Assembly: GCA_902825905.1 (NCBI GenBank)
Contig: CADECO010000004.1
Location: 1-52,787 of the forward strand
From: an uncultured beta proteobacterium
GTDB taxonomy: Bacteria; Pseudomonadota; Gammaproteobacteria; Burkholderiales; SG8-39
DNA length: 52,787 nt
Reading direction: 5' to 3'
The notes under the pieces were generated by a model. The model saw only the letters and a program-made list of their open reading frames with translations, was not told where the DNA came from and did not search any database. The first letter of the stretch is position 1; the number at the start of each line of letters is the position of its first letter. The position numbers and the translations under genes are program-made. Positions 1 through 52,787 of the stretch are shown here, piece by piece.

Positions 1-173
1 AGTCGCGCGGCTTCTTCGACAAGTCCTTCCGCTTGGGCGAGTCCGACCTGCCCACCCGCTTGCGCATCGAGGCCGAGGCCGCCGACGCCGAGCGACAGGC
101 CGCGCGCGCCCTCATCGAACTCGGCGCAGCGATCTCCGCGTGGCGGCAGGCCCTGGGCCTTCTGCCGCAGTGA
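1..173 (+). CDS. 3' end of an ORF entering from upstream (partial). The tail is compatible with an outer-membrane factor (TolC/CzcC-type) of the downstream RND cluster.
   Basis: Frame 3 is open from the window edge to TGA at 171-173 (...RLGESDLPTRLRIEAEAADAERQAARALIELGAAISAWRQALGLLPQ*). The Ala/Arg-rich helical tail ends in ALG.., as in OMF C-termini, and it sits directly upstream of the MFP/RND genes. It is absent from the ORF track because it has no start in the window. Confidence 0.35.
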   Translation, partial: SRGFFDKSFRLGESDLPTRLRIEAEAADAERQAARALIELGAAISAWRQALGLLPQ

Positions 174-244
174 GCCGACGGGACACGCCCTCAGCACACG
201 CACCCACGCACACGCTCAGCGAACCCATTCAGGAATCCGATCCC

Positions 245-805
245 ATGAAGTCCTCCCACTCCTTGGCCGCACTCAGCCTCGCGGCCATGCTGCTCGCTAC
301 CGTCCTGCCGGCCATCGCCGGCGAGGGCCATGACCACGGTGACGCGGCCTCCGCCGCCACCGGCACGGCGCTGCCGCGCTTCGCCGCGGTGTCCGAGACC
401 TTCGAGCTCGTCGGCGTGCTCGACGGCAAGCAGATCACGCTCTACCTCGACCGCTTTGCCGACAACGCCCCCGTACGCGGCGCGCAGATCGAGCTCGAGA
501 TCACTGGGGCCCAGTTCAAGGCCGAGGCCCACGGCGACGACGCCTATAAGGTGGTGCTCAAGGAAGCACCCAAGCCCGGCGTGCTGCCGATCACCGCGAC
601 CGTGACCGCTGGGGCGGAGGTCGATCTACTGGCCGGCGAACTCGACCTGCACGAGGCCGCCCATACCGACGAGTCCGCGCATAAACATTCGTGGAAGGAG
701 GTCGGCGGATGGGCCGCTGGCGGCCTGACAGTCCTTGCCGTCCTCGTGTTCGGCGGGAGACGCCTGATGGCCGCCCGCCAGATCCGCGCCGGAGGTGCAG
801 CATGA
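245..805 (+). CDS. Secreted, C-terminally membrane-anchored His-rich accessory protein of the RND cluster (function unknown)
   Basis: ORF 140..805 trimmed to ATG 245 (signal peptide MKSSHSLAALSLAAMLLATVLPAIA). Mature N-terminus is GEGHDHG. C-terminal hydrophobic helix GGWAAGGLTVLAVLVFGG. The stop overlaps the next start (ATGA at 802-805). Confidence 0.6.
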   Translation: MKSSHSLAALSLAAMLLATVLPAIAGEGHDHGDAASAATGTALPRFAAVSETFELVGVLDGKQITLYLDRFADNAPVRGAQIELEITGAQFKAEAHGDDAYKVVLKEAPKPGVLPITATVTAGAEVDLLAGELDLHEAAHTDESAHKHSWKEVGGWAAGGLTVLAVLVFGGRRLMAARQIRAGGAA

Positions 806-1920
806 AGCGCGCTTCGACGCATCGCCTGGCTTCGATCGGCGTGGTGCTGGCACTCGTCGGCCCACTGAACACGCAGGCCGGTGAAGGCCATAACCACGGC
901 GAGGCGCCCGCTGGGCCCAGCGCGAACGGCCCACAGCGCCAGCCTGGCGGCAGCGTCTTCCTACCCAAGCCGGCACAGCGCCAGCTGGTTGTGCGCACGA
1001 TGGTGGCTGCGGAGGCCGAGCTGCCGCGCTCGTTCGAATTAAACGGCAAGGTGCTGATGGACCCGAATGCGGGTGGCAAGGTGCAGCCGCTGAACGCCGG
1101 GCGCATCGAGCCCGGTCCGCGGGGCCTGCCGAATCCCGGGCAAGCGGTGCGCAAAGGCGAGGTGCTGGCCTATGTGGTGCCGTCAACCGCGCCCCTCGAG
1201 CGCTCGAACCAGTCGGCGCAACTGGCCGAGTTGCGCGCGGCCAAGTCGCTCGCCGAGAAGCGCGTGGCGCGGCTGAAGGAACTCTCGGATACCGTGCCTC
1301 GCAAGGACATCGAGGCGGCCGAAAGTGAGGCGGCCAGTTTGGCCGAGCGCATCGCGGCGGTCGGTGGAGGTCTCGCGACGCGCGAGGCCCTGGTCGCCCC
1401 AGTGTCGGGTGTGATCGCCTCAGCCCATGTGGTCGCCGGCCAGGTGGTAGACGCCCGCGAACTGCTGTTCGAGATCATCGACCCGGGCCGTTTGCGCATC
1501 GAGGCGCTGGCCTTCGAACCGGCGCTGGCAGCCGACGTCGGCAGTGCCTCGCTGGCGGTGGGTGACCAGCGTGTGCCGCTGGAGTATCTGGGCGCAGCGC
1601 GCAGCCTGAGAGAGCAGGCCCTGCCGCTGAGTTTCCGCGCCCAGGGAGCGGCCCTGAACAGCCTTGCCGTCGGACAGCCCGTGCGCGTCTTCGTGCAGAC
1701 GAAGCAGAAGGTCAAGGGCATCGCAGTCCCGGTCGCGTCGCTGATGAAGAATCCGGCCAACCAGACCGTCGTCTGGGTCAAGACCGCGCCCGAACGCTTC
1801 GAGCCCCGCACCATCATTGCCGAGGCACTCGATGGCGTAAGCGTCGCCGTCACATCGGGGCTGAAGGCTGGGGACCGCATCGCCACACAAGGTGCCACCC
1901 TGATCAATCAGGTGCGCTGA
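802..1920 (+). CDS. RND efflux periplasmic adaptor (membrane fusion protein, HlyD/CzcB-like)
   Basis: ORF 691..1920 trimmed to ATG 802 (signal MKRASTHRLASIGVVLALVGPLNTQA). Mature N-terminus is GEGHNHG. It has a coiled-coil hairpin segment (AQLAELRAAKSLAEKRVARLKEL...EAESEAASLAERIAA) and barrel segments (PVSGVIASAHVVAGQVV). There is a 1-nt gap to the pump gene. Confidence 0.85.
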   Translation: MKRASTHRLASIGVVLALVGPLNTQAGEGHNHGEAPAGPSANGPQRQPGGSVFLPKPAQRQLVVRTMVAAEAELPRSFELNGKVLMDPNAGGKVQPLNAGRIEPGPRGLPNPGQAVRKGEVLAYVVPSTAPLERSNQSAQLAELRAAKSLAEKRVARLKELSDTVPRKDIEAAESEAASLAERIAAVGGGLATREALVAPVSGVIASAHVVAGQVVDARELLFEIIDPGRLRIEALAFEPALAADVGSASLAVGDQRVPLEYLGAARSLREQALPLSFRAQGAALNSLAVGQPVRVFVQTKQKVKGIAVPVASLMKNPANQTVVWVKTAPERFEPRTIIAEALDGVSVAVTSGLKAGDRIATQGATLINQVR

Positions 1921-1921
1921 C

Positions 1922-4900
1922 ATGTTCAAGTGGCTACTCGACAACAGCCTGACGAACCGGCTGCTGGTGATCATCGCCAGCGTCGTTCTGATGGCCTATG
2001 GCGCGTTCACGCTGTCGCGCACGCCGGTGGACGTGTTTCCCGACCTCAACAAGCCGACCGTCACCATCATGACCGAGGCCGGCGGCATGGCCGCCGAGGA
2101 GGTGGAGCAGCTCATCACCTTCCCGCTGGAGACGACCATGAACGGTCTGCCCGGCGTGGAGAGCGTGCGCTCAACCTCGTCGGCCGGCCTGTCCTTCCTC
2201 TACGTCACCTTCGACTGGAGCACCGACATCTTCCGCGCCCGGCAACTGGTGTCGGAGCGGCTGTCCTCGATGGAAGAAGGCATCGCCGAAGGCGTGGTGC
2301 CGCGCATGGGCCCGATCAGCTCGATCATGGGCGAGATCATGCAGATCGCCATTCCGGTCGATCCGAGCAAGATCAGCCCGATGGCCGTGCGCGAGTACGC
2401 CGACTGGGTGCTGCGACCGCGCCTGATGTCGGTTCCGGGTGTGGCGCAGGTCATCCCGATCGGCGGCGAGGTGCGGCAGTTCCAGGTGCAGCCGAACACG
2501 GCGCGCATGGCGGAGCTGGGCATCACCCACGACCAGCTGGAGTCGGCGTTGAAGGGCTACTCGTCGAACACCTCGGGTGGCTTCCTAGAGCTGAGCGGGC
2601 GCGAGTACCTGATCCGGAACCTCGGCCGAACGTCCCGGCTCGATGATCTGAAGAACCTCGCGCTCGCGGCCAAGAGTGGCCAACCCATCCTGCTGCGCCA
2701 GATCGCCGAGGTGACTTTCGCCGCGGCACCCAAGCGCGGTGATGCCGGGTTCGATGGCAAGCCGGCGGTGATCCTTGGCATCCAGAAGCAGCCGACCGCC
2801 GACACCATCGCGCTGACGAAATCTATCGAAGACGCGCTGGTCGGGTTGAAGGCGTCGCTGCCGGCCGGCATGGAGGCGCCGCGCGTGACCTTTCGTCAGG
2901 CCAGCTTCATCGAGGCCTCGATCACCACGCTGCAGGGCAAGCTGATCGGCGCCTCGGTTTTCGTGGCGGTGATCCTGTTCTTCTTCCTCGGCACTGTGCG
3001 GCCAACCGTCATCGCGCTGACGGCCATTCCGGTGTCGATCCTCATCACCGCGCTGGTCTTCAAATACTTCGGGCTGTCGATCAACACGATGACGCTGGGC
3101 GGCCTGGCCATCGCCATCGGCGGTCTGGTCGATGACGCCGTGGTGGGCGTCGAGAACGTGTTGCGGCGGCTGAAGGCCGACCGGGCCAACCATCCGAACA
3201 GCCGGTTGAACCCCATCGAGATCGTCGCGCACGCGACGATGGAGGTGCGATCAGCCATCCTCTACGCGACGGTCATCATCGTGCTCGTCTTCATCCCGCT
3301 GTTCGCGCTGCCGGGGCTGGAGGGCAGGCTGTTCGTGCCGCTGGGCATCGCCTTCATCGTCTCGACGCTGGCCTCGCTGATCGTCTCGGTGACGGTGACG
3401 CCGGTGCTCAGCTTTTACCTGCTGCCGCGGATGAAGAACCTGGACCACGGTGACACCAAAGTCCTGGCCTGGCTGAAGGCGCGTTATCGCAGCAGCCTGC
3501 AGAACGTGCTGGATCGGCCGAAGGCCGCCATGGCGGCGGCCGGTGTGGCCGTGCTGGTGGCCGCAGTGGCGGTGCCCTTCTTCCCGACGACCTTCCTGCC
3601 GCCGTTCAACGAGGGCTCGCTGCTGATCGGCCTGCGGTTGAACCCGGGCGTCACGTTGACGGAGTCCTCGGCCTTGGCACGCCAAGCCGAGGTATTGGTC
3701 AAGCAGGTGCCCGAGGTCACGCACGTCGGCCGTCGCAGTGGCCGGGCCGAACTGGACGAACACGCCGAAGGTGTGCACGTCAGCGAACTCGATGTCGGCC
3801 TCAAGCCCACTGCCGAGCTGACACGCAGCATGGACGAGATCAAGGCCGACATCCGCAAGCGCTTGGTGAACCTGCCCGCCGCGCTGGAGATCGGCCAGCC
3901 GATCTCGCACCGCATTGACCACATGCTCTCGGGTGTGCGCTCGCAGATTGCGATCAAGATCTTCGGCGAGGACCTCGATGCACTGCGCGGCCAGGCGGAT
4001 GCGTTGCGCGCCAGACTGGCCAAGATACCCGGCATCGCCGACCTGCAAATCGAGAAGCAGGTGCTGGCGCCGCAGATCAAGGTGCGCATCGACTACGCCG
4101 CGGCGGCGCAGTACGGCGTGCCGGCGCCGCAGGTGCTGTCGGCGCTGCAGGCACTGGTCGAGGGCGAGAAGGTCACCCAGATCGTCGAGGGCAGCCGGCG
4201 CTTCGCACTGGTCGTGAAGCTGCCCGAGTCGGCGCGCTCGGTCGAAGGCCTGGGCCAGATCCTGATCGAGACGCCGAACGGCCGCATCCCGCTATCGAAG
4301 ATCGCCACCGTCGAGGACGGTGACGGCCCCAACCAAATCAGCCGGGACGACGGCAAGCGGCGCATCGTGCTGTCGGCCAATGCGTCCGGGCGCGCGCTGT
4401 CGGAGATCGTGGCCGACATCCGCAAGGTGGTTGCCGAAACCAAACTACCCGAGGGTTACTTCATCACCTTGGGCGGCCAGTTCCAGGCGCAGGAGGAAGC
4501 CTCACGCCGAGTCGGCCTGCTGTCGATCGTGTCGCTGACGCTGATGTTCGCGGTGCTCTACAGCCGCTACAAGTCGGCGGCGCTGTCGGCGCTGATCATG
4601 GTGAACATCCCACTGGCTCTCGTCGGCGCGGTGATCGGCCTATGGCTGTCGGGCCAGCCACTGTCGGTGGCGGCCCTGGTCGGCTTCATCACGCTGGCCG
4701 GCATCTCGGTGCGCAACGGCATTCTGAAGGTCAGCCACTACATCAACCTGATGCGCTTCGAAGGTGAGTCCTTCGACCAGAAGATGATCGTGCGCGGCTC
4801 GCTGGAGCGGCTGAGCCCAGTGCTGATGACCGCGCTGGTGACGGCCTTCGCTCTCGCGCCGCTGCTGTTCGAGGCCGAGCAGCCCGGCACCGAGGTACTT

Positions 4901-5041
4901 CACCCGGTGGCCGTAGTGATCTTCTCCGGCCTCATCAGCTCGACCCTGCTCGACACCTTCCTCACGCCCGCGATGTTCTGGCTCTTCGGTCGCAAGCCGG
5001 CCGAAGCGCTGATGGACGGCAAGGACGCCGAGGCGCTGTGA
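1922..5041 (+). CDS. Heavy-metal-efflux (HME) RND inner-membrane pump, CzcA/CusA superfamily; substrate not assignable
   Basis: 1039-aa ORF with a 12-TM RND layout and two large periplasmic loops. N-terminus is MFKWLLDNSLTNRLLVIIASVVL and the TM4 motif is AIAIGGLVDDAVVGVENV. A by-eye alignment to the CusA paralog at 20657-23848 shows Met missing at two of the three CusA Cu(I)-site positions. Confidence 0.93.
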   Translation: MFKWLLDNSLTNRLLVIIASVVLMAYGAFTLSRTPVDVFPDLNKPTVTIMTEAGGMAAEEVEQLITFPLETTMNGLPGVESVRSTSSAGLSFLYVTFDWSTDIFRARQLVSERLSSMEEGIAEGVVPRMGPISSIMGEIMQIAIPVDPSKISPMAVREYADWVLRPRLMSVPGVAQVIPIGGEVRQFQVQPNTARMAELGITHDQLESALKGYSSNTSGGFLELSGREYLIRNLGRTSRLDDLKNLALAAKSGQPILLRQIAEVTFAAAPKRGDAGFDGKPAVILGIQKQPTADTIALTKSIEDALVGLKASLPAGMEAPRVTFRQASFIEASITTLQGKLIGASVFVAVILFFFLGTVRPTVIALTAIPVSILITALVFKYFGLSINTMTLGGLAIAIGGLVDDAVVGVENVLRRLKADRANHPNSRLNPIEIVAHATMEVRSAILYATVIIVLVFIPLFALPGLEGRLFVPLGIAFIVSTLASLIVSVTVTPVLSFYLLPRMKNLDHGDTKVLAWLKARYRSSLQNVLDRPKAAMAAAGVAVLVAAVAVPFFPTTFLPPFNEGSLLIGLRLNPGVTLTESSALARQAEVLVKQVPEVTHVGRRSGRAELDEHAEGVHVSELDVGLKPTAELTRSMDEIKADIRKRLVNLPAALEIGQPISHRIDHMLSGVRSQIAIKIFGEDLDALRGQADALRARLAKIPGIADLQIEKQVLAPQIKVRIDYAAAAQYGVPAPQVLSALQALVEGEKVTQIVEGSRRFALVVKLPESARSVEGLGQILIETPNGRIPLSKIATVEDGDGPNQISRDDGKRRIVLSANASGRALSEIVADIRKVVAETKLPEGYFITLGGQFQAQEEASRRVGLLSIVSLTLMFAVLYSRYKSAALSALIMVNIPLALVGAVIGLWLSGQPLSVAALVGFITLAGISVRNGILKVSHYINLMRFEGESFDQKMIVRGSLERLSPVLMTALVTAFALAPLLFEAEQPGTEVLHPVAVVIFSGLISSTLLDTFLTPAMFWLFGRKPAEALMDGKDAEAL

Positions 5042-5081
5042 TCTTTCCTGCGTTTCCACCCACCAACCTGAAAGGATCTCC

Positions 5082-5453
5082 ATGAAGACGCAAGCCCTTC
5101 TCGCCTCCCTCACCCTCGCCCTGGCCGGCGCGGCCTTCGCCGCAGGCAAGCACGATCACAAGCCACTGCACGGCGGCGTGGTGGTCGAGGTCAAGGACAT
5201 CGACTACGAACTGGTCGCCAAGCCGACCGTCATCCAGCTTCACCTGCGCGACCACGGCAAGGCAGTCGACGTGTCCAAGGCCAGCGCGAAGGTCACGCTG
5301 TTGACCGGTACCGAAAAACAGGAGGTTGAGCTGAAGCCGGCTGGCGACAAGCTCGAAGCCACCGGCAGCTTCAAAGTCGGCCCTGGGACCAAGGCTGTCG
5401 CGGTCGTGACCGTGGCGGGCAAACCGGCCACCGCACGCTTCACCATCAAGTGA
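5082..5453 (+). CDS. Small secreted protein trailing the RND pump (unknown function)
   Basis: Signal peptide MKTQALLASLTLALAGAAFA; mature N-terminus AGKHDHKPLHGG. The beta-rich body resembles the middle of the 245-805 product (YELVAKPTVIQLHLRDHGKAV vs FELVGVLDGKQITLYLDRFAD). Confidence 0.6.
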   Translation: MKTQALLASLTLALAGAAFAAGKHDHKPLHGGVVVEVKDIDYELVAKPTVIQLHLRDHGKAVDVSKASAKVTLLTGTEKQEVELKPAGDKLEATGSFKVGPGTKAVAVVTVAGKPATARFTIK

Positions 5454-5844
5454 CACACAGCCGCTGCATGAACAGCGCGAACATTGAACGCGCGGACCTG
5501 TGCCAACCCCGTCGAGCACCGGGTTGGCCTGGCTGTCGGCCGCCTGGCTCGACCTTCACCGCACTGTTCATCGGCGAGTAGCCCGGCGCTCTGACCGACT
5601 GTTCCAGGCCGTCAGCGTGAGGAAGTGGCCGCGCCTCGAATCTGACCTTCGATGAGCAGGCCGTGGCAGCGAAAGTCAGCTGTCATCGAAGCTCGGGAAC
5701 GCACAGAGACGGCCATGAGCCGCCGGACAGTGCGCGGCGCCCAAAGCGGTCGCTTCGACAAACTGGCTGGTTGCCGATACCATCGCTGCCACATGTAGAT
5801 TGCATCTTCAGGTCTAGTGCTATTCGCGCAGCCGGGATCCACAA

Positions 5845-6882
5845 GTGGCCAGTTCTGATCAGCTAAAAGCGCTAATAAAGTCGCACATTGCCCGCGATGA
5901 AGGGCAGTTCCTGTCCGTCGCCATGCAGGTCGCTGCGCACGAGGCGAAACTCGGCCATGGCAAGCTGGCGGAGGAGTTGCGCGAAATGATCGACGCGGCC
6001 AAGACGCGTCTGAGCCAAGACAATTCAGGCAAGCTAGTTGCGATTGCCGGTTCCGCCAAGCCACGCAGCGAACTCGCCGGCTTATTGACGGTTTCACATC
6101 CGCCGAACCGCCTCAGCGATCTCATCCTGGACAACGTCTCGGCGGGCCAACTGCGCCGGGTCGTTAGAGAGCAGCGCCAACTTGCCAGAATCAAGGAACA
6201 TGGGCTCGCGGCGCGCCGCAAGCTCCTCCTCGTAGGGCCACCAGGAACTGGAAAGACAATATCGGCCGCTGCACTGGCCGGCGAACTGGGCCTGCCGTTG
6301 TTTCTGGTCCGGCTCGATTCCCTGATCACAAAGTTCATGGGCGAGACCGCGGCCAAGCTTCGGCAAGTATTCGATGCAGTGGCCGACATGCGCGGGGTCT
6401 ACTTCTTCGACGAGTTTGATGCCATCGGGTCTCAGCGTGGCCTGGGCAACGACGTGGGTGAGATCCGACGTGTGCTGAACAGCTTTCTGCAGATGATCGA
6501 GCAGGACCACTCGAACAGCCTCATCATCGCCGCAACCAATCACCCTGAAGTGCTCGACTACGCCTTGTTCCGACGGTTCGATGACGTGGTGGAGTACCGG
6601 CTACCCACGCTCGAACAAGCCTGCGATCTAATTCGTTCTCGGCTTGGTTCATTCGCTCCCCGTCAGTTCAAAAAAGGCAAGTGGGTCGAGCAGGCCGAAG
6701 GCCTGAGCCATGCCGAGATCAGTCGCGCGGTTGACGCGGCCGTCAAGGATACGATCTTGCATGACCAGACGATAGTGCAACCAGCCGAACTGGGGCGAGC
6801 GTTAGAGGAGCGCCGACTCATCACTGCAAGGCTGGCGCAGAACAAGCACTCGTCCAGCCATGCCGGAACAGCCACAAGATAG
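5845..6882 (+). CDS. Single-domain AAA+ ATPase (IetA-like partner of the downstream S8 protease)
   Basis: Walker A GPPGTGKT (6235-6258), Walker B VYFFDEFD (6397-6420), and a sensor region IIAATNHPEVLD. GTG start. Its 3' end overlaps the next ORF by 23 nt. Confidence 0.85.
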   Translation: MASSDQLKALIKSHIARDEGQFLSVAMQVAAHEAKLGHGKLAEELREMIDAAKTRLSQDNSGKLVAIAGSAKPRSELAGLLTVSHPPNRLSDLILDNVSAGQLRRVVREQRQLARIKEHGLAARRKLLLVGPPGTGKTISAAALAGELGLPLFLVRLDSLITKFMGETAAKLRQVFDAVADMRGVYFFDEFDAIGSQRGLGNDVGEIRRVLNSFLQMIEQDHSNSLIIAATNHPEVLDYALFRRFDDVVEYRLPTLEQACDLIRSRLGSFAPRQFKKGKWVEQAEGLSHAEISRAVDAAVKDTILHDQTIVQPAELGRALEERRLITARLAQNKHSSSHAGTATR

Positions 6883-9403
6883 GCGCCCGCACCTTGTTCT
6901 GACGAACACGTCAGCGGCGCGGTCCTTCACCGCCCCGTCGCGTGGTGGCGGCACTAACGCCGATGTGCCTGCTCGAGATCGTGCGCAGCACGGGGCGGCG
7001 TTGAAGGCACAGATCGACGCCCTCAAGCCCGTGGCCGAGCAGGCGGTGACCACGCAGCGAGAACAGGGGCTCCAAAGCGGTCTTGGGCTCCAAGTCCAGT
7101 TCGTCAGCGTGCCTGATGTAGAGCTGGCGTTCGAGAGTCTCGGCAGCGAAGTGGGCAGGGATCCGAAGAGGAAGATCGAGGTCCTGAGCGTATGGGACGA
7201 GGCTGGCACGACATACGCCAACGTCTTTGTTCCTGACGGGAAGCTAGACCACTTTGAGCGGTACGTTGCTGATTACGTCACCGAGCGCAAGAAGGCCAAC
7301 GGCCACGCTCTCGATCACCGAGAACTACTCGACGCCATCTCGTCGATCCGGAAAGCAGAGCTTCGCGCTCTTTGGACTGATGACGCAGCGCTGTTCCCAC
7401 AAGACTCTAACGAGTCGTTCTGGTGGGAGGTCTGGCTTCCCGTTCGCGGGAGCCGCGATGTCGTAGTCGCCGACTTCCGCAAGCTCGCCGCGCTTTCAGG
7501 CTGCGAGGTCAGCGAGCGCAAGATCAACTTTCCAGAACGGACGGTCCTCGTCATGTACGGCTCCCAAGAGCAACTTGGTGCCTCGGTCATGACGCTGAAC
7601 TGCGTGGCCGAGCTGCGCCGCGCAAAGGAGACCGCCGACTTCTTCGACGGCATGACGCCGCTAGAGCAGCAGGGGTGGGTTGACGACGCTCTTGCGCGAA
7701 TGCGCGTTGCGCCCGCACACGACTCGACACCACGTGTGTGCCTGCTGGACTCGGGTGTCAATCGCGCGCACCCGATGCTCAAGCCTCTCATCGCCGACAC
7801 CGACCTCCACACCGTGAATCCGGCATGGGGCGTTGACGACACGGCCAATCACGGAACGGGCATCGCCGGCCTGGTCGCGCTGGGGGACTTCACGGACGCG
7901 CTCGAGTCCGCAGATCCGTTGGTCGTCCAGCATCGGATCGAATCCGTAAAGCTTACCCCTGAGCAAGGCGCCAACGCTGGTGATTCGCGACAGCACGGCT
8001 ACCTGTTCGGCGAGGCGGTATCAAGGCCAGAGATCGCCGCACCCGAGCGCCCACGCGTCTTCACGTCGGCCGTGACGTCCAGTGATGATCGCGATCGTGG
8101 CCGCCCCTCGGCGTGGTCCGCTACGGTGGATCGCCTGGCATCGGACTACGACGGCAACGGCCAGTTTCCTCGCCTGTTTGTCTTGTGTGCCGGAAACACG
8201 GAGGATCCGCAATCTTGGGGCACATACCCTGCAAGCTTGGACACGAGCGGTATTCGTGACCCGGGCCAAGCTTGGAATGCTCTAACGGTCGGCGCGTACA
8301 CGGACAAGGTGCACATCACCGAGATGGACGCCCAAGAATACGCGCCGGTCGCATCGAAAGGCGGCCTTAGCCCCTACACGCGCACGTCGCTCACTTGGGA
8401 CAAGGCGTGGCCGTTCAAGCCCGACGTGGTGTTCGAGGGAGGGAACGCGGGCAAGGACGCTCTCGGCGCGATAGGAATCACCAGCCTCCACTTGCTCACC
8501 TCCAACAACCAACCGCTCCAGCGACTTCTGACGACGAGCAACGCCACGAGTGCAGCATCAGCGCTGGGCGCTCGGATGGCCGCGCAACTGATGACAGCCT
8601 ATCCCGCGCTGCGGCCAGAGACGATCCGCGCCCTGATCGCACACTCCGCGGACTGGACCGAGGCCATGCGAGCGGCTTACCTGCCAGCGCCAGGGCAGCC
8701 GACCAAGACCGACTACGTCAACCTAATCCGCCGCTGCGGCTGGGGCGTTCCCAGTCTCGAACGTGCTCTTTGGAGCGCAGGCAATTCACTGACCCTCGTG
8801 GTCGAGGACCAGTTGCACCCCTACAAGAAAGAGAAGGGGAAAGCGGTCGCTACACGCGACATGAACCTCCACTCGTTACCCTGGCCCAAGGAGCAACTGC
8901 TGGAACTGCCTCCCGACACCCAGGTGGAGATGCGCGTCACGCTGTCGTACTTCATCGAACCGAACCCTTCAGCACGTGGCACCTCGTCCAAGTTCCATTA
9001 CCCATCACACCGCCTGCGCTTCGACGTTCAGCGGCCGCTCGACGAGACGACCGAGGCCTTCGTCGCTCGACTCAACGCCGCAGCACTGCGCGAGGATGAA
9101 GGTGACCCCATCAATCCGAAGGACCCTGAGTGGATCCTGGGATGCACGAAGCGACACCGTGGTTCGCTGCATCAGGACATCTGGCGTGGAACCGCTGCCG
9201 CGCTTGCTAACCGCGGGTTCATGGCTGTGTACCCTGCCAGTGGTTGGTGGCGTACTCGTCCAGCCTTAGAGCGATATGACCTGGCTGCACGCTACAGCCT
9301 TATCGTTTCAATCCGGACGCCGGAAACGGATGTGGACATCTATGCCCCAGTCACCAACCTGGTGGCGGCGCAGGCCGGGGTCACTGTACTCGTGAATACC
9401 TGA
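6860..9403 (+). CDS. S8 (subtilisin-family) serine peptidase, cytoplasmic, with large N- and C-terminal extensions (IetS-like)
   Basis: Candidate catalytic triad: D in CLLDSGV (7748-7750), H in NHGTGIAG (7850-7852), S in NATSAASALGARMAA (8549-8551). No signal peptide (MPEQPQDRRPHLVL...). 847 aa. Confidence 0.85.
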   Translation: MPEQPQDRRPHLVLTNTSAARSFTAPSRGGGTNADVPARDRAQHGAALKAQIDALKPVAEQAVTTQREQGLQSGLGLQVQFVSVPDVELAFESLGSEVGRDPKRKIEVLSVWDEAGTTYANVFVPDGKLDHFERYVADYVTERKKANGHALDHRELLDAISSIRKAELRALWTDDAALFPQDSNESFWWEVWLPVRGSRDVVVADFRKLAALSGCEVSERKINFPERTVLVMYGSQEQLGASVMTLNCVAELRRAKETADFFDGMTPLEQQGWVDDALARMRVAPAHDSTPRVCLLDSGVNRAHPMLKPLIADTDLHTVNPAWGVDDTANHGTGIAGLVALGDFTDALESADPLVVQHRIESVKLTPEQGANAGDSRQHGYLFGEAVSRPEIAAPERPRVFTSAVTSSDDRDRGRPSAWSATVDRLASDYDGNGQFPRLFVLCAGNTEDPQSWGTYPASLDTSGIRDPGQAWNALTVGAYTDKVHITEMDAQEYAPVASKGGLSPYTRTSLTWDKAWPFKPDVVFEGGNAGKDALGAIGITSLHLLTSNNQPLQRLLTTSNATSAASALGARMAAQLMTAYPALRPETIRALIAHSADWTEAMRAAYLPAPGQPTKTDYVNLIRRCGWGVPSLERALWSAGNSLTLVVEDQLHPYKKEKGKAVATRDMNLHSLPWPKEQLLELPPDTQVEMRVTLSYFIEPNPSARGTSSKFHYPSHRLRFDVQRPLDETTEAFVARLNAAALREDEGDPINPKDPEWILGCTKRHRGSLHQDIWRGTAAALANRGFMAVYPASGWWRTRPALERYDLAARYSLIVSIRTPETDVDIYAPVTNLVAAQAGVTVLVNT

Positions 9404-10010
9404 GATCAAGGTGCGAGGGGCAGTACTACGCCGCGAACGCTTTGCGCGTTTGCGCGCCGAGTGTCTGGTTTCGTCCTGACTCAAATGGCTGCTTCGGGTC
9501 GCGTACAGCCGATCACCGCAGGCGCAAGGAGTCGTTCGCGAATCGCCACCCGGCCGGCCACGGTCGAGTGACCGGTGATGAAGGCGGAGCGGTCGATCGA
9601 GGCTGTGGTCTTCGAGCGACGGGTGATCGCGGCAGCCGCCGTTGAGGCCGCGGACGGCGATTGACCGTGTTCAGTCTGAAACGGTTGTCTGGCAGTGCGA
9701 CAGGGGCGGTTCTTGACCGGTGAGGCTAGTTGACGAAGTCGCATGTCGACCACGGAACAAGTGCAGCGAACCATTCCGAGGCGGCCCTTCGCTTCCCGCC
9801 TGATCGCCGCGATGCCGTTCCGGTGTGGCGCGACTGGCGAGATCGACAACAGCCATACGCCGCACGGATTTCTTTCGAGCTGCCCGTCGGGGGGGGATGG
9901 CGACCGGTTCAAGATGCTACGCGTCGGCATCCGCTTTCTGTTGGCGGAGTCTGCCGAGATCGTCTGATAGCGTCTTGCCAACCACGACCGCGCTCTGCAG
10001 TACGCTCGAG

Positions 10011-10038
10011 AAAACTACGCTCGCTAGGAAGAGCGTAG
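10011..10038 (-). terminator. Likely intrinsic terminator of the coupling-protein operon
   Basis: The minus strand reads CTACGCTC-ttcctagc-GAGCGTAG followed by TTTTCT. This is an 8-bp perfect stem with an 8-nt loop, about 50 nt after the stop at 10090. Confidence 0.5.
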
Positions 10039-10089
10039 CCCTCAAGACGCCGAGGCTTGCGCGAAACACGACAGCGCAGAAAGTGCGGA

Positions 10090-11514
10090 TCAAGTCGGGC
10101 CTCGCGCTTCTTGTTCGAACGAAGAAAAGTGCGTCTCGAATTTGTCGGCGAGATCGAGTCCAGCTCGCCTGCGCGCCTCGTAGCGAACAATCTCGAAGCG
10201 TTGGTCTCGCACCGGCTCAACCCGCGGAAACTTGACCTTGTATCCGGCATGCGCGCCTTTGATCAACACAAACGCTTCGCCGATATCGAGCCCTGAAAAC
10301 TCATCGGGCCGCACGCGATAGTCGTACTGCTCTCGGGTCGTGACTGATTCAGAGTTGGATTGCCCCGTGTTGTGGAACAGTTCCAGGTTCAGATTGACGT
10401 TGCCTGAAGACCGACTCTGTCCGCGCGATTCCATGCGGAACTGCCGCAGAACCTCGCCCGTGACGCGCGCTGCCCACTCGCAGGTATTCACGTCCCCCAG
10501 TTGCAGAAAAGTCTGGATCTCGGTGTTGCCGATAACTTGGTCGGCCAAATCGTCGCTGACGTTCTTCAGGTTCGCATATGTTTGGAACATCGGGATCAGC
10601 GCTACCCGCGCCCCGCGCGCCATCTCGAACAGTTGCGCGACGAGCTTGTTCGCGTAGGCGCCGAACTCGTCCATCCACACTTGATGCGGCACCAGCGGTA
10701 GCTTCCAGCTCGGCCGCCGATACAGCTGCGCGAGCGTACTGCGCAGATCGCTCAGGAACAGCTTGGCGAAAGCAATCGCCGCCTCGCTCTTGTCGAGCGA
10801 AGGGATCATGAAATAGACGATCTGGTAGTTATCGATCGCCTGCAGCAGATCGACCTCGGGGTTGTAGCTGTTGAGTACCTTGCCCATCTCGCCGACCGAA
10901 TAGATGAACAGCCGCGACACCACCCCGCCCACCTGCTGGCGTAACGCCTGGGTGTTGATGCGCATGCGCTTGTGCACCGGGTCGTACACCCGATACGACT
11001 CGAGCCAGATCTCGAAGCTCTGCCGCGCTTCGTTGGGTGGCAAGCGCCGCAGGAACCAGTCCATCGCTTCGGGGTTAGTGAGCAGGATGAACAGGTCCTT
11101 GGCGTTGTAGGCCAGGCCGGTGGACTTGATCGCCGTGAGCACCGCGGTGAGCCCGAGATTGGACTGCGATCGAAAGTGCTCGGCGGTCGGGTTGTTGCCG
11201 ACATCGACCGTATCGGTGAAGCGCGACGCAACGGCGACGGCGTCACCTCGCAACAGGGGGCTATAAGTGTGGCTCTCGCTGGCGTTGTCGATGTTGACCA
11301 CTCGAAAGTCCGCCTGCCGGCCATAGGTGTGGCACAGCGACACCAGCTTGTCGCGAAACTCGAAGTCATTCTTCGAATCGAGAATGAACGCGCCGCCCCC
11401 ACGCTTGAGCTGCTGGGCGAGCCGATGCAGGAGGTAGTTCGATTTGCCCGATCCTGAGCGTCCGGTGACCGACTCGTGGCGCAGCGCGCCTTCGTCGGTC
11501 AAGTACAGGTTCAC
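10090..11514 (-). CDS. Type IV coupling protein-like ATPase (VirD4/TraD/TraG family) lacking its membrane anchor
   Basis: GTG start. Walker A GRSGSGKS (11440-11463), Walker B-like VWMDEFG, then ARGARVALIPMFQTYANL as in T4CP C-terminal modules. No N-terminal TM segment. Confidence 0.75.
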   Translation of the reverse strand: MNLYLTDEGALRHESVTGRSGSGKSNYLLHRLAQQLKRGGGAFILDSKNDFEFRDKLVSLCHTYGRQADFRVVNIDNASESHTYSPLLRGDAVAVASRFTDTVDVGNNPTAEHFRSQSNLGLTAVLTAIKSTGLAYNAKDLFILLTNPEAMDWFLRRLPPNEARQSFEIWLESYRVYDPVHKRMRINTQALRQQVGGVVSRLFIYSVGEMGKVLNSYNPEVDLLQAIDNYQIVYFMIPSLDKSEAAIAFAKLFLSDLRSTLAQLYRRPSWKLPLVPHQVWMDEFGAYANKLVAQLFEMARGARVALIPMFQTYANLKNVSDDLADQVIGNTEIQTFLQLGDVNTCEWAARVTGEVLRQFRMESRGQSRSSGNVNLNLELFHNTGQSNSESVTTREQYDYRVRPDEFSGLDIGEAFVLIKGAHAGYKVKFPRVEPVRDQRFEIVRYEARRRAGLDLADKFETHFSSFEQEARGPT

Positions 11515-11795
11515 TAGCGCCGTTCCTTAATCGTTCCGAGCAGGTGCCAGTGGGCGGGTTCGCGTTTGAGCGACGGTGTCGCGATCGCGCAGGTTCGGTA
11601 CTCGCGGATCGGGCGAAGAGACTCGCTGGCCCAGAGGAAAAAAGCGTGGATGCGATCGACCGGGAACGAGGCGAGGATGCCGCTTGCGAGGAAGAAGAGG
11701 GCGCTCAGCCCGGGGACATCGAGGGCGGGATGCAAGGTGGCGAGTGTCCCGGCATACAGAACGATAAAGAACGCGACGCTGCGGAGGGTCGCCAT
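11514..11795 (-). CDS. Small two-TM membrane protein, putative detached membrane anchor of the coupling protein
   Basis: ORF 11514..11846 (GTG) or ATG 11795 (MATLRSVAFFIVLYAGTLATL...LSALFFLASGILASF gives two hydrophobic helices). Its TAG stop overlaps the GTG start of the ATPase by 1 nt (TAGTG). The start choice is uncertain. Confidence 0.5.
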   Translation of the reverse strand: MATLRSVAFFIVLYAGTLATLHPALDVPGLSALFFLASGILASFPVDRIHAFFLWASESLRPIREYRTCAIATPSLKREPAHWHLLGTIKERR

Positions 11796-12347
11796 GGCTG
11801 AGCTGTTTGGAACCTTTTCATTTGTTCCGGCCGAGCGAAACGCCACCGGGTCATTTCACCGCGCACGCGGAGCGCGCGATTCCCGCGATGCGTGAAATGC
11901 TGATTCGCGCTCAAGCGCACGGGATCGATTCCGAACGCAACGCGACAGATCGGAACACGGCGCTACACGACGGGACAAAACGCGACACATTGCTACAGGA
12001 CGATCGGCGACCGCGAGGTGGAAGGTTCATTCCAGATCGATCGGTCGCAGCGGTTGAACCGTGCCGATTCGCTTCACTGCCGAGGAACAAATGGAAGACA
12101 TCCCTCCCCGCGGCACTTCGTGCGAACTGACCGGCAGTTCTATTCGCATCTCGATCGACATCTTGCTGAGCGCGATCGGCGGATCGCTCGGTTTCGACTC
12201 GCGGGCCATCCGCTGTACGTTCGCTTCGCCCGTCGACCGGCAAACTGTCTCAATCTGTCCTTCACGTACTTCCAGGTTGGGCGCTCGACCCTGCGACATC
12301 CCACGTCGCAACTTCTTCGTCACCACGGCGTTGCGCCCACGCGCGAA

Positions 12348-13181
12348 ATGCTGCGCGACATTCGGTCGATCTGGAACGTCGATTCTGCAATCGAGAGGAT
12401 GTTGAGCATTGCCGCTCAGGCCGTGCGCGATTCGAGCGACGTATGTCATGCCCTGCTCGGACCGAAAGCTTTGCCCTATCGGGTGGAGGTGATCGACATT
12501 GCAAGGTCGCCGATCCTGCTCGAACGCGGGGAGAGCGTGTACTCGCCGCTGCCCTACGCATCCCGGGCGCTCGCCTTATCGGCGGTGAACGGCACGCTGC
12601 TCGCACTGGCCAACGCCGTGAAGACCTACGTCGACACGCACGTCACGGCCGCGATCCGACAGCAAGCCGGCTACAACGTGCGCGCGAGCCTGATGATCTA
12701 CATCGAGCCCTCGCAAGGTGTCATGCCGGACAACGCCCACTGGCGTGCCTGGGTGCGTGATCTGCGTGCCAAGCGCTGGATCGCCCGCACGCGCGTGTTC
12801 GGCCGCAACAGTGAGCGGCCGGTCCAGATCCCGACTCCGCTCACGCTCCAGACCATTCGACTCCTTCACCTCGAAAACCACGCGCCGTTCTTTCTTGCCG
12901 CCTCGCGTGAGCTCGAACGGCTGCGCGGGATTCGCGCGCAAGCACGGCCGCTTTTCGAGCTGGTTCGTCGATTTTGGGCCGTGCCGAGTTCCGGTAATAC
13001 GGGGCCCTCTGGCGCCGATCGTACGCACGGTGGCGTTGGTCATCCGCAAGGCATTGATTCCACGGCGGCACCGGCTAGGACCCGACCAAGACGCTTGTCC
13101 GAATCGAGTTACTGCAATACGGCGCCACAAAGAGCGAGACGACAAAGACACACGAAGACGCACGAACGGGTTGGGACGTAA
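12348..13181 (+). CDS. Hypothetical protein preceding parM (start uncertain)
   Basis: It is the longest frame in the region (ORF 12018..13181). Coding-like GC3-rich codons run from about ATG 12348 (MLRDIRSIWNVDSAIERML...); the upstream part is Arg-rich and does not look coding. No motif recognised. Confidence 0.45.
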   Translation: MLRDIRSIWNVDSAIERMLSIAAQAVRDSSDVCHALLGPKALPYRVEVIDIARSPILLERGESVYSPLPYASRALALSAVNGTLLALANAVKTYVDTHVTAAIRQQAGYNVRASLMIYIEPSQGVMPDNAHWRAWVRDLRAKRWIARTRVFGRNSERPVQIPTPLTLQTIRLLHLENHAPFFLAASRELERLRGIRAQARPLFELVRRFWAVPSSGNTGPSGADRTHGGVGHPQGIDSTAAPARTRPRRLSESSYCNTAPQRARRQRHTKTHERVGT

Positions 13182-13193
13182 AGGGCACCGAAG

Positions 13194-14237
13194 ATGGAAT
13201 CAAACACAGTCGAAACGCGCGTCATGGACTTCGCCGGGATCAACGTAGGCCACGGCCACGTCAAGGTCCAAACCGATCGCACGTACGTCCAGTACGCATC
13301 GCTGGTGCAACGGGCGAACGATCGGCTTGCGATGGGCGCGTTGCGGGGAAGCGCACAGCGTGTCGTCGTGGAGGGGAGCGCCTACGACGTCGGCGACGAT
13401 GTGGCGCTCTCAGGCGATCTCAGCCTGGGTCGAACCGTCTTTGGCCACTGGGGCGACTCCGACATCTATCGCGTGCTCCGCCAGTCGGTGGTGGAGCGCT
13501 TGGCCGGCGAATCGCTCGGGCCCTGGGTCGTGATGCTCGGCATCCCGGTCGCTCAGTTCAAGGATCTCGCGTACCGGCGAGCGTTGGTGGCCGGGTGGCG
13601 CGGGACCCATGACACCACGCGCGGCGAGCTTCGCATCTTGCACGCAGGCGCGACACCGGAGCCGCTCGGGTCGTTCTGGGAGTACGCCAGCCGCGGGCCC
13701 GCGCAACGCCAACAGCTCGCCTCCGGGGACGTGGTGATCGTCGATTTCGGCTACTTCACCACCGACATCAACGCGGTGCGGCGCATGGTGCTCAACACGC
13801 ACATCGCCGATTCGATCGACAAGGGGATGCGCGAGGTCTATCGCGCGCTGGGTGACCTGCTTCTGTCGCGGCACGGCGTCAACTGCTCCGATGTCGAGGT
13901 CGAGATGGCACTCTTGGGCCAGTGGCCGATTCTGGTTTCCGGCCAACCCATCGAACCGGCCGGACTCGTGGACGAGGTGCTCGTGCAGGTCGGTGCCGAT
14001 CTCCTCCACTGGATGCGCGCCATCATGGGTCGCGCCTCCGGCGTGGTCCTCACCACCGGTGGTGGCGCGCACCTGATGACCCCGCTCGTGCGCAATGCGT
14101 TTCCGCGCGTGGAGGTGATCATGGTGCCCGATCCGCAGGCGGCTAATGCGCGGGGCTATCACCGTATGGCCACCAGCATTCCGAAGGCACTTACCACTGA
14201 GGCGAACCATCGTGACGAGCCAAGAGCGTTCCGGTGA
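13194..14237 (+). CDS. parM: ParM/StbA-family actin-like segregation ATPase
   Basis: Actin-fold motifs: FAGINVGHGHVKV (phosphate 1), VVIVDFGYFTTD (phosphate 2), VLTTGGGAHL (adenosine), DPQAANARGY at the C-terminus. An alternative start is ATG 13224. Confidence 0.75.
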   Translation: MESNTVETRVMDFAGINVGHGHVKVQTDRTYVQYASLVQRANDRLAMGALRGSAQRVVVEGSAYDVGDDVALSGDLSLGRTVFGHWGDSDIYRVLRQSVVERLAGESLGPWVVMLGIPVAQFKDLAYRRALVAGWRGTHDTTRGELRILHAGATPEPLGSFWEYASRGPAQRQQLASGDVVIVDFGYFTTDINAVRRMVLNTHIADSIDKGMREVYRALGDLLLSRHGVNCSDVEVEMALLGQWPILVSGQPIEPAGLVDEVLVQVGADLLHWMRAIMGRASGVVLTTGGGAHLMTPLVRNAFPRVEVIMVPDPQAANARGYHRMATSIPKALTTEANHRDEPRAFR

Positions 14238-14775
14238 TAACCCTCGTCGACCACGCCGATTGTCGGTGCGGCTCGATGCGCGCGCCGATGCCCCACTCAT
14301 GATCGAGCTCGAGCGCACCTTGAAAGGCAGACGGGGCGCGCGATTGCTCGAGCTCATGCACCTGGGTTCGGATAGTGAACGTCGGGCCATCGCCAGCCCT
14401 GTAAGCCCTCTATTCGGGACTCTCGAGGACAGAGCACGCCCCAATTGCAGTCACATGCAAGTCGCGATGACGTTCGGTGCCGCGTCCTCGGAGTTACTAC
14501 TCGATCTGATGTCCGCCCCGAAGCGCACCACACGAATGCGTGCGCTCGCGCTGAAGGGATTGCAGCTCGGCACCGCCCGTTCGGAAAATGTTGCGACGGT
14601 GCGCTGCGCGCGAGTACCCGAGGAGCGCGGGCCCGACCTGTTCGACGAGCAGTCACTCCCTACGATCGCCTCCGGCCCTCCCAACTCGATCGGCGCGACC
14701 ACGATCGCCCGAGCCGACGCGGCTGAACTCGCCCAGGAAGCGATGGTTGCCGAATTCTTGAAGGAAAGCTGGTGA
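14212..14775 (+). CDS. Tandem ribbon-helix-helix-like DNA-binding protein (ParR-like adaptor or TraY-like accessory)
   Basis: ORF 14146..14775 with a plausible GTG at 14212 that overlaps the parM end. There are two RHH-like units (RLSVRLDARADAPLMIELERT..RGARLLELMHLG and QVAMTFGAASSELLLDLMS..RMRALALKGLQLG). It sits immediately after parM, and its stop overlaps the next start (GTGA). Confidence 0.45.
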   Translation: MTSQERSGDNPRRPRRLSVRLDARADAPLMIELERTLKGRRGARLLELMHLGSDSERRAIASPVSPLFGTLEDRARPNCSHMQVAMTFGAASSELLLDLMSAPKRTTRMRALALKGLQLGTARSENVATVRCARVPEERGPDLFDEQSLPTIASGPPNSIGATTIARADAAELAQEAMVAEFLKESW

Positions 14776-15596
14776 GCGCAGCTCGCTACTGCTTCGCCGC
14801 TTGCGCCATCATTTGGGCAGCGCTTGCCTTCGGCGCGACGACCATCAGCATCGATCGGATCATGCTCGCGATCCGCGCAGTGGAATCCGGCGGTCACCCG
14901 TACGCGATTCGCGACAACACCGCCAATCGGTCGTACTTCCTGGGGTCCCGCGACGAAGCTATCGCCAAAGTGCGCGAGCTGGTCGCCCGCAACCACAACA
15001 TCGACATGGGGCCGATGCAGATCAACTCGATCCATCTGCGCCGTCCCGGCATCTCGATCGACACCATCTTCGACGCGGGCATCCAATCATCACTCGCGCG
15101 CACGATCTTCGATGAGTTTCATACCCAGTCGAAGGCGATCCACGGCGATTCCGACTTGGCGTTGTGGCGTGCGGTGGGTGCCTACAACATGGGCGTGGCC
15201 GGCCTACGTTTCGACAACACCGCCTACATCAGCAAGGTCATGGCGCAGGTGGGCATCGCACGCGTAGCGCCTGGAGCGGAAGTCAGCCACGGATCAGGTG
15301 CGTTGCAAGGAGTTGTCAATCTTGCCGAGCAGCTGACGCGATTCGCGACGCCGTTCCAGTGGCGGATCGGCGAGCGGATCGAGCTTGGCGAAAGCATCGA
15401 GAGGCTTTCTGCCGACGCGGAACTCTGGGAGGGCACCGACATCGCTGGCGGATTGCTGCTGCTGATCATTGCGATCGCGGTGCTCTTCCTGATCGCGAAG
15501 CTGGGATTGATCTATGCGACCGCGAAGGTGATCACGAAGCTCACTGCGAGCCAGGCGATCGCGCAGATGACCAGACGCCGGCAAACACCAACTTAG
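14772..15596 (+). CDS. Lytic transglycosylase (SLT domain, VirB1/IagB-like) with a C-terminal TM helix
   Basis: Catalytic Glu context AIRAVESGG, GPMQINSIHL and GAYNMG motifs. N-terminal signal and a C-terminal helix LLLLIIAIAVLFLIAKLGLIYA. SD AAGGAAAG lies before GTG 14772. Confidence 0.8.
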   Translation: MSAARYCFAACAIIWAALAFGATTISIDRIMLAIRAVESGGHPYAIRDNTANRSYFLGSRDEAIAKVRELVARNHNIDMGPMQINSIHLRRPGISIDTIFDAGIQSSLARTIFDEFHTQSKAIHGDSDLALWRAVGAYNMGVAGLRFDNTAYISKVMAQVGIARVAPGAEVSHGSGALQGVVNLAEQLTRFATPFQWRIGERIELGESIERLSADAELWEGTDIAGGLLLLIIAIAVLFLIAKLGLIYATAKVITKLTASQAIAQMTRRRQTPT

Positions 15597-15967
15597 CAAG
15601 GGCATCGGCGCCGAGGAACATTCCTGGTGAGTGTTGACTGAAGGTACGCATCACGTTTTGTAGCCCATTGACGGCGCCGCTGGGCTGGCGCGACCTGTAC
15701 ACCTTGAATTGCCGACTTGGCTGGCGCGTTCGCTGGATCAAGTCCAACGCGACCATCGTAGTTCGATTGCGATGGTCTGCGAACGAATCGCTATCGAATT
15801 GGCGTGAGGCCCTCCCGTTCTTCGATGAACTATGCCCTCGCGTCGCCCCTCGGAGCCAGTGTTGCCCAATCGCTGCGCACGGCCATCGATCAATTCCGCA
15901 TGAGCAACGAACGGTAGGGCCTTCAGCCCACCGTCGTGCTCCAAACGATATCCAAAGGAGTCATCCC

Positions 15968-16564
15968 ATGCATCTTGCTTTTGGTGCACCGATCGACACG
16001 CTGTCCAACTGCGACCTGGTACGCCTGGTCGGAGGTGCGCGTGCCGTGTCCATGCTTCAACAAACCGGGAGCCTTCGCTGCCTTATGAACGAAGCGCTTC
16101 CGCGTGGTCGAGTCGACGGCATCGTGCACGCCAAGCTGTACGGATCGTACGTGCTTGCGCGTCGCATCGTCATGGAGGATCTACAGCGAGTTCCGCTGAC
16201 GAATCCCGCAAGCGTGCGCGAGTACTTGAGCTTGGCATTGGCAACCAAGCCGTGCGAGGTGTTCATGTCGCTGTACTTGGACTCGCAGTCGCGACTGATC
16301 GTCGCCGAGGAAAGCTTTCGGGGGACGCTAGGCCAGACGAGTGTCTATCCGCGCGAAATCGTGAAGCGGGCTCTCGAGCTCAACGCCGGTGCTGTGATCT
16401 TCGCGCACTCGCACCCATCGGGCGTCGCCGAACCAAGCGACGCGGATCGCCAGCTGACCGATCGCCTCCAACGCGCGCTTGCGCTCGTCGATGTTCGCGT
16501 TCTCGATCACTTCATCGTCGCCGGCTCATCCACGACTTCATTCTCCGAACGTGGACTCCTGTGA
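15968..16564 (+). CDS. radC: RadC-family JAB/MPN domain protein
   Basis: ORF 15668..16564 trimmed to ATG 15968, preceded by AAGGAG (15955-15960). JAMM motif FAHSHPSGVAEPSDADRQLT. C-terminal DHFIV. Confidence 0.9.
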   Translation: MHLAFGAPIDTLSNCDLVRLVGGARAVSMLQQTGSLRCLMNEALPRGRVDGIVHAKLYGSYVLARRIVMEDLQRVPLTNPASVREYLSLALATKPCEVFMSLYLDSQSRLIVAEESFRGTLGQTSVYPREIVKRALELNAGAVIFAHSHPSGVAEPSDADRQLTDRLQRALALVDVRVLDHFIVAGSSTTSFSERGLL

Positions 16565-16603
16565 GCTCCTCGTTCTTCACTTCCAGCACCTCCGAGAAAT
16601 CTC

Positions 16604-17107
16604 ATGAACGAATTCATCAGCATCGGCTCGGCACCTGCACGCGAGCAGGGCACCAGCATCGGCCGGCCAAACTATGACGAGCGATCGCGCCATGAGTGTC
16701 GGGTTTTCCGGCGCATGCTCCTTCGCCTGATACCAATACCACTCGGATGTTCCGCGACGATCGAGGTGCGTAGCGCCCCGAACAAGCGCGGGACTTACCG
16801 CGAAGTCGGTGTCAGGTACAAGACCGATGATTCGGTCGCGATCCGATACGCGCTGCAAGTCGAGCGAGCCGCGCCGCAGCATTGGGACGACATCGCGCGC
16901 AACGAGTTGCTCTGGTATGAACGCAAGGCGGCGTTCACGCGACTGTTGCTGCGCGGCGACGTGAAGCCGAGGGAGATTCCGAAGATCTTTCAGCGGCTAG
17001 AACCGCCGTTGCCAGAGGAGCTTGTCGCGATGTTCGGCGCTTCCGCTGCCTTGCATTCTTCGGACGCGGACACGGTAGTCGGTCCGACACGTCAACTGAA
17101 CATCTGA
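16604..17107 (+). CDS. Hypothetical protein downstream of radC
   Basis: 167-aa ORF with a coding-like composition. No motif recognised. It is followed by a hairpin at 17124-17146. Confidence 0.5.
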   Translation: MNEFISIGSAPAREQGTSIGRPNYDERSRHECRVFRRMLLRLIPIPLGCSATIEVRSAPNKRGTYREVGVRYKTDDSVAIRYALQVERAAPQHWDDIARNELLWYERKAAFTRLLLRGDVKPREIPKIFQRLEPPLPEELVAMFGASAALHSSDADTVVGPTRQLNI

Positions 17108-17123
17108 ACTACTGCTTCAGAGC

Positions 17124-17160
17124 CCTCGCGCCGCGGTTGCGCGAGGAGTCTTCGGTTTTC
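17124..17160 (+). terminator. Possible intrinsic terminator ending the backbone block
   Basis: CCTCGCGC-cgcggtt-GCGCGAGG (8-bp GC-rich stem), followed 8 nt later by TTTTCTT. The non-canonical spacing lowers confidence. Confidence 0.4.
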
Positions 17161-17233
17161 TTGTAACCGGCGTGTTCGCGTGTAGAGGTACGGGGGCGCG
17201 CGCGTCGGAACGTCGGTTCGCGTCAGTTCCATT

Positions 17234-18312
17234 CTACGTTTCACTCAATCGGAAATCAGCGGTAGCGTCTAACGCCTCACGATAGAACCCCACGAGGACC
17301 GCGTGACGCGGTTCGTCTTGCGAGGTCGGACGTACCAGCGTTTCGTGGTCGTAACACACACGTTCGTCGCCGCGCCGCTCGTCGAGCGCGAGACTCGCAA
17401 GCCCCGTGATGGGATCGTCACTCCGGAAGTGGAATATCGCTTTGTCGGGCTCGACGATGTGCGTCATGCCGAGAAACCCGCGCCCAGCACAAGCGCTCGT
17501 ACCATAGGGTGCGGACTCGGCGACTTCGCGGGCGAGCAGCTCAAAGCCCCGCGATGTCTCATCCAGATCTGGCACGTGGCGAAAGCAGGCATCGAGTCGG
17601 CTCAGGAACTCCGAGCCGGTTTGAAACTGCCCGCCAAGTCGGTGAAGAAGCATCGTGACGACGGCTGCATAGTCGTCGACCAACTTCGTCCCGCCGCCAC
17701 CGGATACCATTAGCAACAGTCCGATTCGCTTGCCGGCGAACGAGGATCGGTACTTTGCGAGCACGTAGCGCGCGACGATGCCCCCGGCGCTGTGCGCGAC
17801 GATGAGAATGTCGCGACGATCCATCACTGCACGGCCGGTCGCCGGATTGGGGTGCGTAGATAGGTGAACCATTCTTCGGCCGCGGCATCCACGCCATACG
17901 GGCCGGTAAAGAGGCCGGTGAAGTAACCCACCACCGCAATCGAAGCGGCTTCGAGCCGCGCGTCGTGCGCCGCAATCCAAGGCAGTAGAGTGTGCGCTCA
18001 GTGGGCGGCGAGCGTACGAAGAAGGACTTCTGCCGCCACCGCCCACCCCAGAAACCCAGGGCCTTGGTGTTCTGCCATGCTTCCAAACTATCGGGACACG
18101 CCGCCATGCACGAACACCGGCACCGTATCGGAGTCGCGACAGCGGGACCAGAAGAGGAGGTTGTTCTTGCTTGGATGGACCAGACCCGGATTGCAGGCGT
18201 CGTCCCCTTTGGACGCACCTTGCGTGGTGCACCCCGCTGCGCCCCAAACCAAGAGTGCCCTCACCATCGCGCGGACTCCAGGCTTGAATCGGTTCACGCG
18301 ATCACTTCCCAA
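17234..18312 (-). pseudogene. Decayed alpha/beta-hydrolase (lipase/esterase-like) lipoprotein gene
   Basis: Pieces lie in three frames. Piece 1, 18267->18091: MVRALLVWGAAGC lipobox plus DTVPVFVHGG, ended by TAG at 18088-18090. Piece 2, 17997->17827: WIAAHDARLEAASIAVVGYFTGLFTGPYGVDAAAEEWFTYL. Piece 3, about 17850->17234: DILIVAHSAGG nucleophile elbow ... CYDHETLVRP. That gives at least one in-frame stop and two frameshifts. Confidence 0.6.
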
Positions 18313-18525
18313 GGACTTTCAGACGAAGTGCCGGACCGAGATCCCTCAGGGCCTGGTCACCGTGCCCCGCATCATCGGTGTTCGAATGCCGTCCACTTTC
18401 TGGAACCAATCGGCAATTTGCGAAACCATCGCGGTTCGATCGCGACGAATCGTGGAATTGAGGCGGATCACGCATGCGTCCATCGTGCAGTGCGCGAAGG
18501 CGATCGTGCGCTGCGAGCGCTGACC

Positions 18526-19488
18526 GTGCGTAGTGCTCACGCGGCGGCGCTCGTATTAGCAACCCTGATCGCGGCAGGTTGCGCAACCGCCCCTTCAGTC
18601 ACGCCCGAACTCGATCCGCCTGGGGCGATAGACCTGAAGCAACCGATTTTCCCCGCGCCACGACTGGCTTTGGTGCTGGGCGGCGGCGCGGTGCGCGGGT
18701 TCGCTCACATCGGAGTGCTCAAGGCACTCGAGGCGAACGGCCTGCAGCCCGATCTCATAGTCGGTTCGAGCGCGGGCGGCATTGCCGGCGCGATCTATGC
18801 GGCGGGCCAGTCTGCCGAAGAACTTGCGCGGCGCGTGCCCGACGCCGACTGGCGTGACATCCTCGATCTCGACTATACGTTCTTCGACGTGCTGCGCGGG
18901 CGTACGCGCTTCGGGCTGGTCCGCGGTGAGGCGCTGGAGACGCTTGTCAATCGCGAGGTCGGTGCAAGGCGGCTCGAAACGCTTCCCATCCCGTTCATCG
19001 CGATCGCGGCAGACCTGCAGACCGGTGCGCTCGTCGCTTTCGGGCGGGGCAACGTCGGCCGCGCAGTGCGTGCGTCGAGCAGCATTCCCTTTCTGATGCG
19101 GCCGGCGCGAATCGACGGGCGCGACTATATCGACGGTAGCGCAGTGAGCCCGCTGCCCGTAAGGGTCGCGCGCACACTTGGCGCCCAGACTGTCGTCGCG
19201 GTGGACGTAGGATATCCGCCCGAGGAAACCAATCTCGCCAATCCGTTCAATCTGTTCCTTCAGACGTTCCAGATCATGAGTCGGACACTGGCCCGCTGCG
19301 AGGCGGTAGCCGCCGATGTGCTGATCCAGCCAGAGCTCGGCCTCGCGGGTTCCGCAAACTGGGGAAACCGCGAGGCGCTCGTGATAGCCGGGGAGAAAGC
19401 AGGCGCAGCAGCCGTGCCGCACATCCGCGCGGCGCTGCAGCGGGAATCGCCCCACGCCGAGACATCGCGCGGCGACCATTGCCGTTGA
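18526..19488 (+). CDS. Patatin-like phospholipase, lipoprotein (paralog 1)
   Basis: ORF 17992..19488 trimmed to GTG 18526 (VRSAHAAALVLATLIAAGC lipobox). Motifs: GGGAVRG oxyanion motif, GSSAGG (GxSxG), catalytic Asp in YIDGSAV. Confidence 0.85.
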   Translation: MRSAHAAALVLATLIAAGCATAPSVTPELDPPGAIDLKQPIFPAPRLALVLGGGAVRGFAHIGVLKALEANGLQPDLIVGSSAGGIAGAIYAAGQSAEELARRVPDADWRDILDLDYTFFDVLRGRTRFGLVRGEALETLVNREVGARRLETLPIPFIAIAADLQTGALVAFGRGNVGRAVRASSSIPFLMRPARIDGRDYIDGSAVSPLPVRVARTLGAQTVVAVDVGYPPEETNLANPFNLFLQTFQIMSRTLARCEAVAADVLIQPELGLAGSANWGNREALVIAGEKAGAAAVPHIRAALQRESPHAETSRGDHCR

Positions 19489-19811
19489 GCGGAGAGCGGC
19501 GCGCAGCCATTGCCTAGCGGTTCATCAGCGCCATGCAGTGTCTCGTCTCTCATGCATGGCGTCCATGCCGGGCATTGCCTCCATGTGGCACATCGAGCCC
19601 ACGTCGGCCGAGAACGCGTGCGCACCGTGTCCTCACGGCGCAGTCGCTCGGCGAGCGTACGGTGAGCGAGCCTGAGATTCAATTGTCACGGTCGGTCGGT
19701 TCAGGCTCGACACAGGATGCGCGCTAGGGCGAGTACTTGCTGCTGCGGAAAGGATCGTCGAACGCGGTGGCAGCGGCGGCCTTCGGGTGCGTCGCTACAC
19801 ATTGGACCTGC

Positions 19812-20612
19812 TCATTTCGTCTTCACGGTGACGTCTGGCGCGGGCGAATCCGCACTTGGCGCCGAAAGCCCCGACTTTTCGTCTGGATCCGATTCGCGTG
19901 GCGGTGTGCCGTCGTGAATCAGATGGCGCCGGCGCTGCATGAACGCTTCGCGCGCGAACACATAGCGATCAAGCGCCGCCCGCTCGAGAAGATCGACCGA
20001 GTCGAGCGCGCTCGCCCGGAAACTAATGTTCGACGTCGCCGCCAGCGTGTTACGTAGCGCAATTTCGTGCGCGTTCGTCACCGCGTCGGCAAACAATGGC
20101 AATGGTCCGGCGCGCGAGTCGATGGTGAGATACGCCGAGCCGTCGCGCACGGTACTGGGCCCGAACAGGGGAAGCACGAGATACGGACCGCTCGCCAGGC
20201 CCCAGCGGGCGAGCGTCTGACCAAAGTCTTCGTTGTGTTTCTCCAAGCCCGCCTCGGTTGCGGTATCGAACAGACCGCCGATGCCGAACGATGTGTTGAT
20301 GACCACGCGCATCCAATCATTCAGCGAATCACCGACCTTTCCCTGTAGCAAATTGTTCGCACCGATCCACACGTCATCCAGATTCGCGAAGAAGTTGCGG
20401 ATGCCGGTGCGAATCGGTCCAGGTAGGTAGTCGCGATAGGCTTTCGCAACCGGCGTGAGCGCGTAGGTGTCGAGCGTGTCGTTCACCGAAAAAACCGCTC
20501 GATTGACGCGTTCCAGGGGGTCCCCTCGTGAAACGACTTCGTTCCCGGCACAGCCTGCTAACGCGCCGGCCAGCATCAGCGTGCGGACTCGTGAAGTAAG
20601 GTTCCACCGCAT
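19812..20612 (-). CDS. mlaA: MlaA/VacJ-family outer-membrane lipoprotein
   Basis: Start is ATG 20612 with GGAGG 6 nt upstream. Lipobox LAGALAGC. VacJ signature: DPLERVNRAVFSVNDTLD...PGPIRTGIRNFFANL...SFGIGGLFD. It lies 44 nt downstream of cusA on the same strand. Confidence 0.85.
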   Translation of the reverse strand: MRWNLTSRVRTLMLAGALAGCAGNEVVSRGDPLERVNRAVFSVNDTLDTYALTPVAKAYRDYLPGPIRTGIRNFFANLDDVWIGANNLLQGKVGDSLNDWMRVVINTSFGIGGLFDTATEAGLEKHNEDFGQTLARWGLASGPYLVLPLFGPSTVRDGSAYLTIDSRAGPLPLFADAVTNAHEIALRNTLAATSNISFRASALDSVDLLERAALDRYVFAREAFMQRRRHLIHDGTPPRESDPDEKSGLSAPSADSPAPDVTVKTK

Positions 20613-20656
20613 GTTTAGCCTCCTTTTTGTGTTTTGAATGTTCATCGCGTGCTGCC

Positions 20657-23600
20657 TTATACAGCCGGGCCACTCGCGCGCGACATCGCGGCCTCCTCAC
20701 GCACTCTTGCTCTCGTCGCATGGCGAATTGCCGCCCGATTCATCAAGTAGTACGCCCCTGGGATCACGATCATCGACAACAGCGGCGCGCTCACCATGCC
20801 GCCGATCATCGGCGCGGCGATGCGCTGCATGACTTCGGCGCCGGTTCCGTCCGACCACATGAGCGGCGCAAGGCCGGCGAGGATCACGGCGACCGTCATC
20901 GCTTTGGGTCGCACGCGCAGCACCGCCCCCTCGTGAATCGCTTCTAGCAGCGCCTCGCGCGTGAGCACTGCGCCGTCCGCGGTACGCCGATCGATCGCCT
21001 GGCGGAGATAGATCAGCATGATCACGCCGAACTCGGCAGCCACGCCGGCAAGCGCGATGAAGCCGACGGCAGTTGCCACCGACAGGTTGTGACCTAACCA
21101 CCACATCAGCCAAAACCCACCCACCAGCGAGAACGGTAATGTCGCCATGATGAGCAGCGCTTCGGACAGTCGATTGAAGGTGAGATATAGCAACATGAAG
21201 ATGATCAGCAACGTGAAGGGCACCACGACGGTCAGCCGCGCTTTCGCGCGTTCGAGATACTCGAACTGACCGGACCAGCTCACCGACGTGCCGGGCGGGA
21301 GCTTCACGTTCTGCTCCACTGCGCGCTTGGCATCCTCGACCACCGATGCGAGGTCGCGCCCGCGGATGTCGACGTAGATCCAACCCGACAGTCGCGCGTT
21401 CTCGCTTTTCAGCATCGGCGGTCCATCGACGATCGACAGATGGGCCACCGCCTGCAACGGAATCTGCGCGCCGCGCTCGGTCACAATCGGAAGATTGCGC
21501 AGCTTCGCGAGCGAGTCGCGCAACTCGCGCGGATAGCGCACGCTAATTGGGAAGCGTTGCAGGCCCTCGATCGTCTCGCCGATGTTCTCCCCGCCGATCG
21601 CCGCCGTCACGACCGATTGCACGTCGGACACGGTCATGCCGAAGCGCGCCGCCTCCTCGCGCAGCACCTTCACGTCGATGTAGCGCCCACCGGTGATTCG
21701 CTCGGCCAGTGCGGAGGTGACGTTAGGCACGTCCTTCACCACGCGCTCGATCTCGCCCGCGACGCGCTCGATCACCGCCAGATCGGTGCCGGCGACCTTG
21801 ATGCCAAGCGGGCTCTTGATGCCGGTCGCGAGCATGTCGATACGATTGCGAATGGGCGGGATCCAGATGTTCGCCAAGCCCGGCAGCTTGACGATGCTGT
21901 CCAGCTCCTCGATAAGCTTCTCGACTGTCATGCCCGGCCGCCACTCATTTTTCGGCTTCAGCTGCACGGTGGTCTCGACCATTTCGAGCGGTGCGGGGTC
22001 GGTCGCTGTCTCGGCGCGCCCGATCTTGCCGAACACGCGCTTGACCTCCGGTACGGTCGCAATCAAGCGATCAGTCTGCTGCAAGATCTCCGCGGCCTTG
22101 CCGGGCGAGAGGCCCGGCAGCGCGGAGGGCATGTAGAGCAGATCGCCCTCGTCGAGCGGGGGCATGAACTCCCCGCCGACCCTACTCGCGGGAAACCACG
22201 TCGCCGCGAGCGCAACGATCGCCAGGGCCAGTACCAACCAGGGTGCACGCAACACGCCGCGCAACACCGGCTCGTAGAGTGCGATCAGCAGTCGATTGAG
22301 CGGGTTCTTGCGTTCGTCGGGGATACGCCCCCGAATCAGATAACCCATCAGGATCGGAATCAGCGTGACCGCCAGACCGGCGGAGGCGGCCATCGCATAG
22401 GTCTTCGTATACGCGAGCGGCGAGAATAGTCGCCCTTCCTGGGCTTCGAGGGCAAAGACCGGGACGAACGACAGCGTAATGATGAGCAGGCTGAAGAACA
22501 GCGCCGGTCCCACTTCGCTCGCCGCCTCGCCGATCACGCGCCAGTGCTCAGGCCCCTGCAATGATTCGCTGGGATGCGCGTGGCGCCACGCCTCGACGTG
22601 CTTGTGCGCGTTCTCGATCATCACCACCGCTGCATCGACCATCGCGCCGATAGCGATCGCGATGCCGCCTAGGGACATGATGTTGGCGTTCACCCCTTGG
22701 TAAAACATGACGATGAACGCGGCCAGGATGCCGAGCGGCAGACTGACGATCGCCACCAGCGAGGAGCGCAGGTGGAACAAGAACACGAAGCATACCAGCG
22801 CGACGACGATGAACTCTTCGATCAGCTTGTCGGTAAGGTGGGACACCGCACGCTTGATGAGGTCCGAACGATCGTAGGTCTCGATGATCTCGACCCCAGG
22901 CGGCATGCTCGACTTCAGCGAGGCGATCTTCGCCTTCACCGCGGCGATCGTCTCGAGCGCATTCTTGCCCGAGCGCATCACGATGATGCCGCCGGTGGCC
23001 TCGCCTTCGCCATCGAGCTCGGAGATGCCGCGGCGCATCTCCGGTCCGATCTGAATCCGCGCGACGTCACTGAGCCGCACCGGCACGCCGCGATCGGTGG
23101 TCTTGAGCGGAATCGAGCGGAAGTCGTCCAAAGTGCGCAGATAACCGCTCGCGCGCACCATGTACTCGGCTTCACCCAGCTCGACGATCGAGCCACCGGT
23201 TTCCCGGTTGGAGTTTCTGACTGCCTCGATCACCCGGTTGTGCGTAATTCCGTACGCGCGCAGCCGATCGGGGTCGAGCACGATCTGGTATTGGCGCACC
23301 ATACCGCCGACGCTGGCGACCTCGGCGACGTTCGGCACCGCTTTGAGCTCGTACTTCAGAAACCAGTCCTGCAGCGCGCGCAGTTGCCCCAGATCGTGGC
23401 GACCGCTCCGATCGATGAGTGCGTACTGATAGATCCAGCCGACTCCAGTCGCATCAGGGCCGAGTGCAGGCTTCGCGCTCGCGGGCAGTCGCGACTGCAC
23501 CTGATTCAAATATTCGAGCACGCGCGAGCGCGCCCAGTACGGGTCGGTGCCGTCTTCGAACAGCACGTACACGAACGAATCGCCGAACATCGAATACCCG

Positions 23601-23848
23601 CGCACCGTCTTCGCGCCGGGCACCGACACCATCGTCGTGGCGAGCGGATAGGTCACCTGATCCTCGACGATGCGCGGCGCCTGACCCGGGAATGGCGTAC
23701 GGATGATCACTTGCACATCCGATAAGTCAGGAATCGCATCGAGCGGCGTGCGCAGCACCGCCCACCCCCCCCAGGCGGCGACCAGGAAAGTCCCGATCAA
23801 TACCAGGAGGCGATTCGTGATCGACCAGCGAATCAATCCGGCGATCAT
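20657..23848 (-). CDS. cusA: CusA-type Cu(I)/Ag(I) RND efflux pump
   Basis: 1063 aa. TM4 motif [19 protein letters not shown]. All three CusA Met-site contexts are retained ([40 protein letters not shown]). ATGA overlap with cusB. Confidence 0.95.
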
Positions 23849-25410
23849 TTCTTCGCTCCCTTCGGTGCGATGCGAACGATGACGTAGTTGCCATCTTTGT
23901 CCGGCTCGCCGCGCATGTCGAACTCGACGAAGTCGCCTTTCTTGAGCCCGGCAAGCGCCTTCTCATCCTCGACCCGAAATCCCATCGTCATTGCCGGCCA
24001 CTTGATCGAAGGCATCGGGTCGTGGCTAAGGTTGATCTCGCCGGTCTTCCTGTTGATTTCGTTCACCTTGCCCAGGCCGCGATGTAGGCCGTTGACAGTG
24101 CGACCGGAGGACGGGTTCTCGGCTGGAGCACCCGGCATCTCCTGCAATCGCGTGAGTGTGCCCTTCAGGCTCGCTTCCGAATCGACTAGGAATTGACCCG
24201 ACACGACGACGGTGTCACCGGCCTTTACGCCCTTGCGAATCTCGGTCTTGCCGTCCATCTCGAAGCCGACTTCGACATCGACCGGGCGGAACTTGCCTTC
24301 ACCCTCGGCGAGGATGACGACTTTGCGCATGCCGGTTTCGATCACCGCCTCGGAGGGGACGATTGCGAGCTTCTCACCGCGGTGGGACGAAAAGGCAAGC
24401 GTCGCGAACATGCCCGGTTTGAGGCGCGCGTCAGGGTTCGCAAGCTCGATGCGCGCGCGCAGCGTACGCGTGGCCGCGTTTACCTCGGGCAGGAGGGCGC
24501 TGACCACTCCACGAAAGACTTGACCGGGCCATGCCGCGACTCTCACCTCGGCGCGATCCCCGGGACGCACCCACGCGGTCTGCGCTTCGGAAACCTCCGC
24601 ATTGACCCACACCGTAGAGAGATCGACCAGGCGATAGAGCATCGCCCCCGCCATCACAGTCATGCCTTCGCGCACCCCGAGCTCAGCGATCACCCCATCG
24701 ATCGGCGAGACAATGGCGATGCGCGAGCGAGGAATGCCTTCGCGCTCGACCGCGGCGATCTCACCCTCGCTCATACCGAGTAGGCGCAGGCGCTCGCGAC
24801 TTGCGACAACCAGATCGCGGTTGGCGGGCGCGTCACTCTTGAGTAAGAAGAGGAACTCATGCTGCGCGGCAGCCCAGTCTGGAACGAGCAACTCGACCAG
24901 CGGCCCGCCTTTGCGCACCGGATCGAGTGGTGCCCGCGCATGCACGCGCTCCACGAACCCGCCGGTCCGCGGCTGCACGACTACGACGCCGCGCTCGTTG
25001 TACTCGACGCTGCCTACTGCCTCGAGCTTCTGCTCGAGCACCCCCATCTCGGCGCGGGCCGTGCGAATGCCCAGATTCTGCACTACGCGCGGATTGATCG
25101 ACACCTTGCCTTCTTCGCCGCCCGACTCCGCGTGCACCGGCACCAGCATCATGTCCATAAAGGGCGACTTGCCCGGCTTCTGGAACTTCTGCTGCGGGAA
25201 CATCGGATCGTGCCAGTAGAGGACGCGCTTGCCGGTCTTGTCCTGCACCACGCCGTCGATCTCAGTCGCGTTCTCTCCCGATGTCGAAGCCTGTTGGGAG
25301 GGGCTAGCCTCCGCCATCGAACCCATGTTGCGCACGGCAAGCCAGTAGCCGGTTGCGCCAGCGCCCGCCATGGCGAGGAGCACGATCGAAGCAATAGCGA
25401 CTCGTTTCAT
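23845..25410 (-). CDS. cusB: CusB/SilB-type periplasmic adaptor with an N-terminal metal-binding motif and a fused C-terminal CusF-like domain
   Basis: The N-terminal [27 protein letters not shown] (about 25134-25224) precedes the MFP core. The C-terminal ~90 aa (about 23848-24118) reads [34 protein letters not shown], which carries the CusF H/W/M/M signature. Confidence 0.9.
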
Positions 25411-25413
25411 TGT

Positions 25414-26718
25414 TCAGTCCTCTCGTTCCACGTTGGTGCGCTCGTCTTCATCGAGCAACGCATAGCGCAGGTTCGCCCACGCGAGCGCGCGCTCGCGCTC
25501 GGCGCCAAGCGTGTCGATCGCGATCTCGTTTTCCGCACGGCGCGCTTCCAGCACCGCGGTAAGCGCTCCCTTGCCGCCTCGATAAGCGGCCGTGGCCGCG
25601 GCGGTGCGCTGGCGCGCTGTAGGAAGCAGAGCGTGCTGGTGGTGTTGTGCGCGTCGCTGCGCTGACTCGTGATCGGTGAGATAGAGCAGCAGCTCGGCCT
25701 CGGCGCTCCGACGCGCTTCTGCCACTAGCGTTCGTGCCCGCTCGAGACTCGCCAAGCGCGCCGCGACATCGCGGTCCTGCCGGCGCTCGGCCCACAGCGG
25801 CAGATCCATCTGGACCATCAGCGAGACCATGTTCGAGAAGGCAGGCTCACGGCGGGCGAAAGAGAGCTCTACCGCCCAGTCAGGTGCTCTTGTGGCGCGC
25901 GCCTTTTGCACATCCGCCTGCGCCATGCGTGTTTGCGCGAGCGCGGTGAGAAGCGCCGGATGGCGCTCGAGCCGCTGCGGGATCTGTGCTGTCGAATAGG
26001 GTGGTGCGGTGGTATCCGGAACGGGGCCGGGCAAGACTGACGCGGATGCACCGGTCAAGCGCACGAGATCAACACGAGCACGCTGCACCATGCGATCCTG
26101 CGTAATCGCGCGATCGCGCAGCGCCTCGCGCACCCCACGCAGCGTGAAGATTTCCGCCGCTGTCGCACGTCCAACTGCCAGCGCCGGCACGCTTGCTTCC
26201 ACCTCGAAGCCGACTTGCTGGTCCAGCTCGTCGAGCTGGGCGCGTACCGCCTGCGCGTAGGCGTACTCCATCCACGCGATAGCCGTTTCACGTCGCACCG
26301 CCGCGCGTTCGCGCGCGAGGCCGGCGCGCTCCGCGACAACCTCACTTTGCGCTCTCGATCGCGCGGCAGCGCGCTTGTCACCGTGTGGGAACTCCTGCAT
26401 CACGCCGATGCGTTGCATCGTCATGAAATCGCGGTCGTAGCGAAATCGGTCGTTGTCAGTCACCGGCAGGTTCTCCAGCCCGAAGCGCAGCTTCGGATCG
26501 GGCAGCTCGCTCGCGCGGCCAACGACCTCGGCCGCTCCTTGCACCGCCTGCGATTGCGAGGCCACTTTGAAGGATCGTGCAACGCCGAGCGCAACAGCCT
26601 CATCCAGCGTGAGCGGCGCGGACACGCTGATTTGTCCGAGCGCGATAAATGGGACGAGCATTACGAGAGCAAGTACGTATCGACCCGCACTTGCACCAGA
26701 GAACTGCGTCGATTGCAT
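25414..26718 (-). CDS. cusC: CusC/TolC-family outer-membrane factor
   Basis: ORF 25414..26823 trimmed to ATG 26718 (AGGAG 6 nt upstream; signal MQSTQFSGASAGRYVLALVMLVPFIALG). Two-repeat OMF layout. 3-nt gap to cusB. Confidence 0.85.
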   Translation of the reverse strand: MQSTQFSGASAGRYVLALVMLVPFIALGQISVSAPLTLDEAVALGVARSFKVASQSQAVQGAAEVVGRASELPDPKLRFGLENLPVTDNDRFRYDRDFMTMQRIGVMQEFPHGDKRAAARSRAQSEVVAERAGLARERAAVRRETAIAWMEYAYAQAVRAQLDELDQQVGFEVEASVPALAVGRATAAEIFTLRGVREALRDRAITQDRMVQRARVDLVRLTGASASVLPGPVPDTTAPPYSTAQIPQRLERHPALLTALAQTRMAQADVQKARATRAPDWAVELSFARREPAFSNMVSLMVQMDLPLWAERRQDRDVAARLASLERARTLVAEARRSAEAELLLYLTDHESAQRRAQHHQHALLPTARQRTAAATAAYRGGKGALTAVLEARRAENEIAIDTLGAERERALAWANLRYALLDEDERTNVERED

Positions 26719-26767
26719 GGACTGCTCCTGTTGTTGATCGTTCAAACCGGCGACGCGTGCACGATGC

Positions 26768-27265
26768 TCATCGCGCTCCATTGCGCGACAGCACCAGTCC
26801 GCCCCACAGGTAACGGCGCGCAAGCCAGAGCGTCGCGACGGGGAGCGTCAGCCATTGCAAGACCGGAACAAGCCCGGTCCCTAGTCCCGGCAGGCGGGGC
26901 ATGATGTCGGCGTACTCCCAGCGCGCAAGCGGGCCGGTGGCGAGGAACTCGTAGATCATCGTGAGCGCGAGCCCGACGATCATGTAGATCGCCGTCGGCG
27001 CTGGTTTAGGGATCAGCAGCCACGCGCGTGATCGCGCCGCAAGGGCCCCGATCCAGAACGCAACCAGTGCGATCAGCACATCACCAAGTGTTGCTACGGT
27101 GCACGTGCGCACGCCCTCCCAATGCTGGAGTTCCGCCATTCCTACCCAAAACGGCGCCTGTATGAACTCCCACACGAAGTGCAGAAGAAACGCGAATAGC
27201 CCGATCGGCAGCTCCGGCCATCCACGAAGTGTAGCGAGCGGCTTTTCGTTGGATATTGAATTCAT
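26768..27265 (-). CDS. Integral membrane protein (about 4 TM), unknown family, translationally coupled to the patatin gene
   Basis: Hydrophobic helices (LPIGLFAFLLHFVWEFI, LGDVLIALVAFWIGALAA, TAIYMIVGLALTMIYEFL, LVPVLQWLTLPVATLWL). Its ATG overlaps the patatin stop (TGATG at 27263-27267). Confidence 0.55.
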   Translation of the reverse strand: MNSISNEKPLATLRGWPELPIGLFAFLLHFVWEFIQAPFWVGMAELQHWEGVRTCTVATLGDVLIALVAFWIGALAARSRAWLLIPKPAPTAIYMIVGLALTMIYEFLATGPLARWEYADIMPRLPGLGTGLVPVLQWLTLPVATLWLARRYLWGGLVLSRNGAR

Positions 27266-28158
27266 CAGAGCGACTCCAATAGCTGTCTCAATCGCGGCAA
27301 TGCCGCGTGCGCCGCGCGCTCGCCCGACTCGATAATGTCGGTGCGATTGGCGAGCGTGATTTCCGATTCAGGCGGCAGCTGTGGGGCGATGAGGACGTGC
27401 GCCCACGTCGACTGGAGCTTCGCGAGGCGGTGGATCATGATCAACAGACTCTTGTTGACCACCGACAACGGATTGCCGGGCGTCATCTCGGCTGGGTCGT
27501 AGATCACATTCACGCCAACGACGAATTGCGCACCCGCCTCTAGTGCAGTCTCCGCCGGAAGCGGTCGTGACAAACCGCCGTCGACATAGGGAGCGCCGGC
27601 GATCCAAGTCGGTTGCAACAGGCCTGGAATGCTGCAGGAGGCGCGTACTGCGCGGCCGACGTTGCCGCGGACGAAGCCGATCGGCTCCCCATCGCGCAGA
27701 TCAGTCGCGACGATGCAGAGGCGCCGCGGCAGCGACTCGATTGGACGATGCCCAACGCGTTCGTTGATGAAGTCTTCGAGGCCGAATGCATCGAACAGCC
27801 CCAGGATCGGCCAGCCGAGACCGGCGAGTTGGTCCAGGCGCAGCCGCGGACTCTCGCCCTCGATCGCCTCCGCAGACCAGCCCGCGGCATACAGCGTCCC
27901 GACGATGCTGCCGGCGCTCGTACCCACTACCAGATCTGGTTCGATACCAGCGCGCTCCAACACCCGCAGGACACCAATGTGGGCAAAACCGCGTCGCGAT
28001 CCGCCGCTCAAAACCAACGCGAGGCGTGGCGCTATGCCCGAGTGCGCGCTAGCAGGTGCGGTCGCAGGTTCGGGTAAATCGATTCGCGATCCCGGACGCA
28101 ACGCACAGCTGGCTTGAAGCGCCGCGAATGACCCGAGCAAAAAGACTCTTCGCTTCAT
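27265..28158 (-). CDS. Patatin-like phospholipase, lipoprotein (paralog 2)
   Basis: Lipobox FAALQASC. Motifs: SGGSRRG, GTSAGS (GxSxG), YVDGGL Asp. By eye it is roughly 40-50 percent identical to paralog 1. Confidence 0.85.
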   Translation of the reverse strand: MKRRVFLLGSFAALQASCALRPGSRIDLPEPATAPASAHSGIAPRLALVLSGGSRRGFAHIGVLRVLERAGIEPDLVVGTSAGSIVGTLYAAGWSAEAIEGESPRLRLDQLAGLGWPILGLFDAFGLEDFINERVGHRPIESLPRRLCIVATDLRDGEPIGFVRGNVGRAVRASCSIPGLLQPTWIAGAPYVDGGLSRPLPAETALEAGAQFVVGVNVIYDPAEMTPGNPLSVVNKSLLIMIHRLAKLQSTWAHVLIAPQLPPESEITLANRTDIIESGERAAHAALPRLRQLLESL

Positions 28159-28161
28159 CGC

Positions 28162-28269
28162 TTAGTGCATCTGGGGAGTGAGGTGCTGCGATTGATCGCG
28201 AGCTGCCAAGACCGGCAGTGAGATTGCGGTCAGCGCAATGCGCATAGCTGAACGAATCGAGCGTTTCAT
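28162..28269 (-). CDS. Possible 35-codon leader/secreted micro-ORF in front of patatin paralog 2
   Basis: MKRSIRSAMRIALTAISLPVLAARDQSQHLTPQMH*. GGGAG lies 6 nt before the ATG at 28269, and the stop is 3 nt before the patatin ATG. It is too short for the ORF track and nothing supports it beyond the SD sequence and the signal-like N-terminus. Confidence 0.25.
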   Translation of the reverse strand: MKRSIRSAMRIALTAISLPVLAARDQSQHLTPQMH

Positions 28270-28494
28270 CGCGAACTCCCGACACCGGTAGATTGGAGTT
28301 ACAGCTGCCTTCGCGACTGTCCCTGTTCGGGAGAGTTCACGAGCGCTGCCGTTCTAGGTGCGTGCCACGCCGGACGCGAGATCCGGAGCGCCAGCCGCGG
28401 GTGACTGAAGCAACTCCGCCGCCGGCATTCATGACGCCACCGATCGAACCAACACAGCAGCCGCGCTTTCGCGGGCCGCGCCATCGATCAGGGG

Positions 28495-28854
28495 CTAGTT
28501 GAGAAGACGCAGATTGACGCGAAAGGCAGGTGGGGGACGCGCTCGCTGGGATTCGCGCGTCGACGGTGTGCGGACCGTGTCGGCTGACAGCAGCCAGGTT
28601 ACGGCGATCAATGCAAGCGGCGAAAAATCCGCCACATCGGGAATCGACAGATCGACACCACCGGATGCCTGTTCTTCCGCCTGACAGTGCGCGGAGCACA
28701 GCAAGCGCTCGAGCGTGCACCCCTCGTCGGAGACCGGCGCGGAGGTTCGCGAACCGAAGCACCCTTGCGCCGCAAACGCGAGCTGCGCGAACGCGAGCAT
28801 CGCGAGACAGGTGATCGCGATAGTTCGGCGCGCGGAGGTGCGAATCCAGCTCAT
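28495..28854 (-). CDS. DUF2946-like small Cys-containing envelope protein heading the patatin-cusCBA string (start uncertain)
   Basis: Signal/TM MSWIRTSARRTIAITCLAMLAFAQLAFA. It has a CSAHC motif and a Pro-rich C-terminal tail (RARPPPAF), similar in layout to the 44782-45201 product. Confidence 0.4.
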   Translation of the reverse strand: MSWIRTSARRTIAITCLAMLAFAQLAFAAQGCFGSRTSAPVSDEGCTLERLLCSAHCQAEEQASGGVDLSIPDVADFSPLALIAVTWLLSADTVRTPSTRESQRARPPPAFRVNLRLLN

Positions 28855-29198
28855 AGGGTTTTTATGATACGCCGACGGGCTGGAAAGTTCCATGGCAATT
28901 CGTGATCTTCGCGGAGCGACGATCGCGTTGAGATCATGGAGACCAATATGAGACATCTTGCCTGAGCGCTCGTCGTGACTTTAACTGCTCTAACCTCTCT
29001 TTCCGCGCTCGCGGCACCGCTCGAGTCATGGGAACGTGCACTGGAAAATGCGATCGAACGAACTCGGCAAGAAGGGCAGGCACAAGCGGCCGCACATGAC
29101 GAGCTGGAGGCGTTTCACAAAATTTCGCGCGACGCTGCCCAACAGCGTTACCGCTCGAGCATCGACATCGCGCGATTTGTCCTATTGAAGGATTCGCC

Positions 29199-29693
29199 AT
29201 GAAGCGAACGATTGGAAGTGCAGCGCGTGTTCTCGGCATGAGTCCGAAGACGATTCGTTACTACGAGGAGGTCGGGGTCGTGCCGCCGCCTCCGCGCGAA
29301 AAAGGCGGCAGGTTTTCCTTAGGCCGTCGCTTATTCGAAGTCCGAGAAATCGAGCGCCTACGCTTTGTCAAGGAGGCACGCCGCCTGCAGTTCTCGCTTA
29401 ATGACGTGCGGCAACTCCTCGAGCAATACGAGTCCGGTCCGCCTTGCGGGTGCGCGGCGCGCCCATTGCTCAAGCGTCTCGTGGCACGGAGGCTGAACGA
29501 AGTGCACGAGGCCATTCGCTCGCTCGAAGCGTTGCGCGACGAGCTTGGCGCGCTTGAAGCTCGTGTGCTGGCGCTTGAAGGTAAGACCCCAGCGGAATTG
29601 GGGTCGGTCATGGTTCCCACACCGGTCGAGGCCTTGCTGCGCGGTACCGCAAAGTTGCCGGACCACCGTCCAGCCCAGGAAAATGGTGGTTGA
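29199..29693 (+). CDS. MerR-family transcriptional regulator
   Basis: HTH IGSAARVLGMSPKTIRYYEEVGVV, a long dimerisation helix (LKRLVARRLNEVHEAIRSLEALRDELGALEARVLALEG), and an unusual Cys pair PPCGC placed before that helix. Confidence 0.85.
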   Translation: MKRTIGSAARVLGMSPKTIRYYEEVGVVPPPPREKGGRFSLGRRLFEVREIERLRFVKEARRLQFSLNDVRQLLEQYESGPPCGCAARPLLKRLVARRLNEVHEAIRSLEALRDELGALEARVLALEGKTPAELGSVMVPTPVEALLRGTAKLPDHRPAQENGG

Positions 29694-29725
29694 TCTTCCA
29701 GTGGCTGGAACTTTAAAAATACAAT
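29690..29725 (+). promoter_or_regulatory. MerR-type promoter candidate: -35 TTGATC, dyad TTCCAG-tgg-CTGGAA in the spacer, A/T-rich -10 region
   Basis: TTGATC is at 29690-29695 and overlaps the merR stop. A perfect 6-3-6 inverted repeat lies at 29696-29710. TAAAAAT/TACAAT follows at 29714-29725. The 18-19 nt spacer to the first -10 candidate matches the over-long spacers of MerR-activated promoters. Confidence 0.4.
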
Positions 29726-29793
29726 CCGGGAGCGCACGCCGTGCTTCCGAGGCGTCGCAGGGCGCCGTTACAACGGATGACATGGAGGTATCA

Positions 29794-29877
29794 ATGAAGC
29801 TTGTTAATGCGGTACTCGGAGCGGTGCTGTTGGCGGCGGCGACTTTTGCCTACGCGGGCTGCCCGCTCTGCTGGTAA
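29794..29877 (+). CDS. 27-codon micro-ORF: hydrophobic signal/anchor followed by CPLCW (CxxC)
   Basis: MKLVNAVLGAVLLAAATFAYAGCPLCW*. GGAGG (29784-29788) lies 5 nt before the ATG. Double stop TAATAA. A hairpin CTCGGCG...CGCCGAG follows at 29883-29913. It sits downstream of the MerR-type promoter candidate. Confidence 0.4.
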   Translation: MKLVNAVLGAVLLAAATFAYAGCPLCW

Positions 29878-29918
29878 TAAAGCTCGGCGCCCTGGGAGTT
29901 CCAAGACGCCGAGTCGTC

Positions 29919-30815
29919 CTAACTTGATACGTTGGGTGCTGCTTCCAACAAAAACCGCCATGGGCCACATACGTCAAGCTCGCGAAGATCGCTCCGCAGT
30001 AGCGGCACCACTAGACGGCGCCAAGGTCGTATGCGACGGCTGAACAGAACGGGTCCGATACGGAGGGAGAGCGGACAGTCCGCGCTTGATGGCGCGCGAT
30101 TGGCGCTGAACGGGATCGCTTCTTTGCGTGCAACCGCCAGCCCGGCCTTCCTGCACGCCGCCTCGAGCTTGCGTGTAGAGAGTCGGTTCAGATAGTCGGT
30201 CAGCGTGTTTTGACCGGCGAACGGATTGGCGCGCATGGCACCGTTCGCAGCGCGCAGAAACGTTACCCTCAGAGACGAACAAGTGCGCCCAGGGAATGTT
30301 GATCAACGGGTAGAAGTGATGGCCGTGCGGATGTGCCCACGGCATCCATTTGATGAACACGCGTCCGTGCGGCGCCAACACACGGCGCCATTCCGGGACG
30401 ATCGCTTCGTTTTTGATTACTGCTCCATCGCATCAAAGCATGAGATGGTATCGATCGAAGCATCGGACAGGGGAATAGACTTCGGCTGGCCTTCAATGAA
30501 CGTGACGCGGCCGCTGAGTTCGCCGCTATCGAGTCTCGCGCCTGCGTCCGTGATGCTCTCAGGGCTCAAAACGATCACGACGACGCTTCCCGCGCCCGAT
30601 TGCGCGATCGCTTGCGCCAAGTCGCCGCGAGGCAACGGAAGTCGAGCACGCGGGGGCCTTGGATCGCGCGTTGATCGACGTAAGCAGAGAATTCTTTGAG
30701 GAGTCTGAGCGCGCCACGCCGAGTATGCCTCCGTCGTGACAGTCGCTCCCACTGGCTTGGCGTGGTCGTTTCGTAAGTGCCATTCGCAGGCCTTAGCCGG
30801 GACTGGCTCCATCAT
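29919..30815 (-). pseudogene. Decayed class I SAM-dependent methyltransferase
   Basis: Pieces lie in different frames: ...PRVLDF / RGDLAQAIAQSGAGSVVVIVLSPE...IDTISCFDAMEQ* / IKNEAIVPEWRRVLAPHGRVFIKWMPWAHPHGHHFYPLINIPWAHLFVSE / ANPFAGQNTLTDYLNRLSTRKLEAACRKAGL. The motif I glycines are degraded. There is an in-frame stop at 30417-30419 and at least two frameshifts. Confidence 0.55.
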
Positions 30816-31108
30816 GGAGAACGACGGCGCAAGTGATGGATCGGCCCCCTCAACCCGTAACGAGGACAGGTGTCACGAAACACGCGACACGGAACGTCGA
30901 CGTACGCGGTAGATCCGCCCCCAAATGGGAAACGGCGGGCGGTCGTGCGTCGTCTCGATCATCGAAACGAGCCCGTGATCGTGGGCATCTGAAGGTCCCG
31001 ACTGTCGTGCCCAGGCCTTGACTTGCGTCCTGCACATACGCCTAGGGTGGTCGACAGGCTCCGCACCCCAGGTGGCCGGTAAGTTCTTCTACGAGCGAGG
31101 CAAGTTCA

Positions 31109-31363
31109 ATGATCCAACCATCGTCCAGATGCGTATGCGTCCTGGTCATCGCGTTGTCGGCGTGCGCGAGTCCGGGACCGACCGGTCGGCCGAGCGCGGA
31201 AGTGAGTTCGGAGGCCGCGCGGCGCGCCGAAGACTACGCGTGGCGTTGTGAGATGATGACCAGTCTCGATCGTGTGGCCTGCCTCGATCTGCTTCCGTGG
31301 CGTGTGCCGGGGTACTTTGGGGAGCGCGTAGATCCCTTCCGGGCACCCGCACCCAAACGGTGA
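31109..31363 (+). CDS. Possible small lipoprotein
   Basis: MIQPSSRCVCVLVIALSAC lipobox; 84 aa. No other support. Confidence 0.3.
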   Translation: MIQPSSRCVCVLVIALSACASPGPTGRPSAEVSSEAARRAEDYAWRCEMMTSLDRVACLDLLPWRVPGYFGERVDPFRAPAPKR

Positions 31364-31472
31364 CGCTTTAGGACGAAGCTAGGACGGGACATGCGACTGA
31401 CTGAATCCCTTGCTGCCTGGTGGGCGTGCACCGCGTTTGCCGGTGCCGGTTCGCGCGCTCAGATGGGTCGAT

Positions 31473-33962
31473 TCATTCCATCGCGGCGCGCTTCAGTCGC
31501 AGTGCATTGAGGACCACCGATATCGAACTGGCAGCCATCGCAATGCCGGCAATGATCGGCGAAAGCAAAACACCGAAGACGGGGTAAAGCACACCGGCCG
31601 CGATCGGAATGCCCGCCGCGTTGTAGAAGAACGCGAAGAACAAGTTCTGCTTGATATTGCGCATGGTGGCGCGCGAGAGCATCGCCGCACGGACGATCCC
31701 GCGTAGATCGCCTTTGACCAATGTGATGCCGGCCGCTTCCATCGCGACATCCGTGCCGGTCCCCATGGCGATGCCGACATCGGCTTGTGCCAACGCCGGC
31801 GCATCGTTGATGCCGTCGCCGGCCATCGCAACCTTATGGCCCTTCGCCTGCAGCGCTTTCACGTGTGCGGCTTTGTGCTCGGGTAATACTTCGGCGAGGA
31901 CCTCGTCGATGCCCAGTTGCTCGCCGACGGCTTCAGCCGTTGCGCGTGCATCACCGGTGAGCATGACCACTTGTACGCCCAGCTGCTTCAAGCCCGCGAG
32001 CGCCTGCGGAGTGCTTTCCTTGATCGGGTCCGCCACCGCGAGCAGTCCACCGGGCTTACCATCGACCGCGAAGAACACTACCGTCTTGGCTTCGGCTCGC
32101 CAACGTTGTGCCGTTGCTTCGAAGGGAGCCACATCGATGCCAAGGCTGGCCAGAAACGCCCGGCTGCCAATCAAGACGTTCCGCCCTTCGACTTGTGCCG
32201 TGACGCCTTTGCCGTTTTCGACGTTGAACGCGCTGGCGGGTTGAATGTTCGCGCCGCGCTCGCGCGCTCCGATTACGATGGCGCTCGCGATCGGGTGCTC
32301 GCTCGACTGCTCGACGCTCGCCACCCATCCGAGCGCCTGCTGCTCAGCCATCCCTGGCGCCGTTTCGAAGCCGACCAGGGCCGGTTTGCCCAGCGTAAGC
32401 GTTCCCGTCTTGTCGACGACCACGGTGTCGATGTCGCGCATGCGTTCGATGGCCTCGGCGTTGCGAAAGAGGATGCCCCCTTGCGCACCGCGGCCCATCG
32501 CGACAGTCATGGAAATCGGTGTCGCGAGGCCCACCGCACACGGGCAAGCGATGATGAGCACGGCGACTGCGTTGATCAATCCGTAGACGAATCGCGGTTC
32601 TGGGCCGAAGAACCACCAGATCAGGCCGCTCACGACAGCGATGACGACGACGATTTGCACGAAGTAGGCCGCGATAAGATCGGCTAGGCGCTGGATCGGA
32701 GCGCGTGTGCGCTGCGCCGCTTGCACCATGCCGATAATTCTTGCCAGCAGCGTCTCCGAACCGATCCGTTCCGCGCGCATCACAAGCGCTCCGTTACCGT
32801 TGATCGTAGCCCCGGTAACGTGATCGCCGGTCGTCTTGGAAACCGGGATCGGCTCTCCAGTGATCATCGATTCATCGACGTGGCTCCTGCCGTCGATGAT
32901 GATCCCGTCGACTGGAACCTTCTCGCCGGGCTTGATCCGAAGGCGATCGCCGATCTGCACCGCTTCGAGCGCAATCTGTTCTTCGGAGTCGTCCGCGCGC
33001 AATCGCGAGGCCGTGCTCGGCGCGAGTTTCAGCAATTCCTTGATCGCCTGACTCGTTTGCCCCATCGCGCGCATCTGCAGCACATCGCCCAGGATCACCA
33101 GCGTCACGATGACCGCTGCCGCTTCGAAATACTTGCCGACAGCGCCGTCGTGCTCGCGGAATTGAACCGGAAAGATCTCAGGGAAGAGTAGCGCGACCAG
33201 GCTGAACACGTAGGCCAAGCCCACGCCCAGGCCAATCAGGGAGTACATATTTAGCGCCCAGGTTTCGAGCGACACCCAGAACTTGCGCAGGATCGGCGCA
33301 CCGACCCAAAGCACGACCGGCGTACCCAAGACGAACTCCACCCAACCGCGCACTGTAGGGCGCAACCCGAACGGCTCCATGACACCGATCATGGGCGCCA
33401 TTGCGAGCATGACGAGCGGAATCGACAACCCAATCCCGCTCCACATGCGACGGGTGAGATCAGCGAGTTCTTTCGCCTCGGCCGCTTCGTTCGAAGCACC
33501 CATTGGCACAAGGGCCATGCCACAGATCGGACAATCGCCTGGTCCTGGCTTGACCACCTCCGGATGCATCGGACAGGTATAGCCGGCATCGGCTGGTGCG
33601 CGGGCGTCGAGTCGTGAGGCGGCCCGCGCAGGCTTCTCGGGCGATCCGTGGGTGAACTTGACGGGATCGGCTATGAACTTCGCCTTGCATCCGACGCTGC
33701 AGAAGTAGTAACGCGCGCCACCGTGTTCGTGATGATGCACGCTCGAGGGCGCGACGCTCATGCCGCACACGGGATCGCGTTCCGCGCTGCCGGGGCGCGG
33801 CTCCGATGTATACGGCAGGTCTGTGTATTCGTGCTGACGCGCAGCATCCTGCGAGGGCAAGGCACCCGTGGGCGCTTTCACTCGCTGACGATGAGAATCG
33901 TTCACATAGATCTCCAAGCTCAGGTCGCAAGCTCCTGGACAACGTTGGTTTTTGGAGGGCAA
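31473..33962 (-). CDS. copA: Cu(I)-translocating P1B-type ATPase with N-terminal YHS/TRASH and Cys-rich metal-binding modules
   Basis: DKTGTLT, CPC ([12 protein letters not shown]), [16 protein letters not shown] signatures YN (FFYNAAGIP) and MAASS. N-terminus has DPVCGMSV...[12 protein letters not shown] and [22 protein letters not shown]. Confidence 0.95.
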
Positions 33963-34275
33963 CTATTCACTGCGATTCCTCGCCCCGCTGCAGCGTTGCC
34001 AAGGTCGATCGGAATAGGACTCTGGCGATCGTTCATCGTTCCACACGCTTCGTTTCGTCCGGGTAACGCGTCGGCTGTCGGGGAAACTGGCCCGAGTGCT
34101 GAACCGCTTGCGAAGGGGGCGCGGACGCTCGCGGCCCGACGTGAGAGGGCGTTTTGATCTGCAAATGGACTACATTAGTTTCGAATACTGGCACAATTGG
34201 CTCCACCCTGATCGGCACGCTGGCCCTAGTTAATGTGCTCCTGCCGACGCAGAATGATCACTATTGAGGGACGAG

Positions 34276-35820
34276 ATGAGTTCATGCGTCGGCATTCGGC
34301 TCGATCCGAAGAACAAGCAGCAGCCATTGCATGGCCAGCTGTTCGATGCCGTTGTGGCGCGCATCGAGTCACGTGCGTTCCCCCCCCGCTACAAACTGCC
34401 GTCGACGCGCATGCTCGCGGCTGAACTGCAACTTCATCGAAATACGGTGGCGCGAGCCTACGCGGAACTCGAGCAGGCGGGTTTCGTGAGTTCGACGGTC
34501 GGTCGGGGAACGTTCGTCGAAGAAATTTCTCCGCCGAATCGTCCGCGTTCGACACTGTCTGGAACGACATCGAGAAACACGTTGGAGATCGCGTGGAACT
34601 CGCTGGTGTCGCGTGCGGCGCGAGGAGAAGCGCTGGGGCGGGCCGACCGGCACAAACGGCAGGGATTGCACACGAACGAGACCATCAATCTCGCGCGCAT
34701 GCAGCCGAATGCGGATCTAATCCCCGGGACCTTGCTTCGGCGTTGCTTCATGCACGTGCTCGATGGACGACGGGCCGACGCGCTGGGCTATGCGCCGGCC
34801 GAAGGGGCGGCACGCTTGCGCGAACAAATCGCGCGTGACTTAGTGGAGCGTGGCGTGCCGGTACGAGCCGAGGAGATCATCGTGACTTCGGGCAGCCAGC
34901 AAGGCCTTGATCTCATCGCCCGTGCGTTACTCAACCCGGGCGATACCTTCATGGTGGAGCCTACTACGTATGCCGGCGCTATCGATCTGTTCGGCCTCGC
35001 CGGCGCCCGACTGCTGCCTGTTCCCATGGATGCGGAAGGACCGGACGTGTCGACCCTTCAGCGGCTCGTGCGGCCGGAGATAAAGGGGCTGTATCTAATG
35101 CCCAACGCGCACAACCCTACCGGGCGCACGCTGAGTACCGACCGGCGCCGCGCCCTCGTCGATTGGTCGCACGCCTGCGGCGTGCCGCTTATCGAAGACG
35201 ATTACGCAGCGGGCATCGTCCTTGACGAGAGCGAGGGGCTGCCTCATTTGCGTACACTCGACGGAGATGTGATTCACATCTCGACATTCAGCAAACGCCT
35301 TGCCCCAGCGCTTCGTTTGGGCTACGTTGTGGCGCCGCTTGCGCTGCGTCCGGTGCTAATGAGCATCAAACGCATCGTTGATCTTGGAACGTCGGCGAGC
35401 ATGCAGCTGGTGCTAGCAGAATTCATGGAGCGCGGGTATCTGCGTGCGCACGAGAAACGCATGCGCGGAATCTACCGAGCCCAGCGCGATGCACTGTGCC
35501 AAGCGCTCTACGAGTCGCTCCCCGGCTCGCTCAGTTGGGATGTGCCAACGCACGGCGTGGCGATGTGGGTGAAGCTTCCGGCTGGGCTCGACCCACAACG
35601 GGTAAGTGCGGAGGCCGAGCGACGTGGTGTACTCGTTAGCCCTGGCACCCTCTTTCCAGCAGCCGTGCACCCCGAGCTCGCGATCCGCCTCATATTCTCT
35701 GCCGAACCCGCGGAGCGCCTGGTCGAGCGTGCGCGCCGCCTCGGTAGCGCAATAAAGCAAGTCTTGTCCGAGCGCTCACGCAAGCCAGTGCCAGGACTCG
35801 AACTCTCCGAGTTGATCTGA
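34276..35820 (+). CDS. pdxR: MocR/PdxR-type regulator (GntR wHTH fused to a fold-type I aminotransferase-like domain)
   Basis: w[34 protein letters not shown]. The AAT-like domain has [16 protein letters not shown] (PLP Lys context). It sits 29 nt upstream of pdxS. ATG 34276 was chosen over TTG 34264. Confidence 0.75.
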
Positions 35821-35849
35821 ACGCATGTCTCGTATGCGAAGGCGGCAAC

Positions 35850-36731
35850 ATGGAAAAAAGTAGCCCACGAACCAAGCTCGGCCTTGCAGAGATGCTCAAA
35901 GGCGGCGTGATTATGGACGTCGTCAATGCCGAGCAGGCGTGCATCGCGGAACAGGCAGGCGCTTGTGCTGTCATGGCACTTGAGCGTGTACCGGCACAAA
36001 TTCGTGCAGAGGGGGGTGTAGCGCGTGCGAGTGACCCGGCGATGATCCGCGCCATTCAACAGGCAGTGAGTATTCCGGTGATGGCCAAATGCCGGATCGG
36101 CCATTTCATGGAAGCACGGATACTGGAGGCGCTCGAGGTCGATTTCGTCGACGAGAGCGAGGTGCTCACGCCCGCCGACGTGGAGTTCCACATCGATAAG
36201 CGGGAGTTTCGAGTGCCGTTCGTATGCGGGTGCCGCGATCTGGGCGAGGCGCTGCGGCGCATCGCCGAGGGTGCTTCGCTATTGCGCACAAAAGGCGAGG
36301 CTGGCACAGGAGATGTCGCAGAAGCCGTTCGGCACCTGCGCAGGGTGAGGAGCCAGATTGCTCAGTTGCGTGGTCTCGGTGAGGATGAACTCGTGCATGC
36401 TGCGAAGACACTTGGGGCTCCGCTCGAGCTCGTGGCCGAAGTGGCAGGTCGAGGCCGATTACCCGTGCCAAGTTTCGCGGCCGGTGGCATTGCGACCCCC
36501 GCGGATGCAGCTCTTTGTATGGCACTCGGCGCCGAGTCCGTATTCGTGGGCAGCGGCATCTTCTTGAGTGCCGATCCACCGCGGCGGGCACGCGCGATCG
36601 TTAGCGCGGTGAGCGCCTGGCAAGACCCGGGCAAGCTCGCCGAGGCGAGTTCGGGGCTTGGAGAGCCCATGCGATCGATCGCTGTCGCCGGGCTGGGCGA
36701 TGCGGAGCGGTTCGCGGGGCGTGGCGTGTGA
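35850..36731 (+). CDS. pdxS: Pyridoxal 5'-phosphate synthase, lyase subunit PdxS
   Basis: [48 protein letters not shown]...[11 protein letters not shown]...[10 protein letters not shown]...[10 protein letters not shown] is the near-canonical PdxS signature. Confidence 0.95.
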
Positions 36732-37348
36732 GTGCCGAAGCTCGATTTCGCGGCCCGCGACGCAAGCTTGGTGTGCTGGCAGTGCAAGGCGCGTTCGAAC
36801 TCCACGCCACGATCCTCTCCGAGCGCGGACATGACGTGCGTCTTGTGCGGGCTGCGGATGATTTTGCCGGTCTCGAGGGGCTGGTTTTGCCCGGTGGTGA
36901 AAGCACGGTGCAGCTTGAACTGATCGAGCGATTCGATCTCGAAGCGCCTCTTGTACGCCTCTTGCGCTCAGGCCACCCCGTGCTCGCAACCTGCGCAGGG
37001 CTTATCCTAATTGCCCAAAACGTTTCTGGACCGGCGCAGCGCGGCTTCGGCGTGCTCGACGTCGATGTCGCTCGCAATGCGTTCGGCCGCCAGCTCGAAA
37101 GCTTCGAAGCCGTTTCCGATGAGCCTCCATCGTTGGCTCCCGAGACTTCGGGGCGAAGCGAGCTCGAGCAACACCTTCCGCTTGTCTTTATTCGCGCGCC
37201 GCGAATCACACGTGTTGGGCCGACTGTCGAGGTATTGGCGCGGTATCGCGGCGAGCCAGTGCTCGTTCGCGATGATCGCGTCACCGCGGGGAGCTTCCAC
37301 CCGGAGCTTACATCCGACACGCGCGTGCACGCGGCGGTGTTTGGTTGA
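36728..37348 (+). CDS. pdxT: PLP synthase glutaminase subunit PdxT
   Basis: [22 protein letters not shown], catalytic Cys in [10 protein letters not shown], and FHPEL at the C-terminus. The GTG start overlaps the pdxS stop (GTGA). Confidence 0.9.
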
Positions 37349-37458
37349 GTCCGTCGCAACGAAGTTGCTTGCTAAACTATTGCGAGTCGCTTGCTAGTGT
37401 GTGCGGTCGAAGCCTGGTCAGGTTCATTCCTACAATCAACTCTGGGTCGCTGATCGCA

Positions 37459-38172
37459 TTAGTGTAGTGCGGGCGGGGTCCCGCATGCGTAGAGGCCTAC
37501 TGCTGATGCATTGCGCTGCGCTTGGAAGATACGAATCACTTCGAGCAGCGTCGTGATCGAGATCGCCCGTACTCCGCGTACTTCGGCGAATCCAGTGTCC
37601 CGTATCAGTCTAGGTAGGAGTCTTGTTGCGTTGTCCGAGGTCGGTTTCGACGCCATCAACGATTAGTACTGGTAGGAACAACCAGCGCGTCACGAGCCCG
37701 TTCGAACGACCCCACTCGCCGACCAGCAATCGACCGCCGGGCTTCCTTACACGAAAAGCCTCCGACAATCCGCGAAGCGTTGTCGCGCAGTCAGATTAGT
37801 GAGAGCGATCTCAATAGGACAAGATCGAAGCTCGAAGCTTCAAAGGGCAGGTGCTGAGCCGACCCGTGCTCGAGATTGTCTGCGCGCCGCGCGCTATCGT
37901 GTTTCTCTGTGCCAGCACGAGTGCGTGCAGATCTGCGTCGAGTCCCGTTACCAGTGCGCCTCGATAGACCGTGGCAAGCGCAATGGCTAGTGCGCCGGTG
38001 CTGCAGCCGAGATCGAGCGCATCATCTCCGCGCCGAGGTTGCGCGCGGCGCACGAACGCATCGTCGCCTTGCAGCTGGTGCTACAGACGCAGTAAGTCGC
38101 GTCCCCGAGCTCGTGGCGATGTGCGCTTGCGCGGGAGACTTCCGTGCCGCATACAGGATCGCGATCGCTCAT
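37459..38172 (-). pseudogene. Decayed YHS-domain / SAM-methyltransferase fusion, paralog of 38354-39136
   Basis: N-terminal YHS/TRASH piece MSDRDPVCGTEVSRASAHRHELGDATYCVCSTSCK. MT pieces lie in other frames: DALDLGCSTGALAIALATVYRGALVTGLDADLHALVLAQ, AQHLPFEASSFDLVL, LSH*SD...FRVRKPGGRLLVGEWG, RLIRDTGFAEVRGVRAISI. There is an in-frame TAA plus at least two frameshifts. Confidence 0.6.
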
Positions 38173-38381
38173 GGCTTCTTTCGCTTCGTTCTTGGAAGGG
38201 TTCGATTGGAGCGCCGGTTGGGACGGTTCTTGCCATGACTCGGCCCAACTTTATGGCGAAATCTAAGGAACAGCAAAAAGGCCACGAGGGTAAGCGCCGC
38301 AAGCCCGCCGGCGATCAACAGTGGCGTCAGTAATTGTGGCGAGGTCTCTGTGATCACCTTGATGTGCAAGATGGTCTCCAA
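38169..38381 (-). CDS. Possible small single-TM protein coupled to the YHS-methyltransferase (pseudo)gene
   Basis: TM LLTPLLIAGGLAALTLVAFLLFL followed by a basic tail. The stop overlaps the downstream ATG (ATGA at 38169-38172). TTG start with no SD, so support is weak. Confidence 0.3.
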   Translation of the reverse strand: METILHIKVITETSPQLLTPLLIAGGLAALTLVAFLLFLRFRHKVGPSHGKNRPNRRSNRTLPRTKRKKP

Positions 38382-39136
38382 ACCGGCGCCCCAGCACGTA
38401 CGGTCGACATTTCACTCGCACATGGATCCGATGTTGATCCGGCGCGCAGCGCTTCTACGATATGGATCACCCCGAGGGCGGTTGAGATCGCTTGTACTTC
38501 ACGAACGTCGTCGAAGCCTGCTTGGCGAATCAAGGCAGGTAAGGCTCTGGTCACGTGGTCGCACGTCGTTTCCAGTCCGTCCAAAGTCCGAAGTAGTCGA
38601 AGCAGCAATCGCGAGACCACACCTGTTGGTGCTCCCCAGTCGGCGATCAGGAGCCGCCCGCCTGGCTTCGTAACACGTCTGGCCTCGAACAATGCGCGGT
38701 ACTTCTCCGTCTGATCGAGATGGTGGAATAACAAGCTCGAGACGACGAGATCGAAGGTTGAGGCTTCAAAGGGCAGGTGTTGGACCAACCCGTGTTCGAG
38801 GTTGACTAAAGCGCGGCACCCTTTCGCTTTCTTTTGTGCCAGTACTAGCGCGTGCAGGTCGGCGTCCAGCCCCGTTACGGCAGCGTCTCGATATGCCAGC
38901 GCAAGTGCAACCGACAGCGTACCGGAGCCGCAGCCGAGATCGAGCGCATGCTCGGCACTTCGGAGTTTCGCGCGGCGCACGAGCTCGCCCGTCACCGCGC
39001 GCTCGCGTGAGGCCAGGCGCACTAGCGCGTCATAGAGCCGCGTGCGGAAACGGAACCGTAGCGGCGGCAGATATCCCGACGCTTCGCGGTGATGCATCAC
39101 GTTGTGCGGATACCGATCGGGGCCCATCGTGCTCAA
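38354..39136 (-). CDS. Class I SAM-dependent methyltransferase
   Basis: Motif I ALDLGCGSGTLSVALA and post-I VTGLDAD. FDLVVSSLLFHHL and TKPGGRLLIADW. TTG 39136 or ATG 39127 start. Confidence 0.75.
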   Translation of the reverse strand: MSTMGPDRYPHNVMHHREASGYLPPLRFRFRTRLYDALVRLASRERAVTGELVRRAKLRSAEHALDLGCGSGTLSVALALAYRDAAVTGLDADLHALVLAQKKAKGCRALVNLEHGLVQHLPFEASTFDLVVSSLLFHHLDQTEKYRALFEARRVTKPGGRLLIADWGAPTGVVSRLLLRLLRTLDGLETTCDHVTRALPALIRQAGFDDVREVQAISTALGVIHIVEALRAGSTSDPCASEMSTVRAGAPVWRPSCTSR

Positions 39137-39303
39137 CCGTACCGCGCGAAGACGTGGGATTGGTGGTCGTCGCGAAAGAGTAAGACCTCATAAGGATCGC
39201 ATCGCGAACTTTCCATTCCGGGCGATCCAAGCGGCAGGTCGGCGCCAAGGCAATAGCGCGCGCACGAGCAGGAACGCGCCCCTCGACGGGTAGGTTCGCG
39301 CGT

Positions 39304-40017
39304 TCAGAACGCCGGCTTGGATTCGCTCGATCGTTCATATCGATGATCGTTGCGCAGCGGCTTCGCGTGCATAGTTCCGCGCGCGAGATAACTCGTGCCC
39401 GCGTGGAACCGCTCTTCGACGGACAAGTCTGGGCAATATGGTGTAAGGGCCCGCCAGGGAGCGCCCAAGCCCCGATAGGTCGTCAGATAGTGACGCGCGC
39501 GCCATATCAGCCACACGTTCACCGGCGCGAGCCACCAAGGCAGAAGGCACATGCCTACGACCACTGCCCGTGCTCCTGGACGCGCCGAGACGGACAGACG
39601 CTCGAGCGCCGCCGTGCTTTGCAGCACATCGTGGGTATAAGTGAAGAGCAGCGCGTCGGCGCGGCGATCAAAGGATGCCTCTTCAACGGACGTTTGGAGC
39701 AGGGAGACGTTTGTCAGGCGCTCGGCGGCGATGCGCCTGCGGGCCAGCGCAGCCATCTCGGGCGACTGTTCGATGCCTACTACGTGTCCGGTGGGCCCGA
39801 CCGCACCGGCGAGGACCGGCAACAGCGCGCCGGTTCCGCACGCGACATCGAAAACGGTTTCTCCGGTTTGGAGTTCCAGCGCCGCTACGGCCCGGGCGCG
39901 AATGACCCCGATGTGGCGGCACGACTCGTCGTAGCTCGCGGCGAGATGCCGGTACCGTTCGACCGCGAGGGTGCGGTTCGGCGTGCCCTGAAGATTGGCG
40001 AGCAGTACGGAGCTCAT
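39304..40017 (-). CDS. Class I SAM-dependent methyltransferase, translationally coupled to the cusF-like gene
   Basis: Motif I VFDVACGTGALLPVLA and post-I VVGIEQSPEM. Its ATG overlaps the cusF-like stop (ATGA at 40014-40017). Confidence 0.8.
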   Translation of the reverse strand: MSSVLLANLQGTPNRTLAVERYRHLAASYDESCRHIGVIRARAVAALELQTGETVFDVACGTGALLPVLAGAVGPTGHVVGIEQSPEMAALARRRIAAERLTNVSLLQTSVEEASFDRRADALLFTYTHDVLQSTAALERLSVSARPGARAVVVGMCLLPWWLAPVNVWLIWRARHYLTTYRGLGAPWRALTPYCPDLSVEERFHAGTSYLARGTMHAKPLRNDHRYERSSESKPAF

Positions 40018-40355
40018 TTGGCTGGCTCGAAGCCGGTGACGGTGTATTGCCCGCCGATCTTCTCGGCGACGAATTTGATTTTGTCGCCGGGTTGGAGCCG
40101 GTCGAGCATCGCGGGCTCCTTCACTCGAAAGACCATCGTCATCGGTGGCATGTCGAGGCTCTTGATCTCCGCGTGTTTGATCGTGACCTTGCCTGCGTCC
40201 TTGTCGATCTTGCGCACCTCGCCGTCGGTCATCGCAGAGCTGCCTTGCGCGGCGGCTGCACCATGGTCGTGGCTGTGCGTCTGCGCGGCCGCGCGGAAGC
40301 TCCCGATCGAGAGTGCAACGAAGGCCGCCAAAGCGATTGCGGTGGTGTGCTTCAT
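40014..40355 (-). CDS. cusF: CusF-family periplasmic Cu(I)/Ag(I)-binding protein
   Basis: ORF trimmed to ATG 40355 (GGAGA 7 nt upstream; signal MKHTTAIALAAFVALSIGSFRAAA). It has a His-rich mature N-terminus and the core GKVTIKHAEIKSLDMPPMTMVFRV. Confidence 0.85.
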   Translation of the reverse strand: MKHTTAIALAAFVALSIGSFRAAAQTHSHDHGAAAAQGSSAMTDGEVRKIDKDAGKVTIKHAEIKSLDMPPMTMVFRVKEPAMLDRLQPGDKIKFVAEKIGGQYTVTGFEPAK

Positions 40356-40398
40356 ATCATGCTCTCCTCGAATCGACACGTAAGAGATAGCTTGGGGA

Positions 40399-40863
40399 TT
40401 ACTTCGGTTCGACACGAACCTTGCCGACCATGCCGGCTTCGAAGTGGCCGGGTTGCAGGCACGCGAAATCGAATTCCCCTGGCTTGGTGAATCGCCAGAT
40501 CATCTGTCCGGCTTTACCTGGATCCGCGACTGCCTGATTCGGATCGTCGTGCTCCATGTTCGGATGCTTCTTCATCATCTCGGCGTGTTCTTTTAGCTCC
40601 TGCATCGTGCCGAGCACCATCTCGTGTTTCACCTGCCCGCTGTTCCGTACGACAAACCGGATGGTCTCGCCCTGTTTGACATTGATCAGGGCGGGCGCGA
40701 AGCGCATGTTGTCGGTCATTACGACTTCGATCGTACGCGAGACGTCTTTCGCGTCCCCGGCCTCACCCACTGTCGATCCGTGGTGATGGTGTCCGTGTCC
40801 GCACGCGGCTAGAGCGATAGCGCCGATCGTTACCACTACAACGCTTTGCAGGTGATTCTTCAT
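40399..40863 (-). CDS. Secreted cupredoxin-fold (plastocyanin/azurin-like) copper protein, copy 1
   Basis: Lipobox-like AIALAACGHGHHHHG. Type-1 Cu ligand pattern: H in QVKHEMV, then C..PGH....M in FACLQPGHFEAGM. Confidence 0.8.
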   Translation of the reverse strand: MKNHLQSVVVVTIGAIALAACGHGHHHHGSTVGEAGDAKDVSRTIEVVMTDNMRFAPALINVKQGETIRFVVRNSGQVKHEMVLGTMQELKEHAEMMKKHPNMEHDDPNQAVADPGKAGQMIWRFTKPGEFDFACLQPGHFEAGMVGKVRVEPK

Positions 40864-40935
40864 GAGCTGTTCCTCTCCTGGCTTAGTTCACTCGAACTGC
40901 TTCTTTGGAGTTTCGATGGGTCCATACATCCCGGC

Positions 40936-41427
40936 TCACCTGACGATGATTTTTCCGACCATTCCGGCCTCGAAATGTCCAGGTACCAGGCAGCCGAAGA
41001 AAAACTCGCCGGCTTTCGTGAACTGCCACACCATCGTCTCTTGCTTGCCTGGATTGACGTGCGCCATGTAGGGCTCGTCGTGCTCCATGTTCGGATGCTT
41101 CTTCATGAGCTCGGCGTGCTCGGCGAGTTCCTTCTTGGTGCCGATCACCATCTCGTGAAGCACCTGGCCCTTGTTCTTGACGACGAAGCGGATCGTCTCG
41201 CCGCGCTTTATCGAAAGTTCCGCCGGGGTAAAGCGCATGGTGTCGGCCATGTCGATGTTGACCGTGCGGGATACTTTCTTCGGATCACCTTGGCGGCCGA
41301 ACTCCTTCTCTTCGGTGCTGATCGCGGCCGGCTTGGCAGTTTTCTTGGCGTGACTGTCACCGTGCGCGAGCGCGAGCGCAGGTAGCGATGCGAGCAGGGT
41401 GGTAAGCAGTATGTGCTTGATCATCAT
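40936..41427 (-). CDS. Secreted cupredoxin-fold copper protein, copy 2 (tandem paralog)
   Basis: ORF 40936..41877 trimmed to ATGATG 41422-41427 with an adjacent GGAGG. Signal MMIKHILLTTLLASLPALALA. Ligand pattern: QVLHEMV, FGCLVPGHFEAGM. Highly similar to copy 1. Confidence 0.8.
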   Translation of the reverse strand: MMIKHILLTTLLASLPALALAHGDSHAKKTAKPAAISTEEKEFGRQGDPKKVSRTVNIDMADTMRFTPAELSIKRGETIRFVVKNKGQVLHEMVIGTKKELAEHAELMKKHPNMEHDEPYMAHVNPGKQETMVWQFTKAGEFFFGCLVPGHFEAGMVGKIIVR

Positions 41428-41450
41428 GATCCTCCGCGGGAAGTCCGGGC

Positions 41451-42824
41451 TCAGTGTTGGCTGTGCCCGGAGGGTTTGCGAGCAGTTAGCGATGTGCCGG
41501 CCGTCTTGGTCGGTTCGGACGCTCGCTCGGCCTTCGGCGGCTCCCCCTTCCATTCGAAAGCGACAGTGCCGGGCGGATGCTTGTACCAACCGGGATCGCT
41601 GTAGTCGTTGCGTGCAAGTCCTTCGCGCACTTTGACCACGGAGAACATGCCTCCCATCTCGATGGGACCGAACGGCCCCTGTCCGGTCATCATCGGCAGC
41701 GTGTTGTCCGGGAGCGGCATTTCCATCTCGCCCATGTCGGCCATGCCGCGTTCGCCCATGACCATATAGTCGGGAACCAGGGTCATGATTTGGCGCGCCA
41801 CGCCACGATGGTCCACTCCGATCATCGTAGGTACGTCGTGACCCATCGGGTTCATCGTGTGGTGCGACTTGTGGCAATGAAACGCCCAGTCGCCCGGCGC
41901 GTCGGCGACGAATTCAAACGCGCGCAAGGCGCCGATCGGCACGTCGATCGTTGTCTCCGGCCATTGCGCGGATCGCGGGACCCAACCGCCGTCGGTGCCA
42001 GTGACGCTGAAGTTGAATCCATGCAGATGAATCGGATGGTTGGTCATCGTGAGATTGCCCATCCGAATCCGCACGCGATCGTCCTTTCGCACGACCAAGT
42101 GATCGATCCCGGGAAACGCGCGGCTGTTCCAGGTCCACAGGTTGAAATCGAGCATCGTGTTGACCTTGGGGGTGTAGCTGCCGGGTTCGATGTCGTAGGC
42201 ATTGATGAGGAAGCAGAAATCACGATCCACCGGCATGAATTTCGGGTTTCGCGGATGGACCACGATGAAACCCATCATGCCCATCGCCATTTGCACCATC
42301 TCATCCGCATGCGGGTGATACATGAACGTGCCCGAGTGCTTCATCTCGAATTCATAGACGAACGTCTTGCCGGTCGGGATCTGCGGCTGGTTGAGACCGC
42401 CTACGCCGTCCATGCCGTTGGGTAGCAAGATTCCGTGCCAGTGAATGGTGGTGTGCTCTGGCAGCTTGTTGGTCACGAAGAAACGCACCTTGTCGCCCTC
42501 GACGCACTCGATCGTCGGTCCGGGTGATTGCCCGTTGTAGCCCCACAGATTGGCTTTCATGCCGGGTGCGATCTCGCGCACGACCGGTTCGGCAATCAGG
42601 TGAAATTCCTTCCAGCCGTTATTCATCCGCCACGGCAATGACCAACTATTCAGCGTCACCACCGGGTTGTACGGCCGCCCGCTCGAGGGGGCGAGCGGCG
42701 GCTGGGTCTTCGGCGACTCTTGAATGGGTGCTTCGGGCAGCGTGGCGGCACCCGCGCGGGATATCAGTCCGGCACCCAGTGCGACTGCGCCGGAACGCTG
42801 CAGAAATCTTCGACGAGATAGCAT
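41451..42824 (-). CDS. Tat-exported multicopper oxidase with Met-rich segments
   Basis: Twin-arginine signal MLSRRRFLQRSGAVALGAG. Copper-site motifs: TIHWHG, HPHADEM, HPIHLHG, HCHKSHH. Met-rich MGERGMADMGEMEMPLPDNTLPMM. Confidence 0.9.
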   Translation of the reverse strand: MLSRRRFLQRSGAVALGAGLISRAGAATLPEAPIQESPKTQPPLAPSSGRPYNPVVTLNSWSLPWRMNNGWKEFHLIAEPVVREIAPGMKANLWGYNGQSPGPTIECVEGDKVRFFVTNKLPEHTTIHWHGILLPNGMDGVGGLNQPQIPTGKTFVYEFEMKHSGTFMYHPHADEMVQMAMGMMGFIVVHPRNPKFMPVDRDFCFLINAYDIEPGSYTPKVNTMLDFNLWTWNSRAFPGIDHLVVRKDDRVRIRMGNLTMTNHPIHLHGFNFSVTGTDGGWVPRSAQWPETTIDVPIGALRAFEFVADAPGDWAFHCHKSHHTMNPMGHDVPTMIGVDHRGVARQIMTLVPDYMVMGERGMADMGEMEMPLPDNTLPMMTGQGPFGPIEMGGMFSVVKVREGLARNDYSDPGWYKHPPGTVAFEWKGEPPKAERASEPTKTAGTSLTARKPSGHSQH

Positions 42825-42847
42825 TCGAGGGCTTTCCTAGTAAGTGC

Positions 42848-44278
42848 TCAATGGCCGGCGAGCGCGGGATTCGGAAGCATGCGCATACCGCCACCCGGGG
42901 CCGCGACGCGGAGGTTTCCACCGCCGGGACCGTTCAACGCCGCCTGCAGGTCGGTGGCCGCGAGCCAGAATTCGCGCAGCGAAGTGATGTAGCCCGTGAC
43001 GCTCGTCACTTGCTCGCGCGCATCGGCGAGCAGCTCGAAGACGCTGATCAGCATGCCGTTGTAGCGGAGCAGGTTTTCTTCGGAGATCTTCTTGCGCAAT
43101 GGGACGATCTCGTCGCGGTAGTGCTTCGTGGTGTCGTACGCGGTGCGCGCGATCGAGAACGCGTCGCGCACTTCTGAGCGCGCGTTCACTGCCACTTCGG
43201 CGAGTCGATGGACGGTCTGCATGTACTGCGCTTCTGCCTTGGCGACGCGCGCGCCGCCCCAGTCGAACAGAGGGATTTGCAGGCTGAACTCGATACCTCG
43301 CTTCCAGCCCTCGTGGCCTTCCTTCGTGCGCGCGGGCCCGAGCTCGAGCGCGTTGATGAAGCGGGTTGTTTTCGTCAGACCGAGGAGCTCCGCCACGCCT
43401 TCGCTTTGACGTCTTGCCGCCTGAATATCCAGGCGCTGCGCAATCGCCTTCGCTTCGAGGTCGGTCCACTCCGGTGGCTGACCAGGCAGGTCGGGAAGTC
43501 GGCCCGGGAGGCGGAATTTGATGTCTTCGCCGTATAGCCCCATGAGCCGCGTCAGCCGCTCCCGCTCCGAAAGCGCCACGCGCTTGGCCTGCGCGAGCTG
43601 CGTGATTGTCTCGGCGTAGAACACCTGTTCGCGCATCTGGGTGAGCTTCGGGAAATTGCCGGCTCGCGCCATGCGCCTCGCAAGCTCAGCGCTCGCCTCG
43701 GCTGCAGTCTTCACCTGCTCGAGGTACGTGACCATTTCGCTCGCTGCGAGCGCTTGGAAGTACGCGCGACGGGTTTCGAATGCAACGTCGATGACGCGAC
43801 TCGAGACCTCCAGCTTGGTCTGCTCGAAGCGCTGCGTTTCGATCTTCCTGCGTAGCGGCATCGTGAGCAAATCGATGATCGGAAAGGTCAATGCCCATTC
43901 GATTGATTTGCTTTCGCCGTTGCGTACGTTCAAGTATGCGAAGTGCGGATTGGTGAGCCGACCCGCCTGCACGAGATCGGCCTCGGCAATGCCCAACTCC
44001 TCGTAGGTGCTCTGGAGCCCACGGTTGTTGAGAAGCGCGACTTGAACCGCGTCATCCACCGAGAGGGGTGCAGTCAATCGTTGCTTGACGAAGTCTTGCA
44101 GACGGTTGTCGTCCTGGGAGGCACGGATGACTTTGGTATTGGTGCCCAACCTTTGCTGAGTCGTCGCCTCGACCGAGCCGAAGCCGCCGTCTTGCGAGAA
44201 CGTTGCACATCCAGCCAGGGTCAGTGCGGCCACCGCCAAGAAGCCTACGCGGAACTGCGCGACACAAATTGGTCGCAT
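42848..44278 (-). CDS. TolC/NodT-family outer-membrane factor lipoprotein
   Basis: Lipobox AALTLAGC. Two-repeat OMF layout. 476 aa. Confidence 0.85.
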   Translation of the reverse strand: MRPICVAQFRVGFLAVAALTLAGCATFSQDGGFGSVEATTQQRLGTNTKVIRASQDDNRLQDFVKQRLTAPLSVDDAVQVALLNNRGLQSTYEELGIAEADLVQAGRLTNPHFAYLNVRNGESKSIEWALTFPIIDLLTMPLRRKIETQRFEQTKLEVSSRVIDVAFETRRAYFQALAASEMVTYLEQVKTAAEASAELARRMARAGNFPKLTQMREQVFYAETITQLAQAKRVALSERERLTRLMGLYGEDIKFRLPGRLPDLPGQPPEWTDLEAKAIAQRLDIQAARRQSEGVAELLGLTKTTRFINALELGPARTKEGHEGWKRGIEFSLQIPLFDWGGARVAKAEAQYMQTVHRLAEVAVNARSEVRDAFSIARTAYDTTKHYRDEIVPLRKKISEENLLRYNGMLISVFELLADAREQVTSVTGYITSLREFWLAATDLQAALNGPGGGNLRVAAPGGGMRMLPNPALAGH

Positions 44279-44290
44279 CGATTCATCCTC

Positions 44291-44662
44291 CTAGTGCTTG
44301 TGGGTCGAATGGCCGGCGCTCGGGGCGCTGGCCGGTTGCGATGGCTTGGATTCACTCGCGGGCGCCGACCGTGGACTTGAGCGTTCCGGAACCGCCCCCG
44401 GCTTCGCGCCACTGGACGCCTCATCCTTGATGTGTCCGGCGTGGCCGCCCAGGCCAAGGACTTCATCGTTCAGCGCACGCCACGAGGCAGGCTTTTCCTC
44501 TTGATAGCGCTGATAGCTCGCGAACGGCGAAACGTACTCCACTGCCGGTACTCGAAGCTGGGAGTCGGTCGGGTCGGCTCGGCTCTGCGCGATCGTGCTG
44601 CCAACAATCAATGTATTGAAAGCAACCGCGGCGACGGCTGCGCACGTGCTGATTCGTTGCAT
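44291..44662 (-). CDS. Small secreted protein with a His-containing, Pro/Ser-rich tail (unknown function)
   Basis: Signal MQRISTCAAVAAVAFNTLIVGSTIAQS. It contains GGHAGHIKDE and ends in HSTHKH. It lies 12 nt upstream of the OMF gene. Confidence 0.55.
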   Translation of the reverse strand: MQRISTCAAVAAVAFNTLIVGSTIAQSRADPTDSQLRVPAVEYVSPFASYQRYQEEKPASWRALNDEVLGLGGHAGHIKDEASSGAKPGAVPERSSPRSAPASESKPSQPASAPSAGHSTHKH

Positions 44663-44781
44663 GGAATACCTCGCGATTCGATTTCACGGGTGCGGACGAT
44701 GGCAACCCATGACTGGGTAGCATGTCGCTCGGCTTACGAACGGGGAGGTTCCGAACGAACACAACCTCCCTTTGCGTCGCA

Positions 44782-45201
44782 CTAGGCGACGCGCGTGGAG
44801 CGAGGCGCTAACGGCGGCCGGTCGAGGGTCGCGGGGACTCGACTCTCGAGATGCCGAAGGACGGAGACGGGGCGAAGTTCAGAGTTTTTGAGGACGTTGG
44901 CGAGCAGACCAAACGAAGTCGTCATGCCCACCGCCGCGCAACAAATTGAACAGACGCTGCAGTGGCAATTCCCATGGTCGCCCTCGTCGTTCGCGTGGGC
45001 GGCGAAGTCATGATGAGCGTGCCCCTGATGAGCGGGGGCATCGGGCTGCGAACCTTGATGCGCGCTATGGCCTGGAAGCCGCTCTGAGGCATACGCTGCG
45101 TCGGCATGACCGGCACAGCGCAGCATGAGCACGGCCGCGAATCCCTTTAGCGGGATTGCGAGCAGCAGCAGGCAAACAACAATGGACTTCCAATGCCGCA
45201 A
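44782..45201 (-). CDS. DUF2946-like His/Cys-rich envelope protein heading the copper operon
   Basis: TTG start with GAGGAG 7 nt upstream. Signal/TM MRHWKSIVVCLLLLAIPL. His-rich HQGHAHHDFAAH and a Cys cluster GNCHCSVCSICC. Pro-rich tail DRPPLAP. Confidence 0.5.
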   Translation of the reverse strand: MRHWKSIVVCLLLLAIPLKGFAAVLMLRCAGHADAAYASERLPGHSAHQGSQPDAPAHQGHAHHDFAAHANDEGDHGNCHCSVCSICCAAVGMTTSFGLLANVLKNSELRPVSVLRHLESRVPATLDRPPLAPRSTRVA

Positions 45202-45324
45202 CCAGGCACTCCTCAGGCATGTTGAACTACGACAGATCGAAACAAACGGTTCGGACGACGGCGTCGAAACACTTCGTCCTCACGAATGGAATCTTAGGAC
45301 GGGGCGACGCTCAGTTGCGTGACG

Positions 45325-45350
45325 CCTTCATTACAACTTCGTAATGAAGG
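45325..45350. promoter_or_regulatory. Perfect palindrome CCTTCATTAC-AACTTC-GTAATGAAGG, a candidate CusR/CopR-type operator (copper box) in the divergent control region
   Basis: 10-bp perfect inverted repeat with a 6-bp spacer, lying between the TTG start at 45201 (minus strand) and the cusR GTG at 45392. The ATTAC-N6-GTAAT core resembles reported CopR/CusR/PcoR boxes. Confidence 0.55.
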
Positions 45351-45391
45351 CTGCTTTGTTCTGGCTTACAGTTCGCCAAGGAGCCCGGCAC

Positions 45392-46063
45392 GTGAAAATT
45401 CTGATTGTCGAAGACGAACCGAAGACCGTTGACTATCTGAAGAAAGGTCTATCCGAGGCGGGCTTCATCGTCGACGTAGCCCACGACGGAAAAGACGGGC
45501 TTCACCTCGCCCAAACCGGCGGGTACGCGCTGGTGATCCTCGATATCATGATGCCGGGACTGGACGGCTGGAACGTCCTGCGCGAGCTGCGCCGATCAAT
45601 GGATACGCCGGTACTTTTTCTTACTGCAAAGGATCGAGTGGAAGACCGCGTGCGTGGGCTCGAGATGGGGGCAGACGACTATCTGGTTAAACCGTTCGCG
45701 TTTTCCGAGCTGCTGGCGCGTGTGCGGACGATTCTGCGTCGCGGTCATCCGAAAAAGACGGAGGTATTGCGGGTGGCCGATCTGGAGTTGGACCCCATCA
45801 AGCGTCGCGTCCAGCGCGGGGCGCAGCGCGTAGATCTGACGGCGAAAGAGTTTCTGCTACTTCATCTGCTGATGCAGCGCGAAGGCGAGGTGCTGTCACG
45901 GACTTTCATCGCCGAGCAGGTCTGGGACATGAACTTCGATAGCGACACCAACGTCGTCGATGTCGTGGTGAGGAGGCTGCGCGCTAAAGTCGATGATCCG
46001 TTCGCTGAGAAGTTGATCCACACGTTGCGGGGCGTGGGCTACGTTCTGGAGCATCGCCCATGA
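45392..46063 (+). CDS. cusR: OmpR-family heavy-metal response regulator (CusR/CopR-like)
   Basis: ORF trimmed to GTG 45392 (AAGGAG 8 nt upstream). [11 protein letters not shown], phospho-acceptor context [16 protein letters not shown], and a winged-helix C-terminus [12 protein letters not shown]. Confidence 0.9.
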
Positions 46064-47568
46064 TAGGGCGATCAGTTAGCGCGCTGCGTACTTCGATTAC
46101 CGCGCGACTCACGATATTGTTCACCGCAGCCGTCATATTGTTACTTATCTTGCACGGCGCCTATCACTACCGGTCCCTGACAATGCAACTCAAGGGAAGG
46201 CAGGCGGCGACGCTGACCGAGAAGCTCACCGCGATCCAGTCCCGCTTGGCTCATCACGAATCTGCGGACTTGATTGCGGGTAACGCTCGCGACGTCATGG
46301 AAGTGCTCGCGGGCCATTCGGACCTATTCCTGGTCATTCGGGATGGATCAGGGCGCGTCCTGGCGGCTTCGCACCCCGAGGACTTACGCCCGAGCCCGCC
46401 GGTCACAGCATCGCTCGCCGACGATGACCTTACTTGGCCCAGCGACCAGAACGTCTATCGAACGATACGTGTCGGGGCTATGCTCGGTGCGGCTCGTGCT
46501 CCTGTGGCAGTCGAGCTTACGGTCGATACCACGAGCGATTCACAGATCTTGCGTGCGTTCGTCCGCGAAGTGAGCCTCGGTATGCTCGTTGGTGTCTTGA
46601 TCGCCGGGGCGATGGCTTTCTTCATCGCACGGCAGGGCCTGGGTGCATTGAATCGATTCGCGCGAGCGGCGAGTGACATCACCGTGAGCCGTCTGAATCG
46701 ACGGCTCGATCTCGATTCCACGCCCCTTGAGCTGCGCGAGTTGGTCGCGTCATACAACGGAATGCTCGAGCGCCTGGAAAGGAGCTTTCGGCAGCTGGTT
46801 GATTTTTCCGGCGACCTCGCGCACGAGCTGCGCACGCCGATTCACAACCTTTTGGGTCAAACTCAAGTGACCCTATCGCGTGTCCGGGCACCTGAGGAGT
46901 ACCGGCGCGTGTTGGAGTCCAACGTCGAGGAGTACGAGCGTCTCTCGCGGATGATTCGCGACATGCTCTTCCTTGCGCAAGCCGACAACGCGCAACTTAC
47001 TATCGCCCGTGAGAAGGTTGATCTGAGCGAGCTTGCGAAGAAAGTCGCGAGCCTGTTCGAGGCGGCATTTGAAGAACACCGCGTCGCGATCATCATTCAC
47101 GGACACGGAACCGTGAAAGCCGATCGGCTCATGCTTGAGCGCGCATTGGGTAACTTACTGTCCAACGCGCTAGCGCATGCGACACCGGCGTCGCGGATTC
47201 GCATTGCGTTAAAGCAGTCCGAGCAGGAAGCAATTATCACGGTAGCGAATCATGGGGATCACATTCCACCAGAAGTTTCTACCCGCTTGTTCGATCGGTT
47301 CTTTCGGGCTGACACCGCGCGACACGGCGAAGGGGCGGGGCTTGGCCTTGCCATAGTGAAATCGATTGTCGAGTTGCACGGCGGTACCGTTGCTGTCGAC
47401 AGCGATGCAGGGGGAGAGACTCAGTTCACACTCCACATTCCCGTAGCATCGTCTGAAGCAGAGATCGCGATGTCGGGGAATGCGATCACGAACGACGTTC
47501 GGGGCACCTCAGCACCGTCAACCAAGCAGCCGATGGCCTCAGCGTTTCACCGCAGTCGGATCGGCTAA
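46060..47568 (+). CDS. cusS: Heavy-metal sensor histidine kinase (CusS/CopS-like)
   Basis: ATGA overlap with cusR. Two TM helices flank a periplasmic loop. H-box [14 protein letters not shown]-box [12 protein letters not shown]-boxes [18 protein letters not shown]. Confidence 0.9.
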
Positions 47569-47624
47569 GTTCACGGAAAACACAGGCAAGATCGGTGTCG
47601 CAGGCTTGGTGAGATCTCCCGGGC

Positions 47625-49097
47625 CTATTCACATACGTACGCGTCATCGCGCGCAGTACGCTTGGGCATTTCAAGCATGCGGAGATCTATATGCAACGTT
47701 CTGGCGAATTCGACCAGTGCATTACGACGGCGCAGGAGCGTGTCCTTCGCATCGGAAGTGACGTTCGCTCTGCGACCGAACACGCTCTTTGCTTGGTCGA
47801 CGAGGCGTCGGCTTACATCGGAATCAAGGAGAATGACTCGGCGCCGCGTTTCCGGCACACCGGGATACCGCGATACGAGCAGGCAGTCACCACGGTCGGC
47901 GAAGATCGGATCAATCAATAGCGCTTCATCCAAGCTCAGTCCAAATGCTAGTTTGAGCTCTAGACGTAGCGCCGTTTCCACGTCAACCCGCACCGTCGCC
48001 TCGATCAAGCTTTTCAGTACCTTTGCATGGGCGGGGAGCACTTGAGCCGGTGTCGGGTAGTGCCGTTGCAGCAGCGCTGCTGCGCTTGGGTGTCCGGCCG
48101 CGGCCGCTCTAGCAAGCCAGCGCGCGGCGGTGATGTCTTCATCGCGGGCGCTCCCGTGGCGAAGAGCAGCCTTGCCGCACAAATACTGTGCTTCGATTTG
48201 GCCTTGTTGCGCCGCTCGTTCAAGATACCGATGCGCGGTCCATGCACCACGCAGCGAGCAGGTACGAAGGCTGTAGAGCCTCCAAAGCTCGAGGGATGCT
48301 TCGCCCGAGCCTTGCTTCGAGGCTCGATCAAGCAGCGCGGCCGCGCGCTTGTAGCTGTGCGGGACCCCATTGAGTCGGCGCCCTCCCCGGGCTGCGCATA
48401 GCTTTCCTAGTCGGAGCAGTGCCTCTGCGTGATCAGCTCGCGCCGCACGCTCCAACCACGGAGCCGCCTCGACGACGCGACCGGCGTCTAGCAACAACAC
48501 CCCGAGCCTTGCACAAGACGATGCCTCGCCCCGGGTCGCGGATTCAGTCAACCAATGCAGCCCCGCAGACCGATCGAGACTAGAGCAATGCTCGGCCAAA
48601 AACTCCTGTGCGGCCAAAGATCCACCTTGGGCTGCATGCTCGAACCATTGCAAAGCGCGACGGTGGTTGAGATCGCAATGCAGGCCACTCCAGAGGTGAT
48701 AAGCGAGCCTCAGCTGTGCACCAATATCGTTCTGATTTGCTGCGACCTCGAGCCACTCGAGAGCCCTCTCGATCGAAATACCGACATCAATGCCAGCAAG
48801 TGACCAATCGATCAAGGCTCGCCGAGCTCCAGCGCTGCCCATCTCGGCTGCCTGTCGAAAGATCGCTCCGTAACGTGCAGGGTTGAGAACCAGGGCGGGA
48901 CGCACGCGCTCGCCAATCAACCGCACCGCTTCCGTGACCCCTTGCCGCGCTGCCCGCTCAAGCCAGTCGAGCGCCGCCGCTTTATTCTGGGGAAGACCGC
49001 TCGATCCTTCGAGATACATCACGCCGAGAGCGAGTTGGGCGGAGGCGTCGCCCCGACCGGCGTCGCGCATGATCCTCAGAGCATCTCTCTCAGCCAA
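47625..49097 (-). CDS. Sel1-repeat (TPR-like) protein, apparently cytoplasmic, with a non-repeat C-terminal domain
   Basis: Multiple Sel1-type units (GDASAQLALGVMYLEGSSGLPQNKAAALDWLERAARQG and similar). No signal peptide. The last ~140 aa are non-repetitive. Confidence 0.8.
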   Translation of the reverse strand: MAERDALRIMRDAGRGDASAQLALGVMYLEGSSGLPQNKAAALDWLERAARQGVTEAVRLIGERVRPALVLNPARYGAIFRQAAEMGSAGARRALIDWSLAGIDVGISIERALEWLEVAANQNDIGAQLRLAYHLWSGLHCDLNHRRALQWFEHAAQGGSLAAQEFLAEHCSSLDRSAGLHWLTESATRGEASSCARLGVLLLDAGRVVEAAPWLERAARADHAEALLRLGKLCAARGGRRLNGVPHSYKRAAALLDRASKQGSGEASLELWRLYSLRTCSLRGAWTAHRYLERAAQQGQIEAQYLCGKAALRHGSARDEDITAARWLARAAAAGHPSAAALLQRHYPTPAQVLPAHAKVLKSLIEATVRVDVETALRLELKLAFGLSLDEALLIDPIFADRGDCLLVSRYPGVPETRRRVILLDSDVSRRLVDQAKSVFGRRANVTSDAKDTLLRRRNALVEFARTLHIDLRMLEMPKRTARDDAYVCE

Positions 49098-49477
49098 GAC
49101 CGATACTCAAATCGTTGAAGTGAGTGAAGGTTGCACGGTCTTGTCGATCGTTGGTCGCGGCTTCGAGGCAAATGGCATGAAAACCACTCCGTGAGGTCGA
49201 ATCCGTTGCGCGAATGCCACGCCCTCGAGACCGTGTTCACAAGAGGATTCAGCGTCCTCGCACGCTGACCTGTCTTTGCTATGACAAGGCAGATGTCGAC
49301 GTACTCCAACCGGCGGAGATTGCGCAGATACAACACTTCGAGTCGATAGTCCTGCTTTTCGCTGCGTTACGAGAGCTTGGATCCGCGAGGACATGGTGCG
49401 CGTGCGCGCGCATCCCTACGATCGCGACCGCCTCCCACCTGGGGGTCAACAATGCGAATACACGAGGAGCAACGAAA

Positions 49478-50725
49478 GTGAACCGAACAAGTATTTCCGC
49501 GGGAGTTCTGACCGCGCTAGCTGCGTCGACCGCGGTCGCGCAAACGAGCGCGAACAACATCGTACTCTATGGACGTGCCAACGTCGGGATCGATAGCTAC
49601 TCAGCCACCGGCGCTCCAGTCCCCGCGTCTGGGATCGATCCCAATCTGAAGGCGCGATGGCGAGTGTTCGACGCCGGTTCGCGTCTCGGTGTACGCGGCG
49701 TCGAGTCATTGGGAAGTGGACTTCAAGCGGTATTCCAGATCGAGACCGGCGTGAATATCGACAGCGGCACGGGTAACGGCCAGAACGGCACGGTCAACGC
49801 CAATGCCAACGGCGCGCTTGCCTCGCGCGACTCGTTCGTGGGCTTGCAAGGGGGCTTCGGCCGAGTCACGTTCGGTCGGCAATCGATTTTCTGGGTGAAT
49901 GGCACCATTATTCAGACTGGCGCCAACTACGTGAACGCCGAGGTGCCCTTCACGAACGGCGCCATTCTTGGCCGGGTGGTATCGGGCATGGCCCGCAATC
50001 CGAACGTCGTGCTCTATACCACTCCAACATTTGGAGGATTCAATCTGACAGCCGGGTGGGCACCACAAAACGAGGCAACACAGGGGCAGACCGCGGCAAC
50101 GCCTCCAGGTTCGGATGCCAACAAGACGAATGGACAGGTATACGGCGTTACCGCGCGTTATGCCGTAGGACCAATTGGAGTGCAAGGCGACTACTGGGTG
50201 AACGACGCCGCGACCGGGCAGCGCAACTCGTTCGTTGGCGTATCCGCCTCGAAGTTTCGAGCAGCAAAAGCACTGATCGGCTTTACCTATCTCCCGGGCT
50301 CGCAGATTTCGCTTGTCGTGGGGCGCAACAAGAACGAGGACAGCTCCGCGTTTAGTACCGGCACGTTCGGCACGGCAGGGTTCGCCGGCGCGGACATAAC
50401 GCAGAACTGGTGGGTAGCTTCCTGGGAGCACACGTTTGGACGCGTCCAAGCGCTGGCGCAGTACGGCCAGATTCGCAAAGCGAGCGGTTGCATCGGCGCG
50501 ACGCCCGCTACAACCTGCGACGACACCGGCGGTAGTGGGTATATGGCTGGTGTACGGTATAACATGTCCAAACGCACTGCGGCGTACGTAACGTATAACC
50601 GACTCACCAATAAAGCGAACAACAACAACGACTATATCGGGGGTGGAATTACCTCTGCGACCTTGCCAACGCTGTCTGGCGCCGATCCGCGGATCATCGG
50701 AATCGGCATCATGCATAACTTCTAA
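49478..50725 (+). CDS. Trimeric general porin (Burkholderiales OmpC/Omp32-like)
   Basis: ORF trimmed to GTG 49478 (GAGGAG 8 nt upstream). Signal VNRTSISAGVLTALAASTAVAQ. N-terminal VLYGRANVGID, alternating beta-strand pattern, and C-terminal GIGIMHNF. Confidence 0.85.
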   Translation: MNRTSISAGVLTALAASTAVAQTSANNIVLYGRANVGIDSYSATGAPVPASGIDPNLKARWRVFDAGSRLGVRGVESLGSGLQAVFQIETGVNIDSGTGNGQNGTVNANANGALASRDSFVGLQGGFGRVTFGRQSIFWVNGTIIQTGANYVNAEVPFTNGAILGRVVSGMARNPNVVLYTTPTFGGFNLTAGWAPQNEATQGQTAATPPGSDANKTNGQVYGVTARYAVGPIGVQGDYWVNDAATGQRNSFVGVSASKFRAAKALIGFTYLPGSQISLVVGRNKNEDSSAFSTGTFGTAGFAGADITQNWWVASWEHTFGRVQALAQYGQIRKASGCIGATPATTCDDTGGSGYMAGVRYNMSKRTAAYVTYNRLTNKANNNNDYIGGGITSATLPTLSGADPRIIGIGIMHNF

Positions 50726-50731
50726 GCCTAT

Positions 50732-51445
50732 TCACTTTCGGGACGTAGGCGAGGCACCCTCCGGGGTGTCTCCCCCTATCCTAGGCCGTGCCTTGCGAAG
50801 TCGTCTAGAGCTGGAAAGAGGCGAGATGACGCTAGTGGAGATGGTTTGGTGCCGAAGTTCGGCATCGACACTACCCCCCTTGACACCGAGCTTCAAGAGT
50901 TTGCGATAGAGGTGTGTACGATCGAGCCCCACTCGCTCAGCCAAGAGTGACATGCATCCGTCAGCCGCGGCGAAGTGATGTCGGAAGTACGCGCGCTCGA
51001 ATTGCTCCAATGCCTCGCGAAGCGGCAATCTACACAGTTCCTCCATGTCGGCGTCCCCGGCTAGCCGCGAAGACTCGGCGTTCAGCGATGACGTTCGAGT
51101 TAGCAGTGATAGATGTACCGCTCGAATCAAGGATCCAATGGAGAACGGCTTGGCGATTCTAAGTCGATCTCCTGCCGCGAAAGTTTGGACCGAGTGTCCG
51201 CGATCTAGCGCGACCACGGCCGCGCAAGCGTTCCGCGAGCGACTTGATTGCACAATCGATTCCAGTACTTCCGGGTCGGAGGTGCCCGGATCCAGAATCA
51301 AGACATCGAAATATTCGGTGTGCGCGAGTTGCACGGCTTTATCAAGTTCCCGTGCCGCACGCACTCGATGTCCCATATCCGTAAGCACGTCGACCACTAG
51401 ACTTCGGGTGGTCGCCTCCTGACTGCTAACAAGTATGCTTGCCAC
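50732..51445 (-). CDS. Atypical receiver domain fused to a Fis-type HTH (no AAA+ module)
   Basis: REC-like segment with DVLILD and KPF, but SSQE where the acidic DD pair is expected. C-terminal Fis-type HTH LLAERVGLDRTHLYRKLLKLGV, followed by a ~50-aa low-complexity tail. GTG start. Confidence 0.7.
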   Translation of the reverse strand: MASILVSSQEATTRSLVVDVLTDMGHRVRAARELDKAVQLAHTEYFDVLILDPGTSDPEVLESIVQSSRSRNACAAVVALDRGHSVQTFAAGDRLRIAKPFSIGSLIRAVHLSLLTRTSSLNAESSRLAGDADMEELCRLPLREALEQFERAYFRHHFAAADGCMSLLAERVGLDRTHLYRKLLKLGVKGGSVDAELRHQTISTSVISPLSSSRRLRKARPRIGGDTPEGASPTSRK

Positions 51446-51633
51446 CTTCTGTGCGATCCGCGGCGATGCTCGTGCCGCGTGATCTCCCTTTATGGATCTA
51501 ATCAGCGTTAGCTTAGCGTTCGTTCGCTGACTACTGCATTGCTCCTCAATTACATTAGTGTCATCGCGCTGTCATCCACAGGCGACAACGGAGGCTATCT
51601 TTGCGATCGACAATCTGCGAGTCGCGACAACGC

Positions 51634-52497
51634 TCAGTACCGCTTGCGCGATGAGGTGGTAGGGAACGTCATCGCCTGCGCGTTGAGCAGGCGGTCCGCG
51701 GTTTTGACCATCAAGTGCTTTGCTTCGGCACTATCGGGCTCCTCGGACACCCAGTGCTGGCACACGCTAAACAATTCGGCCCACTTTTGTTTCGACTGGT
51801 ACCAGACCGCACGCAGGAAGTGCGGGCGATCCTTCGGGTCGCGCTCGTAGAACGGATCGCCGCCCGGCCACATCTGACCGATCGTCTCGACACGATCCAC
51901 CGTGGCAATCCACTCGACCGGCACCGCGAAATGAAACGCCCCCCCGGACGGAGCCTTAACCGTGAGAACCCCGACGAGCTCACCGGACGCGTTTAGCAGC
52001 GCGCCGCCACTGGCACCCTGATCGAACGCTGCCGAAGTTTGAATCACGCGGGCGCCGCTATAGGTAAAGAGCGATTCGATGGTGCCATGTGTGATCACGG
52101 GATGGTCACTCGAATAGCCGATCGCCGATACGCGGTCTCCATGTTTCAGTGAAGAGGTGGAACCCATCGTCAAGGGAGACGCCACCAAATCCCGGGCGAC
52201 GAGGATGCACACGTCCTTGTCCGCATCTCCGGCATGGAGCACCGCCTGCCAACGGCGTGCGCGGTGGACAATTTCGATCCGGTGAGCATTGCGAATCACA
52301 TGGCAGTTCGTCACGAATCGATCAGCAGCGATGGCTACCGCGGAACCCGATATCTCCTTACCTTGGGGGAATTCGGCGAGGACTCGAAACACGCTGTTGC
52401 TCATGTCTCCCGGAACGGTTTCGTGCGCGCTGGTTTGGTTGATGGTGCCAAGGACCACCAATGCAGCCAAGACAAATGCCCAGAGTCTCCGAGACAT
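51634..52497 (-). CDS. Secreted trypsin-like (S1/chymotrypsin-fold) serine protease with a C-terminal extension
   Basis: ORF trimmed to ATG 52497 (GGAGG 9 nt upstream; signal MSRRLWAFVLAALVVLGTINQTSA). Triad contexts: TNCHV, DKDVCIL, GASGGAL. Confidence 0.8.
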   Translation of the reverse strand: MSRRLWAFVLAALVVLGTINQTSAHETVPGDMSNSVFRVLAEFPQGKEISGSAVAIAADRFVTNCHVIRNAHRIEIVHRARRWQAVLHAGDADKDVCILVARDLVASPLTMGSTSSLKHGDRVSAIGYSSDHPVITHGTIESLFTYSGARVIQTSAAFDQGASGGALLNASGELVGVLTVKAPSGGAFHFAVPVEWIATVDRVETIGQMWPGGDPFYERDPKDRPHFLRAVWYQSKQKWAELFSVCQHWVSEEPDSAEAKHLMVKTADRLLNAQAMTFPTTSSRKRY

Positions 52498-52647
52498 TGA
52501 GTTCATCCTCCCTATTACAGAAACGTAATGCGACGGCAACGTTGGCGTTGAGGTTCCATCGGTATCCTAGCGATGCGAACCGGTTGCTCCGATCGACTCA
52601 CGTTCGGGGGGCCGAAGGTTCGAGTCGACTAGGTAAGGAGAACAATC

Positions 52648-52787
52648 ATGCATCGTGCAATTCGCAGTACCGTGGTGTGGGTAGGGGTGTTTTTGGTATT
52701 GGGTGCATCACCCGTGCGCGCCAATGGTTTCTGGTCCTTCGACGAGCAGTGGTGGAAAGCGGCGCTTGCCCAGCCAAGTGTCACCGC
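52648..52787 (+). CDS. 5' end of a secreted protein ORF running off the window
   Basis: AAGGAG lies 8 nt before ATG 52648. MHRAIRSTVVWVGVFLVLGASPVRA looks like a signal peptide. The frame is open to the window end. Confidence 0.4.
   Translation, partial: MHRAIRSTVVWVGVFLVLGASPVRANGFWSFDEQWWKAALAQPSVT

Follow-up and report, generated by a model that had tools for sequence, protein, structure and literature searches.

The locus carries two co-directional genes, ietA and ietS, which together span positions 5845 to 9403 of the window (the whole stretch of 52,787 nucleotides that was analysed). The first encodes an AAA+ ATPase and the second an S8-family subtilase, and the pair is a member of the IetAS family with intact catalytic machinery. 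Its features are as follows.

5625..5844, + strand: non-coding leader of ietA, delimited by contig breaks and containing a sigma-70-like match
5845..6882, + strand: ietA (ORF1), GTG start, 345 aa; classical-clade AAA+ ATPase, predicted antitoxin/regulator
6235..6258, + strand: Walker A, GPPGTGKT (K137); K137 kept in 39/39 syntenic homologues
6331..6345, + strand: pore-loop-1 motif KFMGE (aromatic-hydrophobic-Gly), aligning to KFYGET of an AFG2 homologue (8rhn)
6397..6420, + strand: Walker B, VYFFDEFD (D189, E190); both residues 100% conserved
6568..6582, + strand: second region of homology, FRRFD, with paired arginine fingers (R243, R244); both 100% conserved
6860..6882, + strand: 23-nt overlap of the ietA 3' end and the ietS 5' end, from the ORF list
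6860..9403, + strand: ietS (ORF2), ATG start, 847 aa; S8 subtilase, predicted toxin/effector, cytoplasmic
6860..7729, + strand: IetS N-terminal region, residues 1-290, Pfam PF27160 'Y4kK_N', from precomputed annotation and models
7730..8746, + strand: subtilase catalytic core, residues 291-629, from Pfam Peptidase_S8 and triad conservation
7748-7750, + strand: D297 (GAC), invariant in 136 homologues
7850-7852, + strand: H331 (CAC), invariant in 136 homologues
8195-8197, + strand: oxyanion N446, at least 90% conserved in 136 homologues
8549-8551, + strand: S564 (AGT), invariant in 136 homologues
8777..9400, + strand: IetS C-terminal beta-rich domain, residues about 640-847; no Pfam family found
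9161-9184, + strand: conserved motif G-S-x-H-x-D-x-W of the C-terminal domain, from 136-sequence conservation

The coordinates given by the initial annotation for both reading frames, their overlap, the Walker motifs and the Asp/His/Ser triad are exact to the base. These features are not the product of chance, given homology E-values down to 0 and an identical IetS protein on nine independent contigs from different samples. The GTG start of ietA agrees with the onset of nucleotide homology to relatives (5845/5846 in more than 25 loci), and residue 1 of IetA aligns with residue 1 of IetA from the Ti plasmid. The Ti reference pair, which we take to be the founding IetAS, comes from Agrobacterium pTiEML4 (214,233 bp), whose size and protein accessions are those of pTiC58. 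No purine-rich Shine-Dalgarno sequence was found upstream of the ietS ATG. Members of the closest clade also show an overlap of 20-23 nt between the two genes; in other clades the genes overlap by about 4 nt or are separated by short gaps. The overlap here is likely to be a site of translational coupling.

IetA matches the PADLOC IetA profile PDLC02196 at 1.4e-74 (residues 3-325 against profile positions 3-323 of 374) and IetS matches PDLC02198 at 3.4e-31 (residues 122-839), which bears out the assignment of the pair to the IetAS type. The Pfam AAA domain covers residues 127-251 of IetA (1.4e-29), and identity to the Ti-plasmid ATPase is 54% over 325 aa (E = 1e-116). Its nearest solved structures are an AFG2 homologue, Cdc48/p97 and FtsH, with the best PDB matches (the AFG2 homologue and Cdc48/p97) at 1e-43 to 1e-40. 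IetA carries every sequence hallmark of the classical-clade unfoldases (Cdc48/p97, AFG2, FtsH, PAN), defined as Walker A and B, pore-loop-1, the sensor-1 asparagine and the second region of homology with its arginine fingers. Across 39 IetA homologues the pore-loop pattern K-[F/Y]-M-G-E-T is kept and the sensor-1 residue N232 is 97% conserved. Secondary NCBIfam matches are to FtsH and proteasome-activating nucleotidases.

In IetS, Pfam Peptidase_S8 spans residues 291-629 (2.1e-49), leaving 290 residues on the N-terminal side of the core and about 218 on the C-terminal side. Identity to Ti-plasmid IetS is 40%, and the alignment (residues 1-847 against 1-836) takes in both extensions. Conservation was read from 136 sequences sharing 34-78% identity with the query. 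The LDTGV, GHGT, AGN and TSAA motifs of this profile align with those of solved subtilases such as sphericase and subtilisin, so the proposed triad of D297, H331 and S564, invariant throughout the set, does lie at catalytic positions. The view that IetS lacks a signal peptide also holds: mean hydropathy over the first 30 residues is -0.95, and within the first 40 the highest 9-residue window does not go above 1.08.

The initial annotation recognised nothing in the sequence flanking the core. With regard to Pfam families this holds for the C-terminal region and not for the N-terminal one, which already has such a family in precomputed annotation. Structural models of the N-terminal region show a tail and then a long helix at 41-68, before two beta-alpha-beta-beta-alpha-beta units at 76-165 and 187-254. 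The second unit directly precedes the catalytic core and has a topology compatible with an I9-type propeptide. No Pfam I9 propeptide match was obtained in IetS, even at E up to 5, and a Foldseek search with the isolated N-terminal region gave no significant fold match, its best hit (E = 4e-3) being a generic likeness to tandem ACT/ferredoxin-like folds. A WWEVW motif in this region contains the invariant E190 and W192, which is at least 90% conserved; the models place residues 11-20 with confidence only in the context of the remaining protein. Invariant positions in the C-terminal domain are S696, Y714, G768 and W796; conservation is 90% or more at S769, H771, D773 and W775.

An AlphaFold2 model of full-length IetS (pLDDT 89.8, pTM 0.80) is a multidomain monomer resembling a pro-subtilase. 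The top full-length Foldseek matches are mostly subtilases that carry a propeptide, a C-terminal beta-domain or both, among them ProN-Tk-SP (3afg, 4e-17), EpiP (3qfh), furin, Kex2 and PCSK9, with E-values from 4e-17 to 1e-11. Like these enzymes, IetS is modelled with a ferredoxin-like module, a catalytic domain and then a beta-rich domain. It differs from them in having a 290-residue N-terminal region with two modules and an AAA+ ATPase partner; moreover, the pro-subtilases are secreted or act in the secretory pathway, and become active once their own propeptide has been cleaved, whereas IetS is cytoplasmic. Judged by topology and the identity of the full-length matches alone, IetS may be zymogen-like.

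Strict gene pairing and cassette-like mobility characterise ietA-ietS. As had been expected, the two genes are syntenic elsewhere: among related loci with available upstream DNA, ietS is immediately preceded by a same-strand ietA homologue in 41 of 41 (38/38 genome loci and 3/3 plasmid loci). Nucleotide homology to relatives is confined to 5845-9403, and only the two-gene unit is conserved between loci. IetAS homologues occur on 489 plasmid records, 341 of which are conjugative. Relatives at 74-79% identity are followed after 11-12 bp by hsdMSR (type I restriction-modification) operons, and the nearest chromosomal relatives adjoin such operons and an Mrr nuclease, apart from mobile-element genes. 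This placement beside restriction-modification operons supports a role in defence. Across 25 genome loci, the genes most often found next to the pair encode DNA methylases, helicases, NERD+UvrD and KAP NTPases. Truncated or IS-disrupted copies exist elsewhere (for example at loci H14, L043 and L052), unlike the present copy.

The immediate surroundings are those of a mobile metal-resistance island. Upstream lie CzcB, CzcA and a 123-aa ORF, and downstream lie a type IV coupling-protein-like gene on the opposite strand, a ParM-like actin, an SLT transglycosylase and RadC, in agreement with the earlier placement of the pair between metal-efflux and mobile-element genes. The spacer before ietA had been described as 390 bp and ORF-free; it measures 391 bp (5454-5844), but the interval holds a 67-aa ORF on the + strand as well as antisense ORFs, and no part of it is conserved in relatives. 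The start of three independent metagenome contigs falls at exactly 5625 and that of a fourth at 5617, which marks a module junction there and places the pair on its backbone side. The leader has no nucleotide homology in relatives. The sole sigma-70-like match in the region, TCGACA-17-TACCAT at 5755-5783 (one found, 0.7 expected by chance), is a weak candidate for the ietA promoter. Within the window no further defence genes were found near the pair, and the SNF2-family helicase that would mark an ietHAS system is absent from its neighbours.

The pair is an already described module, correctly recognised from the start, and not a new kind of system. The IetA/IetS pair of pTiC58 is reportedly the founding toxin-antitoxin and stability module (Yamamoto et al. 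2009, J Bacteriol 191:4656), and anti-phage IetAS is said to date from Gao et al. (2020). The initial annotation presented Iet as an anti-phage system of 2020; the activity stands, while the first report is earlier, IetAS having been described in 2009, according to PMC5006074 and PMC13069673, as a pTiC58 toxin-antitoxin/stability module in which IetS is the toxin and IetA the antitoxin. In homologues, it was not possible to construct a mutated ietA, defence needs protease activity, and ATPase and protease activities both appear to be required (PMC13069673). IetAS of Bacillus cereus acts by abortive infection with SPbeta YosG as trigger (bioRxiv 10.1101/2022.08.27.505566), so a trigger is on record, contrary to the earlier statement that trigger, substrate and mechanism had all yet to be worked out; substrate and mechanism were indeed still reported as unknown in April 2026 (PMC13069673).

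Compared with its pTiC58 counterpart, the present pair has the same order (ATPase, then protease), orientation, full-length architecture, catalytic motifs and mobile carriage. It differs in the gene junction, a 23-nt overlap against a 3-nt gap; in the host, probably a betaproteobacterium as opposed to Rhizobiaceae; and in its neighbours, which are metal-efflux and megaplasmid-type genes here and catabolic genes on the Ti plasmid. By description it also resembles SgiA/SgiT (S026/S025) of SGI1, an AAA-ATPase and subtilase acting as antitoxin and toxin on a mobile element and promoting retention of that integrative element. S025 is toxic in E. coli, S026 neutralises it, and deletion of the pair raises SGI1 loss (PMC5006074). 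Under its own promoter SgiAT did not cause post-segregational killing (PMC5006074), suggesting that the stabilising effect may be condition-dependent. Every SgiT homologue adjoins a SgiA homologue according to those authors (PMC5006074), in agreement with the synteny found here. SgiAT, however, acts in a specific conflict with IncA/C helper plasmids, a partner for which the present pair has no known counterpart.

The anti-phage IetAS homologues of E. coli and Bacillus cereus m1293 share a PADLOC family with the present pair; in them protease activity is required and the ATPase is antitoxin-like. Matches to the NCBIfam equivalogs fall far below cutoff for both proteins: IetA scores 211.3 bits against IteA_antiphage (NF042959, cutoff 510), and IetS scores 86.8 bits against IteS_antiphage (NF042956, cutoff 900), with only the S8 core (278-653) matched. 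These scores indicate a subtype different from the phage-tested E. coli system, and the N- and C-terminal regions of IetS differ from those of E. coli IteS. A three-gene variant with a helicase, ietHAS, is also distinguished from the present pair, which lacks the SNF2 helicase.

Taken together, it is highly probable that ietA-ietS is an intact, self-contained IetAS cassette functioning as a protein-protein toxin-antitoxin and abortive-infection module. Toxicity, the antitoxin role, abortive infection and element stabilisation are carried over by analogy from homologues that are at most 54% identical and lie outside the pair's own clade of 60-88% identity. Both genes would be expressed from one transcript with IetA first, and IetS would probably be translationally coupled through the overlap. 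A hexamer of IetA may dock on the family-specific N-terminal region of IetS and either grip its tail or remodel it repeatedly, holding the protease in an autoinhibited, zymogen-like state; this restraint, by an ATPase with a substrate-engaging pore loop, would depend on continuous ATP hydrolysis. Removal or blockage of IetA would free the protease, through loss of the element and decay of IetA, presumably the less stable partner, or through a phage protein of the YosG type. Unrestrained IetS would then cleave at least one host protein and growth would stop. If so, cells losing the metal-resistance island would be killed, stabilising the island, and infected cells would commit suicide, providing phage defence.

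A different relationship between the proteins can be envisaged, in which IetA is an unfoldase that feeds IetS within a two-component ATP-dependent protease, as in ClpX-ClpP or the AAA module of FtsH. IetA would then be an activator or specificity factor and not an inhibitor, and the toxicity of IetS alone would reflect lost specificity. Unfoldase-fed proteases use gated, self-compartmentalised chambers, and no subtilase is known to form one, which argues against such a complex, as does the monomeric, pro-subtilase-like model of IetS. The classical-clade assignment of IetA, its retained pore loop, its secondary NCBIfam matches, the strict coupling of the genes and the apparent need for both activities in homologues (PMC13069673) are what such a complex would lead one to expect. 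Homologue genetics nevertheless has IetA neutralising IetS and being dispensable for its toxicity (PMC5006074, PMC13069673), and we consider this arrangement improbable.

The toxin-antitoxin and abortive-infection reading has a closer competitor in a pure addiction or stability module that would secure the metal-resistance plasmid or integrative element through post-segregational killing or competitor exclusion and have no anti-phage role. Plasmid stability, incompatibility and SGI1 retention were the properties that defined the founding members (PMC5006074, PMC13069673). The pair sits on the backbone side of the 5625 junction, beside mobile-element genes inside a metal-resistance island and with no other defence gene nearby in the window, and most homologue-bearing plasmids (341/489) are conjugative. 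The initial annotation took the pair for defence cargo, which is one of two equally tenable roles, since a pair standing alone on a metal-resistance mobile element fits stabilisation just as well. Against a role confined to stability are the chromosomal relatives that adjoin type I restriction-modification and Mrr genes away from mobile elements, the mostly defence-type neighbours in 25 loci and the phage protection conferred by other IetAS homologues (PMC13069673, bioRxiv 10.1101/2022.08.27.505566). The two roles are also compatible, since one biochemistry would yield both outcomes, and an exclusively stabilising function, possible as it is, appears rather unlikely. Far less credible still is a decaying or inactive remnant carried passively by the island: its one weak point of support is that no strong promoter or Shine-Dalgarno signal was seen, while neither ORF is shortened in comparison with the Ti-plasmid proteins, every catalytic residue is intact, the protease recurs unchanged on nine contigs from different samples, and the truncated or IS-disrupted copies look different.

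The subtype represented by the present pair also occurs in E. coli, though in only 9 of 5,426 genomes, where it carries generic annotation.

By its sequence, the two-gene pair is a new, divergent member of the already known IetAS system. An IetAS-type identity had been proposed in the initial annotation, and it is supported by the PADLOC Iet profiles, which match both proteins over nearly their full length (1.4e-74 for IetA and 3.4e-31 for IetS). A tblastn search of the plasmid collection finds the protease on 489 plasmid records, of which 341 are conjugative and 213 come from Klebsiella, with Agrobacterium Ti plasmids among them. The reference pair was taken from a Ti plasmid of 214,233 bp, the size of pTiC58. 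ORF1 shares 54% identity with the IetA of that plasmid (E = 1e-116), and ORF2 shares 40% identity with its IetS from the first residue through the last. This end-to-end match makes the pair a full-length homologue of the founding IetAS, beyond the mere adjacency of an ATPase and a subtilase.

The E. coli anti-phage subtype, named IteA/IteS by NCBI, is ruled out by scores of 211 bits for IteA (cutoff 510) and 87 bits for IteS (cutoff 900), and the IteS model of that subtype matches only the catalytic core of this IetS. A search for an E. coli pair annotated under those names, sought for comparison, returned only the window pair's own subtype, generically annotated, in 9 genomes. An 803-amino-acid S8 peptidase in the PDB (8jmw, 18 chains), considered as a possible solved IetS, proved to be Vpr in fibril form, sharing only the subtilase core with IetS.

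Features of the ietA-ietS pair and of the nearby mobile-element gene patch
5845-6882, + strand: ietA (ORF1), GTG start, 345 aa
6235-6258, + strand: Walker A motif of IetA
6397-6420, + strand: Walker B motif of IetA
6860-9403, + strand: ietS (ORF2), ATG start, 847 aa
7748-7750, + strand: D297 of the IetS triad
7850-7852, + strand: H331 of the IetS triad
8549-8551, + strand: S564 of the IetS triad
10090-11514, - strand: type IV coupling protein-like gene, 474 aa, TraG-D_C / TrwB DNA-binding region

The coordinates of the Walker motifs and of the triad were confirmed by script, and Pfam assigns one AAA domain to ORF1 (residues 127-251) and a Peptidase_S8 domain to ORF2 (residues 291-629). The initial annotation had read these features accurately, including the 23-nt overlap of the two ORFs and the single-domain architecture of the AAA+ ATPase; its reading of a protease lacking a signal peptide is borne out by the hydrophilic ORF2 N-terminus, which shows no sign of one. 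Nucleotide homology with more than 25 related loci starts at 5845 or 5846, and the ORF1 protein aligns with the Ti-plasmid IetA beginning at residue 1, which together independently support the GTG start of ietA.

The active sites of both proteins are intact. An alignment of 136 IetS homologues (34-78% identical to the query) shows no variation at D297, G299, H331, or S564, and at least 90% conservation of the oxyanion residue Asn446. A PDB search with the single IetS sequence gave no match at 1e-3; it was the profile built from the 136-sequence alignment that placed LDTGV, GHGT, AGN, and TSAA on the matching motifs of solved subtilases. For IetA, the closest solved structures are an AFG2 homologue, Cdc48/p97, and FtsH, and its KFMGET segment aligns with the pore loop KFYGET of the AFG2 homologue. 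All 39 syntenic IetA homologues share K137, D189, E190, R243, and R244; N232 is kept in 97% of them, and their pore loops fit K-[F/Y]-M-G-E-T. Given this pore loop and the conserved ATPase residues, IetA is fully equipped as an ATP-driven machine that engages protein substrates.

AlphaFold2 modeling of IetS from the same alignment (pLDDT 89.8, pTM 0.80) predicts an N-terminal region followed by the subtilase core and a beta-rich C-terminal domain. The best PDB matches to the full-length model are mostly subtilases carrying a propeptide and/or a C-terminal beta-domain, among them ProN-Tk-SP, EpiP, furin, Kex2, and PCSK9. Precomputed Pfam annotation assigns the first 290 residues to PF27160 (Y4kK_N), and the model shows them as a tail, a long helix (41-68), and two beta-alpha-beta-beta-alpha-beta units (76-165 and 187-254). 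Modelled alone (pLDDT 82.9), this region has no PDB match at or below 1e-3, the nearest being generic tandem ACT/ferredoxin-like folds (best E = 4e-3). Relaxed Pfam scans of the IetS N- and C-terminal regions and of the IetA N-domain returned nothing, and a viral structure library returned generic subtilases only. Residues 11-20 of IetS (window 6890-6919), which include a near-invariant H11, are modelled with a pLDDT of ~95 in the full-length protein versus <50 in the isolated region, so the extreme N-terminus appears to pack against either the protease body or the C-terminal domain. Within the C-terminal domain (residues 640-847, window 8777-9400), to which no family is assigned, S696, Y714, G768, and W796 are invariant among the 136 sequences, and a G-S-x-H-x-D-x-W motif (window 9161-9184) is at least 90% conserved.

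Anti-phage activity was reportedly added to IetAS by Gao et al. in 2020. The initial annotation cited that work for the system; it was described earlier, for pTiC58, as a plasmid-stability toxin–antitoxin system with a protease toxin and an ATPase antitoxin (Yamamoto et al. 2009, as cited in PMC5006074 and PMC13069673). The homologous SgiAT pair acts as toxin and neutraliser in E. coli, and in the presence of an IncA/C plasmid it lowers SGI1 loss (PMC5006074). The earlier statement that the trigger has not been worked out is partly outdated, as a Bacillus cereus IetAS acts by abortive infection triggered by SPbeta YosG (bioRxiv 10.1101/2022.08.27.505566). A 2026 paper describes how IetAS acts against phages as still unknown, and reports that the protease must be active, that it was not possible to construct a mutated ietA, and that there is a variant with a helicase, ietHAS (PMC13069673). 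Our literature searches, alternative spellings included, found no structural, substrate, or mechanistic study of IetAS. Overall, the first observation was accurate, and its interpretation is supported once corrected on history and trigger.

IetAS is widespread, with 3,774 cluster representatives at E <= 0.001. A genome scan limited to one genome per species yielded 41 loci in Burkholderiales, Gallionella, Thauera, Desulfotomaculum, Binatia, Latescibacterota, and others. The pairing is obligate: each of the 38 genome loci for which upstream DNA is available, and 3 plasmid loci as well, has an ietA homologue immediately upstream of the protease gene in the same orientation. Such a homologue is missing only from three contigs, each of which breaks off within the protease gene.

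The window is a heavy-metal resistance island, with czc, a cus-like RND system, a P-type ATPase, a multicopper oxidase, and CusRS, and a patch of mobile-element genes lies at 10-17 kb. This patch holds the 474-aa coupling protein-like gene along with a ParM-like actin, an SLT transglycosylase, and RadC. Relatives of the coupling protein-like gene occur on 1,325 plasmids, mostly conjugative and including those of Klebsiella, Salmonella, E. coli, and Pseudomonas; the best match (38%) is on a Comamonadaceae plasmid, and these relatives point to a megaplasmid-like backbone. A reading in which ietAS belongs to a conserved conjugative backbone is countered by the 41 related loci, in which the coupling protein-like, ParM-like, SLT, RadC, and Czc genes do not accompany the pair, and by nucleotide homology to relatives that is limited to 5845-9403, ending at the two coding sequences. 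The pair is instead a two-gene cassette that moves between genomic contexts. Its GC3 (0.70-0.73) is lower than that of the ParM-like gene (0.82), which is in turn lower than that of czcA (0.90).

Window positions 1-19403 are 99.5%, 99.8%, and 99.98% identical over shared stretches to the public contigs L001, L002, and L003, indicating that several near-identical copies of the element circulate in different samples; in the plasmid collection, the best nucleotide match is 77% over 385 bp. Window position 5625 is the exact start of three independent metagenome contigs (L003, L004, and L005), and another (L006) starts at 5617, ~220 bp upstream of ietA. These starts suggest an assembly-graph branch at the junction of the czc cargo with the side carrying ietAS and the backbone. 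The sequence at 5617-5625 is not repeated elsewhere within the window.

In chromosomal islands of relatives, homologues at 74-79% identity are separated by 11-12 bp from a complete type I restriction-modification operon downstream, ordered hsdM-hsdS-hsdR (L053-L059, L014, L017, and L052; for example, L059:8971-19366). Together, ietAS and hsdM-hsdS-hsdR may form a co-transcribed composite defence operon, and in Variovorax sp. OV700 an Mrr nuclease lies additionally upstream of the pair. Among the 94 nearest ORFs at 25 genome loci, DNA methylases, DEAD/UvrD helicases, HsdM, KAP NTPases, and NERD+UvrD proteins are commonest. On plasmid I of Klebsiella pneumoniae Kp52.145 (L011), IS elements flank a pair that lies next to umuDC and a StbDE toxin–antitoxin pair and whose annotation goes no further than "S8 family peptidase / ATP-binding protein". 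The protease of this pair is 58% identical to the window IetS, and the pair is common on conjugative Klebsiella plasmids. One cassette travels between restriction-modification islands and conjugative elements.

On a Cupriavidus sp. USMAA2-4 megaplasmid, whose pair is 67-68% identical to the window pair, a gene for a 105-aa helix-turn-helix regulator (L010:8682-8999) overlaps the ietA start (8992) and may represent a three-gene regulated variant. No equivalent ORF lies upstream of ietA in the window.

By analogy with characterised relatives, the protease is probably the toxin and effector, and active IetA the antitoxin. Through their overlap, ietA and ietS would be translationally coupled, with IetA appearing no later than IetS. 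An IetA hexamer would engage IetS via its N-terminal region and spend ATP keeping it closed in a zymogen-like state. Loss or blocking of IetA would free the protease, which would cleave host proteins and stop growth. On this element, the outcome would be that loss of the island is penalised and phage infection aborted; the local context favours a stabilising role for the pair, and the context of relatives favours a defence role.

A more specific proposal, which we regard as speculative and rather unlikely, is a "guarded unfoldase" switch in which IetA acts as an ATP-consuming clamp on zymogen-like IetS. The IetA hexamer would keep hold of the IetS N-terminal tail at all times, or keep threading it, with residues 11-20 docked on the protease body. 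It would contact the tandem ferredoxin-like modules as well, and would use ATP to keep a cytoplasmic subtilase closed. Such a switch would sense any blocking of the AAA+ pore or drop in ATP supply; candidates are a phage protein, a collapse of the cell's energy, and IetA becoming diluted once the element is lost. The C-terminal G-S-x-H-x-D-x-W site would provide a second functional surface. If true, this would represent a new toxin–antitoxin regulatory logic, with an energy-consuming clamp as the antitoxin.

This copy adds no new principle, and the questions surrounding the family are no more tractable through it than through other copies. The gain for the family is that, in the subtype closest to the Ti-plasmid pair, the protease divides into three defined parts, of which the N-terminal region is modelled as two ferredoxin-like modules with the extreme N-terminus predicted to dock elsewhere on the protein and the C-terminal domain carries a conserved motif, and that the ATPase has the pore loop of a true unfoldase. 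For annotation, "S8 family peptidase / ATP-binding protein" pairs on metal- or drug-resistance elements are likely addiction and abortive-infection modules, which would help such elements persist.

Scans of the window for further defence systems yield weak generic matches only, with no other defence system near the pair, and tRNA and Rfam scans of the window return nothing. Two patatin-like phospholipase genes in the island, at 17992-19488 (+) and 27265-28158 (-), weakly match PADLOC phospholipase-effector profiles (~1e-7), and partner genes of a known defence system are absent nearby. Directly after czcA, a 123-aa ORF at 5082-5453 (+), called as a gene in public records, has an N-terminus resembling a signal peptide (MKTQALLASLTLALAGAAFA) and matches no Pfam family. 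The metal-resistance region also contains diverged direct repeats: one set of ~245 nt at 37810-38055 / 38736-38982, with 73-81% identity, overlaps a methyltransferase gene, and a second set of 158 nt lies at 40514-40671 / 41045-41202, with 77% identity.
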